DNA of 64,000 nucleotides from Octopus bimaculoides (Eukaryota). Numbering within the stretch: position 1 is the first letter of the stretch; every line of letters starts with the position of its first letter. Under the pieces are notes generated by a model, which was not told the DNA's origin, ran no database searches, and was given only the letters and a program-made list of their open reading frames with translations. This document shows, piece after piece, positions 1-64,000 of this stretch. Position numbers and translations under genes: made by a program. The stretch covers positions 92,261,539 through 92,325,538 of the forward strand of contig NC_068988.1 of NCBI RefSeq assembly GCF_001194135.2, written 5' to 3'.

Positions 1-3000
1 GTTATTTCTAGCAGGGCTCCAGGTCAGCTTTGATCGAGCAGCCCTTATGATCATAAATAACCGACCATAATTCAGAAGTATTCCACCTATAATCATTCTG
101 TTCGTTAGTTACTTTTTTGTTCTGTTGACTATATTGTGTCCTTTTTGTATGAAACGTGAGAAATGAAGGAGATTTGGCTGCTATTTCGAGTGAGCTTTCT
201 CATTGGCTCTTGTTGTTCACTCCCTGTTTTAATCACAGCTGTATATCTCGATTACTGCCTATATTCTTGCTTAGTTCCTTTCTATCTTTTACTTGTTTCA
301 GTCATTAGACTGCGCCCATACTGGGGTACTGCCTTGAAGAATTTTAGTCGAACGAATCAACCCCAATACCTATTTTTTTTAAAGCCTGGAACTTATTCTA
401 TCGGGCTATTTTTGCCGAAACGCTAAGTTATGTGGAGGGGGGTACCGATTTTCAAGCAATGGAGGGGGTCACACACGATAGGCTTCTTTCAGTTTCCTTC
501 TACCAAATCTATTTACAAGGCTTTTGCCGGCCCGAGGTTATAGTAATAGACACTTGCCCAAGGTGTCACGTAGTGGGACTGAACCTGGAACCATGTGGTT
601 ACTGCACCTTAGTTTACTAGATAAATCGTCGAAGTTAACAACTCTACATTGCCTCACTTCATATATCTGCTTTGTAACGACAGACTACCATCTTATTAAA
701 TAGTTGATTTATCTCTGTGCTAAGCACTAACATTTAATAAAACCTCAGGAATTTGGAGACCTCAATATATGATGCTCCCAAAGCCCCACCCAATGCGACT
801 TACCCCTACTTCCCCAGCTGACAACAGCCACTACCAGCACACAGTTATTCATCTACTATATCCATCATACATTTTAACCATCATAGTTGTCTTGTATATG
901 CGTATATGTCTCTAACGTTTTCTCAGCCCACACGGGTACATTGAATAGTTTGTCCACAGGCATTTGTTTCTCTAAAAACATTACTCTGCCAAACGCATCA
1001 TAGCATCCAATAGTTAGGTAGGGGAGAGAATCCTATCGTGTTAAACTTTTCATATTGACTATTTAGCTACTAATTTTCCAATAAAACAGCGAAGCTGTAA
1101 CTTCCAAGACTTCACTGTTAATAGCATCGGTGCATTTGGTGCTCTAGACGTGTTAGCTTTCTAACATTCCACCTTGAAATACTGCTACATTTTAACATTC
1201 CTTCCATTGTACCATCTACTCAGTGTTGATGTCATTGTTAATCTTTTCCTTCACACAAAGCATTATTTTGGTTTTGATCAGGGGCTGTGGACTGACAGAA
1301 TCGTTAGAGCGTCGGAAAATATGCCTTGCAGTATTTCTTCAGGCTCTTATGTTCTGAGTTCAAATCCCACCGAGGTCACCTTTGCACTTCATCCTTCCGG
1401 TGGCAATAGAATAAACTATTAGCTTAGTACTGAGGGTGATGGTATCAAATACAACCTTCCCCTCAAAATTGCTTGTTTTTTTCTGAAAGTTATGACCTCC
1501 CAAAGTCTGGGGGGTAAAACCCTGTAGTTATGCCTTTATTCTTTTACTTGCTATAATCACTCGACTGAGGCCATGGTAGGGCACCGCCCTGAAAAGATTC
1601 TTGTCAATCATATCGTCACCAGTACCTATTTTAAAATCTAGTATTAATTTTCAGCTGCACTGCACAGACACCGGTTTTCAAGCGGTGTTAAACATAAACA
1701 CCAAGAAGACCAATGCTCCCTCTATCTCTTTCATGTGAGTGTGTGTGTGTGTGTGTGTTAGAGAAAAACTTGAAGTATGAATTTGATGTACCTTTATTTT
1801 ATCCGTGAAAGGAATACCAGATTCATGCGTACACCATAGCCCTATTCGGATCACATAGAACCCTGTGGGATCATGCACCAGAAGGCGTTGAACGTGATTA
1901 ATATTAAAAGCTGCGACCAAAACGATAATTTAGTCGCGCCCCTTACGCATCCATTTCCACTACTTATAGTTTCCGCCTATCAATTTCACTCAGACCTCGG
2001 CCCGGAACTATAGTAGTTCCAAGCAATGGAAACTACCCCACTTGGTTGCGAAACGAATTTTTTTAAGTGCAAGCCATTTCTGTTTAGTCATCTTCACTTT
2101 CCTTGTATTTTCATTTTCGAATATGTTACTCTCACATCTTAAACTGATTACATCTTACCTAGAACGATTCATTTCCAAACAAGAGACATTCAAATTCAGT
2201 GAGTGTCTTCTGTTTTAAACAACAGTTAATTGACTTGTTTGACAAATTAAATTAAGATGGGTGTAATTGAAACATATTTAACAGTTTCAAATACCAGTAT
2301 GTCAAATGTTTCATCCTTCATTATTTAATCTTATCCGCATCCATCTAAGCCACCCTTCAGCTTTTTTAGCATCCATCTATAACACTCTTCTTGGTTTCTT
2401 GTCTGACAAAACATTCTGCCAGAAACGACACTATTTGTCTTTCCTAAGAACACCGGAACTGTTTCAATTTTGGGGCCTTAATTGCTGATTTTAGCCGACG
2501 TTGATGACCATCGGTCTTTTTGGACTGTTGGCTTTGTAGTCTTGACATAGCTTCATAGTGGATACTGGGGGTTTTTTGCTGTTATTATTCTAAAGTAGAC
2601 GTTATTTTAACGGTGACATTAACGATAATAACGGCGTGATTTGAACTCAGAAGGTAAAGATTCGAAATAAAATACTACAGCGCATTTTGCAACGATTCTG
2701 CGAGTCTACGGCCTTGTCCATTGTTCTAATATACAATTGCATTATTTCTTTTATAGGCCCCGGGCCAAACATTCTGGGTGAGGAAACAATCAAATCTACA
2801 CCAGGTCTTGATTGACACTTTATTTTATAGAGCCCGGAAGAATGAAGGGCAATGTTTGACCTCGATGGAAATCGAAATCAGAACGTAAAGAGCCGCAACG
2901 ATACAATATGGTGCTCTAACGATTCTGCCACTTGCGTCAACATTTGTCTTCCAGCGTTGACAAAAATATGGTCAAGTAATTGGGTTGGTTTAATCGACTG

Positions 3001-3959
3001 GCTTCTTCCTTACATGTTTGTAGCATTGTACCGGTTAGAAACCAGTGCAGAAAATTATAACATTGGTAGACCATTGGAAAAAAATATCTTGAAGTTCAAA
3101 TCCCACCAGGTCAACTTTACCTTTCATTCTTTTCTTGGTCAATTAAGTTAGCTAAGCTCGTACCCTATGTTAAATTCAGAAAATTAACTTGACTGTTACA
3201 AGTCAAGCATGTTCCTTAAGTTAATTTACAGAAAAATAGTTTCAACAAATTAAATGAAGAGTGGGAGCAAGTTAAAATAAAATAGTTCAAATACTAGATT
3301 TGTACTAATGTAGATGAAGCTAGCAATCTCTTTCTTGCGCCCTGGCACACACAAAAAAAAATTCTTCGTCGGTTCCTCACAGCACATTTTAGGTTATCTC
3401 TTTTCTTATCTGAAGAGCTCCGAAGGTTCTGAGAAGTTTTATATTCGTTTTAGATTTATTCTACTGTTATACGTCAGTGACAAGCTACGAAATTGATTAT
3501 GATGAAACCTAATCATTGTTTCATAAAATATATGTCTTTAGCAACAAAATGTTGTAGCTCTAGAGTGCTGAAAATGTAAAATAGATTTTGTGCAGAATTT
3601 TTAACGGTCCAAGAAAAAATCGACTGTGACGCTAAAATAAGCAAGTAACTAACCCTGCACCTACGTAGTAGCACCGAACCAATTGAGGGCGAGTTGCTTG
3701 TAACCAGTCAACCAACCAACCCAATTTAGGGCTTGCAATCAAGCAGCTAACCTTGAATTGGTTAAGTGCAGTACTCGGCTTTTAGTGATCACAGTAAAGA
3801 CTTGTCTCCATCTTGCTGTTTGTGAGTTCAATTGAGGTTTGTCATTTGTTTAATTTGATGCGACAGTGCTGTTTCTAACCATCTACCTACCCACCCACTT
3901 TTACTATTATTTTTTGCTATTATAATTGTATATTAGTTACAAAGGCAGTATTAATACTG

Positions 3960-4430
3960 AGAGGTAATATTTATCCCCCCTTGAATATGGATGTACTGTT
4001 AGAACATACTATACTGCGGTAGCTAACATGAGAGAAACCCTCATATTGGATTTAGGGTACAAAATGCATTCTTGTTTTATATCACTGACAGGGAGATAAA
4101 TCCCTGCCATCGCCAGTGCCAGATCACATGATTTCGACCTTCCTTGGTCTTGTAAATGATGGGTATAGCAGCGATTCATCTTCCCGCCAGCAATATTTAG
4201 AATAACAGTGTCAGAAGAAGCGCCTCTTCCGCTGCTGTCGAGCGTCCATCATTGACAAACCAAAGCAGGTTGAAATCACGTGATCTGATGGTCTCGGCGC
4301 TGAAGGTGGCAGGGGTTTACCTCCCCCTAGCAATATAAACAAGAGTGCATTTTGCACTAAAAGCCGATATGAGAGGTTCTCTCGTGATAACTAGAACACC
4401 CACGTTTAAGTGAAGATAAATATCACCTCT
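3960..4430. mobile_element. ~470-bp imperfect whole-length palindrome (foldback MITE)
   Basis: Successive inverted matches: agaggtaatatttatc/gataaatatcacctct, catgagagaaaccctcatat/atatgagaggttctctcgtg, aaaatgcattcttgttt/aaacaagagtgcatttt, agatcacatgatttc/gaaatcacgtgatct. Confidence 0.8.
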
Positions 4431-4542
4431 TGCTATTATAATTATTCAAAGGTGGATGAGAGTGGCAGGCATGATCCAAGTGAACGGAATGTTCTGAGCA
4501 TGTGTCTGTTAATTGGAGCGAGATAACTGGATGAAAGCTTAC

Positions 4543-5130
4543 CTCAGTAGTTAGGGTGACCGTGGTTTTGTAGGGTCTGCACGAGTAGCCCTCGAAGTTT
4601 TCTCTCTCTCCCTTCTCTTCCCACTGCTGGAGAATTTCCTTTAAATTTTTTTCTCTTGTTTACACATTCTTTATATAAATTCCGCACTACATCATCTGTA
4701 TCGCGGTAAGCTGACAGAATCGTTAGCGCTGTCAAGAGTAGCGTTTGGGTGTTTCATCAAATGCTACGGTAGCTGGTTGAGCTAGTGAATGAAAACGTAT
4801 TTTTCGGGCTGCGTGAAGAAGTGATTGACAACAATCGCAAAGAATTAATAGATTTTATTATTTCACATAGAGTTTTAATTGTTGGTCTTTTACAAATAGC
4901 AATAATTATTGCTATTTGTAAAGAGAGATGGAAAACCGTGTACCGCGTTAAAAGAGGTTATTTATGAGATACTGTGTGAATGTTTAATTTGGTCTGTCGA
5001 AGAACTTGGTGATGTCTGTGTAAATGTCCCTAGCAAATATGGATGCGCATTCCGCCCAACCGACTTTAGTACCCTGCATGGCGAGATTCAAGCTGTGTGA
5101 TTTGGTCAGCCAGTCTCAATACTCTGCCTG
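4543..5130 (-). other. Candidate first exon (5' leader) ending in a consensus splice donor
   Basis: GAG|GTAAGC at 4543/4542. Non-repetitive sequence with a GCCATG-initiated 31-codon ORF (5079-4984) and a perfect 34-bp palindrome (4889-4922). Confidence 0.4.
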
Positions 5131-5151
5131 GAGTTTAGGCGCCAAAAGTGA

Positions 5152-5241
5152 CTTTTATATAGGGCGCAGAGAGTAGATTCAAGAAAATTGAATCACACTG
5201 TGGCTTGACGCTGATTGGTTGTTTAATAGACCGATCACGTG
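5152..5241 (-). promoter_or_regulatory. Candidate RNA polymerase II proximal promoter
   Basis: On the minus strand: CACGTG (5236-41), CCAAT (5218-14) and TATATAAAAG (5161-52), in canonical order and spacing for a start near 5129. Confidence 0.45.
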
Positions 5242-8200
5242 AAACTCATATGGTTTGCTCAGGATGTTTGACTGGCTACCTAGCGATTCGGTTTCGAATC
5301 GCCGCAACAGAGCTTCAGGCAAAATGCCATCTGATATTTTTCACAGCTCTTTTCATGTTCTGATTTCAAATCCTACCGAAATTCTTTCGGGGTCGATAAA
5401 ATAAAGTTACCGGTGAAGGACTTGGATCGATGATATCGGTTAAGACTTCCCTTCAAAATTGCTAGCTTTGTACCTGACTCAGAAACCATTCTTTGATATC
5501 CTTTTGCTCCAGCCTCTTCACAAACGTTTTTTTTTTTCTTTATTAGAAAAAGAGAAATAGGAAAATGTGATGTCCTTTTTTCTTTTTTAGAAAAAAAAGG
5601 TAAGACATTGGTGATATAAGAGAAGCTGTTTCAGCTGAGGTCGGAGACTAGTTTTTCTTTGGGAACTAACGGCCTCAGCATTGCTTTTACTGCTGCTATT
5701 ACTTATGATAATGATGATGATGTAAGAACAAGAACAGTTATGTCTTTTCAACTAGGCGCATAGAAGTATAACCGTTTGATCTCAGTAATAACTTAACCCC
5801 AGCGAGATTTGAACTCATACAACACGAGGCCACAAAACCTCGAGAAGCAAGAGAAGGAAAGAAAAAGGGAGTATTCACATGGCTGCTGTTGTGCGAGAGA
5901 AAGAAGGGGGGGAAGTAAACCAGAAGCGGGAGACTGGTGGATAGGTGAGAGAAGACAGGTGAATGTAGGAAACGGTGATGTGAGAGAGCTGTGTGGGGGG
6001 GGGAGAGAAAGAGTGAAGAACATGGGGGAAGGAAAAAAGGATGTGAGAAGGAGAAGGTGGGGGGAGAAGTAATAAGGTAAGAAAGATTTAAAGCTGCGAT
6101 GGAGCTCTAAATCGCAAACACTGCCGCCTTTCTCCTCTTCTACCTCCTCCTACTCCTCGCACACACGCACGTACGCACGCGCGCACACACATACACACAC
6201 CCAAACCTCCGTTACACATGGAAAGTGGTTTATTTTCCTTCCTGATAAGTTCCAACTCCTTGCTAAATTCCACCAAATTTAACCAATCAACATTGAGTTT
6301 CAAACATTTTCCTGTTCTCTCTGCTACTTTCTTCTCTTTGTTTTCTACTGTCGTCTTTTTTTCTTTTTTAATTATTTCATCCCCCCACCCCCACCCACTT
6401 CTCCTACCGTTTCTCTCCTCTCAGCCTGTACTGAGCAGCAAGAATGTTTTCCATTTCTCGTTATTCATTTATATTTCGCCTGTATTCTTCTCTCATTTTT
6501 TTCCCTACCTCTTTCATTCTCATCATAACAATTATTTCATTCTCTCATTTTATTTTCATCTTTCTTCCTTCCAACACTTTTATCTTGCTTTTTCTTCTTT
6601 TTTTTTTTCTTTCATATCATTTAACTCTCGCATAATTTTCGTCCCTAATTCATTCTCTCATTCCTAATTCCCGTCATCTCTCTTTCATCCCACAATTTTT
6701 GTATGAAATATCAGTCTTTCCACTACTAACATAACCGCTGCTCATCTATTTTGTTCTTGTTAATATTGCATCTGTAAGAAATGAGTCGCAACATATCTAC
6801 TTCAGTCTCATTTTTCATCAACTAATTTGTGTTCCCTTTGTTTAATTCTTTCTCGTCTTTCACCACATGTCTGTCTGTCCTCCCTTGTCTTAACATCATT
6901 TTTCTCTTTTATAATTCAGATACATTGTTTACATCATACGCGCATATCCATCCATCCGTGTGCGTGTGTGTGCTTTATTTCAGTCGAGTCAGTCTCTTAG
7001 TTCTCTGAGTTTCGCTTGTGGAACTTGCCTGGTGACCCCTGTGTACCCATAGGCAAAACTCAAGAGTAGCAAGAGACTCACTGTACTCAAAATAAAACGT
7101 TACTAGTCTCTGTTATGATATTGAGTATTCTTGCTTCCGACAGTCGAATGTGTGTGTGTTGCATATCTTATTGCATTGTGCAGTATTAACGTAAAATAAA
7201 ATCCATTCCAGTTGGGAAATTGAAACCAAGCCAGTGGTCTAGAAGTTATCGCTGCACTACCGCTTGACAGATGCACCCGGCAGTGTCCATCGGTGCACAC
7301 GTATTTAAGTAAACCTACAGTCGAACCTTCTTCCAAAGTTGGTCTTTTAAACATGCATAATTTTGTGGCTCTCAGACCCAGTTACCCAGCGTATCATCTT
7401 TTCATCTCCATTAAATCATTTTTGACAAAAACTATTGTTCCACATCCTATCTATGTAGATTCATTATCCTTCACTAGAAATTCTATCCTCCGAGCAGTTT
7501 TCTCTAAGTTTCTGTGATATTTTATCTTTTACTTATTTTCATGATTGGACTGCGGTCATAATAAGGCATTAAAAAGTTTAGTCAAACAAATCGATCCCAG
7601 CAATTTATTTCTTTTTTGTAAGCCCGGTACATATTCTACCGGTCTTTTTTTTTTTTTTTACCAAACCGCTAAGTTACGGGAACGTAAGCAATGGTGGATG
7701 ACACACACAAATTTATAACCGACAGTTTTCTTTTCGGTTTCCGCTTGCCAAACCCACTGACAAGGCTTTGGTCCGCCCATAGCTATAGTAGAAAATACTT
7801 AACCAAAGTACGATGCTGTAGGACTGAACCCGGATCTATGTGGTTGGGAAGCGAACTTCTTATCACACAACCACGCCTGCATCTAATTATTCGAATTATC
7901 CACTTGACATTATAATGATTTTATAATCTGATCTAGAACAACCCGTGGGGGGGGGGGGTATTTGTCACCAGCTATATAAATTCACAGGTTTTCGGCCTGC
8001 AACTAGTTTGATAAGTGCCAACTCTCGGATCTTGAGTCATTCTTACTTCTGCTAAATATTAATAAAAAAAAAACACACATATACTCATATTTTGAGTTCT
8101 ATTTTTCCTGTTTGCGTCAACATACTTGTCCGTATGTATGTGATAGGACGACATTGTCCAGTGTATTTTTTCTTTAAGATAGTAAAGAGTGAATTTGCTG

Positions 8201-8486
8201 GAAATTTGCAATTTAGCTGCTGTTACTAGTAGGTTGAGCAACTGCATAATGATCTCTTGTTAAGCTCAAAGTAAACGTTACTGTTTTTAAGCTCTATATC
8301 AGCCCTGATTGAACAGAATTGATCTTTGGCTTTAAAACATGATGCAAGGAGTCCCAGCTATGGCTGAGCCGTCTTTTTGTATATCAGGAACTATACTGTA
8401 CAAAATATCCTTTGACATTATTATGATTTTATATGATCTAGAACAACCCAGAAGGAAAAATATTTGTCACCAGCTATATAAATTCA

Positions 8487-8625
8487 CAGAAGTAAGAATG
8501 ACTCAAAGGACGTGACCAGAATGCTTACAACATTCTAGGCTAGTAAAGGTACCGAAGCGCCTCTTTTCATGAAAGTTGTGCGGAGATTTTCGACCTGCAA
8601 CTAGTTTGAGTCATTCTTACTTCTG
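8487..8625. mobile_element. Small MITE with perfect 21-bp TIRs
   Basis: cagaagtaagaatgactcaaa / tttgagtcattcttacttctg. A deleted copy lies at ~7985-8051 and an inverted internal piece at ~9706-9783. Confidence 0.8.
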
Positions 8626-10799
8626 TTAAATATTAATAAAAATACACATATATTCATATTTTGAGTTCTGTTCTTTCGGTTGACTATGTAGAAAACCCTT
8701 GTTGAATACGAAGACCTGCTGACTGACATACATTGAGTCGCCTTTTAGGAGGGAAAATGTTTAGTGGCAAGACGATACTCTTGTCTGCTAGAGAACCTCT
8801 GTATCTGTCTGTCTCTCAACTTCTTTCTTTCAATTACAATTTCATTCTGTTGGAGAAAGAGCTGGTGCCGTATAAAGTATTTGATTTACTTCTGTATTTC
8901 ATTGTCGGAAAGCGGCGAGCTGGCAGAATCGTTAGCGTGTCGGAAATAAAATGCTTAGCCGGTATTTCTTTCAGTTCTTGACGTTCTGAGTTCAGATTTC
9001 AACTTTGCCTTTCATCCTTTTAGGGGTCGATACAATTGGTATCAGTGAAGCATTGCGGTTGATGTAATCGTCTTACTCGCTCCCCTAAAATTGCTCGCCT
9101 CGTACGAAAACTTGAAACAATTATTTCAATGTAAGAAGCCGTATGAGTTATTGGAGGGTATGAAAGATGGTGAGATGAACTGGCAGTGTCTTGATTGCAT
9201 ACATTGATATACTTACATACGTTCCATTGTAACAAGGATTCTTTAACCCGTATTTCCCGTATCACTGTCTTTACGCGACAGAAAGTCCTTTTGATTATAG
9301 ATTTGTTTGTTCAGAGCTAACCTGGTATAGAAGACAGTGGCAACAATAACACACACTCCACACTAACATCTCATTTTATGAACATCCTTCGTACTCCATA
9401 TATTGTTTTACCTTTCTTTTTATATATTATCTCATAATCGCTATAACTTTACTTGACTACTCGTTCAGATGTTTAGTAATTCACTCAGCACTCACACTCA
9501 CACTCACAACATACAGCTTAGGGAATATGTTACTTTTTAAATAAACGCTCAACATTACAAACACACCAATAAATAATACACGTGTGCCATCAAAAATATT
9601 TTGAAAATATACGGACATTGACGAGGCAGACTTTACTATATACACCCACACGCACACACCACAAACTTCATTTTCTGTACCTGGGTCTCAACTACTGCCC
9701 ATAATTTCGCACAACTTTCATGAAAAGAGGCGCTTCGGTACCTTTAATAGCCTAGAATGTTGCAAGCATTCCGGTAACGTCCTCATCTTTTCGTCACATA
9801 TCACCTTCCACCCCAATCAAGGCGAAGGCTGTCCGTAATCCTCTGACAAGGTTATCATTAGTGTTTCTAATTTAAGTAACAATTTAGGAAAGCGAGGTCA
9901 GACAATTACATCGACCCAATACTTGACCGGCATGTTATTTTACAGATCCTGGTGAGATGAAATGTAAAGCTGACCTTATCAAGATCTGAACTTAGAACAT
10001 AGAGCTGGAAGTAACCGCGAGGCATTTTGCCCGACTTTTTAACGATTTTACCAATCCACCATCTATTAAAATATCATAATGGCACGCATGTACCAAACAA
10101 GACTTCACAAGAAAAGCTGGATTTGTTTTCAGAACTAGAAAACCAGTCTTCAACAGCAGTGGCATTACAGTCTACAAAAGTATAAACACGTTATATACAG
10201 GAGAACCACTAAATATTTCACGTGTAATGGGACATTATTCTGTCGAAAGTACATATTCAAGCCGTCTACCTGATCTTTCTTAACATCACAAACACAAGGC
10301 CTTCCATTGGTCGCTTTGGCCAATAAAAGAACCGCTGTATGGTTGTTTGATGTTAGAAATAGCAGTCATACCTCATTCAACTGACATCCGACCAGCTTGG
10401 AAAATGAGATTTGTTTGAATAAACAATGCCCGAAAACAGAACAGGATGACCATGGTTCGAGAGTCTATACTAACGTCAGTGACCTACTCTATCACTCAGT
10501 TCTTCTTCCCAACTCATTAAGCAGAAAATAGTTTTAAATTAAGAAGAACACAAAGAAAATGATAGAATACAAAAGTGATTGGGGTGGTGTTATTTAGCTC
10601 CGAGTCAACCCTTACTGATGGTTGGAATAACGATGCCCGGAGCTAAATAACAATACCACACCAACCAATACTTTATACTAACTTACCATTACACACCACT
10701 CAACACATCAACTCAATATGCCGCATCACTCAACACTTTACAAGCCATCACCATGCACCACCACTCACTAAAGTACTTTCATTCCTCAACTGTAGAGAA

Positions 10800-12266
10800 A
10801 CTACACATTCTCACAACATTCTTTCCTTCTCCTTCTTCTCCATTTTCATCCTCTATCTTTCTTACGTTTTCTTTCTATCTAATTTTGTCTTCCTTTCTTC
10901 CCACTTCTCTACTGTAACTCACTCTCTTTCTCTTCCACTCGTTATTATCCTTTTATATGTCTTTTTCTCCTCTCTCTCTCTCTTCTCTCATACCATTTTA
11001 TTTCTCTCATTCTGATTCACTTTTACTCTTTCCTCCTCCCTTGTACTTGTTTTTTTTTTTTTTTTGGCTCTTCCATCATACATACTTCCTCCCGCCGCAA
11101 ACTTTACCTCTTACTCTTCTCCTCCCTCTCTAGTCTTACTATCTCTTTGTCACTCCTCTACCTTCTTAATCAATACGTCTCTCTACTCTTTACATCTGTC
11201 TCCTCCATTGATTTCCTTCCAATCTGCTGCCTTTTGCTTCCCCTACGCTCTCCTTCCACCCCGGCTCTTTCCCCTCTCACCAGCCTCCTTCCTCCACATT
11301 GTTCTGTCTCCCCTTCACTCAACCTCTATATTCAGCTACCATCTCTTTCCTCCGTAACCATTCACCACTTACTCTTTCTCTCACCCTCATCCTCCCTCCG
11401 TTTTCCACATCTCCATTCCTTCTTCTTTACTTCCCCACTGCCGTAACACTTTATTTCTGGAATTAGTTTCAATTTTATTTTTGTTTTCCTAATTTTGCAC
11501 AGCATCAATACGTACGAGAACGGCATGAACGACACCACAACATCCTACATATCAAACCATTCTTTTCTTCCAGTTTGATCTATAATAGTTTTAACTTCCC
11601 TGATCGGACGAGAACCACCTTCTCCCCTCTTTTTTACACTCACCCTATCCTATTTATTTCATTCCTTTTCTCTCTTTTTCCTCCACATTTTCGTCCTTTT
11701 TTCTGTCTTTAATCTAGCTTGCATTTCCTCTCCCTCTTCAGCTATTCACTTACTCTCTCTCTCTCTCTCTTCTTGTTTTATTCCCCCTCCCCATTAATAC
11801 CACTCCTCCACTCGAATACCCTTCTTGCCGCCCCTCAAATTGTTCTGAGTCTTCTTTACGTCTATCGCCTTCCCCTCTTATACTCTTTCTTACCACTATC
11901 TTCCTCTAGTTCTTTACTCACACCTACTCCTCTCTTATTTTCTTTCCCCTCACTCATCTTTGTACATTTCCTCTATATCTCCCTCTCTCAGTTCTCTTAC
12001 CCTTTCTTTTCTCCTATTCAACTCTGTTCAATCAGTCTTTATTACCCCTCCCCCCTCTGTTTCCTCTCTCTCTCCTCCTCCTCTCGCTACTCAGTATTAC
12101 CCTTCTCAGTGCCTCTGTACCCTCAATGTACCCGACGTCGTGCTGTTTCCTATATACCCCACGCTGTGCTTATAAACCCTCCCCACCTTCACTCGAATAC
12201 GCTACAACAGTTCTGGGGTTACATCGTTACTGTTGTAATGGTGGTGGTGACGACGACGGTAGTGTT

Positions 12267-12305
<39 letters not shown>

Positions 12306-12709
12306 TTGGTGTTGGTGATGCAGCAACATGAATAGTGATTGTGGTGTTGGTAGATTTTATACTTTTGTTGCAGCTACTGTTGTTTATGACTTTCTCAATT
12401 GGCGACGGTGGTCGTAGTAGTAGCAGTAGTAATAGCGATAGCAGTTATAACAGTAGTGGTGATGATGTAGCAACAGTAGTGGATTCAGTCGCTGATTTTT
12501 CAGTTACTGTTTGTCTATATCATAAACGTCTTTATAATCTATAATAGTAGTATTAGTGCTAGCAGTAGTACGTCGCCATGTAACGATGGTGGTGACGATT
12601 ACTGCTGCTTTTAGACTAGATTAGTAATAGTTGGAATAGTATATGTATATATATGCGGTGCCCCAGCATGGCCACAGCTCATGAGCTGAAACTGGATAAA
12701 ATAAAATGA

Positions 12710-12749
<40 letters not shown>

Positions 12750-13800
12750 CGTACACACACATTTATGGTTGGTGCTGTTTATGTTGTAGTAGTGATGGTG
12801 GTGGTGGTGATGGTCAAGCATGTATATTTGTTACTACTGTAAATTGTTTTCTTCTTCACCCTGGAGTAAGGTCTCTATCTACCCAGAGTAACTTCTCTTT
12901 CTCTCTCTCTCCACTCCGGGGTAACACATCACTCACGAAGAAGCAAACGAGGAAACTTCTACGTGTTCACTCGAGCCGATGAGAAATCGCCAAAATCTTC
13001 CTCTTATCATACTCTCTACCTCTAAAATAAAAAGGTACATATTGAACAATATAGTCCTGAAGTACACTGGACAACAAAAAAAAGTATGCCTTTGATTACA
13101 AGCCTGCTTAATCAGGGCTCACCTGAATTTAAACTCTCTCTTTCTCTCCATAGAGAGTAACACATTTCAGCTTTTCGTTCTACCCAGAGTAATAGGTCTC
13201 ACACACTCACGCTTTCTTTTTCTTTCCACACACAACAGTCTTTTCTCACCCGGAGTATCACATCTTTCACTCTCCCTCTCTCGCTACTAACTCATCATCA
13301 TCATCGTCGTCATACTCAACATTCATCCCTTCCTCACTCAGTATTCTTTACTCCTACCACCTCCAGTATAGCAGTATACTACTACTACTACTGTAGCTGT
13401 ACTACATCTAATACTACTGATTTCTCCTCATACCTCAACCACATCAAGCTAACACTCTCACTTTCACTCTTTACTCATATTCCCCTCCTCGCATCACCTC
13501 CAGCCAACCCATAATATTTCCTCACTCAAATACTCTTTTTTCTTTATTCTCTCTCATACTACTACTCTCTCTTTCTCCTATTCATTTCCTCACTCTCACT
13601 ATAACTTCTCCTTCCGTAACACTTATTCAGCCACCATGCTACATCTCTGACATTCCACCCCCACCCATCGACCATCTCTACCATACCGATATTTCTCCCA
13701 CCGCAACTTCCCTCGTATGTTTCTCTCTACACTCACTTTTACTCTCCCCACTTTCACTCCCTACTCTCATTACTCCAACTACTCCCCCCCCTTCAGAAGC
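10800..13800. repeat. Pyrimidine-rich low-complexity tracts and (GTA)n/(GGT)n microsatellites
   Basis: CT-rich degenerate sequence; (GTA)n 12266-12302. Similar tracts at 6200-6900, 19760-20030, 20520-20830, 21260-21600 and 41650-42450. Confidence 0.9.
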
Positions 13801-16721
13801 AACAGTAAAGGTGAGATAGGGGTACACTAGAGGGAGTTCAATGTTAATTGTTTCAAAGTTTGCTAATGTTCAGTTACTACTTCTTTCTATATTGCCTAAG
13901 TGATTGTTTCTTGTTAGTTGTACCTTTCTTCTGAGTTCAAATCTTGTCCAAGCAGAATTTTTTTTGTACATCATAAGCAAGGATTAAAAAAATAGCATCT
14001 ACCAATATTCGTGGACCTCTGAGTTTATCAGTCGTACACCCCAACTTTTGACTTGGTTAATAGCGACGCTGGCTTCTTTCCACTAGTGTTGCTGATTACT
14101 TCTCTCCAAGTTTCAAAATCACTATTTTTAGTTGTGTATAGTTTAATGTGACTTCCACAGTTGAGCACTAATTTTTAGTGGTGGTGGTCGTGGCTGTAGC
14201 TTTGTTATGCTCATGATATTTATGATTCATTATTTTTTATATAGGTAAAGCTCATTTTATTAATTTTGTCACTATAAGTATAACAGCAAATTCATTTAGT
14301 TGTAGTGGTGGTTATTTCTTGTAATGCTCTTTCAGAATCCCTTATGAAATGGTAACTGGACAGTTTCGTTGTCTCTTGCTCAGTGTATGATGTCCTATCT
14401 GGAAGAATTAATCACACACGCACACATATTTATGCATCTTTCACCTTTTACTTATTTCAGTCATTCGAACTGCAACCATGCCGAGGCACCGCATCACACA
14501 CATAATGAGTTTAAAGGGATATAATATCCTGGTTTTACCGTCTTTTCTCTCAAATCTGTTTCAGATGCCGGCTAACCACAACGATCCGTATGTAGTGCTC
14601 GAGCTAACAATGGGCTGTTAGGCCCTGGTCACTTCTCTCATTGGGTAATTTTGTGTCTTGCTCCGGACTACGATTATCTTATAGACTTCATTTGCTTACA
14701 GCTGTTTCCAATGTAAAATGCAGTGGAGTGCCTGAGTAACACTTTACAGTTTTATCAGCCTCACGGTCGAGACTATAGATTGTAAAGGTGTAATATTGCA
14801 GTAATGTAATTTAAAAAATGCTTTATAACTATTAAGCACTGTCGTATTGCTGATGATTGGGTTCTCGGAACTACTCGTGCCGTATTCCACTTTAATGTTT
14901 TATTTTCCGCTTGTCTTCCTTCAACTGCCAGCATTTTTGCTTCCTTTGGCAAAATAAACAGTTAATATGAAGACAGTGTAAAGGAAAGCTGTCAATCTTC
15001 TCGGTCAACCGATATAAGAGAACTTCTTTGTATGCTCGATCTGCTAGAAATAGTAACTAATTTTCTCTTAAATTACACCCGACCGTCTTCAATATCGAAG
15101 GATGCCTCAAGCAAAAACGAAAGAGCCTCTACGTGATCAGGTGAACTGCTATAAATAGCAGTCAGATTTCCCTCAGATTACATTGCGTTTTGAAAAAGAG
15201 AAGTTAATCGTATAGACGCATGGTACGTGTATATATGAATGTAACATCAGCATTCTTTCAGTTAATGATCACAAATTGAGAGGGTTGACACGATCTGGCA
15301 ATGTCACCTCTTCTTAAAATAAAATTTTCGTGGACTTCTACGAAATCACGATCTTGCTTTTAAAAAAATTTATCATTCAAATATTTAATTCCCTTTCGAA
15401 TCAAATTTTTTTTTAAAATTAATTTCAGTGGTGAGTGCTTTCCACTTTGAAATTGTGATCTTAAGCCGAAAGAATACAGCGTGTGTGTGTGTGTGTAGAC
15501 ATGTGTAACAACATTGGAAGTAGTCCTCAGAATCGTTGGAAACCGGACTAAATTTATGAAATGACTCAAGCATGGAGCACTTGCAATCAGGACTCGGAGT
15601 TTCTCGATAGCACTTTAAATTCCTGTCGTTCTTATCGATATTAGTGACGGGAGCCCCATATCTGGACAATCCACGCGCCAACACCGCGTGGCCTCTCTCG
15701 CTGGGAATGCTCTTTTCCCCCTTTCTCTTCTCCCTTTACCAGTTTCCTCTGGTCTTTCCTCATCTTTACCAACTATCTGAGAAGGACAATATCTGAATCT
15801 TTATAGCCATTAATTCGTTTCCTTCTCTCGCGCGTCAAACTAATATCATTGCTTGTCACCTTATCTCGTCTTATACTTTTATACTTCACTTGCTTCAGCC
15901 ATTGGGTTGCGGCCATGCTGGGGTACCACCGTGAAGGGCTTAGTCGAATAAATCGACCTCAGTACTTATCTTTTCAGTCTTGTTCTTATTGCTTTTCTTT
16001 TTGTCTTTTTTTGCCTATCTGTTGAGTCATGGGGACGTTAACCAACATGGTTGTCAAGTGATGTGGGGAACACACACACACACACAACGGACTCCCAGTT
16101 TCGTCTTCTAAATTCACACACAAGACAATCAGTGATCAGTCCAAAGTTAAAAGCAGAAAACGCTTGCTTGCAGTGAGCAAGTCACTCCTACTATAAGCCT
16201 GAGTTGACCAATTCCTTGAGTGAATTCAGTTGACAGAAAGTGTGGGAACCTATGTTGATGTATTTTTTTTTCCATTGCTCCCCTACACATACGCACATTA
16301 TTACACAATCCGCCGTAACCTTCGGTCTTCCAGACGGTAGGACATAATTTGAATGAGATATGGCTACTATGTGTAGCAGTTCAAGCAACTACACAGAAGC
16401 CCCCACATTGGACCATGTTGGAGTTGTAATATTCGGAAGGAAACTGGGCGGAGAAAACGGTTACTTAGCAAGACTGACAGATGAGAGCCTATGGCTATGA
16501 TGAAAACAGTGGACACAGGTAAATTGAAAAAGAAATGGTTATGGTTGTGTGGTCATAACACGTTTATGCACGTGCGTGTGTGTGTGAGTGAGTTTGTGAG
16601 TGTGCGTGTGTTAGCTTAATCATTGTGTTTTTGTACTTGATAGATATTACTTAGTACGTCATCAGTGTAGATATATTTCAGCTACTTTACAGCCATGAGC
16701 CACCAACAGTGTCCCTAAAGC

Positions 16722-16866
16722 CAGTCATGAGCAACCGGCGATCCGTATGACACTGAATGGCATGCCCAACGAAATATTACCTTGAATTTCTTTTAGTAGT
16801 GCGGCCTCCCTAATGATGAACTATATCTCATGTGGCCCGCTTCTCCAAAAATGTTACCCATGCCTG
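16722..16866. mobile_element. hAT-type MITE (old)
   Basis: cagtcatgagcaac / gttacccatgcctg TIRs; degenerate 8-bp TA-centred flanks. Confidence 0.55.
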
Positions 16867-17947
16867 CTCTAAGCTATCACTCGTGTTGCCTACTTGAAGC
16901 AGAAACTAAATTTCTCTTTACGTACATTACCTTATTGCCTGTAAAAGAAAGATATAAAGCATATTGGTCACGGTACTCATAGGTATATAAAAATATAGGA
17001 TGGTTACGGCTGGAATCCCATTGATCATATGTCTACTCGGACCAGATTCACATGCGGGCCAAACATGAACGACTGCAACCACAAACTCATTCTTACTATG
17101 TTATTGTGAAATTTACGTGTGAACTCGCAAACTTTATTTCTATGGCCGGGTTTCAACACTCATCTTCTCCATACACATATTCTACTTATATAACTATGTG
17201 AAACCTATTGATTATAGGACTGAATTCAGATAATATTGTAATACACTTGTATTTCTCGAAAATGTTAGCGGTATAGGCGAAACGATTTCTGCTAAGATTC
17301 GAACTACTGACTTAAGCTCATTGAAAATTTATCGCCGTATCGTATTGACCAATTCTCATATGCAAGCACTATGGTGGCTAGAAACTCCAAATCAAGACAT
17401 TTGTGGTCTTGTATTAATTAATCAGTGCTGCCATAGCAGTTACATCAATATAGTTATTACAATTATAGGTGGTTGATCTGTTAACGTCATCTTCTGTAGT
17501 TGCTGTCTATAAAGCTTATTTATTCTGGTAGGCTGTTGTTTAGCCCTAGGTCAAGTATTTGTTGTGACCATTTCGTCTTTCTCTGTATCTAAAATGACAC
17601 TGAGCCGGTTGAGTGGACAAAATGCCTTTCAGTATTTGTTCAATATCTTTTCGATCTGAGTTCAATTCCTACTGAAGTTTATTTCGTTTTTCATCATTCC
17701 AGAGCATCTACTGTGTTGATAACGCCTACTAGGACAGAAACACTTGTCCGTAGCTGTTCTCTTTCTTGTCTCCAGACAATCAGACTGCCAATTTTGGAAA
17801 ATTCTTCATTCCTGAGATTATCACCCTTTTTCATTTAGAGTTAGTCCCAAATTCCACCACCAAACGATTATTTTACCCTCTTTGGGTGCGGAGACAATTT
17901 CAATAATCCAAGTAGAATATATTTTTTATGGTATTTGATATACTCTT

Positions 17948-18002
<55 letters not shown>

Positions 18003-18320
18003 GAATTTACAGAAGGGAGAAACAACAAGCAGGTGTATTAGTTTGACGCTCGGGAAGAATGGAAAAGTCTTTGACGTTTTGAGTCTATGCTCTTCGACAG
18101 AAAGGATTGGGAGGGAAAAAGAGAAAGAACGAGAAAAAATGAAGTGAAAAAGTGTGTGGGGATTAACGGTTCAACATGATGACCATCCCTGTCGACAGGC
18201 CACTGTTATTTATAGTGTTAAACACTTTCGGTATGCAAATTAGGTTCATAGAGTAACTGCTGCATTTGTTGAGTATATAAACAGTTTGGCTGCTTGTTTC
18301 TCTGCAGACTGTGAGAATGA

Positions 18321-18400
18321 CGTAGACGCCTCTGATGAGAACCCAATATGGTTTGAAAATCGATTAAGGTTATTCATCATTCTTGTTTTATCAGTCTACG
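18321..18400 (+). ncRNA. Putative minimal type-I hammerhead ribozyme, probably in a Penelope-like pLTR remnant (~18200-18420)
   Basis: Helix I gcct(18328-31)/aggt(18367-70). Core CTGATGA (18332-38). Helix II gaacc/ggttt with loop caatat. GAAA (18355-58). Palindromic helix III AATCGATT. UUA cleavage triplet ending 18366. Distal helix CGTAGAC(18321-27)/GTCTACG(18394-400). Confidence 0.7.
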
Positions 18401-19459
18401 GAGAAATGGCTAAAATTTGCTCTCACCAGTGACAAAGGAAACATGGAAGTGGTATCACGATCTGCTAGAAATTGCAGCCAAGGTATGTTCTATATACTCC
18501 TAAAATGGCGGTATAGTCGTGGCTGGAATGAATGGCTTTTGATCGTAGGCATGCTCATTCAAGGCGGACCTGACAAAATCTAAAATATCTAGCAGGTATA
18601 ACAATGTTCTGTACACCATAGGTTATTGTTTAGTCCCAGATCTTCTCTTATTGAGAAGTCTTGTGACGAACGCGTTCCAACAGTGAATATCCTGTCTTTT
18701 TTTTTCAGGTATAAGTGTATCTATGTGTTTCAGGTGTTTGTGTATCTATTATCAAATGTGTCCTTCGTCTATTATGCTAGTAGATTTAAGATTTGGCAGC
18801 TATATTTAATAGTAAAGCGACCGCATAGATCACGCATGAACGACCTATATCGAGTAGCGGGAGATCTGGTTCATCGTCCAGCGGACCGCAAGTTGCCCAC
18901 GACTGGCATAGAAGTTTATTCGTTGGCTCACTGCGGATAGCTAACTATATCAGTGGTTGTCACTTCGCTGCGATGTCTCCCTTACAGTTGGAATTCAGCC
19001 CCACCACCACCACCACCACCATTCTTTGCCTCTGTCAGTGTCGTTATCAGACCGCCAATATTGAGCTCGGTGAGTTGGCAGAACCGTGAATGCTTAGCGG
19101 CATTTCGACTTTACGATCTGAGTTCAAATGCCGCCGAGTCAATTTTGCCTTTCATCTTTTCGGGGTCGGTGTAATCGACTTACCACCTCCCTTCGAAATT
19201 GCTGGCCTTGAGCCAAAATTTGAAACCAATATTTTGTGTCACTAGTGAGTAGTTTCGACCTCATCATACGCCTTACGTGAAATAGAAGTAAAATTTCTAT
19301 AAAATCACATCCTTCTTAAAAGAAAGGGATAAAGAGATAAAGACGAGGTGCTTATAGCCGTAATAACTTAGATCATAGGTCTGTTTGATCAGGGTTAAAT
19401 AACAGTAATATCTACATTATATACATGGTTAAATATCGAGTCAACGCTTGAAGCCTCTG

Positions 19460-19645
19460 TGGTTGCTAGGTTTGTAAGAAATAGTAGCTTAATCTCCTTC
19501 AAGTCATACCCCATCTTTAATAAAATAAAAACAGAAGGTACAAAGGATAAGGTAGTTGTAGATACACTGTGTCTGATAATCATAGCAGGAATGCCTTTCA
19601 TATCATAGATCTGTTCGATCATAGCTAACCTGGGGCTAAACGACA
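19460..19645 (+). mobile_element. SINE-like family E fragment (other pieces at ~1-100, 8300-8410, 15030-15230, 16860-17080, 18440-18600, 61250-61430, 63805-64000)
   Basis: Recurrent ctagaaatagcagccaaat..ggaatgcctttgatcatag.tctg.tcgatca..gctgacctggggctaaac motif. Confidence 0.65.
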
Positions 19646-20048
19646 TCGTGCGAATTTACACACAGATCGGTTACAGCAAGTACACATATACACTCGCTCT
19701 TAAACCGATATACGTGCGCGCACATACTCACGCACTGTGATATTTTTATCTCCATCTATTAAAGAGTGTTCTTCCTTCACTATTCTACGTTTCAGTTAAT
19801 TTCTCCTTTATTTCATCTTTCTTTCTTCTGTTCTATCCAACCTCCGTTAGCTCACCTCCACTTCTCTTCTCTATCTTTACTCTCATCCTTTGCTCTATCT
19901 TTTTTCTTTACTCTCCCCATCCCCCTTCTCATTCTCTTTCCTCCCTCACTTATTTCGAAATTAGCAATTCTTTCTATTCTCTCTCTTTCATTCATCCTTT
20001 GTCTTCCTCACATCCTTCCAACCTCTCCAGTTATTATTATTATTATTG

Positions 20049-20470
20049 AGGCGGTGAGCTGGCAGAAGTGTTAGCACTCCGGACAAAGATGATTAGCAGC
20101 ATTTCGTCCGGTTTTACGTTCTGAGTTCAGATTCTGCCGAGGTCGACTTTGTCTTTCATCCTTTCGGAGTCGATAAATTCAGTAAGCCAAACTCTGGAGT
20201 CGTAATCAACTAACCCCCTTCCCCTAAACTTTCAGACCTTCTGCCTATAATAGAAAGGATTATTAAGGTGGCGAGCTGGCAGAATCGTTAGCAAGCCGGA
20301 CGAAATACTTAGCGGCATCTCTTCCGGCTCGTTACGTTTCGAGTTCAAACTTTACCGTGATCAACTTTGCCTTTCCTCCTTTCGGAGTCAATGAAATAAG
20401 TGCCAGTTAAATACTGGCTTCGATGTAATCGACTTGCCCCCTCCCTCAAAATTTCAGGCCTTGCCCCGAT
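20049..20470 (+). mobile_element. Tandem pair of tRNA-derived SINE family B (other copies ~1293-1480, 2610-2830 -, 5300-5490, 8915-9135, 9880-10050 -, 19073-19230, 36625-36830, 44020-44200 -, 53715-54180 -)
   Basis: ggcgagctggcagaatcgttagc..ttctgagttcaaat..gtcgactttgcctttcatcctttcgg..gtaatcgactt recurs throughout the window. Confidence 0.9.
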
Positions 20471-20833
20471 AGTTGTTATGGTCCTTTCGATCCGTCTGCT
20501 GCAAAACGATTTTCTCGTTGTTCTCTAGATACTCGTTCTCAATCTTTTTATATGTACATTCTCCTCTGTCCATCCCTCTCCTCCTATGAATACCTCCCTG
20601 TCTCTATCTAATTCCCTTCTCATTTAGTCTATTCCTTCTTCCCTCCATCTCTACACCCATTCTTTCTTTATCCTATCTCCATTTCATTTACACTTTCATT
20701 TTCTATCCTCTTCCCGTTATTGCAACTCACATTTCTTCTTCATTTTCTCCCCTACTACCCCTTGAAATATCCCCTCCCGTCTCTAATCTACAGTTCACTC
20801 TGACACTACCTACAACCCCTTTTTGGTCCAGAT

Positions 20834-21248
20834 GGACTATATGTAATCTGAACCTTTCCCCCCTTATTTTTTTTATTATTTTTACGGAATCCCACGTTTT
20901 AGGCTATGGAGATTCCGATTCTGAAAATTTTTTTTCAAAAATCTCAATTTCAAAATTTCGATTCCCCCCCCCCGGGTTTTATATAGATCCACAGGATAAA
21001 CCTAACCCTAACCCTGACCGTAACCCTGACCATAACCCTAACCCTAAACCTAACCCTAACACTAGTTTTGTGAAATTTGGCTGTTATTTCTAGCATGTAA
21101 ATAGCCTGCTTGGTGGGAGGGGGGGGGGGTGAAATTTTTCAAACAATTTTTTTTCAGAATCGGAATCTCCATAGCCTAAAACGTGGGATTCCGTAAAAAA
21201 AAAAAATTAATAAATAAGGGGGGGAAAGGTTCAGATTACATATAGTCC
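20834..21248. mobile_element. MITE with ~100-bp TIRs and a central (CCCTAA)-like array
   Basis: ggactatatgtaatctgaacctttcccccc...ttacggaatcccacgttttaggctatggagattccgattctgaaa is repeated in inverse at 21145-21248. About ten CCCTAA-like units at 21000-21060. No clean TSD found. Confidence 0.85.
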
Positions 21249-22164
21249 GTCTCTACCCCCTTTTTTCCCCTTACTTTCTTCTCTACTCGTTTTCTTTCCG
21301 TTTATATATAGTGTTTATACTCACATATGCATGTATGTATGTATGTATCTATCTAAAAATAACACACACATACTCTCTCTCTCTCCCTTACTTCTCCTCC
21401 ACCTTTCTCATCTCTATTCATTTCTTCTCCTTTCTGTCACTCAACTCTCTCTTGCCCTTTCCCCCCCTTCTCTTCTGTGCTCCTACATCATTTCACTGTA
21501 ACCCACTGTATCTCTCGTCCATTTCACAGTACTCGTTGTTTAGCTCATTTTATGAACTTTTCTGTACATCCTCTAACTCTTAAAGTTAAAAATCCTCCAT
21601 GCCCCACATCCATACATTTACCATGTAGGGGTGTCTGTGTGTTTCTACACACACACACACACACATTCAACTATCAACACACCTCACCTTTTAAAAATAT
21701 CGATTTCTTTCTGTCACATAGCCACAGATATCTAGGTGAGGCATATTGTGATGTTTAATCCCTTTGTTAAAGAGCGTTGTAGACAGTTCCTCTTCACACA
21801 CTCTCTCATTCTCCTTCTCTCTTTCTCTCTCTCTCTCTCTCACACACAATATGTAGGCACACATTTAAAAAAAAATTTTTTTGGTTAGTAGGACAGGCAG
21901 TGCCTATAATCCTTTATAGAGCCTCTGAGACTAGCCGGAAAGAGGAAGGTATCCTCAAACCAGCGGCCTGGTTGAATGCTTGCAACAAGGTAGATTCCGA
22001 TAAAGGCATCCTATGTCGGTGCTCGGTGGTGGTGTTAAACTAGGTGTTGGATTAAGTTTTTCCAATCAACTTAATTCCAGGAAAAAGTTTGAAGGTTAGT
22101 GGTTATTTATGCGGGAGAACGCTTTGTCACTACATCAGAAAAGCTTCAACCCAAAATATATATC

Positions 22165-22870
22165 TCAACATGGAAAACATGCTAATCATCATCGCCAGCT
22201 ACAAAATTAGGGGAGACAAATCACTTCTGTCCTATACTGGATAAGGTCTTGGTCAAACTCATACTCAACAGACTGGCCCAATCTATATCAGAAACTCCAG
22301 AGTCACAACGCAGCTTACACAGGGATTGAGATACAATCGATATAATGTGCATTATAAATGCAGCTTCTAGGAAAATACAGAATGCAAGACCAGGACCTAT
22401 TCACTGGGTTTGTAGATCCAGCAAAGGTCTTCGAAATAGCCAAGAAAGAAAGGGAATTTCTGTGGGATCTTCTCTGAAAATTTAGTTGCTCGCCTTAGTT
22501 TGTGACTAATCTTACATTTCTACATTGCTATAATGGCTTAAGTTACTGTTGTTGAAGGGCAGAAATCTGAACCCAGAGTCGGGTAGAGCTCTGTGCTGGT
22601 TCCTGTCCTGTGAGTCACTCACCCCTTCCTCATCCTTTTGTGAATCAGCAAGCAATATCCTGTTCACTGTTATGCAGAAGGATAGAAAGGAGAAATGCTA
22701 GTCACTTGTAACTTCTGACTCGATGGAAAGTTTTTCAATATCAGAAAGCTGCCATCATCAAGTTCAGATCTGAACAAGTCATTGAACAACAGTTATGTCG
22801 ATGACTGCCCTCTGTAGCTTTCACTCAGGAAGACTTTCAAGTCACAATTTCATCCACGCCCAGCTTCGAT
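22165..22870 (+). mobile_element. Old RTE/BovB-like RT remnant
   Basis: Frameshifted translation SLLSYTG-KVLVKLILNRLAQSISETPESQ..DTIDIM..QDLFTGFVDPAKVF, DGKFFNIRKL, and a VDDCPL (YADD-equivalent) segment. Confidence 0.8.
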
Positions 22871-23950
22871 TTTCAGAGTGGCCTACCTCCCGAAAATGTT
22901 GATCGTATTATAAATTTCTAACTAAATAATTCAATTTCGCATTAATATCTGGTCCCAGATGGATAGAGAGGGAGGAGTAAATAGTGAGAGAGAGAGAGAA
23001 TAGTTTTAGGTCATCCTATAAACAGTGCAGTTTTTTAATACTTCTTTTATTTTTCAAAATTAAGATAAACAAAGTTATTTTTTTAATCTAAAATATACAC
23101 TCCTTCATTTTCTACAATGCTCTTCAATCTATCTGATAGACTTGCAAGGCCTCTCTTCCAAAATTCACTTGTCTGTGACAAAAAATCTCCAGTACTGTTC
23201 TGATATTGAAACCAAAGATGGTCGTTTTTCTTCTAGCGCTGACTTAAGCCACTCAAGCTGCTCTTGGTTTGGGTTTAAAAGTTCAAAGTGGACTAAACCT
23301 TTTGTATCCCACCAAACAGAAAGCAACACCTTACATGGGTGAAGACCTTTAGCCTGGGGTGCCAGTGTTTCTCCTTTCCCTACCCACTGTCTTCGGCACA
23401 TGACATTTTTATAGAGAACTCATTTCTTGTCACCAGTCACTATTCAGTCCAATAAAGGTTCATTCGTGAGATGTAACTGCAAAGAAGAGCACACATTCCC
23501 TCTCTGCGCACGATTTGACTTGGAAAGTTTGTGAGGAACCCATTGACCCAATTTGCTGACTTTTCTGATGGCATGCGGGTGTCGATGAATGGTTGAATGA
23601 CCAAATCCAAGCTTCTCTGCTAGTTCCTCAAAGTTACGATGGGATTTTGTTCCACCAGGATTTGCAGGACGTCCTTGTCAAGCTCTACAGATCTTCCAGG
23701 ACGAGGCTTGGCTTCTAGGCTGTAGTTCCTGGTTTGGAATTTCTGGAAACACCATTGACACTAGCTTATGCTTTTTACGATCCCCATGTACTGCATTAAT
23801 ATTCCTCGCACTTTCCATTGTGTTGTTGCCTTTATTGAACTCATAAAGCAAAATATGCCGAATATGCCCCTTTGTCACTTCCTTTATAACTTTGAAAAAA
23901 TAACTGTTAAAATCGAACAGCACTCTTCAAAACTTGCACTAAGAATAAGT

Positions 23951-24869
23951 AATTTTTAATCACCCACAAGGGGCTGCCATAGAGGGGACAACACAAAAAC
24001 ATGGGGACACATAACACGAAAAAAATTAAATTAAAAATAAAATTGAAAATATGGTAACATGCATGATACATGAAAATGAAACATGAAAATGAGCTGCTTG
24101 CCCCACCTCAAGCAGCAACACTGACTTCCTTCTGAATCCCGAGTCCTTCAAAACATCCAATCTGAACTTTTCTCTCAGTTTCTCATATCCTACTTTTACT
24201 GGTATCCTTTTCAGGTTCACATCAATCTTCCAATATTTATAACCTTTTTTATATTTTGCAATCACTTCCTTCTGGCTCTGAGACACCAGCACACACATGT
24301 GCCAACCCACAACATTAGTATATCCCTCCACATCCACAAATTTTGCTGTCTTCCACCTTGTTACCTCAGCTATTTTCATGGGGGGGGTGGAATTTTGTGT
24401 ATCTTGTGATGTCTGTTTCCCTCCTTTTTTTTTCATTGTGAAGGCAGGGAATGGGTGGGTTTGGTGTCGGTGGGGAGAGGGTGGGTCTGAGAGGTTATGG
24501 GTGGGGTGGGGATGGCTTGGGGTTCTGCATCACACTGTCCTTTCTTCCTTTTTTTCCTTCCTTCTGCCACTGTCCATAATCCTTTTTCCTTTCTTCCATC
24601 TGTACCATTTTTTGATGTTCTTCCATTTTAGACAAGTCTATTTTATTCCTTTTTAACTCCATTACTTCAGCGAAGCTCTTTTTTGTTTTCCAAGACACCT
24701 GTCCATTCTGTTACTGCCTTTACTAATTCCTCCTCTGAAGTGGACAATTCCAACCCACTAGCCATCGCTATCTCTCTTGAAACAGCGACTAAGCACAACT
24801 GGTAAACTGCTGCAAAGCTGCACAAAAATCAACACTTCAGTACAACTCAATACACGTTAAAAAAATACG
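23951..24869 (-). mobile_element. Same retroelement family, copy 1 (most of ORF1 deleted, ORF2 open)
   Basis: Its ORF1 N-terminus (LSTSEEELVKAV..KKSFAEV) matches copy 2 (LSSSEEELIRAV..KKSFAKV) and is fused to the ORF1 C-terminal tail. Same C-rich spacer, open ORF 24436-24026 and same 3' end. Flanked by identical 19-bp repeats at 23932-23950 and 24870-24888. Confidence 0.8.
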
Positions 24870-24888
24870 ACTTGCACTAAGAATAAGT

Positions 24889-26653
24889 TGATTTTTTATT
24901 ACCCACAAGGGGCCAACGAAGAGGGGACAATGCAAACATATATGGGAACATATAAAAATGAAAAAAAAAAAATAAATAAATAAATAAACGTATGATATAC
25001 ATGAATGATACAATGAAAATGATAATGAAAATGAGCTACTTGCCCCACCTCAAGCAGCCTCACTTGCTTCCTTTTATCTTTTAAATTCCGAGTCCTTTTA
25101 AATGTTTATACCATATTTCTCGGTCAGCTCCTTGTACTTTATATTGTCTGGTATCATCTTTAAATCACAATTCACCTTCCAACAATTATAACTCCTCTTG
25201 AATTTCAATATTTCATCTTTTTGGCTTTCAGACACCAGGACACATGAGTGCTATCCATCAATGTTTGTCCATCCTATGATCTGGACAAATCTTGCAGTCT
25301 TCCATTTTGTTATCTTATTGAGCAGTTCCTTGTCCACACCTTCAACCTTCATTCACACGAAACAATTTTCAGTGGGAGGGGGAGTTTGTTGATCCTTGTG
25401 TGTTTGTATTTCTTTTTTTCTCTTGCTTTATGTTGGAGAGGAATAGGTGGGTTTGGTGTCTGTGGGGGGAGGGTGGGTCAGAGAGGGTATGGGTGGGGTG
25501 GGTATGGTTTAGGGTTCTACTTCACTCTGTCCTTTCTTCCTTCAGCTACCATCCACTGTTCTTCGCTTCTCTTTTCTTCCTGTTGCACCTTTGGCTCCTT
25601 TCCAACTTCCTCCTGACTTCTCTGCTTCTGTAGAGGGCAGTGTGCTCTAATGTGACCTTTTTGGCTACATTTAAAGCAATGAGGGGTTCTACCCTCCACC
25701 CACACTCTCAACACTACATCTCCAATGGTCACCGTTTCCACCACATTTTCCAGTGTTTCTGCAGTGCTCTGTATGATCAGGTCCAATGTTTGGCTTTTCC
25801 ATACTGAATTTTCTATTTTCATGGCTTGGAGGACAGCTATTTCTTCTTTACTTCCAAGAAGAACAGTCGCCACAACCCAATCCACATCTATTTCTGGTGG
25901 GATTCCTTCCACCCCAATCCTGAAAGTCCTTCTTCCAAGATAAGTGGGTAGACGGACTTTACTGTGGTTACTGCGTGTTCTTTTGCTTTTCCTTCTGACT
26001 TGAAATGAACCACAATTGTTCCATATCTGCTTCCTCTGGCAAGATATGTTATGTCTTGCCAGATGGAGAACAAAGCCTTTTCTATTATTTCTGCCTCAAC
26101 ATTTTCAATTTTCCTTTCTTCCACTGAGTACACCTTATATATTACTGTTTTCTTATCCATTTCTTCCAATACTTTCTGTGGCAGTGACAACTTAATGTCA
26201 CCACCTATCCTACATGCTATTTTCTTGTATTTCTCCATGTTTGTCAGGTCCACCTCCTTTTTTGTGACTTCTGTCACTTTTGCAAAACTTTTCTTCCTTA
26301 AGCACTTGTCCATTCTATCAACTGCTCGTATGAGCTCCTCCTCTGAAGAGGACAATTCGGACCCACTAAAGTCCGAATAGAACATATTTCTTACTGTTGA
26401 CATTGCAGACCCTCCTCAAGGTGGAGAGAAAGCACAACCACAAAACTACTGCAAAGCAGCACAACACACTCCTCAACACAACACACTCCTCAACACAACA
26501 CACTCCTCAACACAACACACTCCCCAACACAACACACTCCTCAACACAACACACTCCTCAACACAACACACTCCTCAACACAACACACTCCTCAACACGA
26601 AACAATCCTCAACACAAAACAATCCTCAACACAAAACAATCCTCACAAAACAA
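24889..26653 (-). mobile_element. Short non-autonomous non-LTR-like retroelement, copy 2 (near full length): 17-bp tandem 5' UTR, Gag-like ORF1 with CCHC knuckle, C-rich spacer, small ORF2, 3' tail
   Basis: ORF1 runs 26403 to 25517 with one frameshift near 25940 and ends VWVEGRTPHCFKCSQKGHIRAHCP (CX2CX4HX4C). ORF2 remnant 25310-25074. 3' end ccccttgtgggtaataaaaaat. No RT or endonuclease. Flanked by copies of a 19-bp target sequence. Confidence 0.8.
26461..26646 (-). repeat. 17-bp tandem array (~11 units, CTCCTCAACACAACACA on +) in the 5' UTR of retroelement copy 2
   Basis: Period 17 read directly (ctcct at 26469, 26486 and onward). Units drift to ...aaacaatcctc at the right end. Confidence 0.9.
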
Positions 26654-27019
26654 AGTTGCAGTGACAAAAAGTACAAGGTAAAATTACTACCTTCTTTTAT
26701 AGTAAGTTGATACAAGTAGTTTATCCTGTCCCCCTCTGAATTTTAGATCATGCATTATTTATGGGATGACCCAATATAAGAGACATCCAAGCGCTATAAC
26801 AAATGTAAAGAATTCACTCTTGTGGTACAATATTTGTCGGATCTTTGCAATGCCTATTTTCAAAATAAATAAATTAATTGAATTGCATGGTTTTGATATC
26901 TGTACACATTATGTGGCATCTGAGGTGGAGAGTAACACATCCATTGGCTGAAGTTCTGTGAACTGACAGTGATGACTGAAACCGAGCCAGAATAAGAAAA
27001 AGAGGAATTGTACAAAGTG

Positions 27020-27740
27020 TGAAGAAAATTTGAAGGTGTCTCAAGCTTAAAGCGTAAAATTTGGTATAAGAAAACTTAACACTAATTCACTGCTATGAAA
27101 TATTAAAATAATATATGTTGATCAGAAAGGAAAGAAAGAAAAAATACAACATTTCTCTGAATGAAATATCATTAGATAAATTATCATTTCAAATGAAACC
27201 TTTTTCAAAAAAATTTGTTCTGAAATTATGTTTGTCTTATTTGCTTTGTGGGTGTGTATTTTTTTCTTTTATACCTTTCTAATAGATATCACAAAGCAAC
27301 TGTATCTATAGGAAGCCATCCATTAAAACCTCATATTGATTCTGTAGCATTGACTAGCAACATTGCCTTGCAGTCTTCTATAGCAAGTTGTTGAGTGAGA
27401 TTTTAATTTAAGAAAAATTCATGTTTAATGAACAATAGTAGATGAGCAGAAATGACCCGTTGGAAGTATCAGTGGGGCTGAAAAAGTAATTCATTTATGG
27501 CATTATTTTCCTTAATTTCAGTGAACAGCAAGCGAGTGAAATATGAATATTATACAGACTATATAGTATAAACTGCTTTGGTAAAAATAGACACAGTCGT
27601 TGGAGAAAGAAGGAACAGTCATGGTTTGGTAATAATATATGAAAGCAACAAAACTATTCAGACATGCATCTCTCTTAAACTTTTTAGTGCTGTAGACGAG
27701 GAAGGAAATATAGACGTATTTAGCACTGTTATCTTAATTC
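27020..27740 (+). repeat. Diverged duplicated block, copy 1 (copy 2 at ~43395-44366)
   Basis: Colinear direct matches such as ttaacact.attcactgct.tgaaata.taaaataata, ctaatagatatcacaaa, gcattgactagcaa, aaaaagtaattcat.tatggcatta and tattcagacatg.atct. Confidence 0.85.
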
Positions 27741-27953
27741 ATAACTGTTTGTTTTTGTTACACTGTTTATTTTGTTAATCTTCAGAAATTATTGTTTTAC
27801 TTGGTGTAAAGCTATGCAATACATCAAAGATTATTTGTTTAAAAAAAATCTTTTGGTTAACATTTTGTGCCAATGTGACCCTATAATACATCATTCTAAA
27901 CCATCCTCCACCATTATAAAGCTGCTCAGAATGTTCCCAGAACTAAGATTTGG

Positions 27954-27956
<3 letters not shown>

Positions 27957-27997
<41 letters not shown>

Positions 27998-28088
27998 NNN
28001 NNNNNNNATATATATATATATATATGTATATGTGTGTGTGTGTGTGTGTGTGTATGTGTTTGTGTGTATATATATGTGTGTGTGTGTG

Positions 28089-28164
<76 letters not shown>

Positions 28165-28210
28165 GGGAACGACCGTACTACATATATTATATATATATAT
28201 ATATATATAT
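27957..28210. repeat. (TA)n/(TG)n compound microsatellite containing a 10-N gap (27998-28007)
   Basis: Direct reading. Confidence 0.95.
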
Positions 28211-28211
28211 A

Positions 28212-28245
28212 CTAGCAGAGATACTCGGTCTTGTTCGGGATTAAA
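28212..28245 (-). mobile_element. Possible Helitron 3'-terminus relic
   Basis: The minus strand ends with a degenerate GC hairpin, then ...tctgCTAG followed by T, next to a TA microsatellite. Confidence 0.3.
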
Positions 28246-28512
28246 ATGACATAGATTTTTTTATTGCTTTACTTGTTTCAGTGATGTGACTGCAGCCATG
28301 CTGGGGCACCGCCGTTGATCAAACAAATCCACCACAAGATTTATTTGTTGTAAACCTAGTACTTATTCTACCAGTGGCTTTTGCCGAACCGCTAAGTTAT
28401 GAGAACATAAACACAGCAACATCAGTTGTCAAGCATTGGTAGGGGTAACAAACACAGACACAAATACACACACATAAATATATATATATATATATATATA
28501 TANNNNNNNNNN

Positions 28513-28544
<32 letters not shown>

Positions 28545-28624
28545 CAGGCTTCTTTCAGTTTCCATCAAACAAATCCACTGACATAGCTTTGGTTGGCCAA
28601 AGGCTATAGTAGAAGACTTGTTAT

Positions 28625-28910
28625 TTCACTTATTGTTGATGTTGCATGATCCTAGAGACTGTCGATGTCTTGTTTTTTGGGATTTGTAATGTTGAAGTTC
28701 TTGCTGCTTTTTCTTATCAGAAAGACAGTTTACATTCAAGCATGCAAAAGTCTTCGATTTCCGAGCAAAAGATCGAAGATGGGATGGTGGGGAGCAGATC
28801 ATGTTGTAATCTGTCCAACATTCAGCACCACGAATTGCTCTGGTGTACTGAACAGTGATGACTAGTCGATGCTCTGAATAAAGCGTGAGTAATCGAAGGC
28901 CATTTGAATT
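28625..28910 (-). mobile_element. RTE-type AP-endonuclease remnant
   Basis: NGLRLLTLYSEHRLVIT and TRAIRGAECWTDYNMI resemble the C-terminus of RTE APE domains. Confidence 0.65.
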
Positions 28911-29220
28911 TTGACTGCGGCACCGCTTTGAAGAATTTTTAGTTGAATGAATCGACCCCACTACTTATTTCATTTTTCAAAACCTGGTACTTACTCTCTC
29001 ATCTCTTTTGCCGAACCATATATATATTACAAAAACTGTTACTCAGAGTTTCATGTTCCCGTTCGTCGGACAGTTTTGGTTGTCCGATGAACAGGAATGT
29101 GAAACTTTGAGTAACAGTTTTTGTGATATCTTTGCAGCTTTTTTAATAAAGCATATTACTCTACCTCTAGTATTTGAGTACTATTTTTTTCACCTTGCTT
29201 CATATTTATGTGCTTACTTT

Positions 29221-29269
<49 letters not shown>

Positions 29270-29476
29270 TAGGCTTCTCTGAGTTTCTGTCTACCAAATC
29301 TATTCAACCCGAAGCTATAGTAGAAGACATTTGCCCACAATGCCATGCAGTGGGACTGAACACAGAACCATGTGATTGGGAAGCAAACTTCTTACCACAT
29401 AGTCATGTCTGTGCCTCTGTTAAATATTTTCCAATATCTCATTTTATACTTTTCGTCTGTCTTAAATTTCACTACA

Positions 29477-29638
29477 GGCGCAGCTGTGGCTGTGTGGTAA
29501 GAAGATCGCTTCAGCGCTACATGATTCCGGGTTCAGTCCCACTATGTGGCATGTTGGGCAAGTGTCTTCTACTATAGCTTTGACCTGACCGAAGCCTTGT
29601 GAGTGGATTTGGTAGGCAGAAACTGTAAGAAGCACAAC

Positions 29639-29672
<34 letters not shown>

Positions 29673-29870
29673 TGTATGTCTTCTACCATCGTTTGACAAC
29701 TGGTGTTGGTGTGTTTACGTCCCCATAATTTAGTGGTTCAGTATAGAGACTGATAGAATAAATACCAGGCTTTACATAAAATAACAAGTAAAGGTCGATA
29801 AATTTGACTAAAAAATTCTTCAAAGCGGTGCCACAGCATGGCCGCTGTCTAGTAACTGAAACAAGTAAAA
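29477..29870 (+). mobile_element. tRNA-derived SINE family A, near full length (other copies ~287-612 -, 7527-7880 -, 28265-28620 -, 28915-29415 -, 32790-33090, 51055-51240 +, 52495-52880 -, 61435-61803 -)
   Basis: Head ggcgcagctgtggctgtgtggtaagaag..gttcagtcccact, core ttgggcaagtgtcttctactatagc, internal TA/TG microsatellite, tail actgaaacaagtaaaa. Recurs many times. Confidence 0.9.
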
Positions 29871-30335
29871 AATAAAATATAAAAGATGTATGTATACACA
29901 CACACATTTGTTAGAATTTCGTGATGTAAATATTTAAATGCAGCTCCAAATGAACGAGAAGATGCTCTGGAAGATCATGTACGGAGAGCTATGATAGAAA
30001 TGAATTTTACTTACTGGGGGTACGTAACGGTCTGTGAGGTTGAAGTTAGAAAGAAAAAGGCTTGGATGCTGTAATCCCCCAATGCTATTTCCTAGGCTGA
30101 AAAATAGGGGAAATACTTCTCCCTATTTCCATCATTGATGGAGCATGGGAAGGTAAGAATTAATGAAAAGAAACTTTGAGAGAGAGAGATGATAACTGTA
30201 GAGCCAAACAGATGTCAGAGGGTAAAGGAAAAGAGAGAGAAGATGGAAAGTGTGTGATTCTACATCGGAAAGGGAGAGCGAAAGAAAGAAAGAAAAGAGA
30301 GAGAGAGAGAGAGACGTTGAGTTATGTTTTTAATT

Positions 30336-30730
30336 TCAAATGAATATGAAAAGAAAAATGCGTGCAAAGCAACAGATGGAGGAGAGGACTTTCGGAAAAT
30401 TTAAAGATCCGAGTTTTTCCCTCATAACTTTTAGGAAAATGTGTATTTTTTCTAATGAAATTTTATGTAAATATGTTTCATACGGCATAGATTATGATTA
30501 TAAAGAAATTTGTGGGAAAAATCTTTTCTGAGGGGGTGGGGAAAGGACTTTCGGAAAATTCACAATGTCTGATTTTTTTCCACCATAACTTTGAGGAAAA
30601 TGGATATCTTTCAATGAAATTTTATAAAGATACCTTTCAAACAGCATACATTACGGTTATAAAGAATTTGTAGGGAAAAGCTTTTCCGATGGGGTGGGGA
30701 GAAGACCCGAGCGGTCGGGTTCATTTTTAG
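30336..30730 (+). mobile_element. Non-autonomous Helitron-like element with two 159-bp tandem units
   Basis: ggactttcggaaaatt at 30386 and 30545. 3' hairpin acccga-gcgg-tcgggt (30705-30720) lies 10 nt before a TTAG|T end. Confidence 0.55.
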
Positions 30731-31039
30731 TATTCTCGTTTGTGAGAGCAGTCAAGTTTATTTCAGATATTCTCATTTTAAAAATCATCTCTGGTTAATC
30801 ATTGGTGTTGCAGAGTAGCAGCTTGTGCCAACGTACCATTAAGGAGTTAATAGTGAATGACATCAAGAACTGGTATACATTCTTCCGTGTCATCAGGAAT
30901 ATAAATATAGTCTTGCGGCCTCCAAAAGAAACTTATGAAGTCACTGGGTTGGCGGTGAGATGGCCCGTATGAAAACTAACTGAGTGACATATTGTTTCAA
31001 GTAGTCAGGTCACATTCCGGATTGAACAATACACTTTTT

Positions 31040-31660
31040 CAGGCTTCGGATCTTGTGAATTTTCTGAAAGTCCTTTCCTCACACCTTCGGAAAAGATTTC
31101 CCCCACACATTTCTTTATAATGGCAATGTATGCCATTTGAAAGGTATCTATATAAAATTTCACTAAAAAAACCCCAAATTTCTTGTGAATTGTGAATTTT
31201 CCAAAATTACTCTGCCCCCACCCCATTGCTTTACACGCATTTTTGTTTTCATATTCGTTTCATACACATTTTTTTTATACCCGTTGCACTATATTTCTTT
31301 GCTGTTGTTTTTGTTTCCGGGTAATATTGTAAACATTAACCCTAGTTTTAGCTTGGCCATTAATGTAATAAAATGCTTTTGTGTTGTTCGTTAGATTATT
31401 ATGCATTTCTCCGGATATAATTTACTAATTCAATGTGAGTTTTGTGGCCAAATATTTTAAAAGAAAAGAAAAATTGTGTGTGCGCAAGTGTATTTATGTA
31501 AGGGAGAACATCGCAGCAAGGACTTGGATTTTACAAAGTATTGTTTTGTTTTTGTTTCTTTTATTGAGAAAAATGTTTTGGGTCATTTTTTTTCCATTTG
31601 CAAATCTTCATATTATTATGGCCGTGATTCGAAAGTAAATACAAATAGAAACTAGAAAAT
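31040..31660 (-). mobile_element. Inverted second copy of the same 159-bp-unit element
   Basis: The reverse complement of 31056-31260 matches 30336-30560 (gaatatgaaaa..aaaaatgcgt..aaagcaa; ttataaagaaat..tgggggaaatcttttccga..ggactttc). The extension to ~31660 is approximate. Confidence 0.6.
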
Positions 31661-31781
31661 CAATAATTACAGCTTAGTGCCCACAACAGTCTGAACTTTA
31701 TTTCCTCATAACTTTTTAAATAATGCATCTCTCTCTCTCTCTCTCTCTCTCTTGAATATATGAAGAAGTGATACCAATGTA

Positions 31782-32451
31782 TCAGGTCATCCCATAAGTT
31801 CTGTCTGATTTTACCTTTTTTTAAAATTGAATGAAATTTAATAGTATTTTAGAATGTCTAATGGAATTAGCTCAACCACAACCGAGAAGGGAACTTCACG
31901 GAAAAAAGGTTCTTCTCTCTATCTGGTGGGATTGCAAAGGAGTAATTCACTTAGAATTGTTACCGCCTAATGCAACAATCAATGCTCAAGTGTACTGTCA
32001 GCAATTAGAGCGTTTGAACCAAGTTTTGAAGAAAAAAAGACCTGCTTTAGTGTATCGGGAAAGGAGTGATGTTTCATCAGGACAATGTGCAACCCCATAC
32101 TGCAAAGATCACATAACAGAAGATTGAAGAGCTTGGTTGGGAAAAAATTCCTCATCCACCTTATTCTCCTGACCTTGCTCCTTCAGACTACCATTTGTTT
32201 TGTAGTTTACAGAATCATTTGGGGGACATAATTTTGCAAGCCAGGAGGAGGTCGAAACTGACATTTCAGAGTTCTTCACTTTGAAACCAAAAGAGTTTTA
32301 CATTCATGGGATTAAAAAGCTTCTAAATAGATGGAAGGAAGTCATAGATAATCAGGGAAAGTACATTGATGATTAAATTTCAATTAAATATAACATTTGA
32401 TCACTTGTTTTCTTTATTCAAAATTCGGACAGAACTTATGGGATGACCTGA
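31782..32451 (+). mobile_element. Mariner transposon, internally deleted (C-terminal DD34D half retained)
   Basis: Near-perfect ~30-bp TIRs (tcaggtcatcccataagttctgtc...) with TA on both sides. Translates to KKVLLSIWWDCKGVIH, HQDNVQPH and PYSPDLAPSDYHLF. Confidence 0.95.
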
Positions 32452-33313
32452 TAGAAATTTACAAGAAACAAGGCACAGCTTGCTTCCTAATCATGTAGTT
32501 TTGGGTTCAATCCCACTGCGCAGCACCCTGGACAAGTGTCTGCAACTATAATCCGGGGCTTATATTAAACCTTTTTGAGTGAATTTAGTAGGCAGAAACT
32601 GAGAGAACCTTGGTGTTTCCACTTCGAGGAATTTCGTTTCAGGGTTTTTGTAAAAAAATTTTTTTACCACCATGCTGACCATAACTGTTTTCTTAACTCC
32701 ATTAGCAAAAGGGTTATATACCTCCAGCCAGCAGGTTTGATGAGTTGTCTATATTGCCAAGAGCAATAATAGACGTGAAACCAATGGTAGCTTTCTAACC
32801 GGCTATTGCCATTGTGCATGTATGTGTGTTCGCCACCGCTTGATAACCAGCGTTAGCTTGCTTACATCAACGTAACTTAGCGGCTCGGTAAAAGAGACTG
32901 ATAGAACAAGTCCCAGGCTCTTAATAAATAAATACTGGGGTTGATTTGTTCGATTAGAGGCAACTATAAGAAATCCAAAAGCTTTTATCGAAATTTTACT
33001 AACAAAAAAAAAAAATAAAATAACACATACAACAACTATGAGCAGATTATTGTTCCAATTTATGCATGGTTCTGGGTTCAATCCCCTTGCGTTAAATCGA
33101 CAGAATCGCTACATCGGTATTGTTTTTTTTTTTTCTAGTTCTTTACGTTCTGAGTTCAATTCCTAGCGAGATCAATTTTATCAGTCATCCTTCCAAAAAT
33201 TGTTGAACATACTTTCAGTTTTAATATACTTGCTCCGAAAGATCGCCGGAAATAGCAAATCACTAAATTTCCCAAACAAACAAAATAATGCTTCAAAAGA
33301 CATAATTAATCAT

Positions 33314-33568
33314 GGTACTACTAAAGCAGCGCGAACCCGAACGCGCAGTCGCGCGTCCGCGCTAGCTAGTCGTGAGTGGTCGATCCTAATCCTAACCCTA
33401 AACACGTATTCATTTGCACACGCGGGTTAGGGATAGGGTTAGGGTTAGGGTTAGGGATAGAGATAGGGTTAGGGACAGAGTTAGGGTTAGGGTTAGGATC
33501 GACCACTCAAGACTAGCTAGCGCGGACGCGCGACTGCGCGTTCGGGTCCGCGCTGCTTTAGTAATACC
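33314..33568. mobile_element. MITE with 88-bp GC-rich TIRs, 9-bp TSD (Mutator-like) and telomeric TTAGGG repeats
   Basis: TIRs 33314-33401 and 33481-33568 with 4 mismatches. TSD attaatcat at 33305-33313 and 33569-33577. (TTAGGG)-type array 33424-33497. Confidence 0.9.
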
Positions 33569-34497
33569 ATTAATCATATCCTAGGTAATTGCATTATATA
33601 GGTGTTATGCAATACAGAATGTTGGGGGGGGGTGGGACTTCAAAAAGAGTTTCGGGCAGTACACGGTATATCAAATACTTTTTTGAGTCACAACCATTAT
33701 TTCCTTGTTTACGTTGCCTATACAAAAAACAATCTGGCTGAGGCATTACTATATTGAGTCAAACATCACTATATCACGTAATTTTATAATTTATACAAAT
33801 ATATATTTTATTGTTTGAAGATATTGAATAAATATAGATATTTGGAACATTGTTTGCTTAGAAAAGTTAATGACTTTCGTTTTTCGTAAATTAGTAATAT
33901 TCTCTCATTCTGGTTCACGCGTTTTCTTTTGAGTTTACAGCTATAGTAGGAAGGATCGCCTTTATTCTTTTATCTTCTCATTGTTCAAAATGTTTTGTAT
34001 TCTTGTTTCAAAACTATATTTTGTATTCGGTTATTCTGGTTTAAAAACTATATTTCCTATTAATTTGGTCATTCTGGTTTCAAAAAAATTCATATTCTGA
34101 AAATACAACATGACAGAATCAATAATTACGTTAGTTGTTTCCAAGCATTTACCCTCTTAGGATCTTTTAAATTAGCCGTGATTTTTGGCTTATTTTATTA
34201 ATATGTAAATAATTTCTGAGTGTATCAAATATATGAATATATTTATCAAAGCAAATGTATGAACCCACTATTTTACATTTCCGAGATCCAACGGGACGAA
34301 CGTAGCACTGGAGGTCAAAGTAAATGGAAAACTACCCTATTATACATAATTATAACTACTGGATCTTCGTTTTTCAAAGTTAATCCGTTGATATCTTGTT
34401 AAACTGTATGAAATTTTACAGCGTATGGCCCTACTTTGTACTTGCTATTTAATTAAATATTTTAATCAAAGGATGTTTTCATCTAAATGTCTGCAGC

Positions 34498-34848
34498 GCT
34501 TGTTGTTGGCACTCCGTCGAGGGTTCCAGTTGATCCGATCAACGGAACAGCCTGCTCGTGAAATTAACGTGCAAGTGGCTGAGCACTCCACAGACACGTG
34601 TACCCTTAATGTAGTTCTCGGGGATATTCAGTGTGACACAGTGTGACAAGGCCGACCCTTTGAAATACAGGCACAACAGAAACAGGAAGTAAGAGTGAGA
34701 GAAAGTTATGGTGAAAGAGTACAGCAGGGTTCGCCACCATCCCATGCCGGAGCCTCGTGAAGCTTTAGGTGTTTTCGCTCAATAAACACTCACAACGCCC
34801 GGTCTGGGAATCGAAACCGCGATCCTATGACCGCGAGTCCGCTGCCCT
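34498..34848 (-). mobile_element. tRNA-derived SINE family C with 12-bp TSD, ~365 bp upstream of the carbonic anhydrase ATG
   Basis: aatgtctgcagc at 34486-34497 and 34849-34860. Homologous to 59908-60210 (+) and the head at ~56982-57190. Confidence 0.9.
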
Positions 34849-35212
34849 AATGTCTGCAGCATACAAACGATAAATCAAACTCAACAGTAAACTCTATTTC
34901 AATATTTTTTTGGCCAGAGAGTAAAATCAGGAATTCGTCAGCGTCTTTACAGTTATTGGTGAGATCAAAATACTGATTTTTCCGACTACTCCGATCGATA
35001 AATTTGTACTAATACCCCACCATTGTTTACGGTCTACAAGTTTGTTTGATTATTTCATGCATGGCGTTCAGTAACGCGTTCACATTTTGGGGGGTTTTTT
35101 CTGGAAGAAATTGAGAGTTTTTCTCTTTCACTGTCCATAAAAATAATAACTGAAAGTTAGTGTTAACTTGTTTCATATATATATATATATCAGTTTACAC
35201 ATAAATAGATAC

Positions 35213-36094
35213 ATGTACGCTATGTTAATTTTGTTTTTATTATTTTTCAACATGTTCTCTGTCTTTCCTGCCTTCGGCTGGTCCTATGACCATTCCGAGC
35301 TTTGGGCAAACACGTTTTCAAATTGCAATTTCTCTTCTCAAAGCCCTGTCAATATCCAGCTAGCATATACTACACATGTTGACTGGTGGGAAACTCTAGA
35401 GTATTTTAATGAGCGGAACAACAGTAAAGTGGAATATTTTATGTTTATCAGCGAAAGTATTTTGAAAGTACAAGTACATGGGAATTTTGTATTAAATGGC
35501 GAAAGTCTTCGGGCGACTTTTTACACTATTCAGCTCCATTTCCACTGGAGGTATAAGAGTATCACACGTGGATCTGCACATTATATTGATGGCGAAGGAT
35601 TTCCACTCGAAATGCATATTGTTAATAAAAATTTCCAGTACAGCGATTTAACCACTGCAATACTTCATCCGGATGGTATAGCAATAATAGCATTTTTCTT
35701 TGAAATAGAACCTCTTGACAACCCCATGCTCAGTAAAATTATTGATGTTCTTCCTGATTTAGGTTCAAAATCAATGCTACTGAAAGACTTCAGTTTAAGT
35801 GGATTAATAGACGAAGGACTCAAAGAAACTGATTTCTTTCAGTACAACGGTAGCATACCAGTCCCTCCTTGCAATGAATGTGTTATCTGGATCATTGTTA
35901 AGAAACCTCTTTCAATATCACGAAGACAACTGGAGGAAATCTGGAAATTGAGCGAGAGAGATAATATGCTTGGTACTAACATCCGTCCAGTTCAACCACT
36001 TTATGAGCGATTAGTTTGGACTACTTTTTCAGCGGCTGATAAAGCCATTAGTTCAGCTTGTTGTCTGTTATTTCTTACAATGTTATGTATTTAA
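35213..36094 (+). CDS. Alpha-carbonic anhydrase family protein, single coding exon, signal peptide and probable GPI-anchor signal (293 aa from ATG 35213)
   Basis: Uninterrupted ORF with alpha-CA motifs in order: WSY, C..QSPVNI, QLHFHW (His94/His96, nt 35537 and 35543), GSAH, LEMHIV (Glu117/His119), YNGSIPVPPC (Cys203), VIW, NIRPVQPL. The N-terminus is hydrophobic (MYAMLILFLLFFNMFSVFPAFG). The C-terminus has small residues then a hydrophobic tail (SAADKAISSACCLLFLTMLCI). The track's TTG start at 35168 runs through a TA microsatellite, so ATG 35213 is more plausible. AATAAA at 36410. Confidence 0.95.
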   Translation: MYAMLILFLLFFNMFSVFPAFGWSYDHSELWANTFSNCNFSSQSPVNIQLAYTTHVDWWETLEYFNERNNSKVEYFMFISESILKVQVHGNFVLNGESLRATFYTIQLHFHWRYKSITRGSAHYIDGEGFPLEMHIVNKNFQYSDLTTAILHPDGIAIIAFFFEIEPLDNPMLSKIIDVLPDLGSKSMLLKDFSLSGLIDEGLKETDFFQYNGSIPVPPCNECVIWIIVKKPLSISRRQLEEIWKLSERDNMLGTNIRPVQPLYERLVWTTFSAADKAISSACCLLFLTMLCI

Positions 36095-38929
36095 CTTGAA
36101 AATATTTAATATCTTTGCTTCTTGTGGGAGAAGGAAAATGAAAAAAGAATAACTTTTTTTTTTTTTACATTGGGCATGTTAAAAAAAAAATCATTTTAGG
36201 TTTTGAAAAAATTTTTCCATTCTTTGATGATGCCTTTTGAATTTCCTTCTTCTTCAGTACAGCCATACGAATTGTACTTATAATGGAAAACTATATTTGT
36301 ATTTTGTTCAATCCAGAAATTGTTATTCGTAGTCAAAGCTGTGTATAATTACTAAATTGGTGTAATTTGAAGTTATTTTTGTTGTTAGTTTTATCGCTAA
36401 TTGTAAAGTAATAAAAAGATATTAAAGGAAGAGATTTGCAATCGAGATATCATTAATCAAGATGTTAATGAAGATTGAAATATTTCTGGGACCAGTTACT
36501 TTTTTCTATCAGTTATAACTTTCTCCCCCCCCTTTTTTAAATGCTATTTCATAATAAGTGTATGTGAGGCATGAATCTTAGGTTATAAGAACTTATTTCA
36601 ACTTTCAATATTAATCCTTATGTTAGGGCGGCGAGCTGCCGGGCAAAATGCTTAGTGGCATTTCATCCGTCTCTACGTTCTGATTTCAAATTTCGCCGAC
36701 GTCCACTTTGCCTTTCATCACCCTTTCAGAGGCAATAAAATGAGTACCAGCTGAAAGCTGAGGTCGAAGTAATCAATTTACCGACTCCCTAGAAATTGCT
36801 GGCTTTTTGCCAAAATGTGAGACCAATATTAATCCTAATGGACTATTAGAAAACCTTACACCGTCAGAAGACACAGTTTAAAACTTGACCAGAATCCAAA
36901 GAAACTAGTCACTGTTATTTTACGTTAATAAAATATTAGTTACGGAAGTTCACATAGATAAGTGCACGTATGCCAATAGCAAGAGTTACAATATTTGTCA
37001 TATTGTCTGAAATGTTTTTTTTTTATGGAAGCTTCCATTTTAGGAAGCTCCAACTGCGATATATTAAAACTAAAATAGTTGCTGGGACTGGTCCTGAGAA
37101 CAGTGTAGAGGAACCACGTAATCTCCAATAGCAATAAAACAGTCTATTTCCCTCTTATGATAACTTTTTATAATATACTCATGCATACCTTCGTCATATT
37201 CTCAGTATGAAGCTAGTGCAGAATTTCACCTATGGAATCTCTTTTGAACCAGGAAATACTTCAGCTTCTAACAACTAGTAACCCTCTGCAAAGTTCGAGT
37301 GAGACTCATAATGGATTAGTCTTGTTTCACATTCTGGACTCCCTGCCAAAGAAAAACCTCTTGATTGATTAGCATTAATTCTTTCAGAAGCACACACTAA
37401 CCTTTAGTTCAAAGACATCCTGTTTTCTTTCTCTGTCTGTCTCTCTCTCTCTCTCTCTCTTCCATGACTACTATTGTAGCATCATATCCTTGGATATGTC
37501 TAGTCTCTAGTCAAAACCCGCCCACGTCAGCGAAACTGAGGACAGGATTGTGGAGTGAGAGCTAAGCATAGCATATGAAGGAGGAAATGTGAGAAAGAGA
37601 AGCAATGTGGAGGTGTAGATTGGTTTGTTGGGGTAGGGTGAGGGGGCTAACAGATAGCAATAATATAGAGAGAGACAGGGCGTGTGGGTAGAACGCAGGT
37701 TGGAGGCAAGCAGAGATCAATGATACAGTGACACAGGGCCAAGAGGACAGGATTGGGGAGTGGGAGGTAAGCATAGAGTATGAAGTGGAAATGTGAGGAA
37801 GAGAAGNNNNNNNNNNAGTATGAAGTGGAAATGTGAGGAAGAGAAGAGATGTTGAGACATAGTTTGGTGTGTTGTGGTAGAGTGTGTGAGAAGTTTTCTT
37901 GTTAAGCATGGGTGGGACACACAGCGCTTCTAGAACTCAGTTTTGCTGACGTGGGTGGGTTTTCTCAAGAACTTCATATTGCCAGACATCATGGTCCATT
38001 GTCATTTCCTCTGTGAGGCCCAACTTCCTGAGATTTATTATTTTACTAAATTCTTCATTGTTTTGAAAATTGAAAACAAAGGCAATGTATTATCTCAACA
38101 AAAATATGGTCACAAAAAGCTTCATTATTAGTATAAATTATCACCATGGGAACTTGAACAACAATCATAATGTTTGTCAGAGTTCCACCTTGGTTATAAA
38201 TGTGTTGTTTTTTTTTAATGAGATTTTTGCTATTCAATGATACCATTTAACTAATATTTGTTTTTATAATTCAAGATACATTTATTTCTTCAGCACATTA
38301 TATTATAAAAGTGAAGAGTTTAGATTGATGGATAAATCAGCTTGTAATATGGTACCTGTTCATGACGAGGTATAGTCAAGTCATCGTCATTGGTAGAATT
38401 TAGCTTGAAATGAAATGAAATGTTGCATGTGTTCTCTTCAGTTTTATTTAGTCACTATTTACAAATTCTTCCTTGAATGTTATTGAGGATGTTTCAAGTT
38501 TATTATATTTACTGAGTTTTAAATTAAAATATTTTTCACTTTGAATTCTTTCCGTTATTTTTGTTATTGTTTAATCTTTTGAATAGTCTAAAAACTGTCA
38601 TTTATTTTTAATTAATAATTTAAAGCCTGCAATATTCATAGTTAAATAGTTTCAAAAATGTCTATGTGACACTTCTACATTTAACAACCATTGTTTCATA
38701 TGAAATTCACTGTTAGGATTAAATTGGATAAAAGACAATATTTTTTTAATAATTCCTTATTTTGCTTGGCTATTTCTAATTAATAGCTTTGGAATGGAAA
38801 ATAAATATTAGAAATTATTATTGATAATAGTAGAAACCTTACAGTATGGTCAGATTAATTGTGTCAGATGATAAGGTTGGTGTCTTGTTCCCTCCGTGTA
38901 TTTGTCACCCTTCAATACATAATCTAAAG

Positions 38930-41338
38930 CAGTGGTTCTCAAACTGGAGTATGTAGTCCCCTAGGGCAGGGGTTTTCAAACTTTTTGACTTGCGGACCCC
39001 TTTATATTTCAGACTTTACCCTTATAAACACTTATGAAATTTATACATAAATATTTGCTAAAAAATAACATACACTTTTACATTTATTTATTTAACAGTA
39101 TTTAACGAATAGGTTTATTGTCAATTAAAAGATTTCGATTAAAAAACATGTATAAAATCAAATTGCCCATAAAAAGTATTTGCTGTCCACAGACCTCCCT
39201 GTCTTGTCCTTGCGGACCCCCTGTGGTCCGTGAACCACAGTTTGAAAACCCCTGCCCTAGGGGACCACAAAGTGATTTTAGGGGGACTGCAAAGAGATGC
39301 TGAAGTATCATGAAAACAGGTAGCTTGAGGCAATTAAAGAATTTCAAGACTTCCAATTTTTTGCATGCTATCATCCTTTTTTGTCATTGACTTCAAACTC
39401 CATACCACTCATACACAATAATTTGCTAATCACACTCGTTGTACAACAAATGTGATTGGTTGATGGAAAAAATGCATGTATAATGTTTGATTGTGCATAT
39501 GCTGTCACTATTCTACACTCACATGACTCACCATTCCACTACTGCTACCCATGCATTTGCATATCTCTCACTGTCATTTTCCTCACCGGTGCATGTTCCC
39601 ACATGACCTTGCCCTTTGCCAGTCACCCATTCGCATCCTGCATGTTGGCAGGGCTTTATAAGCCATGATTGTTTTTCATGGCAATGTGTTCTGACAGAAC
39701 TGTCATCTCAATGGTTATCAATTTACGGAGGTTTATCTACAAAAAAAACGTTCACATAAGCTTTGGATTTCTTCCACAATTAATAATGAGAAGTAAGCTT
39801 TATTGCTAATTGGTATACCCAAAAGTTGCTGCAATAAGGCATATATGCACACCTATAGTATATGATAAATGCGAAATAAATATTCAATGTAGTTATATTA
39901 AATTTGTTTACTGAATTTTATCTTTTTTTACATAATGTCTCTCAAAAAAAAATATGTATTTGATAAATCTTATTTGAAATTCAATTTTACTGTGATAAAA
40001 TCTGGTGGAGAAGAGAAACCACAATGTGTTTTGTGCTCTGAGATTTTGGCATCTACTTCACTAAAGCCCAGCAAGTTAAAGAAACAAAGCATCCCAGTTC
40101 AATAGAGATGTTGACTTCTTCAGACATGAAACCGACAGATTGACGACATCCAGACTTGATGACACAGGAATGTTTTTGCTAGACATTACAACTAGTTTGA
40201 AAGCATTCTACGAGGTTTCAAGGAAAATAGCTGTTGCCAAAAAGCCCCACAATATCAGCAAAGAGTTGATATTTCTTTGCTGCAAAGATACCATATCGAA
40301 TGTGCTGAGAAGTTCTAAACTTCAGAAGCTGAAGCATGTCTCTCTCTCTCTCTCAAATGATGCTGTAAGCAGGTGAATACCATTAGCTGTCTGATAACAT
40401 TCTGTCACAGGTGGCCTCGAAGATTCATAATTCACTTTTTAACTTTTTCGTGATTCAGTTTGATGAAATGGTGGATGTTGCCAACTTAGCCCAATTTTGC
40501 ATCTATGTACATTATGTCCATAAAAATCACCTGGAAGATGAATTCCTGTTTTGCAAAACCTTCAGCACCAAAACAACAGCAAGGGAAATATTTAACAAAG
40601 TGGACAAATTTTTTGAGGCACAGGATATCAACTGAGAGCATGTCACTGGTGTGCACCAATGGTACTCTGGCAATGCTTGGTTGCCGTTTTGGTTTTCAAA
40701 CTTTGGTGAAAGAAAAATCCCCAGCTGCTATTGGTACACACTGCACAATTCATCCACAAATACTAATGGTGAAAACCATTCCTGATGATTTGAAAAATGT
40801 TCTGGATTATGTGATTACAGTGGTGAACTTCATCAAAGCAAATGCATCCAACTCTCATCTGTTTGCCAAGTTGTGCAAAGAAAGTGATTCTGACTTCAAA
40901 ATGCTTCTGTTGCACTCATAAGTGAGATAGCTTTTGAGACAAAAAAACAATGAAGAGTGTCTTCCTTCTAGGAAAAGAAGTCAACCAGATTTGCATGCTA
41001 AATTCGCTGATGTTCATTTTATGATCTGCTTGGCATTTTTGGTGGATATATTCAGGTTAGTGAATGCCGTCAACCTTTCACTGCAAGGGAACGATGTAAC
41101 CATGCTTCATTCTTATAAAAAAATAACTGATTACAAAATGAAGCTTGAACTTTGGCACCCAAAGCTGGATAGAAAGAACTTTGCATCATTTCCTCAACTA
41201 AACATGTTTATTGATGAAAACGAGCTTCAAGTTGATGGTGATATCGTTAAACTCCTGAAACAGCACATGTCAATACTAGGCAGAGAAATATCTTTTTATT
41301 TTTCTGATCTTCACGACTTTGACAAATACTGCCTCTTT

Positions 41339-41340
<2 letters not shown>
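38930..41340 (+). mobile_element. hAT (Buster/Charlie-type) transposon remnant with pseudogenised transposase, right end missing
   Basis: Left TIR cagtggttctcaaac preceded by atcTAaag. From ATG 39935: YLKFNFT..EEKPQCVLCSEILASTSLKPSKL..KHP (BED finger), then IQFDEMVDVANLAQ, THCTIH, VVNFIKAN, LAFLVDIF..NLSLQG, with many stops and frameshifts. Confidence 0.9.
38967..39254. mobile_element. Buster-type hAT MITE nested in the left subterminal region of the hAT element
   Basis: TIRs caggggttttcaaac / gtttgaaaacccctg. Perfect 8-bp TSD ccctaggg at 38959-38966 and 39255-39262. Confidence 0.95.
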
Positions 41341-41373
<33 letters not shown>

Positions 41374-42734
41374 ATTGATATTTTATGTAGGCATAGCAAT
41401 ATTAATAACCTGGATTTAGAGCTCACCATAGATATACTTCAGAACAAAGTGTCCATTGAGTAGAGAGCAATAATAAGGAATTGGAATAAAGTGCACTTCA
41501 TGTTTGAAGCTCTGGTGAAGCTATAAGGTGATACTCTAGCATTCAACTATTGAATGCATTGCATGTTGTGGCAGAAACAGATGTAAGCTAATGAAGTTCA
41601 TAACATAATTGTTTATACCTTTGTCCTTCTAATTCCTTTTAAATATATAATTTTACATCTATATGCACACAACTAGGCCCTACACTCAATCTCCTCCTTT
41701 CAAACCTTCGCCACTCCTTCATCTTGCTACTATACAGCCCTCCATCATTCTTTTAAGCATGGCACTGTTCAGCCACTATAATTTTATGAGAGCAGAACTG
41801 TGTATTTTGTACCCCTGGAATCATTTCCTTGTGTCACCCACTCCCCGTTCTCAATATCATCTCATCCCACTTTATTCTCATAGTCGTCAACACTTCTGTG
41901 CCACCTGTTATTTCTACTTTTCTCCTGAGCTACATTTCATAACTGCAATATCTCATTCTTAACACTCTCTCATATCTACAACTAATTACACCTCTTTGTT
42001 CACCACTCACTATAACTGCTTTTAAGTATCTCTGATCTCCATCTCTGTCATTGTACTTCTCTCTCTCTCTCTCCCCACAAACACACTCCTTCACTTACCA
42101 ACTCCAACATATCAACCCCACTGCCTTTTCATATTTACTTACAGCTTTTTTTTTTATTCTACTGCTCTCCACTTTTTCTATACTGCCACATATCACCGCC
42201 TCCCTCCCGAGCCTCTTCTATTTCATATCCCTTCCCCGCTCGACTCATATTTACCTTTTACCATACTGTCACTCTTATTCACCATTCACTATATTCACCT
42301 TTACTCCTATCTCTAACCAATTGTCCTGCTCTTCTCACACTCTTGCGAACTTATCTACATAACCTTTTCTACTTTCTGACTCCTTATCATCACCGTTTTG
42401 TCTCTCCAGCTACTCCTGTTCACCATTATATTATGATATTGCTAGCTACCTTGCTTAAACATCTAATAATTCTATCAATCCACTGTCCAGGATTGGTACT
42501 ATGAGGTAGTGAGTAAAAATCTATGATGATGATGATATGATTGTGAGTGTTCGTTTAGTAGTTTCTGAATACAAAGCAGACATAGAGACAGAAACCTCTC
42601 TCATTCTCTCTCACACACATACATATATTATAGACTGATCTTGACTACTTCACTTCCTAGTCATTATGTCTTGCTGGACTTGTAGTGATTGTTGCTTTTA
42701 TATAGGCCCGGATCAGACTACAGATTACTATCTC

Positions 42735-42772
<38 letters not shown>

Positions 42773-43394
42773 TTCAATTCTACATAGTTTTCTTTTTTTA
42801 TCAGAATTAGTTGATCACATGTCACCTCCTCTTGGGTTATCCAACTAATGAACTCACTTCCCTTCATCAACCATCTTTTGTATGTCCCTTCCCCATAGCC
42901 AAACTTACCAAGAAGCCTGATCCTTCCACAACAGAACATCAACTCTTTGGAATTCTCTCCTGGCTATTTATCTCCTGCAATCTTTAATATGCAGATTTTG
43001 AGATGACCGTAACAGCCTATAACCAAACCTGCAACCCAAACTTCCAGCCAATGCCATTAAAAACGGCAGAGCGCCAAACAACTATGCAAAACTTACTTTC
43101 AGTTATGCCATGGTTTCATTTAACCAAGGATCATTCTGCATATTCCAGCAAGCATTATATGAAAAGAATGAGTGTGTTTGACAATCTTGACATTATTTTC
43201 TTACCACAAACGACGGAAAAGTTGAAGACAAAGGGATCAGTGAGTGTAACGTACATTTGTTGAAAACAGCAATACCGAACAAAACGTTACAGGCCTAATA
43301 GATGTGACAAAGATTTAATGAGTGACACACTGCTAAAGAGCTAATGTGTGTTATGTAAAAAAAAAAAAAAATCAGTTGTACTCAAGCAGTATGC

Positions 43395-44366
43395 CAAAAA
43401 TTTTAAGTTGATGTTTCAAACTTAAGGCTTGAGATTCAATAGAGACGGACTTAACACTGATTCACTGCTCTGAAATACTAAAATAATAGATGTTGATCAG
43501 AAAGGAAAGAAAAGAAACAACATGATTTGATAAATGATATTGATCAAATATATACATATTTATATATATATATATAATTTGATAAAATCTCATTTCAACT
43601 GAAACATTTAAAAAAAATAATCTTCTGGAATTATGTGTTTCTTTTCTCTTTGTTTTACTTGCTCTGTGGGTGTCTATTTTTTTGATACCTTCCTAATAGA
43701 TATCACAAAACAACTATCTATAGCAAGCTATCCATTAAATCCTTCTAGTATTGATTCCCTAGCATTGACTAGCAATGCTGCCTAGCAGTCTTTTATAACA
43801 AGTTGTTGAGTGAGATTTTTATTTTTTTTTTAAATTCATATTCAACGAAAGATAGTAGATCAGCAAAAATTACCTATTGGAAAGTATCAATGGGGTTGAA
43901 AAAGTAATTCATCTATGGCATTATATTCCTTATTGTGCAATGAGTTGGTGAAACATGTGTATTTATGTTGTATAATGTTGTAATAATCCTTTCTGCTATA
44001 GCCATAAGGCCTGAAATTTCATGGAAGGGACTTCGTAACATTGACTTTGTTACTCAACTGGTAATTATTTTATCAACCATGAAAGGCAAAGTTACTCATG
44101 GTAGAATTTGAACTCAGAGAATAAAGTCAAAAGAAATGCTACTGAGTTTCTTTTTGTCTGTTGTGCGAATGATTTTGCTAGCTTGCTGCCCTCATTGTTA
44201 TTGTAATAACAGATAGAGACATTGGTTGGAAAATGGAGGTGTAGACATGGTTTGTTAAATGATGTATAAAAGAAACATAATTATTCAGACATGTATCTTT
44301 CTCTTGGACTCATTAGCGCTGTAGATAAGGAAGGAAATAAACCTAAAACGTTTAACTCTGTTATCT
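43395..44366 (+). repeat. Diverged duplicated block, copy 2 (with a SINE B insertion; ends at the RTE junction)
   Basis: See copy 1. Homology resumes after the SINE at ~44210. Confidence 0.85.
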
Positions 44367-44384
44367 TGGAGAGAGTCAGTTTAG

Positions 44385-46203
44385 ATGGAGAGGGTCATAG
44401 CCCAACTAATTAGGGAGAGAGTCAGTGTAGATGAGATGCAGTTTGGGTTCATGCCAGGGAAAAGCACCACTGATGCTATATTTCTGGTAAGACAGCTGCA
44501 GGAGAAATACCTAGCCAAAGATAAACCTCTGTACCTGGCTTTCTGGGTAGAAGTAGGGGCCCACCAAGGTTCAGTCTTCAGCCCCCTCCTATTTATCATA
44601 GTCCTCCAGGCAATAACAGAGGAATTCAAGACAGGATGCCCCTGGGAACTCCTCTATGCTGATGACCTTGCCCTAATTGCTGAGTCACTATCAAAACTAG
44701 AGGAGAAGTTTCAGGTGTGGAAGCAAGGATTAGAATCGAAGGGCCTTAGAGTCAACCTAGCTAAAACCAAAGTCCTAATAAGTAGGAAGGTAGACAAACC
44801 ACAAATCCCTTCAGGTAGATCGCCCTGCTCGATCTGTAGAAAAGGCGTAGGTAGAAACTCTATAAGATGTACCCAGTGTAAGCTATGGACACATAAGAGG
44901 TGCAGCAATATCAAAGGAAGGCTAACTGGGAAGATAGTTTTTGTATGTGGCAGGGGCTCAGGAGCAATAAACACTGAAAATGTGCAGAGAACAACTTCTG
45001 CCACATTCCAGTGAGAAAAACTAGAAGTAGTTGATAGTTTCCGTTACCTAGGTGACCAAGTCAGTAGCGGGGGTGGGGTTCACTGAAAGTGTAGCTGCTA
45101 GAATAAGAATAGCCTGGGCAAAGTTCAGAGAGCTCTTACCTCTGCTGGCAAAAAAGGGCCTCTTGCTCAGAGTAAAAAGTAGACTGTATGACACATGTAT
45201 ACGAACAGCCATGCTACATGGCAGTGAAATATGGGCCGTGACTGCTGAAGACATGCATAAGCTTGCAAGAAATGAAGCCAGTATGCTCCACTGGATGTGT
45301 AATGTCAGTGTGCATACTCAACAGAGTGTAAGTATCTTGAGAGAAAAGTTGGACCTAAGAAGCATCAATTGTGGTGTGCAAGAGAGATGATTGCGCTGGT
45401 ATGGACATGTGGCAAGAATGGATGAGGATAGCTGTGTGAAAAAGTGCCACCCTAGTGGTTGAGGGAACCTGTGGAAGAGGTAGGCTCAGGAAGACCTGGG
45501 ATGAGGTGGTGAAGCACAATCTTTGAACATTAGGCCTCACCAAAGCAATGACTAGTGACCGAGACCTTTGGAAATATGGTGTGCTTGAGAAGACCCGGCA
45601 AGCCAAGTGAGACCATAACCCATGGTCTATGCCAGGGGTGTAACCAGCCCACTTATGCGTACCTTTCCTTCATTGGACACTAAACTCTGTTTGCAAAGAC
45701 CTGTTGAGGCAAGTGAAATTGAAATCGAAATCAAATTTCATGACTGGCATCTGTGCTAGTGGAGTGCTAACCGCACCATCTGTGCATGATCGTTGTCAGA
45801 GCAGCTGACTGGCTTCTGTGCCGGTGGCATGTAAAAAGCATCATTCGAGCATGATCGTTTCCAGCGTTGCCTTACTGGCACTTGTGCCAGTATGTGAAAA
45901 AATATTCAAGCGAGGTTGTTGCCAGTGCTGCTGGACTGGCTCGTGTGCAGGTGGCACATAAAAAACACCATTTGAGTGTGGCCATTGCCAGTACTGCCTG
46001 ACTGGCCTTCGTGCCAGTGGCATGTAAAAGCACCCACTACACTCTCGGAGTGGTTTACATTAGGAAGGGCATCCAGCTGTAGAAACTCTGCCAGATCAGA
46101 TTGGAGCCTGGTGCAGCCATCTGGTTCACCAGTCCTCAGTCAAATTGTCCAACCCATGCCAGCATGGAAAGCGGACATTAAATGATGACGATGATGATGA
46201 TGA
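44385..46203 (+). mobile_element. RTE-clade LINE, 5'-truncated, internal deletion in RT, ~60-65-bp tandem repeats in the 3' UTR and (GAT)n tail
   Basis: QFGFMPGKSTTDAIF..RQLQEK, HQGSVFSPLLF, LLYADDL, LRVNLAKTK, MLHGSEIW; later WYGHV-like coding. In-frame deletion at ~44543 (LAF|WVEVG). Tail gatgacgatgatgatgatgat. Confidence 0.95.
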
Positions 46204-46358
46204 TTTACATTGACGGATATTTGTCCTCGTCTTGTTTGTTGTTAACACAACGCTTTGGCTGATACACCCTCCAGCCTTCAACAGGTGTCTTGGGGAAATT
46301 TTGAACCTGGGTTCTCATTCCTAAGGTATTTTTTGATGTCATTATTATTATTATTATT
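46204..46358 (-). mobile_element. Headless second copy of the hammerhead-tail SINE
   Basis: Colinear with 54243-54385. Motif GACAC-CTGTTGA-A-GGCTGG-loop-TCAGCC-AAAG-CGTT-GTGTT at 46289-46244. Confidence 0.85.
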
Positions 46359-47535
46359 TTTTTTCTGCCTCCAATCTCTGTTTGTAGATGGGGCAGTCTT
46401 TTTTTAAGTGTTGGTCGCTGCTGCACAGGTAGCACTTTGGCCTTCGCCCCTCTACAGCAACGTGAATTCTTGTGCCATCCGGCAAGTTTATTGAGTCGGG
46501 TATGGAATTTATGATATCTTGTTCAATTTGAACAAGGAGCTGCATGCCCACACCCGACCAGCTTTGTTTTTGCATTTTGTGTACCTCCAGAATAGTGGCA
46601 GTCTCTTCAATGTCAAAGAGCACAGCTGCCACTATGTTCAAGTTTTATTTTGGTTACGCGCCGACCAAGGTATGTCAGCACGAGTAATAAATCTTCCGCC
46701 TTCAGGGGTGTCGGTGAGTGCTGGATTGCATCCTCTTCTGTTGGGAAGCACACTTCCACCATTCCAAAGCGCTTCCCTTTAGTAACGAAACTTTTGTGGC
46801 CCCATATGGGCTTGAGTGCTATCTCCAACCTCTGTGGAGTAGCATTTTCTATTTTATGGTACTTTGTGTTATATATCTTGTAAATGATTGTACGTTTGTT
46901 GGTGTCGTAGATTAATGCTTGTGGAGTGTTAAGGAAAACATTATTTCCGTCTTTCCTTAACAACTCCTTTGCATCCTTCATTTCTGCCATTGTAACTTGG
47001 ATTTCTTCTGAGCTCTGCTTAGCTGCAATGGCTACTGGTTTTGGTTTTGGTGTTGTCTTCTTTGTTCTTCATTGTTCTGTTCTTCTCTTCCTCCTTCTCC
47101 GGTGTAGGAGCAATGGTGGAGGTAAGAGCTGGGAAGTGCAGATCCGAAAGTCGGTTGAAATATTGGAATCAGGAGCGCTGCACATGGCAGAATGTTCCTC
47201 AACATTTATCTCTTTGCCTTTTATGGCATGAGATGGGCGGGATGACATGCGACTTGACATGTCGTCCTTTGGTGGAGGGTGTGATGTGGAAAGAAGGGAA
47301 CAGCTCACTCTCTTCAAAGACATTTTTCAAAATTGATATGTGTGAAAATGGAAATTTCAAAATGTTCAAATGAAAATTTTGCTCCTAAATGGGGGAAATT
47401 TTGCCTAACCGACTAGCTCCGTAAGAACCTAGTCGGCTTGGCTGCACAAATATATAAAATATTACAGGTTTTAAAAGATTTACATGCAAAAATGACAACA
47501 ACTTACAGAGCTTCGGGAGACACGTCCGTCTGCTT
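46354..47535 (-). mobile_element. Third, more distant Gag-like ORF1 retroelement (3'-truncated, disrupted)
   Basis: ORF pieces 47323-47069, 46990-46613 and 46641-46354 align with copy 2 ORF1 (TIIYKIYN / TVIYKVYS; TYLGRR; VAVEGRRPKCYLCSSDQHLKKDCP). Confidence 0.75.
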
Positions 47536-48006
47536 GAAAGGCAATAATAATAATAATTGGTTCTGGTTTTATTGGTACCAAACACCATATGTGCTGGTGT
47601 CAAGTTCTATAGCAAAGTACCTTACACATACACACACATAGATGTACGTATATGTGTGCTGCTATCGAGATTTATGTACATTCTTGTAAGCAGAACAAGC
47701 TAAATCTTTAGATATGGTCTGCACTAGACAGGATAATCAAGACCTTGCACTATGCAAGATAGTCAAGTTTTTACTCTAGACTAAAGAAACAAATCGCAGT
47801 AATACCTTGAACTAGCTGTTCTTTGTTTATAGTTTCTATTGTTATCATTTGAGACAAACTGTTGGATGTAGTCAGCTATTTATATCTAAAACTGAAAAAT
47901 AAGTTTTATACTGTTGATAAAATTAATTGCCTTTACATAATTTAATTTATCAAAAATTAGTATCAGCTGTGTGAGTAGATTTATTTCTAAAACATTTTTA
48001 AATGCC

Positions 48007-48115
48007 NNNNNNNNNNNNNNNNNNNNNNNNNNNNNNNNNNNNNNNNNNNNNNNNNNNNNNNNNNNNNNNNNNNNNNNNNNNNNNNNNNNNNNNNNNNNNN
48101 NNNNNNNNNNNNNNN
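48007..48115. other. Assembly gap (109 N); 10-N gaps also at 27998-28007, 28503-28512 and 37807-37816
   Basis: Runs of n in the sequence. Confidence 1.
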
Positions 48116-51100
48116 TCCATGTTCTCCAAAACTTCCATGATTATACCATATCATTTTAACAAAATTGCTTCACAAACGAGTACAGTTAATATTACTATCT
48201 TCCTTACGTCCTGTTGTTTCAAGAGGTGTTTGTTTTGGTCTTTTTTGTTTCGTAAATGAAAGCTATGTTGATTCTGGTTTGCCTCACAGAGTTTGTCGTT
48301 CCCAGAGTCAAACCATTGTATTTTTTTTATGCTGCATGTACCCATTGATGGAATAAGATATGGTCAAGAGTGTATGGATCCACTCTTTACCAATGTAGAA
48401 AAACTTGGTCTGCTGTTGGCATGAGGAATTAACTGAAGACCGAGCAAAAATAACCCAATTTTTCTCCTGTAACCTCTTTTAGTTGTTCATGCTATTTATT
48501 CTAGTATTCTATTTTACCATGGGTAATATAGAAACATTTAGAAAGAAACATAGCTAAATTTTTGTAGCCAAGAACAAAAAAAAAAAAAACCATCATTGTG
48601 AAATTTAAAAAAATGTCTGACTCCAAAATTTTGGCATACCATTTTTAGAGAAAGTTACTTGAAACACTTTCTTCATATCAACACTTCTTGGCCAGTCTGT
48701 AAAAGAATCGACAATAACAAGCAGCACTCCAGTGACATTAATTAGCAAGGGTATGATCCATGTGTAGATGACTTGAGGAATCTAATCTCTTTGAAATATG
48801 ATTGAGGCCTGTTATCTTGAAATTTCTTATTGTCTCTACACATTTAGAATATCTATGAATGTAGTTTTTGACATAGCATGAAAACCAAGCCAACATTGCT
48901 CAAGCTTTAGATGCTTGCACAATGGATGTTATGATGAATACTTTAAATAATTAACCTTTTAGATAATTCAGACAATGAGATCACAATTTAATTTGCATAT
49001 AAGGTGTCTCAGTATTGAAGCAGTTATTCTGGATTTTTTGTTTTTACTTTGGGAAATGATTTTGCTTTATGTCAGATCACACAATGTTTTTCAAACTAAC
49101 ATAAAGAAATCAGTTCCTATCCAGAGTATGAAATTATAGTCAACATTATTCAAATTAATATCTTGGAATGGTTTTAAATTTAGTGGAGAAAAGCTTCCAA
49201 ATTAAATACTGTCAGCTATAAAGCCTACCCAGTAACACAACCCTTGAGAGTTTATTGTATACAAAATTCCTGAAGTTTCTATCTCAATAGCTGAAATAAT
49301 TAAATGCAGCTGCAGTTAACCTCCTCAATAAATATTGCATTGGGTGGTTATCCTGCAATAAAATTCCTGATATGTTGGCTACTAACATCATTGTCAACAT
49401 GACATTTTTGTTGACATCTAATATACACCCAATAGTAACATAACTCCCTTCAGTAATTTGTTCTACACGTCCCACACTTTTCATTTTAAAGCCCCAAACC
49501 AACTAAAAGTGTTTCCTTTTGCTATACAACTAGCATGTCTTTCAAAATGCAGGACCATTCACTTTAATATGTATGTGTGGGTGTATGCTTGCATTGGTGT
49601 TTGTCCTCCCCACCACTTGATAACCAGTGTTGGTTTGTTTTCACCCCCATGACTTAACAGTTTAGCAAAAGCGACAGAATAAGTAAATAAGTATTGAGGG
49701 TTGATTTGTTGAACTAAACCCTTTAAGGCAATGTTTCAGTGTGGCCACAGTCCAATGACTGAAACATGTAACAAGACACTATTTAACAATGACTCCTATA
49801 AAGAACATTTATATAACAAAGAAATCATGATATCTAACTGAAGGTTCAATACACTGTATATCAGGCATGGGAGACTTTTTCTGAGAAGCAGGCTGCACTA
49901 CTAAAAAAAAATTCAAGCAAGGTAATCTTTTGTTGTTGTACAATTCAAAAAGTGTGCTGTTGTTTGATCATGACTGCTGTATGTCAAAACAGTCTCATTA
50001 ACTATTTCAAGTTAATTAATCAATTTACTTGTCAATCTGTACACCTTTCTATCTTCATGGCCACTTAACATTAACTGTTCAAGGTACACTATTTGCTACA
50101 TGCACACACACACATGCAGTGAAGTATAAAGAGGAGTTTGTTCATAACAATAGTTTCATTTTTTTACTATGACATTATATAACACCAGTGTCTTTACAGT
50201 TTTGTTATATTAACAGAAAATTAATACCATCTGTCAATCTAATAGCTATCTGTAAACAGCTCACCCCTCTCTCACTGATGACAATCAATTAATATCTATT
50301 GTGACTGACACTGATTGCAAACCAAATATGATTAACGATTGATTTTGTCTTGTGTGTAAATCATCAGTTAAAGACAAGTCGACATTGCTCTATGAGCAGA
50401 AGACAGTGTGCTGTGAGAGTATAATTAACCTCAACAGGGAGTAAAATTATTTTATTACAAGCTCGTACTAACAGACCAATTAAATTGCTGTCGACTTTAA
50501 AACAATCAACTTTTCCCAACTTAAATGTTGAACAGCTTTTATTGTTGGGCAATTGATTCTTTTTTTGTTGAGTTAGTGTGATATTTTCTTTAATTATTGT
50601 TATGGCAAAGTAACAAAAACAAAAGAAGAAAAAAGAAGAAAAGGCAATTAAAAACAATTATTGTATCTGATTCATCAATAACTCCTAATGAAGAGAAAAT
50701 TGCACATAATTTAATTACATCAAATAGCAATATCTTATTTGTTTGTTTAAAAGTATTCATTCACTGAATGAATTTCATTTTTTTTCTTCTTTTTTTTTTA
50801 TCAGTCTTTTGATCAATCATTAATTTCTTGAGATTCCCCATAGATTGCTATTTGGTATATTTGTCTTAATCTTGTAGCTAATATTACTTATGTTCTTTTA
50901 TTATTTAAATTTTTGTCTTTATGTAAAATAATGCATTCACTGATAAAGTTTCTGAGTAAGTCTACTTGAGATATACATGGGAATTTGGAATTGTTTAATC
51001 GTAAACTGTTTGATATATTTCACTATATATATATTGTGTGTGTGTGTGTGTACATGAAGACATGGCTATGTTCTGGCATGGCTGCATGTTCAAGATGTCT

Positions 51101-52073
51101 ACTTCTTAACCAACCGCATGGTTTCAGGTTCGGTCCCACTGCAAGGCACCTTGTGCAAGTATCTTCTACACCAGCCTCAGGCCAACCCCAAAACTTGTGA
51201 GTGGATTTGATAGAAAGAAATTGGAAGAATCCTGGTGTGTGTGTGTGTGCGTGTGTGTCTGTGTGTGTGTGTGTGTGCGTGTGTGTGTCTGTGTGTGTGT
51301 GTGTGTGTGTGGAAAAACCAAATATCTATGCTGAAGATTGGCCTGGAACCCTGGCAACTGAGGAAAGCCATCAAGAAGATAGCCATGGCAACTGAGACCA
51401 GTTCAAGTTGACTGGTTGACAAGAGACCATAGGTAGGATCCTTCTGTCATCAAAGACTAATTGAGTCCTTGCTGCTCCCAACAAGAATGGTGTACAGACT
51501 AAGGGATAAAATGCTTTTGACCTTTGGATACCATGTCTGCTGATGATACAGAAGGGTTCTAACATTGTGATGGATTCAGAAGAGCTTGCAATACCTCTGA
51601 GTAGCTCCTGCAGTTTCTGCATGAGGCAAAGCATTTCTGCTTTCCATGCTGGTGTGGGTTGGATGGTTTGACCAGAGCTGCACCAAGTTCCAGTCTGATT
51701 TGGTTTGGTTTCTACAGCTGGATGCCCTTCCTGATGCTGACCACTTCACAGAGTGTGTTAGGTGCTTTTTACCTGGCATCGGCACAGGCACTTTTACATG
51801 ATGCTGACTTGGGTACTTTTTATGTGGCACCAGCACAGGTGCTTTTCATGTGGCAGGAAGTAAGCTTTATACTGCTTTTATTGCTGACACAAGTCAGCAT
51901 TAGGTATCAGTATCAGGGGCCTGCTGTTGTATGTCCATGAAATGTAGACAGTGGATGTAGAAGATGGAGTAAGTAGATGAAGATAAATGAGCTTTAGAGG
52001 TAATTTAATGCCTGAGAGTCAGAAGAGCAGTGATAAGTCTGTTCAAGAGACATGACTGATCTATGTAACTTAA

Positions 52074-52294
52074 CCCTTTAGTGTTCAGATTAATCTGTTA
52101 AATGTAATACTTTTTTCACTCAAATTGTTTTGAATTAATCGTACATTATCTTACAGCTTTGAAGTTTCGATGGTGTGATAGATTATTCTTAGACTGTCAT
52201 TGTAGGTTAGGTGTGAGAGGCTAGATATGGCCAGTTTGAATTTAAAACATGTCGGATATTTGGGCCGGATATGGCCAGCTTAAACACCAAAGGG
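52074..52294. mobile_element. piggyBac-type MITE
   Basis: TTAA on both sides (52070-73, 52295-98). TIRs ccctttagtgtt / aacaccaaaggg. Confidence 0.8.
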
Positions 52295-53089
52295 TTAAAT
52301 AACTGAACTAGTAAAAAGTCATGCTGTGAAATGATAGTAGAGAATGGCAGGATTACTGCATGGAAGGGATGTGGGATGATGGTTGTCATTGCCCCTTTTG
52401 ATACCACTCCCCAATGAAACCACCCCTGGTTCTATGGCATAAGTTACTTGTTTTAAAATGATCTGAATTAAACTTTTCATCTAAATTCCATCTTTTATCT
52501 TGTACCTGTTTCAGACATTTGACTGTGGCCATACTAGGGCACCACTTTGAAGGGTTTTAGTTGAACAAATTGACCCTAAGATTTATTTTTTTGAACCTAA
52601 TATTTATTCTGTCAGTCCCTTTGCCTGAACTGCTATGTTATGGGGACGTAAAGACACCAACACTGGTTGTCAAGTGGTGGTGAGGGACAAAGACACACAC
52701 ACATAGATATATATACATATATATATATATATGGTGGGCTTCTTTCAGTTTCCATCAACCAAATCCACTTGCTGGGCTTTGGTCAGCTCGAGGCTATAGT
52801 AGAAGACCGTTGCCCAAGTTGCCATACAGTGGAACCGTATGGTTGGGAAACAAGCGTCTTACCACACAGCCCACACCTGCATCTTGTTAATTTATATTCC
52901 AACTACCAGCTTAATAATCACCGTTATTTTAATAAATTCTTTGTTATTTTCAAAATTAGTTGAAGCAGAAATATGGTAACAAAAGGGTTAAGATTTTAAA
53001 AACTTGGGCTCCCCACAACTGAAATCACATAATGCAACAACAAAGGGTAATAATTCTTCCAACATACTTCATCACAAAAGTTGGACAAT

Positions 53090-53205
53090 AAGTATGATGA
53101 TGATTATGATGATGATGATGGTGATGGTGATGGTGATGGTGATGGTGATGATGATTATGATGATGATGATGATGATGGTGATGGTGATGTAGTAGCAGCA
53201 GCAGC
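53090..53205. repeat. (GAT)/(GGT) trinucleotide microsatellite
   Basis: Direct reading. Confidence 0.95.
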
Positions 53206-53410
53206 TGGTAGTGATGGCACCATAAAAAAAGAAAAAAATATTTATATTTTTCTCTTATTATTTATTCCTTTTTAATGTAATTTCTTAAGGTACAGATTTA
53301 TGGTGAAAAATTGATAATTTCTGTGTGCAAATACAAAATCAATCAGTGCTTATAGAAATGTTAATTTAAGGATCAATCATGGAAAATTTCTCTTTCTCTC
53401 TTTCCTTCTC

Positions 53411-53449
<39 letters not shown>

Positions 53450-53675
53450 TTAAGCGATGTGTGTAAAATATTTCACTATGTTATGCACAGAGCTTGAAGT
53501 ATTAAAACTGCAGTATTGCTGAGATTTCTGCAACATATGCAACTAGTTTGAAAGAGGAAATGATCATTAAAAGGACGACTGCTATATTCTACTTTACTCT
53601 TGGGAATCTCATAGCTTACCTTTCACAGTTTATATATATACACACACACGCACACATGTGCACACACACACACAC

Positions 53676-53709
<34 letters not shown>

Positions 53710-54202
53710 CTTTTCTGAAATTTGTGAGGAGGGGGCTAGTCGATTACATTGAAATTTGTGAGGAAGGGGCTAGTCGATTACATTGATCCCAATGTGAGAC
53801 TGGTGCTTATTTATCGACCCTGAAAGGATGAAAGGCAAAGTTGACCTCGGCAGAATTTGAACTCAGAACGTGAAGACAAACGGAATGCTGCTATGCATTT
53901 TGCCCGGCATGCTAACAATTCTGCCAGCTCATTGCCTTAATAATAATAATGATGATAATAATAATAATGATGATAATAATAATCCTTTCTACTTAAGGCA
54001 CAAGGCCTGAAATTTGTGGGGAGGGGATAAATCAATCACTTTGACTCCAGAGTTTCACTGGTACTTAATTTATCGACCCCGAAAGTTGACCTTGGTGGAA
54101 TTTGAACTCAGAATGTAGTGATGGGGGAAATACCACTAAGCATGTCATCCAGCATACTAACGATTGTCAGCTCACCACCTTAACAATAATAATAATAATA
54201 AT

Positions 54203-54492
54203 AGTTGTTCTGTATTTTAGAGATGAGGAATTCTGTACATTATTTACATTGGATGGATATGAGTCCTCATCTTGTTTGTTGTTACCATAACATTTCGGCT
54301 GATTTACTCTTCAGCCTTCATCAGGTGTCCTAGTGGAATTTTGAACCCAACCCTGGATTCTCATTCCTAAGGTATTTTTTTGCTGGTGTTATTATTGTCA
54401 TTATTATTATCATTTATTCAAGGCACTGCCTGAAATTGAACTCGGAATCTTGGGGTTAGTAGCCTGCGCTGTTAACCATTACGCTATATGCC
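54203..54492 (-). mobile_element. tRNA-derived SINE with (AAT)n linker and hammerhead-like tail
   Basis: Head gggcatatagcgtaatggttaacagcgcaggctactaaccccaagattccgagttcaattt (A/B boxes). The tail has GACAC-CTGATGA-A-GGCTGA-loop-TCAGCC-GAAA at 54329-54293. Confidence 0.85.
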
Positions 54493-54984
54493 CATAGGCA
54501 ATTAAAGAGTGAATTTTAGGGCTAATATTTTTGTATCCTTCCTTAATACTGGTTCCCATATTCTACACATATCTGCACTAGGTCTGCTTAGGAGGTACAT
54601 AATCTGGTACATAATCTGTTGGTCCCTTTTGCCAAACTGCTAAGTTACAGGGGTATAAACAAATCAATACCAGTTGTTAAGCACACATACACACACACAC
54701 AGAGTGAGCTTCCACACAGTTTCTGTTTACCAAATTCACTCACAAGGCATTGAGCTCCCTTCTAATATATACAATAATATAATATCTTATATGATAATAT
54801 ATAATGTATAACATGAAAATGTATAATATAATAATATATAATATAATAATAATATATAGATGGTGAAATCTAATCAACAGTGGCAAAAAAACACTGAAAG
54901 AACCAGCCAGAGATTTCATTACCTTTGTGTGCTCAGATCCGTTTGAAGAAGAAGAAACTTCCTGTGAGTGATGAAAAGTAGAAC

Positions 54985-55345
54985 AGTTACTGGGAGGTGG
55001 CTGCAGATTTACCAGGGTGTCAAGGATTCTTTCCCATTCTAGTCATGAAGAAACCAGATATCATCATGTGTGAAAAAGAAAGTGGTAAATCTAATTGAGT
55101 TAACAGTTGCTCATGAAGATAACATGGATGCTACTCGGGCTCAAAAGATTGAGTGTTATGGAAACCTCCTTGAGGAATGTAAACATGCAGGCTGGAAAGC
55201 AGAGCATTTTCCAATTGAAGCCAGATGTAGAGGATTCGTTGGACACAGTGTGAGGTAACTGATGAGTGATATCCAGGCTACAGTGGAAAAGGCAAGCCTC
55301 TGGATCTGGTTAAAAAGAGATGATGAGCAATGCCTAGAATATTGA
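54985..55345 (+). mobile_element. 3' end of a restriction-like-endonuclease non-LTR retrotransposon (Hero/NeSL-like)
   Basis: WEVAADLPG..KKPDII..LIELTVAHEDN..K..Y..L..C..AGW..FPIEARCRGF..EKASLWIWLKR, a PD-(D/E)xK RLE motif. Confidence 0.8.
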
Positions 55346-55669
55346 GTGAAACCTGATAACCAGTTGATCTAGTAAGCATGGCCTCATTTCAGTGAGTGGG
55401 GCCAGTGCACAATGATGCCATCAAGAGATAAGCCCCGAAATGGTACGCATTCTCTCCTGATGATCCCATAAACTTGCTCTGCTAGTTGCTTGCAAAAAAG
55501 AAATCATAAAGGTATGAGTGAAAGTGATAAGCATTGTTAACTAATTCTTACTCTGTTGTAAATATTTGTGTGTATGTACTTATAGTGTAGTCATTGAACT
55601 ACCTTTTGGTGTATATAAACATATACAATCTGTGTATGGAGGGAGAGAAGTGAGGTCATCATAATTTTT

Positions 55670-56360
55670 ACGTTCACTTTCCATGCTTTCACAGGTTCTA
55701 TTCATTTTGAGTGCTTGGCACTTCTTTATATGGCTGTCATCTTCTATATGCATCATATGCCCATTGCAATACAGTCTTCCTTTTGCATATTACATCTGAC
55801 ACCTTTTCTCAGTCCCCTTGAATTCTGCCATTCCTGTACTCTAACATTACACATTTAGCAAAGCATTCTCACTCCATTATTTCTTTCTAGTTTTTGTAGA
55901 TCCTCAGTATTCAAGGGCCATGTTTTTCTGCTTCCATGTAGTATCACACTTCATACACAAGCATCACACAAATTGCTCTTCACTCTGTGGGAGAAGCCCT
56001 TTGTAGCCAGCACCTCCATAAACTTTCTCCAGCCTTTCTTACTCTGGTTATTCTACTTTTAAAACACATGCCTCCTCAGCTAATTGGATCACTTAAGTAA
56101 CAGAAGCTATCAACTACATTTTGGCAGTTTCAGAGCGTTTTAGAGAATCTGTTTTCTGTGTGCTCTTACTGCTTATTGTCTGTGTGTACCTACTACATAT
56201 AAAGTCTATTTTCTCTGCTAGTGATTCCTTTACATCTCTTGTGCATCCATTGTTTATACTAGACATACCATATGGAATTTTTTCTGCCTTTTCCTTTTCT
56301 GCACATTGGCTATACCCATTTTTCTGACAGGAGGAGGGTCTTGTCTGCTTTCCTACTTAC
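55670..56360 (-). mobile_element. Degraded RTE LINE 3' coding fragment
   Basis: Minus strand gtagttgatagcttctgttacttaagtgatcc and catggaagcagaaaacatgg match 45027-45250. Confidence 0.75.
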
Positions 56361-57493
56361 TAAAACTTTAAACATTTCAATATTTACTTCTGTTTACTTT
56401 CCTTTCGATTTTATATTTTATTTTCATATCTGGAATTTCTTCTTCACATCTTATACACATTCTGATATTTGACCACTAGAATTACATCAAGAGGAAAGCA
56501 ACTGCCATGTTACTGACTTTCCCCACTACTAATGAGGACCAACTCAATTCTGCAAATATGGAATTAGCAAAAGTATCAGTATTGCAAGAAAGCAAACTTT
56601 TTTTTAACAGAGGAGGAGCTGCACCAATACGGTTTCAACAGACATGCAGCAAAGTAGTTATTTATCTGGCAGTGTGTAAGATAAAGTTTCACATCCTAAT
56701 ATTAACATATTTAACTCAGACAACTTGATGTATTTTTCTGAAAAAAATGTCTATCAAGCATTTTCAGTGTTATTGTTCTAATGAGGACAACTAATACACA
56801 CAGTATGCACACATGTGACATGCATGCAGACTCTATACTCAGATAATGTATGCATACACTTCAACAGTCTACACTACGTAGGTATGTATGTATGTATGTA
56901 TGTATGTATGTATGTATGTACGTATGTATGTATGTACACATGCCTGTGTGTGTATGTATACATTTTTATATGTAATATATGTGGAGATGTGTGGCTTAGT
57001 GGTTAAGGGTGTTGCATGCATGATCTTAAGATTGTGGTTTCGATTCCTGGACTGGGCAGTGCATTGTGTTTTTGAACGTCATTTCTTGTTGCTCCAGTCC
57101 ACTCAGATGGCAAGAACGAGGAATACTGTGATGGACTGAAATCCTGTCCAGGAGGGAATATACACACCACAGAATCCAGAAAACCAGCCTTATGAATCTA
57201 TGGCTCTGGAAGGGTCAGGTGCATGCAAGACAGTATGTTAAGAAGTTTGCTTCTCATTCATGTGGTTCCATGTTCAGTCTTATCGCATGCATCTTGGGCA
57301 AGTATCTTTTACTATAAGCCCAGGCTGACCAAAAAACATGTCTGACCATGGGGAAATATTACATTGCTTCAAAACTGGTGAGGGTTGGCAACAGGAAGGG
57401 AATTTGGCCATGGAAAATCTGCCTCAAATAAACTGTCTAACTCATGCAAGCATGGAAAAGTAGACATCAATTGATGATGATAATATATATATA

Positions 57494-58598
57494 TGAGGTG
57501 GTATCAAAAAGTTCCCGGATTAGTTCTGTAGTGTGCCAACAGATGGCAGCACACGGTTGCATGCACAGTGAGAGCTAGTAGTGACCTTCATGAGGTAGTG
57601 TGCCTGGTGACATCACTATTTACTTTGCAAGTTGTGGAATTTGTGTTTTTGTGATCACATATATGTTGTAGTCTGCAATTTTGCCATGGACAGGAACAAA
57701 GAACCAACGTGAAATTTTGCATTAAACTTGGGGAGTTTGCTACAGAGTCATTGAGCATGCTTTGGCAAGCTTATGGTGACGAGGCAATGGGTTGTACACA
57801 ATATATTGAGTGACACAGGTGCTTCAAAAGGTGAAGACAATGAGCGATTTGGAAGACCTGCCGTGAGTGTCACCTCTGGAAATGTGGTATTGTGCATCGA
57901 AAAGTCATCCTCCTGGGCCAGACTGCCAATTGAAAGTTCTACTGTGATGTTTGAAGTGTTTGAGGGAGGACATTTGGTGAAAGTGACCGAATTTGTTGGG
58001 CACGAAGAATTGGATTCTTCACATTGACAAGGCACCCTATTTGCCAGATTTAGCATCTATGGACTTCTGTCTCTTCCCCAAGATGAAAATGCAGTTCAAA
58101 GGTCACCGTTTTAAGACTGTTGTGAAAATCCAGAGTGAACTGCAGAAGGTTCTCAACTAACTTATGGAAAACGACTTGTAGGCCAGATTCCAAAATTGAC
58201 AGCGATGCTGGGAGTGGTGTATTACTATACAAAGTGACTATTTTGAAGGAGATGATGTTAAAACTTAGGTAAATAAATTATCCATTTATTGCAGAAAAAT
58301 ATGTTACTGGCCAGCCATGAGACTTGAACTCACATCTCATGTGAGTTCGAGTCTCATGGCTGGCCAGTAACGTATTTTTCTGCAATAAATGGATAATTTA
58401 TCCTGATCACGCTATTTATAGCATTATCACGCGTTTGAGAAATAAATTTATTTCTGTATCTTACAATACATCTCAACGCTTCTAAAAAAAAAAAAAAAAA
58501 AAAACTTTGTTTGTTTACTTTCATCGTAAAGTTGAATTTAGGTAAATAAGTTATTTTTATTAAACATACCTAGTCCTGGAACTTTTTGATACTAAATA
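57494..58598 (+). mobile_element. Mariner transposon of another family, degraded, with internal deletions and an insertion
   Basis: Left TIR tgaggtggtatcaaaaagttccc after TA; degenerate right TIR ~58571-58592. Remnants NVKFCIKLG, EDNERFGRP, IVHRKVILLGQTAN, PYLPDLASMDFCLFPKMK, DYFEGD. Confidence 0.85.
58277..58537 (+). mobile_element. 261-bp insertion with 12-bp target-site duplication, containing a 129-bp hairpin and an A21 tract
   Basis: ttaggtaaataa at 58265-58276 and 58538-58549. Hairpin 58273-58401 has 63-bp arms, a 3-nt loop and 2 mismatches. Confidence 0.75.
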
Positions 58599-58689
58599 TA
58601 TGTAAGTATATTTTCCTTCACCGTCTGTTTTCCTATGTTAGTATGTTAGACCAATATATTATGGAGACTGTTTTACAGCTGGCTCTCCT

Positions 58690-59460
58690 TCCTGTTGCCG
58701 ACTCTTATCTCTTGTTTCAAGTAAAGGATCTCTTTTCACATATCTTTGAAGACATGAAGTGAGTGGAATTTCTTCACTACTGATTCAGCTAGAAGTAGAC
58801 TATCAGCATACAAGAGTTCCTGTAGGCAGCTGTTCTATGGGAACCCCAGTTTGCTGTTATGACTTTGGATACCATGATAAATAGAAGGAAGCTAAGAACT
58901 GAACCCTGGTGCACCTCTCCCTGCATGCTAAATTTGTTACTATATTCAGTGCTGACTCACATTTTGTTGACAGTATTTCTCTGTACAAGGTTTATACTGT
59001 CATCATAAGCTCTTCATCTACTAGCTTCCTTAGTGATCACTAGATCGCAGAATAAGGAACATTGTCAAATGCCTTTTTCATGCCTATGAATACAAGGTAA
59101 TGTGGCTTATTCCTAGCTAAGTAATTCTCACTAGAAAGATGGTATCAATAGTACTTCCACCTGGCATAGAGCTGAACTGCATCTCATGTAAGTGAACTCT
59201 CTTTCTCATCAGTTGGGTTATAATACTTTCTGCAGTTTTCATAACCTGGTTCTCTAATTTGATACTTTTGTGATTTCCTCTCTCTGGTATGCCTACATTG
59301 ACTTTGCAGCAGTCAATAAGGCTGCTACCATGGCAGTTATCAGGTATGACACTTTCCTGTACTACCTGAGGGACAATGCTTCTGACTAGCCCATCGCTAT
59401 TAAAGCATCACTCAGCAGTAATCCATATCCTCCATTGTTCTATTTACCATACAGCTTAAA
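58690..59460 (-). mobile_element. Degraded RTE LINE RT fragment (same family as 44.4 kb)
   Basis: Minus strand gagatgcagttcagctctatgccagg, ggcatttgacaatgttcc, gtgcaccagggttcagttcttagc and ctcttgtatgctgat align with the 44.4-kb copy and include the segment deleted there. Confidence 0.85.
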
Positions 59461-59852
59461 ATATGAATGGTAGGTCCTTCCATTGGGTTTACTTGAAGTA
59501 GACTCTCTCTCTCTCTCTCTCATTCAAAAGTCTCTTTTAGTAGCATTTGAATACCACTTTCTTTCTAGCATTAGTAAGAACAAGTATTTTGTTATCATTC
59601 TCTGCACACTGCTCCCCAAAGTTGTGTGCACTTTGATTCTGTCTAGGACGTTGCCTACCTATCAAAGCATTACATGTCTCTGGTCCTCACATTACAGAAC
59701 ATGTGGAAACTGCTTTTTTGTTTGCCTCTTCCCTGGTTATATGCATCTGATGTCTAACTTCTTTTCTAGTTATTTGATATTGTACTTTTCTGCCTGCTTT
59801 ATATATATATATATATATGTATGTATATACATATACATACATACATGCATAC

Positions 59853-59887
<35 letters not shown>

Positions 59888-59907
59888 TATGTGTGTGTGT
59901 GTGTGTG

Positions 59908-60210
59908 AAGGCATGTGGCTTAGTGGTTCGGGCATCGGCTCATGATCGTAAGGTCGTGAGTTCAATTCCTGGCAACGTGTTGTATCCTTGAGCAAGACAC
60001 TTTATTTCATGTTGCTCCAGTCCACTCAGCTGGCAAAAATGAGTTGTACCGGTATTGATACAGTGTGTATCACGCTGAATCTCCCTAAGAACTACGTTAA
60101 GGGTACACGTGTCTGTAGAGTACTCAGCCACTTGCACATTAATTTCATAAGCAAGATGTTCCATTGATCATATCAGCTGGGACCCTCATTGTCGTAACCG
60201 ATGGAGTGCT
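59908..60210 (+). mobile_element. tRNA-derived SINE family C
   Basis: gtggcttagtggtt..gtgagttcaattcctgg head; body matches the 34.5-kb copy. Confidence 0.9.
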
Positions 60211-63200
60211 CCTATATATGTGTGTGTGTGTGTGTGTACACACACACACACACACACACACACAGCTGTGATCTGTGCATCCATGTTGTTGAAATCAATC
60301 TTTCATCTGAATATAAAACCAACAATTTGCAGAATTTAAAAATATTTTATTTCTTGTTCTTTTTATTCTGATGGAGAAGGGGTGGGTACAGTGCCTACCG
60401 CTGTTCCAAGTGTGGATGATTCTGGTTCTGAAAAAGAAAGATTGCTAAAATATGTTGAAGGCTGAAGCTAATGGTAGTTGATGTAGTTGTTTAACCCTGA
60501 TCTGGAGGACCTATGATGAAAGATGCCCCTTCCTCTCATGACCATCCTATTTTTTATTCAGATAACAGGGTATTTGCTGTTCAGAGGAATGTTGGTAGTT
60601 TTTGGATATGATCCAAAATATGCTTGCTTTTTGGTGAGTTCTGTAACACATTGGTTACTGAACTCAAATACAGGGGTAATTTTTATTCAGTATTTTTAAA
60701 GTTTCTTTTGATTTAATGTTAAATTGTCTCTTCTAACTTAGCATAAACAACTTTTATTGGTCATGGACAAATAGAAGATGGTCTGCAATATTTGTGTGCA
60801 CTAAGTCCTTTTCAGCATGACATGGTAATAAAGTGGAATACTTTATGATACAACACTCATGATATAATACTTCCCTTCTTCTTGTAATAGCTTCATAATT
60901 CTCTTTGAAGTTCATTATAAAAACAAAAATGTTTAAATCTTAACAGTTGTAAAACATTCAAGTTTTAATGACAGTAGAAGAGGAAAAGTGTAAATGCTAT
61001 AGAGTGAAGATAAATTGTCGCAAGCAATATAAGCTCAATACTCAATTGAACAATTTCCTTTCATTTACTCCTGTCCCTGCAGTTTTTTTCCACACTCAGT
61101 ATCATGAAGAAAATTGACCTTGAACTTCAACAATCCAGGCTTATAACATTTTTTTCATTTTCACAGGAGAAAATCAGCAATTTGGAAAGTTGCTAGATTT
61201 AATATTATTTTTGTTAATATTAATAGTTCACCTTAACCAACCTTGGGTGTATTTTTGTTTAAGCTTAGGTTAGCTTTGGTCAAGCTGAACTATGGTCAAA
61301 ATTATTTCGGCTGTCACCAGCCCATCTGTTTTTCAGATATAATGCATCTAGAGTGAGTTAATCAAATGCATCCTCTCTTTTTTAAGGAAGATTTAGCTGC
61401 TATTTATAGCAAGTTGAGTGACCATTTTTATCTTTTACTTGTGTCAGTCATTGGACTGCAGCCATACTGACGCACTGCCTTACAGGATTTAGTCAAGTAA
61501 ATTGAACCTAGTACTTATTTTCAAGTCTGGTACTTATTCTGTCAGGCTCTTTTGCCAAACCACTTAGTTATGGAGATATAAACAAACCATTCACTGGTTG
61601 CCAAATGCAAAGACATACACACACACACACACACATTATATGATGGGCCTTCACATTGTTTTCATCCATCAAATTCACTCACAAGGCATTGGTCAGCTCA
61701 TGGCTATAATAGAAGATAGTTGCCCAATGTGCTACCCAGTTGGATTGAACCTAAAACTATGTGGTTGCAAACAGAGCTTCTAAATCATGTAGCCATTCCT
61801 GCATCTATATAAAGGTTGTTTTTATAATATTTAACCTAGTAATGATTGAGGTTGGGTTCTAATAAATTCCTACAGATATTGTAATGTTAAGAATCTATTG
61901 ATCCTTTATCTGTATCAATATAAGTTTGCTTGGCATTAGACAATTTTATAATTCATTAATAAATGGATCTTTGCTGTTTTCAATGATTAGTATTCAGTTG
62001 TTTGGTCAACTGAACTACAGTTTGTACAATACCATCAAATGTTAAGGATTTCTGTCATTATTGACAATTACAAGTCAATAAACTACTTATTTATTTGCTT
62101 GTGAGTATTTGACTATTACCACAGACATATGTACCCTTAATGTTGTTCTCAACTGGAATCAGTGTGACATAGTTAATCAAGGCTGGACCTTTAAATTACT
62201 AGTACAGTCCATCAGGTGGGCTTCCAGATGGTGATGGTACTTTCTTCATATCTGAAGATCACGAGGAGGAGCAACATGCCCTCAAGAATCTATGTAAATG
62301 GACCCTTGATGCTGCTAGGCTTTTTCTTCCTGCCTTCACTTAGCAGTCTTAAAGTGGGAGTCAGTCCACTCAATATGATCTCCTCTTTAGACTTGGGGGT
62401 CTGATCACTGTGACTCATTCGGCTAAGATGACTGCAGTGACCAGCAAGCTGTAGGTTTTACGTTGGGGTGACTTTCTCCAAGCTGAATTGCTTGACAGGG
62501 CTAGGGAGCTACACCTACCTGGGAGTTGTTGGAGGGTGTCAAAGAAGACAGCAGACCACCTGAGTGACTCCACTTCTTGATTTGCTGTCGAGGTTGACTT
62601 CCCTAGCCTTTTCCTTTCCCAAGACACTCATGTAACAGCGAGGGTTTGTGCTTAGAGTTTTTTTACGTCACAAGCTAATTAACTCATAGCTGTGACCTGG
62701 ACAGGTGCTACTACATTGAGTCAGAGTAGGTCTGGGAACAGCAGTGACAAAGAGGTGGTTCCCACACATTTCAATACCCTGGAACGCCCAAACCAGGGCC
62801 CAACTGCCAGATGCAGTTTTTAAAGTCATACTGAGGTCAACTTCCAGACAGTTCAACACTGTCATCAAATGATATGTGCCCATCTAACTATCAGCTATAC
62901 TGGAAGATACTTTGATTTAAGGATTTTGTAACTAAGGTTTCCATTATCAATTGGCTGTATAATGAAGTTTGAGCACCTCTATCAGGAAAGCACTACTCGC
63001 CCCCCCCTCTCTCTCTCCTCTTTCCTCCTTCTTTCCCTCTTTTTCTTTCTCTCTCTCTTGTTTCAGCTTCTCTCCTCTCTACGTTTATTAAACAATTTTT
63101 TTCACTGGCCCCCTCCTAAGAAAAACATTATTAAAACAAATAAAACATTTGCGCAATCACACACATATACACACACATTAATCAATACATCAGTCACACA

Positions 63201-63314
63201 CTCATATACAAATCACATAGGCACACACAAATATATTTTCCACTTCAAACTTCAATATTGATTTCTATAATTCCTCACTTATTGATCTCTAATATTTCTC
63301 TTAGTCTAACAGGT

Positions 63315-63800
63315 ACCACCACCACCACCATCAGGTAAATGACTACTCTTTCTGTTACCCCTCCCCCCACTACCACTGTCATCTCCCCCACCACTACCAC
63401 TAACATAACCATCTCCGCTATCATCGCCGCTACCCCTACCGCCACTACCCCTACCTCTATAGTTTCCACTACTATTACTATCATCACTGCCACTACTATA
63501 ATAGAACTACTACCACCACTACCACCATCACTCCCACTGTCACCACTCACTTTACAACTACCATCTTCTCTGCCACCATTATGACCACCACCATCATCAT
63601 CACTATTATTGCTATCACCATCACCACCACTGCCACTACCACTATCACTATGACAACCATTTTCTGTTACCATCACTCCACTCTCCATTATCTCAACACT
63701 ACCACCACCATCATTTCCTCCTCCTTGTCCTCCTCTTCTACTCAGACTGCTGCTGCTGCTGCTACTACTACTACTACTTTATAGAAATTACAACAACAGC
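63315..63800. repeat. Degenerate (CAC/CAT/CTA)n trinucleotide tract
   Basis: Direct reading; explains the Thr/Ile/Val-rich ORFs. Confidence 0.9.
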
Positions 63801-64000
63801 AAGGGCTATAGTAAAAAGTGCAACAAAGGAACCTCTATGTGGTCACTCCATCTGTTAGAAATAGCAGCCAAAGCACACCTGTGCATGTTTATAAAAACAG
63901 GACATATTGGTTCACATAGTCCTAAATACAGTTTGTTTGATGTAAAAATGGGATGGTCATAATTGGAATACCTTTAATCATGTCTACTGCTTGGATAAGG

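What the first reader, a model, noticed from the sequence alone, without database searches (positions are those of the whole stretch)
23932..26774. Two diverged retroelements stacked at one 19-bp site inside a mariner: candidate sequence-specific parasite of a DNA transposon
Seen: the mariner TIRs (23006 and 26774) bracket the whole block. On the element strand the order is mariner 5' end, T', copy 2, T, copy 1, T, mariner ORF. T is acttattcttagtgcaagt; the copies at 23932-23950 and 24870-24888 are 19/19 identical, and T' at 26654-26672 matches 14/19. Copies 1 and 2 are strongly diverged (ORF2 only about half identical), so this is not a simple tandem duplication. Inference: two sequential insertions at exactly the same target. 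Copy 2 would be older (decayed TSD) and copy 1 younger (perfect TSD). Established precedent: Tx1-clade LINEs are often target-specific, and Xenopus Tx1L/Tx2L insert into DNA transposons. These units have no RT or endonuclease, so targeting would have to come in trans from an unseen autonomous partner.
Basis: partly seen in the sequence, partly recalled or inferred. Interest (0 to 1): 0.85.

Follow-up and report, generated by a model that had tools for sequence, protein, structure and literature searches.

The report
Two LINE relics stacked in a mariner
An old mariner transposon in an octopus genome was hit twice at the same nucleotide by two non-autonomous relatives of an L1-type LINE, which looks like this LINE family's habit of stacking on its own copies rather than a parasite that recognises the mariner.

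Summary
A decayed mariner (minus strand, 23006-26774) is split in its 5' UTR by two diverged ORF1-only retroelements. The order is T' - copy 2 - T - copy 1 - T. Both T copies are 19/19 identical and T' matches 14/19.

Four "empty" copies of the same mariner family carry exactly one T next to the same upstream sequence. T is therefore native mariner DNA and a genuine target-site duplication. Two sequential insertions at one site, copy 2 first, are supported.

The "sequence-specific parasite of a mariner" reading is not supported:
- Eight insertion events of this family, in four octopus sequences, use seven unrelated targets with duplications of about 10-19 bp.
- The family stacks head-to-tail elsewhere without any mariner. 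O. sinensis has at least five diverged members in a row, two of them with duplications lying exactly at a neighbour's boundary. O. vulgaris has at least three full-length units.

The missing autonomous partner exists. It is a 5.3-kb LINE with the same 3' tail, and its ORF2 (APE + RT + zf-RVT) is closest to human L1 ORF2p.

The pattern fits the published "double insertion" model of tandem transposon dimers. Genome-wide flank counts could not be run.

The parts
26673..26774 (-). Mariner 5' end: terminal inverted repeat plus the first part of the 5' UTR (sequence X, ending ...TTTACCTTGT). The TA flank lies at 26775-26776.
   Evidence: Aligns with the 5' ends of four other copies of the same mariner family. 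TIR match.
26654..26672 (-). T': left copy of the target-site duplication made by copy 2. It matches T at 14/19, with 5 derived changes.
   Evidence: Sits exactly where the empty mariner copies have T after X. Significance.
24889..26653 (-). Copy 2: 1765-nt non-autonomous LINE derivative. It has a 5' UTR with a tandem array, ORF1, a decayed small ORF, and the 3' tail ...GGCCCCTTGTGGGTAATAAAAAATCA.
   Evidence: ORF1 is 50% identical to O. bimaculoides LOC106871568. A 79% identical copy is on L029.
26460..26645 (-). 17-bp tandem repeat, 10.9 units, in the 5' UTR of copy 2.
   Evidence: Tandem Repeats Finder score 316, 96% matches. Also family D1.
25517..26403 (-). ORF1 of copy 2: 295 codons, one frameshift near 25900, no stop codon. 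The CCHC zinc knuckle is at 25637-25678.
   Evidence: zf-CCHC, E=0.015. The profile search found 687 relatives, the top ones from Octopus and Argonauta.
24870..24888 (-). T (middle): right duplication copy of copy 2, re-used as the left duplication copy of copy 1.
   Evidence: 19/19 identical to 23932-23950.
23951..24869 (-). Copy 1: 919-nt internally deleted family member. It keeps the ORF1 N-terminus joined to the ORF1 C-terminal end, an intact 136-aa ORF at 24026-24436, and the 3' tail ...AGCCCCTTGTGGGTGATTAAAAATT.
   Evidence: Its 5' start CGTATTTTT resembles those of L001a and L030-u2.
23932..23950 (-). T (right): right duplication copy of copy 1. It is native mariner 5' UTR sequence, starting 45 nt upstream of the transposase start codon position.
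   Evidence: Contiguous with the mariner in empty copies: TCTTATTCTTAGTGCAAGT in L004/L005.
23006..23931 (-). Rest of the mariner: remainder of the 5' UTR, the transposase pseudogene (start codon ATG mutated to AAG, frameshifts, internal deletion) and the 3' inverted repeat.
   Evidence: Pfam HTH_48 + Transposase_1. 86-89% nt identity to L002-L005.

Best explanation
This is a 'double insertion' tandem dimer made by target-primed reverse transcription.

Events:
1. A mariner copy received copy 2 in its 5' UTR. The first nick fell between ...CCTTGT and ACTTATT, and the second nick 19-21 bp downstream. T was therefore duplicated on both sides of copy 2.
2. The right-hand T, now sitting directly behind copy 2's A-rich 3' tail, kept the target half-site and the whole second-nick context.
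3. A later insertion of a different family member (copy 1) nicked at the tail|T boundary and again 19 bp downstream. This duplicated T once more.

Both copies are ORF1-only deletion derivatives. They would be mobilised in trans by a 5.3-kb L1-superfamily LINE that shares their 3' tail.

Re-use of the site reflects a family habit of landing exactly at the boundaries of resident family members. It does not reflect recognition of the mariner.

Shown: T is native, single-copy mariner sequence; the order of events; the partner exists; stacks with boundary duplications occur elsewhere.

Inferred: the nick positions; trans-mobilisation; that resident tails or boundaries attract the endonuclease or RNP.
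For: - Empty-site proof: in L002-L005, X is followed by one T and then Y.
- Perfect 19/19 duplication around copy 1. T' sits at the predicted position.
- Relatives have their own duplications at unrelated sites in L001: CAGTCCTCGATGCATA 16/16, GGTATTTAACCYAGCT 15/16 and ACACAACMCAGTT 12/13. Two of these relatives are 5'-truncated.
- O. sinensis L030 holds u2-u6, all on one strand. The four units that align are 71-89% identical to each other; u2 shows no nucleotide match and is linked by its ORF1 and tail.
- In L030, u2 is flanked by GGATGTGATATAATGA 16/16, which is the first 16 nt of u3. Unit u5 is flanked by GAATACTCGTCAT 13/13, which starts 4 nt after u4's tail (17 nt flush with the tail if one mismatch is allowed).
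- O. vulgaris L028 has at least 3 tandem full-length units.
- The partner's tail is 87% identical to copy 2's tail. Its ORF2 has Exo_endo_phos + RVT_1 + zf-RVT, and its best solved-structure match is human L1 ORF2p at 2e-71.
Against: - Only about 120 kb of octopus sequence could be examined, and the loci were found through the family itself. Frequencies are therefore unknown.
- No clear nick-site consensus emerges from the eight events; the only pattern is A/T-rich sequence upstream of the nick.
- Two of the L030 boundary events are at 5' ends, not tails. A simple 'A-rich tail attracts the endonuclease' rule is therefore incomplete.
- T' carries 5 private changes while both T copies carry none (about p=0.03 for the split). 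This is unexpected if copy 2 is young.
- The mariner X|T junction resembles the LINE's own 5' end (p about 0.01), which hints at some sequence recognition.
Confidence: 0.62

Rival explanations
1. True sequence-specific targeting. The partner endonuclease recognises the 19-bp T site, or X|T, in this mariner family's 5' UTR. This would mirror Tx1L, which inserts in Tx1D in Xenopus, and copies 1 and 2 would be two independent homing events.
For: - Two diverged elements share identical first-nick positions and second-nick positions within 0-2 nt.
- The partner belongs to the L1 superfamily, which contains the target-specific Tx1 clade (PMC4640811; PMC1950540).
- T is conserved in the mariner family across hosts.
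- There is a T-like 16/19 gapped match upstream of the copy-2-like element on L029 (p about 0.01-0.03).
Against: - Six further insertion events use six different targets, and none is in a mariner.
- L001b carries the same tail clade as copies 1 and 2 but lies in a SINE head.
- Duplication lengths vary from about 10 to 19 bp.
- The same family stacks without any T in L028 and L030.
- The T-like match on L029 is 475 nt from the alignable element and not at a defined junction.
Confidence: 0.1
2. Self-homing. The family's endonuclease or RNP recognises sequence at the ends of its own copies (the tail and/or the 5' terminus). On this view the mariner site was first hit because it mimics such an end, and arrays then grow by repeated homing.
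For: - Four of the eight events lie exactly at a resident element's boundary: window copy 1 and L030 u2, u3 and u5.
- SINE-SINE abutment at L030 649/650.
- The mariner junction TTACCTTGT|ACTTATTC resembles the L028 5' end TTACTTTG-ACTTATTC; 33 of 3000 shuffles score as well.
- The mariner's GGTAGTAAT is a 9-mer shared with the u4 tail, although this match is not significant on its own.
Against: - The similarity tests are post hoc and borderline.
- Boundary targets differ in sequence (tail|T, tail|5'-truncated unit, flank|5' end).
- The L028 junctions have no duplication and could come from unequal crossing-over or template jumping.
- L001 a, b and c are not at family boundaries.
Confidence: 0.2
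3. The tandem did not arise by two insertions here. It arose by recombination: unequal crossing-over or gene conversion between two mariner copies, each carrying one element. Alternatively it arose by tandem duplication followed by divergence, or by RT template jumping between two RNAs in one event.
For: - The near-identical tandem units in L028 (99.6% and 98.4%) show that recombinational amplification probably happens in this family.
- The L028 junctions lack spacers.
Against: - Copies 1 and 2 are about 68% identical and structurally different, yet the two T copies around copy 1 are 19/19. This rules out an old duplication.
- Template jumping would leave no T between the copies.
- Crossing-over between two occupied mariners itself presupposes two hits at T.
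Confidence: 0.05

Closest known systems
Tandem TE dimers formed by double insertion (McGurk & Barbash 2018, Genome Res 28:714; PMC5932611)
   Same: - Two independent elements lie head-to-tail in one orientation.
[quoted passage not shown]
- For non-LTR elements, junctions join an intact 3' end to a variably truncated 5' end.
- The first insertion preserves the target.
   Different: - Here the two members are different, strongly diverged subfamilies, both non-autonomous.
- The host site is the 5' UTR of a DNA transposon.
- In a related octopus locus the stack reaches five or more diverged members.
Tx1L/Tx2L LINEs inserting in Tx1D/Tx2D DNA transposons of Xenopus laevis (Christensen et al. 2000, as cited in PMC6719617 and PMC1950540)
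   Same: - An APE-type LINE of the L1 superfamily is found inside a DNA transposon.
- Its orientation relative to the host element is fixed.
   Different: - Tx1L uses one conserved target in most copies and has a highly specific endonuclease.
- Here the family's other insertions are at unrelated sites and outside mariners.
- Membership of the Tx1 clade was not tested.
R1 tandem arrays and Drosophila telomeric HeT-A/TART arrays
   Same: Head-to-tail arrays of non-LTR elements are built by consecutive insertions at one place. The telomeric TE arrays and the R1 array are both described in PMC5932611.
   Different: Those arrays depend on a defined target (a 28S rDNA site or the chromosome end). 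No such common target is evident here.
LINE-SINE partnership through a shared 3' tail (my own knowledge of, for example, the eel UnaL2/UnaSINE1 pair and stringent-type LINEs)
   Same: ORF1-only derivatives, and a SINE with a tRNA-like head (L030 418-649), carry the same ~60-nt 3' tail as the autonomous LINE.
   Different: Trans-mobilisation is inferred from the tail similarity only (87% over 55 nt).

Membership tests
Non-LTR (LINE-type) retroelement inserted by target-primed reverse transcription | Flanking target-site duplication of variable length that is single-copy at the empty site | tested here: met
   T is 19/19 around copy 1. There is a single T in four empty mariner copies.
Non-LTR (LINE-type) retroelement inserted by target-primed reverse transcription | Conserved 3' end with variable or truncated 5' ends, and no LTRs or TIRs | tested here: met
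   The tail CCCCTTGTGGGTRAT... is shared by copies 1 and 2, L001b, and the L028 and L030 units. L001b, L001c and L030-u6 are 5'-truncated. No terminal repeats of the elements appear.
Non-LTR (LINE-type) retroelement inserted by target-primed reverse transcription | Encodes reverse transcriptase and endonuclease | tested here: not met
   The window copies are 919 and 1765 nt and have no RT or EN signal, so they are non-autonomous. Relatives in L028 encode Exo_endo_phos + RVT_1 + zf-RVT.
Target-specific LINE of the Tx1 type (Tx1L in Tx1D) | Most copies sit at one conserved target sequence | tested here: not met
   Eight events use seven different targets, and only the two window copies are at T. 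The sample is small and not genome-wide.
Target-specific LINE of the Tx1 type (Tx1L in Tx1D) | RT phylogeny places ORF2 in the Tx1 clade | not tested
   Only superfamily level was reached. Human L1 ORF2p is the best PDB match (2e-71, collinear over 866 aa) and zf-RVT is present. No Tx1 reference sequences were available.
Target-specific LINE of the Tx1 type (Tx1L in Tx1D) | Endonuclease cleaves the target sequence specifically in vitro | not testable with these tools
   Needs a biochemical assay.
Tandem TE dimer by double insertion | [quoted passage not shown] | tested here: met
   The middle T (24870-24888) lies between the copy 2 tail and the copy 1 5' end.
Tandem TE dimer by double insertion | The two units are independent insertions, not a duplication | tested here: met
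   68.5% nt identity and different internal structure.
Tandem TE dimer by double insertion | The family shows insertion-site preference | tested here: inconclusive
   Boundary-precise stacking in L030 and L028 argues for a preference. No nick consensus could be derived from eight sites.
mariner (Tc1/mariner superfamily) | Terminal inverted repeats, TA flanks and a transposase with HTH_48 + DDE domain | tested here: met
   TIRs agree at about 20/25. TA is present at 26775-26776, but TT stands at the other end. Pfam finds HTH_48 and Transposase_1. The ORF is a pseudogene with an internal deletion.

The most novel reading that the evidence does not exclude
This octopod L1-superfamily LINE, with its non-autonomous ORF1-only and SINE dependants, actively homes to the termini of its own resident copies and so builds head-to-tail stacks of diverged members. 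The mariner 5' UTR was captured because its X|T junction (TTACCTTGT|ACTTATTC) mimics the LINE's own 5' terminus. This would be a self-targeting, array-building strategy for an APE-type LINE, distinct from targeting of rDNA, telomeres or multicopy genes.
Probability: 0.2. Interest if true: 0.6.

Novelty: new member of a known kind. Interest (0 to 1): 0.38.

Why it matters
As originally framed, a LINE that specifically parasitises a mariner would be a second Tx1L/Tx1D-like case and the first in a mollusc. The evidence gathered here does not support that framing.

What remains is a clean, fully dissected example of the double-insertion route to tandem TE dimers, in a cephalopod. The empty site, both duplications and the probable autonomous partner are all identified.

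There is also a lead worth following. This family repeatedly lands exactly on the boundaries of its own copies. That is relevant to how TE stacks, and eventually satellite-like arrays, are seeded in the very repeat-rich octopus genomes.

Tried and rejected
- T as part of the element's own 5' or 3' end. Rejected: local alignments of the T and T' regions to the 5' UTRs of L001a and copy 1 are at chance level, relatives' tails are followed by other flanks, and the empty mariners contain T.
- An alternative copy-2 duplication, ATCAACTTA (26711-26703). Considered, then dropped once the empty sites showed that X runs up to T'.
- Ribozymes. None found at the junctions: no HDV or hammerhead hit in Rfam.
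- Homologues of the small ORF. None found. BLASTP against the ORF1 C-termini of P0015, P0027 and L028 was not significant.
- Structure prediction of ORF1 and of the small ORF. Both were unusable (pLDDT 38 and 34), so no fold search was run.
- PDB profile search with ORF1. It returned only weak CCHC-knuckle hits.
- Metagenome scans. The small-ORF peptide scan found no relatives. The 19-mer tail pattern hit only an unrelated repeat plus random bacterial matches.
- Protein look-ups. Those for P0078, P0028 and P0033 found no contig.
- L029. It gave no definable 5' junction.
Full report
**What is in the window.** The window is cephalopod DNA. ORF1 of the larger retroelement has its only word-index hit in Octopus bimaculoides. 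That O. bimaculoides locus (L001) shares many interspersed repeats with the window. The profile search's best relatives come from O. sinensis, O. vulgaris, O. bimaculoides and Argonauta.

On the minus strand the order is as follows:
- mariner 5' inverted repeat and first part of the 5' UTR, 26774-26673
- T', 26672-26654
- copy 2, 26653-24889
- T, 24888-24870
- copy 1, 24869-23951
- T, 23950-23932
- the rest of the mariner, 23931-23006

The mariner identity is firm, with HTH_48 and Transposase_1 hits. It is a pseudogene with an internal deletion.

Copy 2 is 1765 nt. It carries a 17-bp x 10.9 tandem array in its 5' UTR and a 295-codon ORF1 with one frameshift and a CCHC knuckle. It also has a decayed small ORF and an A-rich 3' tail, ...CCCCTTGTGGGTAATAAAAAATCA.

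Copy 1 is 919 nt. It is a deletion derivative that joins the ORF1 N-terminus to its C-terminal end. It keeps an intact 136-aa version of the small ORF and ends ...CCCCTTGTGGGTGATTAAAAATT.

The copies are 68.5% identical over 679 nt. Neither can encode RT or endonuclease.

**Check of the observation.** Both T copies are 19/19 and unique in the window. T' is 14/19. That is unlikely by chance in the 129-nt mariner 5' part (108 of 20000 shuffles).

**The empty-site test.** The mariner protein search returned three short HTH-only proteins from JGI metagenome contigs. Their loci, L002-L005, turned out to hold ~550-bp deletion derivatives of the same mariner family. They are 86-89% identical at the nucleotide level to window 23530-23949.

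In all four copies the sequence ...TTACCTTGT is followed by one T-like 19-mer and then TTTGAAGAG. The 19-mer is TCTTATTCTTAGTGCAAGT in L004/L005. L002 and L003 differ from it at 2-3 positions.

Three conclusions follow:
- T is native, single-copy mariner 5' UTR sequence, starting 45 nt upstream of the start codon.
- T' lies exactly where the left copy of a duplication should lie.
- T is not carried by the retroelements.

Because the middle and right T are identical while T' is diverged, copy 2 inserted first. Copy 1 inserted second, using the right-hand duplicate behind copy 2's tail.

**Is the family specific for T?** Genome-wide BLAST of an octopus assembly was not possible with these tools. 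Look-ups of ORF1 relatives gave four more octopus sequences, L001, L028, L029 and L030.

In L001 (O. bimaculoides) three tail-bearing copies have their own duplications at unrelated, non-mariner sites:

| Copy | Length | Duplication | Note |
|---|---|---|---|
| L001c | 142 nt | CAGTCCTCGATGCATA, 16/16 | 5'-truncated |
| L001b | 74 nt | GGTATTTAACCYAGCT, 15/16 | inside a SINE head |
| L001a | 898 nt | ACACAACMCAGTT, 12/13 | ORF1-bearing |

L001b's tail is as close to copy 2's tail as copy 1's tail is.

**The autonomous partner and the stacking habit.** L028 (O. vulgaris) contains at least three head-to-tail units of a 5.28-kb LINE, 98.4-99.6% identical to each other. Each unit has a 503-aa ORF1 of the same family and a 1132-aa ORF2 with Exo_endo_phos, RVT_1 and zf-RVT. 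The best solved-structure match of ORF2 is human L1 ORF2p, at 2e-71 and collinear over 866 residues. Its 3' tail is 87% identical to copy 2's tail.

L030 (O. sinensis) is more telling. Five family members lie on one strand, head-to-tail:
- u2, 2495-4185. It is ORF1-only, like the window copies.
- u3, 4186-9332
- u4, 9333-14628
- u5, 14646-19902
- u6, from 19903

The four units that align (u3-u6) are only 71-89% identical to each other, so they are independent insertions. u2 shows no nucleotide match to the others and is tied to the family by its ORF1 and tail.

Unit u2 is flanked by GGATGTGATATAATGA, 16/16. These are the first 16 nt of u3, and u2's own 5' start (GTTCGGTCGTG) matches those of L001a and copy 1. 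Unit u5 is flanked by GAATACTCGTCAT, 13/13, or 17 with one mismatch. This sequence starts 4 nt after u4's tail, or flush with it in the 17-nt reading. That geometry matches copy 1 behind copy 2.

A SINE with a tRNA-like head at L030 418-649 ends in the same tail. It is itself directly followed by a 5'-truncated SINE.

**Interpretation.** The window arrangement is one instance of a family habit. New copies land exactly on the boundaries of resident copies. Where the new copy lands on the old duplication, that duplication is copied again.

This is the 'double insertion' mechanism described for Drosophila TEs. [quoted passage not shown] Non-LTR dimers join an intact tail to a variably truncated 5' end (PMC5932611).

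After copy 2 inserted, the right-hand T kept the duplication-side half of the first-nick site and the entire second-nick context. Once the first nick recurs at the tail|T boundary, an identical 19-bp duplication is the expected outcome. LINE endonucleases that are not strictly sequence-specific still show nicking hot spots (PMC1635306).

**Against mariner specificity.** Eight events use seven different targets. Duplication lengths run from about 10 to 19 bp. No common motif appears beyond A/T-rich sequence upstream of the nick. Stacks occur without any mariner. The Tx1L/Tx1D precedent is real (PMC6719617 and PMC1950540), but its defining feature, one conserved target, was tested here on a small sample and not met.

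**What remains unexplained.**
- T' carries five private changes, four of them transversions, while both T copies carry none. The mariner as a whole is only 7-11% from its family consensus, and copy 2's ORF1 has no stop codon. Simple decay is a marginal explanation (p about 0.01-0.05). Error-prone repair at the 5' junction is a guess.
- The mariner junction TTACCTTGT|ACTTATTC resembles the 5' terminus of the L028 LINE, TTACTTTG-ACTTATTC. Only 33 of 3000 shuffles score as well, but the test is post hoc.
- A gapped 16/19 T-like match lies 475 nt upstream of the copy-2-like element on L029 (p about 0.01-0.03).

Together these observations keep alive a self-homing or partial-recognition reading, at roughly 20-30% combined.

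**Verdict.** Same-site sequential insertion is confirmed, including by the empty-site test. The 'sequence-specific parasite of a DNA transposon' reading is not supported. The case is a new example of a known kind of event, with a family-level stacking behaviour that deserves a genome-wide count.

Noticed in passing
L002 2848-3416, L003 2843-3398, L004/L005 2830-3400 (JGI samples 3300007188, 3300002938, 3300002931): ~550-bp MITE-like deletion derivatives of the same mariner family lie on metagenome contigs. They are 86-89% identical at the nucleotide level to the window copy. The contigs share no other repeat with the octopus sequences and have different GC contents (32-34% and 43.5%). Possible horizontal spread of this mariner between hosts.
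   Followed up: partly
L028 447-13026 (O. vulgaris OX597840.1): At least three tandem full-length units of a 5.28-kb L1-superfamily LINE. Unit A has an uninterrupted 1132-aa ORF2 and a 503-aa ORF1. The units abut tail-to-head with no spacer. This may be a recently active element amplified by recombination or by template jumping.
   Followed up: partly
L030 418-830 (O. sinensis CM016867.1): A SINE with a tRNA-like head ends in the same 3' tail as the LINE family. It is directly followed by a 5'-truncated SINE that begins at the same head position (GGTATTT) as the duplication of L001b.
   Followed up: partly
window 26654-26672: T' has 5 private substitutions (4 transversions) while both other T copies have none. 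This is more than expected from the mariner's 7-11% divergence and from copy 2's stop-free ORF1.
   Followed up: partly
window 26673-26681 + 23943-23950 versus L028 5723-5738: The mariner insertion junction TTACCTTGT|ACTTATTC resembles the extreme 5' end of the autonomous LINE, TTACTTTG-ACTTATTC. The shuffle test gives p about 0.011 and is post hoc.
   Followed up: partly
window 46354-46990 (-): A second, distantly related ORF1 pseudogene of the same protein family, about 30% identical at the protein level, with a CCHC knuckle. Its nearest relative is an O. sinensis protein (P0015). It is followed by an A-rich/(TAA)n run and SINE-like sequence.
   Followed up: partly
window 44385-45390 (+): Fragment of another LINE ORF2, with the C-terminal half of RVT_1 followed by a PHD-like zinc finger (Pfam). 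It lies on the strand opposite to the neighbouring ORF1 pseudogene and lacks the CCCCTTGTGGGT tail.
   Followed up: partly
window 31783-32450 (+): A ~670-bp deletion derivative of a different mariner family. Its TIRs are CAGGTCATCCCATAAG, with TA flanks. It retains only the C-terminal half of the transposase and lacks the T region.
   Followed up: yes
L029 440-560 (Logan SRR20902413): A copy-2-like element, 79% identical at the nucleotide level, is preceded by a TATA-like box (CTATTTAAGC) and an Inr-like CATTC about 25 nt downstream. This could be an external promoter of a source copy. The contig is too short to tell.
   Followed up: no
L010-L027 (JGI Ga0126338/Ga0126339 and others): The 19-mer GCCCCTTGTGGGTGATAAA also occurs inside an unrelated, highly repeated element of some other eukaryote in two JGI samples. 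This is a chance match to the LINE tail motif.
   Followed up: yes
L001 9528-12303: Three family members (a, b, c) lie within 3 kb in O. bimaculoides. A reverse-oriented ORF2 fragment of the L028-type LINE lies at 20073-20839. The family appears locally clustered here too.
   Followed up: no

What the first reader, a model, noticed from the sequence alone, without database searches (positions are those of the whole stretch)
35537..35872. Carbonic anhydrase with intact zinc triad but both gatekeeper residues replaced
Seen: His94/96/119, Gln92, Glu117, Trp209, Arg246 and the Cys23-Cys203 pair are kept. GSEH is GSAH (Glu106 to Ala, GCA at 35576). GSLTTPPC is GSIPVPPC (Thr199 to Pro, CCA at 35858; Thr200 to Val). 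No His sits at the His64 shuttle position (FISES). Established: the Glu106-Thr199 network orients the zinc hydroxide, and Thr199 substitutions in human CA II cut activity by roughly two orders of magnitude. Classical inactive CARPs instead lose zinc His ligands. Inference: a different route to a non-canonical CA, such as a surface metal or anion binder, an altered-substrate enzyme or a scaffold. Each change is one base from the canonical codon, so early pseudogenisation is possible, but the ORF, signal peptide and GPI signal are intact.
Basis: partly seen in the sequence, partly recalled or inferred. Interest (0 to 1): 0.7.

Follow-up and report, generated by a model that had tools for sequence, protein, structure and literature searches.

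The report
Fast-evolving gatekeeper-less carbonic anhydrase-like gene
An intronless, secreted carbonic-anhydrase look-alike keeps its three zinc-binding histidines but has lost most other residues needed to hydrate CO2; it is real, expressed and kept open by selection, and is most likely a lineage-restricted non-enzymatic binding protein, which is interesting but not unprecedented.

Summary
Window 35222-36094 (+) is a single-exon alpha-carbonic anhydrase ORF (Pfam PF00194, E=3.6e-56; AF2 pLDDT 91; TM 0.85-0.9 to human CA II). It keeps Q92, H94, H96, E117, H119, W209, R246 and Cys23/Cys203. It has E106A, T199P, T200V and H64S, and also N61I, N62S, G63E and N67K.

Contigs from five independent runs show no difference in the CDS. 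Among 215 His-triad CA domains of the 148 closest relatives, none has a non-acidic 106 or a non-hydroxyl 199.

The only orthologue found is 58% identical in protein and 80% in DNA. It shares A106, P199, V200 and S64, so these changes are old. It has H96Y, so the intact triad is not a conserved requirement.

Pairwise dN/dS is 1.07, yet the ORF is maintained: P(no stop)=6e-4, and there is 1 in-frame indel against 15 expected. dN is below neutral at family-conserved sites and above neutral at variable sites.

One RNA library covers 34930-38466 unspliced at depth 71-95; most other libraries have nothing.

The best reading is a rapidly evolving, secreted, essentially acatalytic CA-related protein. 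The GPI signal is not conserved. Coral AmiCA7/SpiCA7 show the same pattern, so novelty is modest.

The parts
34930..38466 (.). Transcribed region seen in one RNA library (X6), collinear with the genome with no splice. It corresponds to a 5' leader of about 290 nt, the CDS, and a 3' part of about 2.4 kb. Contig ends fall at repeats, so the true ends and the strand are not established.
   Evidence: X6 contig of 2533 nt, word depth 71, running from 34930. X6 contig of 996 nt, depth 94.9, running to 38466, with zero depth beyond 38478.
35222..36094 (+). Single-exon CDS of the CA-like protein (290 aa plus stop). An alternative upstream ATG at 35213 gives the 293-aa form.
   Evidence: ATG 35222 is conserved in L001, whereas 35213 is GTG there. 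A 293-aa form exists in NCBI nr.
35222..35278 (+). Hydrophobic N-terminal signal-peptide-like segment MLILFLLFFNMFSVFPAFG. The mature protein would start at WSYDH.
   Evidence: mean Kyte-Doolittle (KD) hydropathy 2.1; this is the most constrained window (dN/dS 0.21); low-pLDDT helix at residues 2-14. No dedicated predictor was available.
35297..36025 (+). Alpha-carbonic anhydrase domain.
   Evidence: PF00194, E=3.6e-56, profile positions 4-253 of 254. AF2 pLDDT 91. Foldseek TM 0.85-0.90 to hCA II structures.
35324..35326 (+). Cys23 (TGC), disulfide partner of Cys203; typical of extracellular alpha-CAs.
35447..35467 (+). Hydrophilic-wall and proton-shuttle segment ISESILK, replacing NNGH(T/A)xQ: N61I, N62S, G63E, H64S, N67K.
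   Evidence: All except position 65 are identical in the orthologue.
35531..35545 (+). QLHFH: Q92, H94 and H96 (zinc ligands and second shell) kept. H96 is Tyr in the orthologue.
35576..35578 (+). GCA = Ala at the Glu106 gatekeeper position (GSAH instead of GSEH).
   Evidence: Conserved in the orthologue. No read variant.
35609..35617 (+). EMH: E117 and H119 kept.
35858..35863 (+). CCA GTC = Pro199 and Val200 (GSIPVPPC instead of GSLTTPPC).
   Evidence: Conserved in the orthologue. No read variant.
35870..35872 (+). Cys203 (TGC).
36026..36091 (+). C-terminal tail FSAADKAISSACCLLFLTMLCI: small residues followed by an 11-residue hydrophobic end. This is a possible GPI signal in this species only.
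   Evidence: KD 2.84 for the last 11 aa; a 2-nt indel puts the orthologue's tail in another frame (KD 1.35).
34450..34850 (-). tRNA-derived SINE directly upstream of the transcript (boundaries approximate).
   Evidence: sequence read directly, with a B-box-like GGTTTCGATTCCC on the minus strand; very high depth and many loose ends at 34850.
36637..36820 (.). Dispersed repeat inside the 3' part of the transcript.
   Evidence: other copies in the window; depth spikes.

Best explanation
The locus encodes a lineage-restricted, single-exon, secreted alpha-carbonic-anhydrase-fold glycoprotein that has given up efficient CO2 hydration. It now most likely works as a binding or scaffold protein. It is an independently arisen, secreted 'CA-related protein' of the gatekeeper-loss type.

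Shown:
- The fold and its core are under purifying selection.
- The hydrophilic catalytic half of the cavity is replaced: H64, N62, N67, E106, T199 and T200. The derived states are shared by both known orthologues.
- The reading frame is actively maintained.
- Surface and variable positions evolve faster than neutral.
- Transcription is strong in one library and absent from most others.

Inferred:
- Pro199 removes both the hydroxyl that orients the zinc-bound hydroxide and the backbone NH that positions substrate. Ala106 removes the hydroxyl's hydrogen-bond partner. There is no proton shuttle. Any residual hydratase activity should therefore be at least 1e3-1e5-fold below a normal CA.
- In this species zinc is probably still bound, because both the first and second shells are intact. 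The orthologue's H96Y suggests the conserved function does not need the canonical site.
- The rapid, partly positive evolution and the narrow expression suggest a role in species-specific recognition (reproductive, secretory or defence tissue).
- The intronless structure suggests a retrogene origin.
For: Family and fold.

Catalytic residues. Among 215 His-triad domains, none lacks both gatekeepers.

Sequence verified in five independent runs.

Orthologue P0002/L001 shares S64, A106, P199 and V200 but has Y96.

ORF maintenance:
- 167 substitutions would give about 7.5 stop codons, so P(no stop)=6e-4.
- About 15 indels are expected from the flank rate, against one in-frame 6-nt indel observed (P=4e-6).

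Constraint on the fold:
- WIN-ORTH identity is 74% at family-conserved columns and 43% at variable columns (Mann-Whitney p=5e-7).
- dN is 0.13 at conserved codons (below the neutral 0.23, p=0.002) and 0.365 at variable codons (above neutral, p=0.0015).

Expression:
- X6 depth is 71-95 across 34930-38466, unspliced.
- Runs X21 and X22 of the same study hold 0.00 of the words, as do ten other RNA runs.
- X25 and X26 gave 0 reads. X19 and X20 showed traces.

Mutational effects in hCA II:
- T199A is about 100x slower and binds anions 20x more tightly; E106Q is about 1000x slower; E106D is near wild type (PMC3688778).
- T199P/C206S has been crystallised with altered ligand binding (1LG5/1LGD).

Secreted CARPs are recurrently reinvented under little constraint in cnidarians (PMC4981384).
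Against: - Overall dN/dS is 1.07, and CDS substitution identity (79.6%) equals that of the flanks (80%). On that measure alone the gene looks neutral.
- Only two species' sequences exist, so positive selection rests on a modest class-wise test.
- No binding partner, tissue or protein-level evidence is known.
- The strand of the RNA could not be determined, because contigs carry no direction.
- The zinc site with its second shell (Q92, E117, N244) and the hydrophobic CO2 pocket (V121, V207, W209) are intact in this species. This would be unexpected if metal chemistry were wholly irrelevant.
- No activity assay exists.
Confidence: 0.6

Rival explanations
1. It is still a zinc-dependent protein in this species. 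It would be either a very slow or altered-substrate hydrolase, or a zinc-centred bicarbonate/anion-binding (sensor-like) surface protein. Removing the Thr199 gatekeeper would turn a fast-turnover site into a tight anion-binding site.
For: - The His triad, second-shell Q92/E117/N244 and hydrophobic-pocket residues V121/V207/W209 are all kept in the window protein.
- T199A raises thiocyanate and bicarbonate affinity about 20-fold (PMC3688778).
- T199P/C206S hCA II was crystallised with bicarbonate bound (1LGD).
- The cavity-lining positions are 70% identical between the orthologues, against 58% overall.
Against: - The orthologue has Tyr at position 96, so a canonical three-His zinc site is not conserved.
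- V143 and L198 of the CO2 pocket vary (I/T and I/M).
- No shuttle residue is present.
- There is no biochemical data.
Confidence: 0.2
2. It is a gene in decay: a former enzyme, possibly a retrocopy, that lost function and is drifting. The open frame and the transcript would be residual.
For: - dN/dS is 1.07, and CDS divergence equals flank divergence.
- There is a C-terminal frameshift between the species.
- A zinc ligand is lost in the orthologue.
- No further orthologues turned up among 5.8 billion proteins.
- Expression was seen in only one library.
Against: - The frame is open in both lineages despite 20% divergence (P=6e-4 for stops, P=4e-6 for indels).
- There is significant purifying selection at family-conserved codons, and a strong correlation with family conservation.
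- RNA depth in X6 is high.
- There are no CDS differences among five runs.
Confidence: 0.12
3. The substitutions are sequencing or assembly errors, or are corrected at the RNA level by A-to-I editing.
For: Each key change is one base away from the canonical codon.
Against: - Five independent runs, including the RNA contig, agree with the window at every CDS base.
- The orthologue carries the same residues.
- A-to-I editing of GCA or CCA can only change the synonymous third base, so it cannot give Glu or Thr (sequence logic).
Confidence: 0.01

Closest known systems
Classical carbonic anhydrase-related proteins (CARP VIII, X, XI and invertebrate CARPs)
   Same: Alpha-CA fold retained without efficient CO2 hydration. 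They act, where known, as binding proteins. CA X and XI are secreted.
   Different: CARPs are defined by loss of one or more zinc His ligands (PMC4981384 and PMC5437132). From my own knowledge, not checked here, vertebrate CARPs keep Glu106 and Thr199 and are ancient and slowly evolving. This protein keeps all three His, loses Glu106, Thr199, Thr200 and His64, is restricted to a narrow lineage and evolves at about the neutral rate overall. Identity to any other CA is at most 37-42% over the matched stretches.
Coral AmiCA7 / SpiCA7 (scleractinian-specific secreted alpha-CA-like isoform)
   Same: Reported to contain the three zinc-binding histidines but to 'clearly lack the gatekeeper residues'. 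Secreted, lineage-specific, activity unknown (PMC4981384). This is the same residue pattern as here.
   Different: The lineage is independent (cnidarian). That isoform has a 13-residue insertion upstream of the shuttle position.
Engineered human CA II T199P/C206S (PDB 1LG5, 1LG6, 1LGD) and the T199A and E106Q mutants
   Same: The same Pro at position 199. 1LG5 is among the top structural matches of the model. T199A is about 100x slower with 20x tighter anion binding, and E106Q is about 1000x slower (PMC3688778).
   Different: These are laboratory single-site mutants in an otherwise optimal enzyme that keeps E106, H64 and T200. The natural protein combines all of these losses. From memory, not checked: the T199P variant was reported to lose roughly three orders of magnitude in efficiency. 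The primary paper is not held.
Extracellular and GPI-anchored alpha-CAs (CA IV / CA XV type)
   Same: N-terminal signal sequence, the Cys23-Cys203 disulfide pair, N-glycosylation sequons and a short hydrophobic C-terminal tail. A fish 'carbonic anhydrase 4b' is among the best named hits (33% identity).
   Different: Those are active enzymes with the full catalytic set. Here the tail is short and is not conserved in the orthologue.
CA-like binding modules (RPTP gamma/zeta CA domain, vaccinia D8)
   Same: A CA fold reused as an extracellular ligand-binding surface. This is from my own knowledge and was not tested here.
   Different: Those are domains of larger proteins that have lost zinc ligands. 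No sequence relationship beyond the family level was seen here.

Membership tests
Alpha-carbonic anhydrase family (PF00194) | Significant match to the family profile over the whole domain | tested here: met
   E=3.6e-56, 191 bits against a cut-off of 27, profile positions 4-253 of 254.
Alpha-carbonic anhydrase family (PF00194) | CA fold (central twisted beta-sheet) | tested here: met
   pLDDT 91.1, pTM 0.86. TM (target-normalised) 0.85-0.90, 379 PDB matches at E<=1e-3; all 50 listed are carbonic anhydrases.
Catalytically competent alpha-CA | Three zinc-ligand histidines (94, 96, 119) | tested here: met
   Not met in the orthologue (H96Y).
Catalytically competent alpha-CA | Gatekeeper pair Glu106 and Thr199 | tested here: not met
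   Ala106 and Pro199. The pair is kept in 213 of 215 His-triad relatives.
Catalytically competent alpha-CA | Proton shuttle (His64 or equivalent) and hydrophilic wall (N62, N67, T200) | tested here: not met
   S64, S62, K67 and V200.
Catalytically competent alpha-CA | Measured CO2 hydration or esterase activity and zinc content | not testable with these tools
   Needs recombinant protein.
Classical CARP (CA VIII/X/XI type) | Loss of at least one zinc-binding histidine | tested here: not met
   The window protein keeps all three. Only the orthologue has lost H96.
Classical CARP (CA VIII/X/XI type) | Orthology with, or close similarity to, the conserved CARP clade | tested here: inconclusive
   No relative other than P0002 exceeds about 37-42% identity over the matched stretches. 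The named best hits are ordinary or multi-domain CAs. No phylogeny was built.
GPI-anchored extracellular CA | Cleavable N-terminal signal peptide | tested here: inconclusive
   A hydrophobic 19-residue N-terminus that is conserved, with the lowest dN/dS. No signal-peptide predictor was available.
GPI-anchored extracellular CA | C-terminal omega site, spacer and hydrophobic tail, conserved among orthologues | tested here: inconclusive
   In the window the pattern is S-A-A, a 7-residue spacer and an 11 hydrophobic residues. The tail is frameshifted and far less hydrophobic in the orthologue. No GPI predictor or PI-PLC test was available.
Processed or unitary pseudogene | Disabling mutations, or neutral accumulation of stops and indels | tested here: not met
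   P(no stop)=6e-4, and one in-frame indel against about 15 expected; dN is below neutral at conserved codons.
Retrogene | Intronless copy with a collinear transcript | tested here: met
   RNA contigs are collinear with the genome from 34930 to 38466. The ORF is single.
Retrogene | Identifiable intron-containing parent gene, poly(A) remnant and target-site duplications | not testable with these tools
   No close paralogue exists in the protein collections. The rest of the genome cannot be searched here.

The most novel reading that the evidence does not exclude
A naturally evolved extracellular zinc site on a CA scaffold from which the gatekeepers and the proton shuttle have been stripped. It would bind bicarbonate, CO2 or another small anion instead of turning it over. 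In effect it would be a tissue-specific surface or secreted carbonate-chemistry sensor or chaperone in an octopod, with its outer surface under positive selection. The orthologue's Tyr96 would then be a fourth-ligand variation rather than a loss.
Probability: 0.1. Interest if true: 0.6.

Novelty: new member of a known kind. Interest (0 to 1): 0.33.

Why it matters
If the reading is right, animals make 'dead' carbonic anhydrases by a second route besides loss of zinc ligands: removal of the Glu106-Thr199 gatekeeper network. That route has now been seen independently in a mollusc and in corals.

The gene is a compact natural experiment. It is one exon of 290 codons, and it carries the equivalent of the classic T199P, E106A, T200V and H64S mutations together. 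It could therefore be used to ask three things:
- what the CA scaffold is selected for when catalysis is gone;
- whether zinc is retained;
- whether activity can be restored by back-mutation.

In practice it warns that annotation pipelines and surveys that count 'active' CAs by the His triad alone will misclassify such proteins. It does not open a long-standing question, and the function is still unknown.

Tried and rejected
**Search for more orthologues**
- Three searches of the 5.8-billion-protein collection and one exhaustive HMMER search of 1.84 billion representatives found only P0002.
- Conservation and selection tests therefore rest on one species pair.

**Where the orthologue comes from**
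- The look-up of encoding contigs for P0001 had no record.

**Read laying**
- The transcript start, any upstream exon and the transcribed strand are therefore undetermined.
- The first attempt on 35200-36100 laid no X6 or X7 contigs, although the index lists them. A wider stretch worked.

**Tissue of expression**
- Run and sample names are coded, and literature searches found nothing on this gene.

**Other points**
- The primary T199P/C206S paper is not held.
- Sequencing error and RNA-editing rescue were considered and rejected.
- A recent single-base pseudogenising hit was considered and rejected, because both changes are shared with the orthologue.
- A tandem CA array was considered and rejected: tblastn finds no second copy in the window, and DNA depth is single-copy.
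- ARAGORN finds no tRNA in the window; the upstream tRNA-like element is a SINE.
- I could not verify the organism.
Full report
**What is there**

The finding lies inside a single open reading frame, 35168-36094 on the + strand. The methionines at 35213 and 35222 give proteins of 293 and 290 residues. It matches the eukaryotic-type carbonic anhydrase family over the whole domain: PF00194, E=3.6e-56, profile positions 4-253 of 254. It also aligns end to end with human CA II structures.

An AlphaFold2 model built on a 52-sequence alignment is confident (mean pLDDT 91.1, pTM 0.86). It superposes on CA II structures with a target-normalised TM-score of 0.85-0.90, and the engineered T199P mutant 1LG5 is among the top matches. 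tblastn finds no second copy in the window.

**Checking the observation**

Kept:
- Q92 (CAG 35531), H94 (CAT 35537), H96 (CAC 35543)
- E117 (GAA 35609), H119 (CAT 35615)
- W209, R246, and the Cys23/Cys203 pair (TGC 35324, TGC 35870)

Replaced:
- position 106 is Ala (GCA 35576)
- position 199 is Pro (CCA 35858)
- position 200 is Val (GTC 35861)
- position 64 is Ser (AGT 35456)

The alignment to 56 single-domain relatives shows that more of the hydrophilic half of the cavity has gone as well: N61I, N62S, G63E and N67K. G98R and R227W are also replaced.

The sequence is not an error. DNA contigs of three samples (X1, X3, X5) are identical to the window from 34930 to 36560. X7 and the RNA contig of X6 differ only outside the CDS. 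A-to-I editing could not restore Glu or Thr, because the only A in GCA and in CCA is the synonymous third base.

The pattern is rare. In the 148 closest relatives from a library of 1.84 billion representatives, I located 252 CA domains with all five key positions aligned. Of these, 215 keep the His triad. Of those, 213 have Glu106 and Thr199, and the two exceptions are conservative (Asp106, Ser199). Conversely, 32 of the 37 domains that have lost a zinc histidine still keep both gatekeepers. The window protein therefore reverses the usual order of loss.

**The orthologue**

Three word-indexed searches of 5.8 billion proteins and the exhaustive search found only one close relative. This is P0002, encoded on a 1,872-nt Logan contig (L001). 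The next best proteins are at most about 37-42% identical over the matched stretches. They are ordinary or multi-domain CAs of gastropods, bivalves and crustaceans.

L001 aligns with the window from 34914 to 36820, flanks included, so it is the orthologous locus of another species. P0002 is 58% identical in protein. It has the same Ser64, Ala106, Pro199 and Val200, but Tyr at position 96.

Two conclusions follow. First, the gatekeeper losses predate the split of the two species and are not recent single-base accidents. Second, the intact zinc triad that made the finding attractive is not a conserved feature of the gene.

The ATG at 35213 is GTG in L001, so ATG 35222 is the conserved start. A 2-nt indel near 36050 puts the two C-terminal tails in different frames.

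**Is it a functional gene?**

Substitution identity is 79.6% in the CDS and 80% in both flanks. Nei-Gojobori gives dN=0.242, dS=0.227 and dN/dS=1.07. On that figure alone the gene would pass for neutral. Three independent tests say otherwise.

1. Stop codons. Placing the observed 167 substitutions at random, with the observed spectrum, creates 7.3-7.7 stop codons on average. The frame stays open in only 0.06-0.08% of trials.
2. Indels. The flanks carry 14 indels in 758 nt. That predicts about 15 in the 824 nt of CDS before the tail, yet there is one, and it is 6 nt long (Poisson P=4e-6).
3. Site heterogeneity that tracks the family.
   - Identity between the two orthologues is 74% in the third of columns most conserved among other CAs, 59% in the middle third and 43% in the most variable third (Mann-Whitney p=5e-7).
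   - Class-wise, dN is 0.13 at conserved codons, significantly below the neutral rate of 0.23 (p=0.002).
   - At variable codons dN is 0.365, significantly above neutral (p=0.0015).

The overall ratio of 1 is therefore an average of purifying selection on the fold and accelerated change elsewhere, probably driven by positive selection. The most constrained stretches are:
- the signal sequence;
- GSAHYIDGxGFPLEMHI;
- DNxMLSKIID;
- GSxPVPPCxECVIWI;
- PLSISRRQLEEIWKLS;
- TNIRPVQPL.

These include both remodelled active-site loops.

**Expression**

One library labelled as probable RNA (X6, 51 Mb of contigs) holds all sampled words of the CDS. Laid on the window, it gives a 2,533-nt contig at word depth 71 from 34930 onward, and a 996-nt contig at depth 94.9 that ends at 38466, with nothing beyond.

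The coverage is collinear with the genome, so the transcript is unspliced across at least 3.5 kb. Contig ends coincide with a SINE (34850), a (CT)n run (about 37440-37460) and an unremarkable site (38466). True ends and strand are therefore unknown.

A genome-wide DNA contamination at that depth is incompatible with an assembly of only 51 Mb and with the abrupt drop to zero. Two other libraries of the same study and ten further RNA runs hold none of the words. Two 2026 RNA runs gave no read on the CDS in about 1.9 Gb sampled each. Two runs have single low-depth fragments. Expression is thus strong but narrowly restricted. The tissue could not be identified because run names are coded.

**Localisation**

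The N-terminus MLILFLLFFNMFSVFPAFG is hydrophobic, conserved and followed by the start of the CA domain. The Cys23-Cys203 pair and N-glycosylation sequons are typical of extracellular CAs. There are 3 sequons here and 6 in the orthologue, mostly at different positions.

The window's tail (SAA, DKAISSA, CCLLFLTMLCI) has the layout of a GPI signal with a short hydrophobic end. The orthologue's frameshifted tail is much less hydrophobic. Secretion is therefore likely. GPI anchoring is possible in this species but is not a conserved property. No dedicated predictor was available.

**Mechanistic reading**

In human CA II the Thr199 hydroxyl accepts a hydrogen bond from the zinc-bound hydroxide and donates one to Glu106. 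Reported effects of mutations there are:
- T199A is about 100 times slower and binds thiocyanate and bicarbonate about 20 times more tightly;
- E106Q loses about 1000-fold;
- E106D is nearly normal (PMC3688778).

T199P/C206S has been crystallised with bicarbonate, thiocyanate and mercaptoethanol in non-native binding modes (1LG5, 1LGD). From memory, its efficiency loss is about three orders of magnitude; the paper is not held.

Proline removes the backbone NH as well as the hydroxyl. Here it is combined with Ala106, Val200, Ser64, Ser62 and Lys67. I infer that CO2 hydration is negligible.

The first and second zinc shells and part of the hydrophobic pocket survive in this species, so zinc is probably still bound. 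Because the orthologue has Tyr96, I rank 'binding or scaffold protein that no longer depends on catalysis' (0.6) above 'zinc-centred anion binder or residual enzyme' (0.2) and 'gene in decay' (0.12).

Rapid, partly adaptive evolution of a secreted protein with narrow expression is the signature of reproductive, secretory-gland or defence proteins. The intronless structure suggests a retrogene. Both points are inferences.

**Comparison with what is known**

Classical CARPs are defined by loss of zinc histidines (PMC4981384, PMC5437132). This protein fails that criterion, so I do not file it as a classical CARP, although it probably works like one.

The same paper on cnidarian CAs describes a scleractinian-specific secreted isoform (AmiCA7/SpiCA7). 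It has all three histidines but 'clearly lacked the gatekeeper residues'. The paper also describes a CARP with Pro in place of Thr199, and argues for recurrent reinvention of secreted CARPs under little structural constraint. The octopod-type gene described here is an independent example of that kind.

A 293-aa protein record for it already exists in public databases, but I found no paper that discusses it.

**Verdict**

It is a non-canonical CA reached by gatekeeper loss, and it is not a pseudogene.
- The interpretation overstates the significance of the intact triad and of the GPI signal.
- It is a new member of a sparsely documented kind and of moderate interest.
- Its function, tissue and metal content are still open.

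Noticed in passing
window c. 34450-34850 (- strand): A tRNA-derived SINE lies directly upstream of the CA-like transcript. Its tRNA-like head (B-box-like GGTTTCGATTCCC) ends at about 34850. K-mer depth exceeds 1e4 in RNA run X6 and 1e6 in X7, and hundreds of reads diverge at 34850. ARAGORN calls no tRNA.
   Followed up: partly
window 36637-36820; also 53800-54085 (-), 19171-19219, 20095-20184: A dispersed repeat sits inside the 3' part of the transcript. It is also present at the end of the orthologous contig L001, with depth spikes in all runs.
   Followed up: no
window 37777-37816: A 10-N gap (37807-37816) is preceded by a 30-nt duplicate. The X6 contig joins 37776 directly to 37817, so this is probably an assembly scaffolding artefact with no missing sequence.
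   Followed up: partly
window 44385-45390 (+): ORFs of a decayed retroelement: a reverse-transcriptase fragment (RVT_1, E=2e-15) followed by a PHD/C1-like zinc-finger stretch. The adjacent ORF 45052-45390 has no Pfam match.
   Followed up: partly
window 25517-26403 (-) and 46613-46990 (-): Gag-like ORFs, one with a weak CCHC zinc-knuckle hit below the Pfam cut-off. The 46613-46990 ORF resembles the 25888-26403 ORF in sequence motifs (KIENV/KIENA, FKSEG/FPTEE). These are probably two copies of one retroelement family.
   Followed up: no
window 36045-36094 vs L001: A 2-nt indel shifts the C-terminal tail frame between the two species. The DNA after the indel (CTTACAATGTTATGTATTTAACTTG) is 24 of 25 bases identical, yet it is read in different frames.
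   Followed up: partly
window 35175-35195: A (TA)n microsatellite lies in the 5' leader, 20-30 nt before the start codons. It is shorter in the orthologue, and it causes spurious joints in read laying.
   Followed up: no
window 40505-41419 (+): Two adjacent ORFs (138 and 161 aa) have protein-like composition but no Pfam match. They are possibly remnants of a DNA-transposon gene.
   Followed up: no
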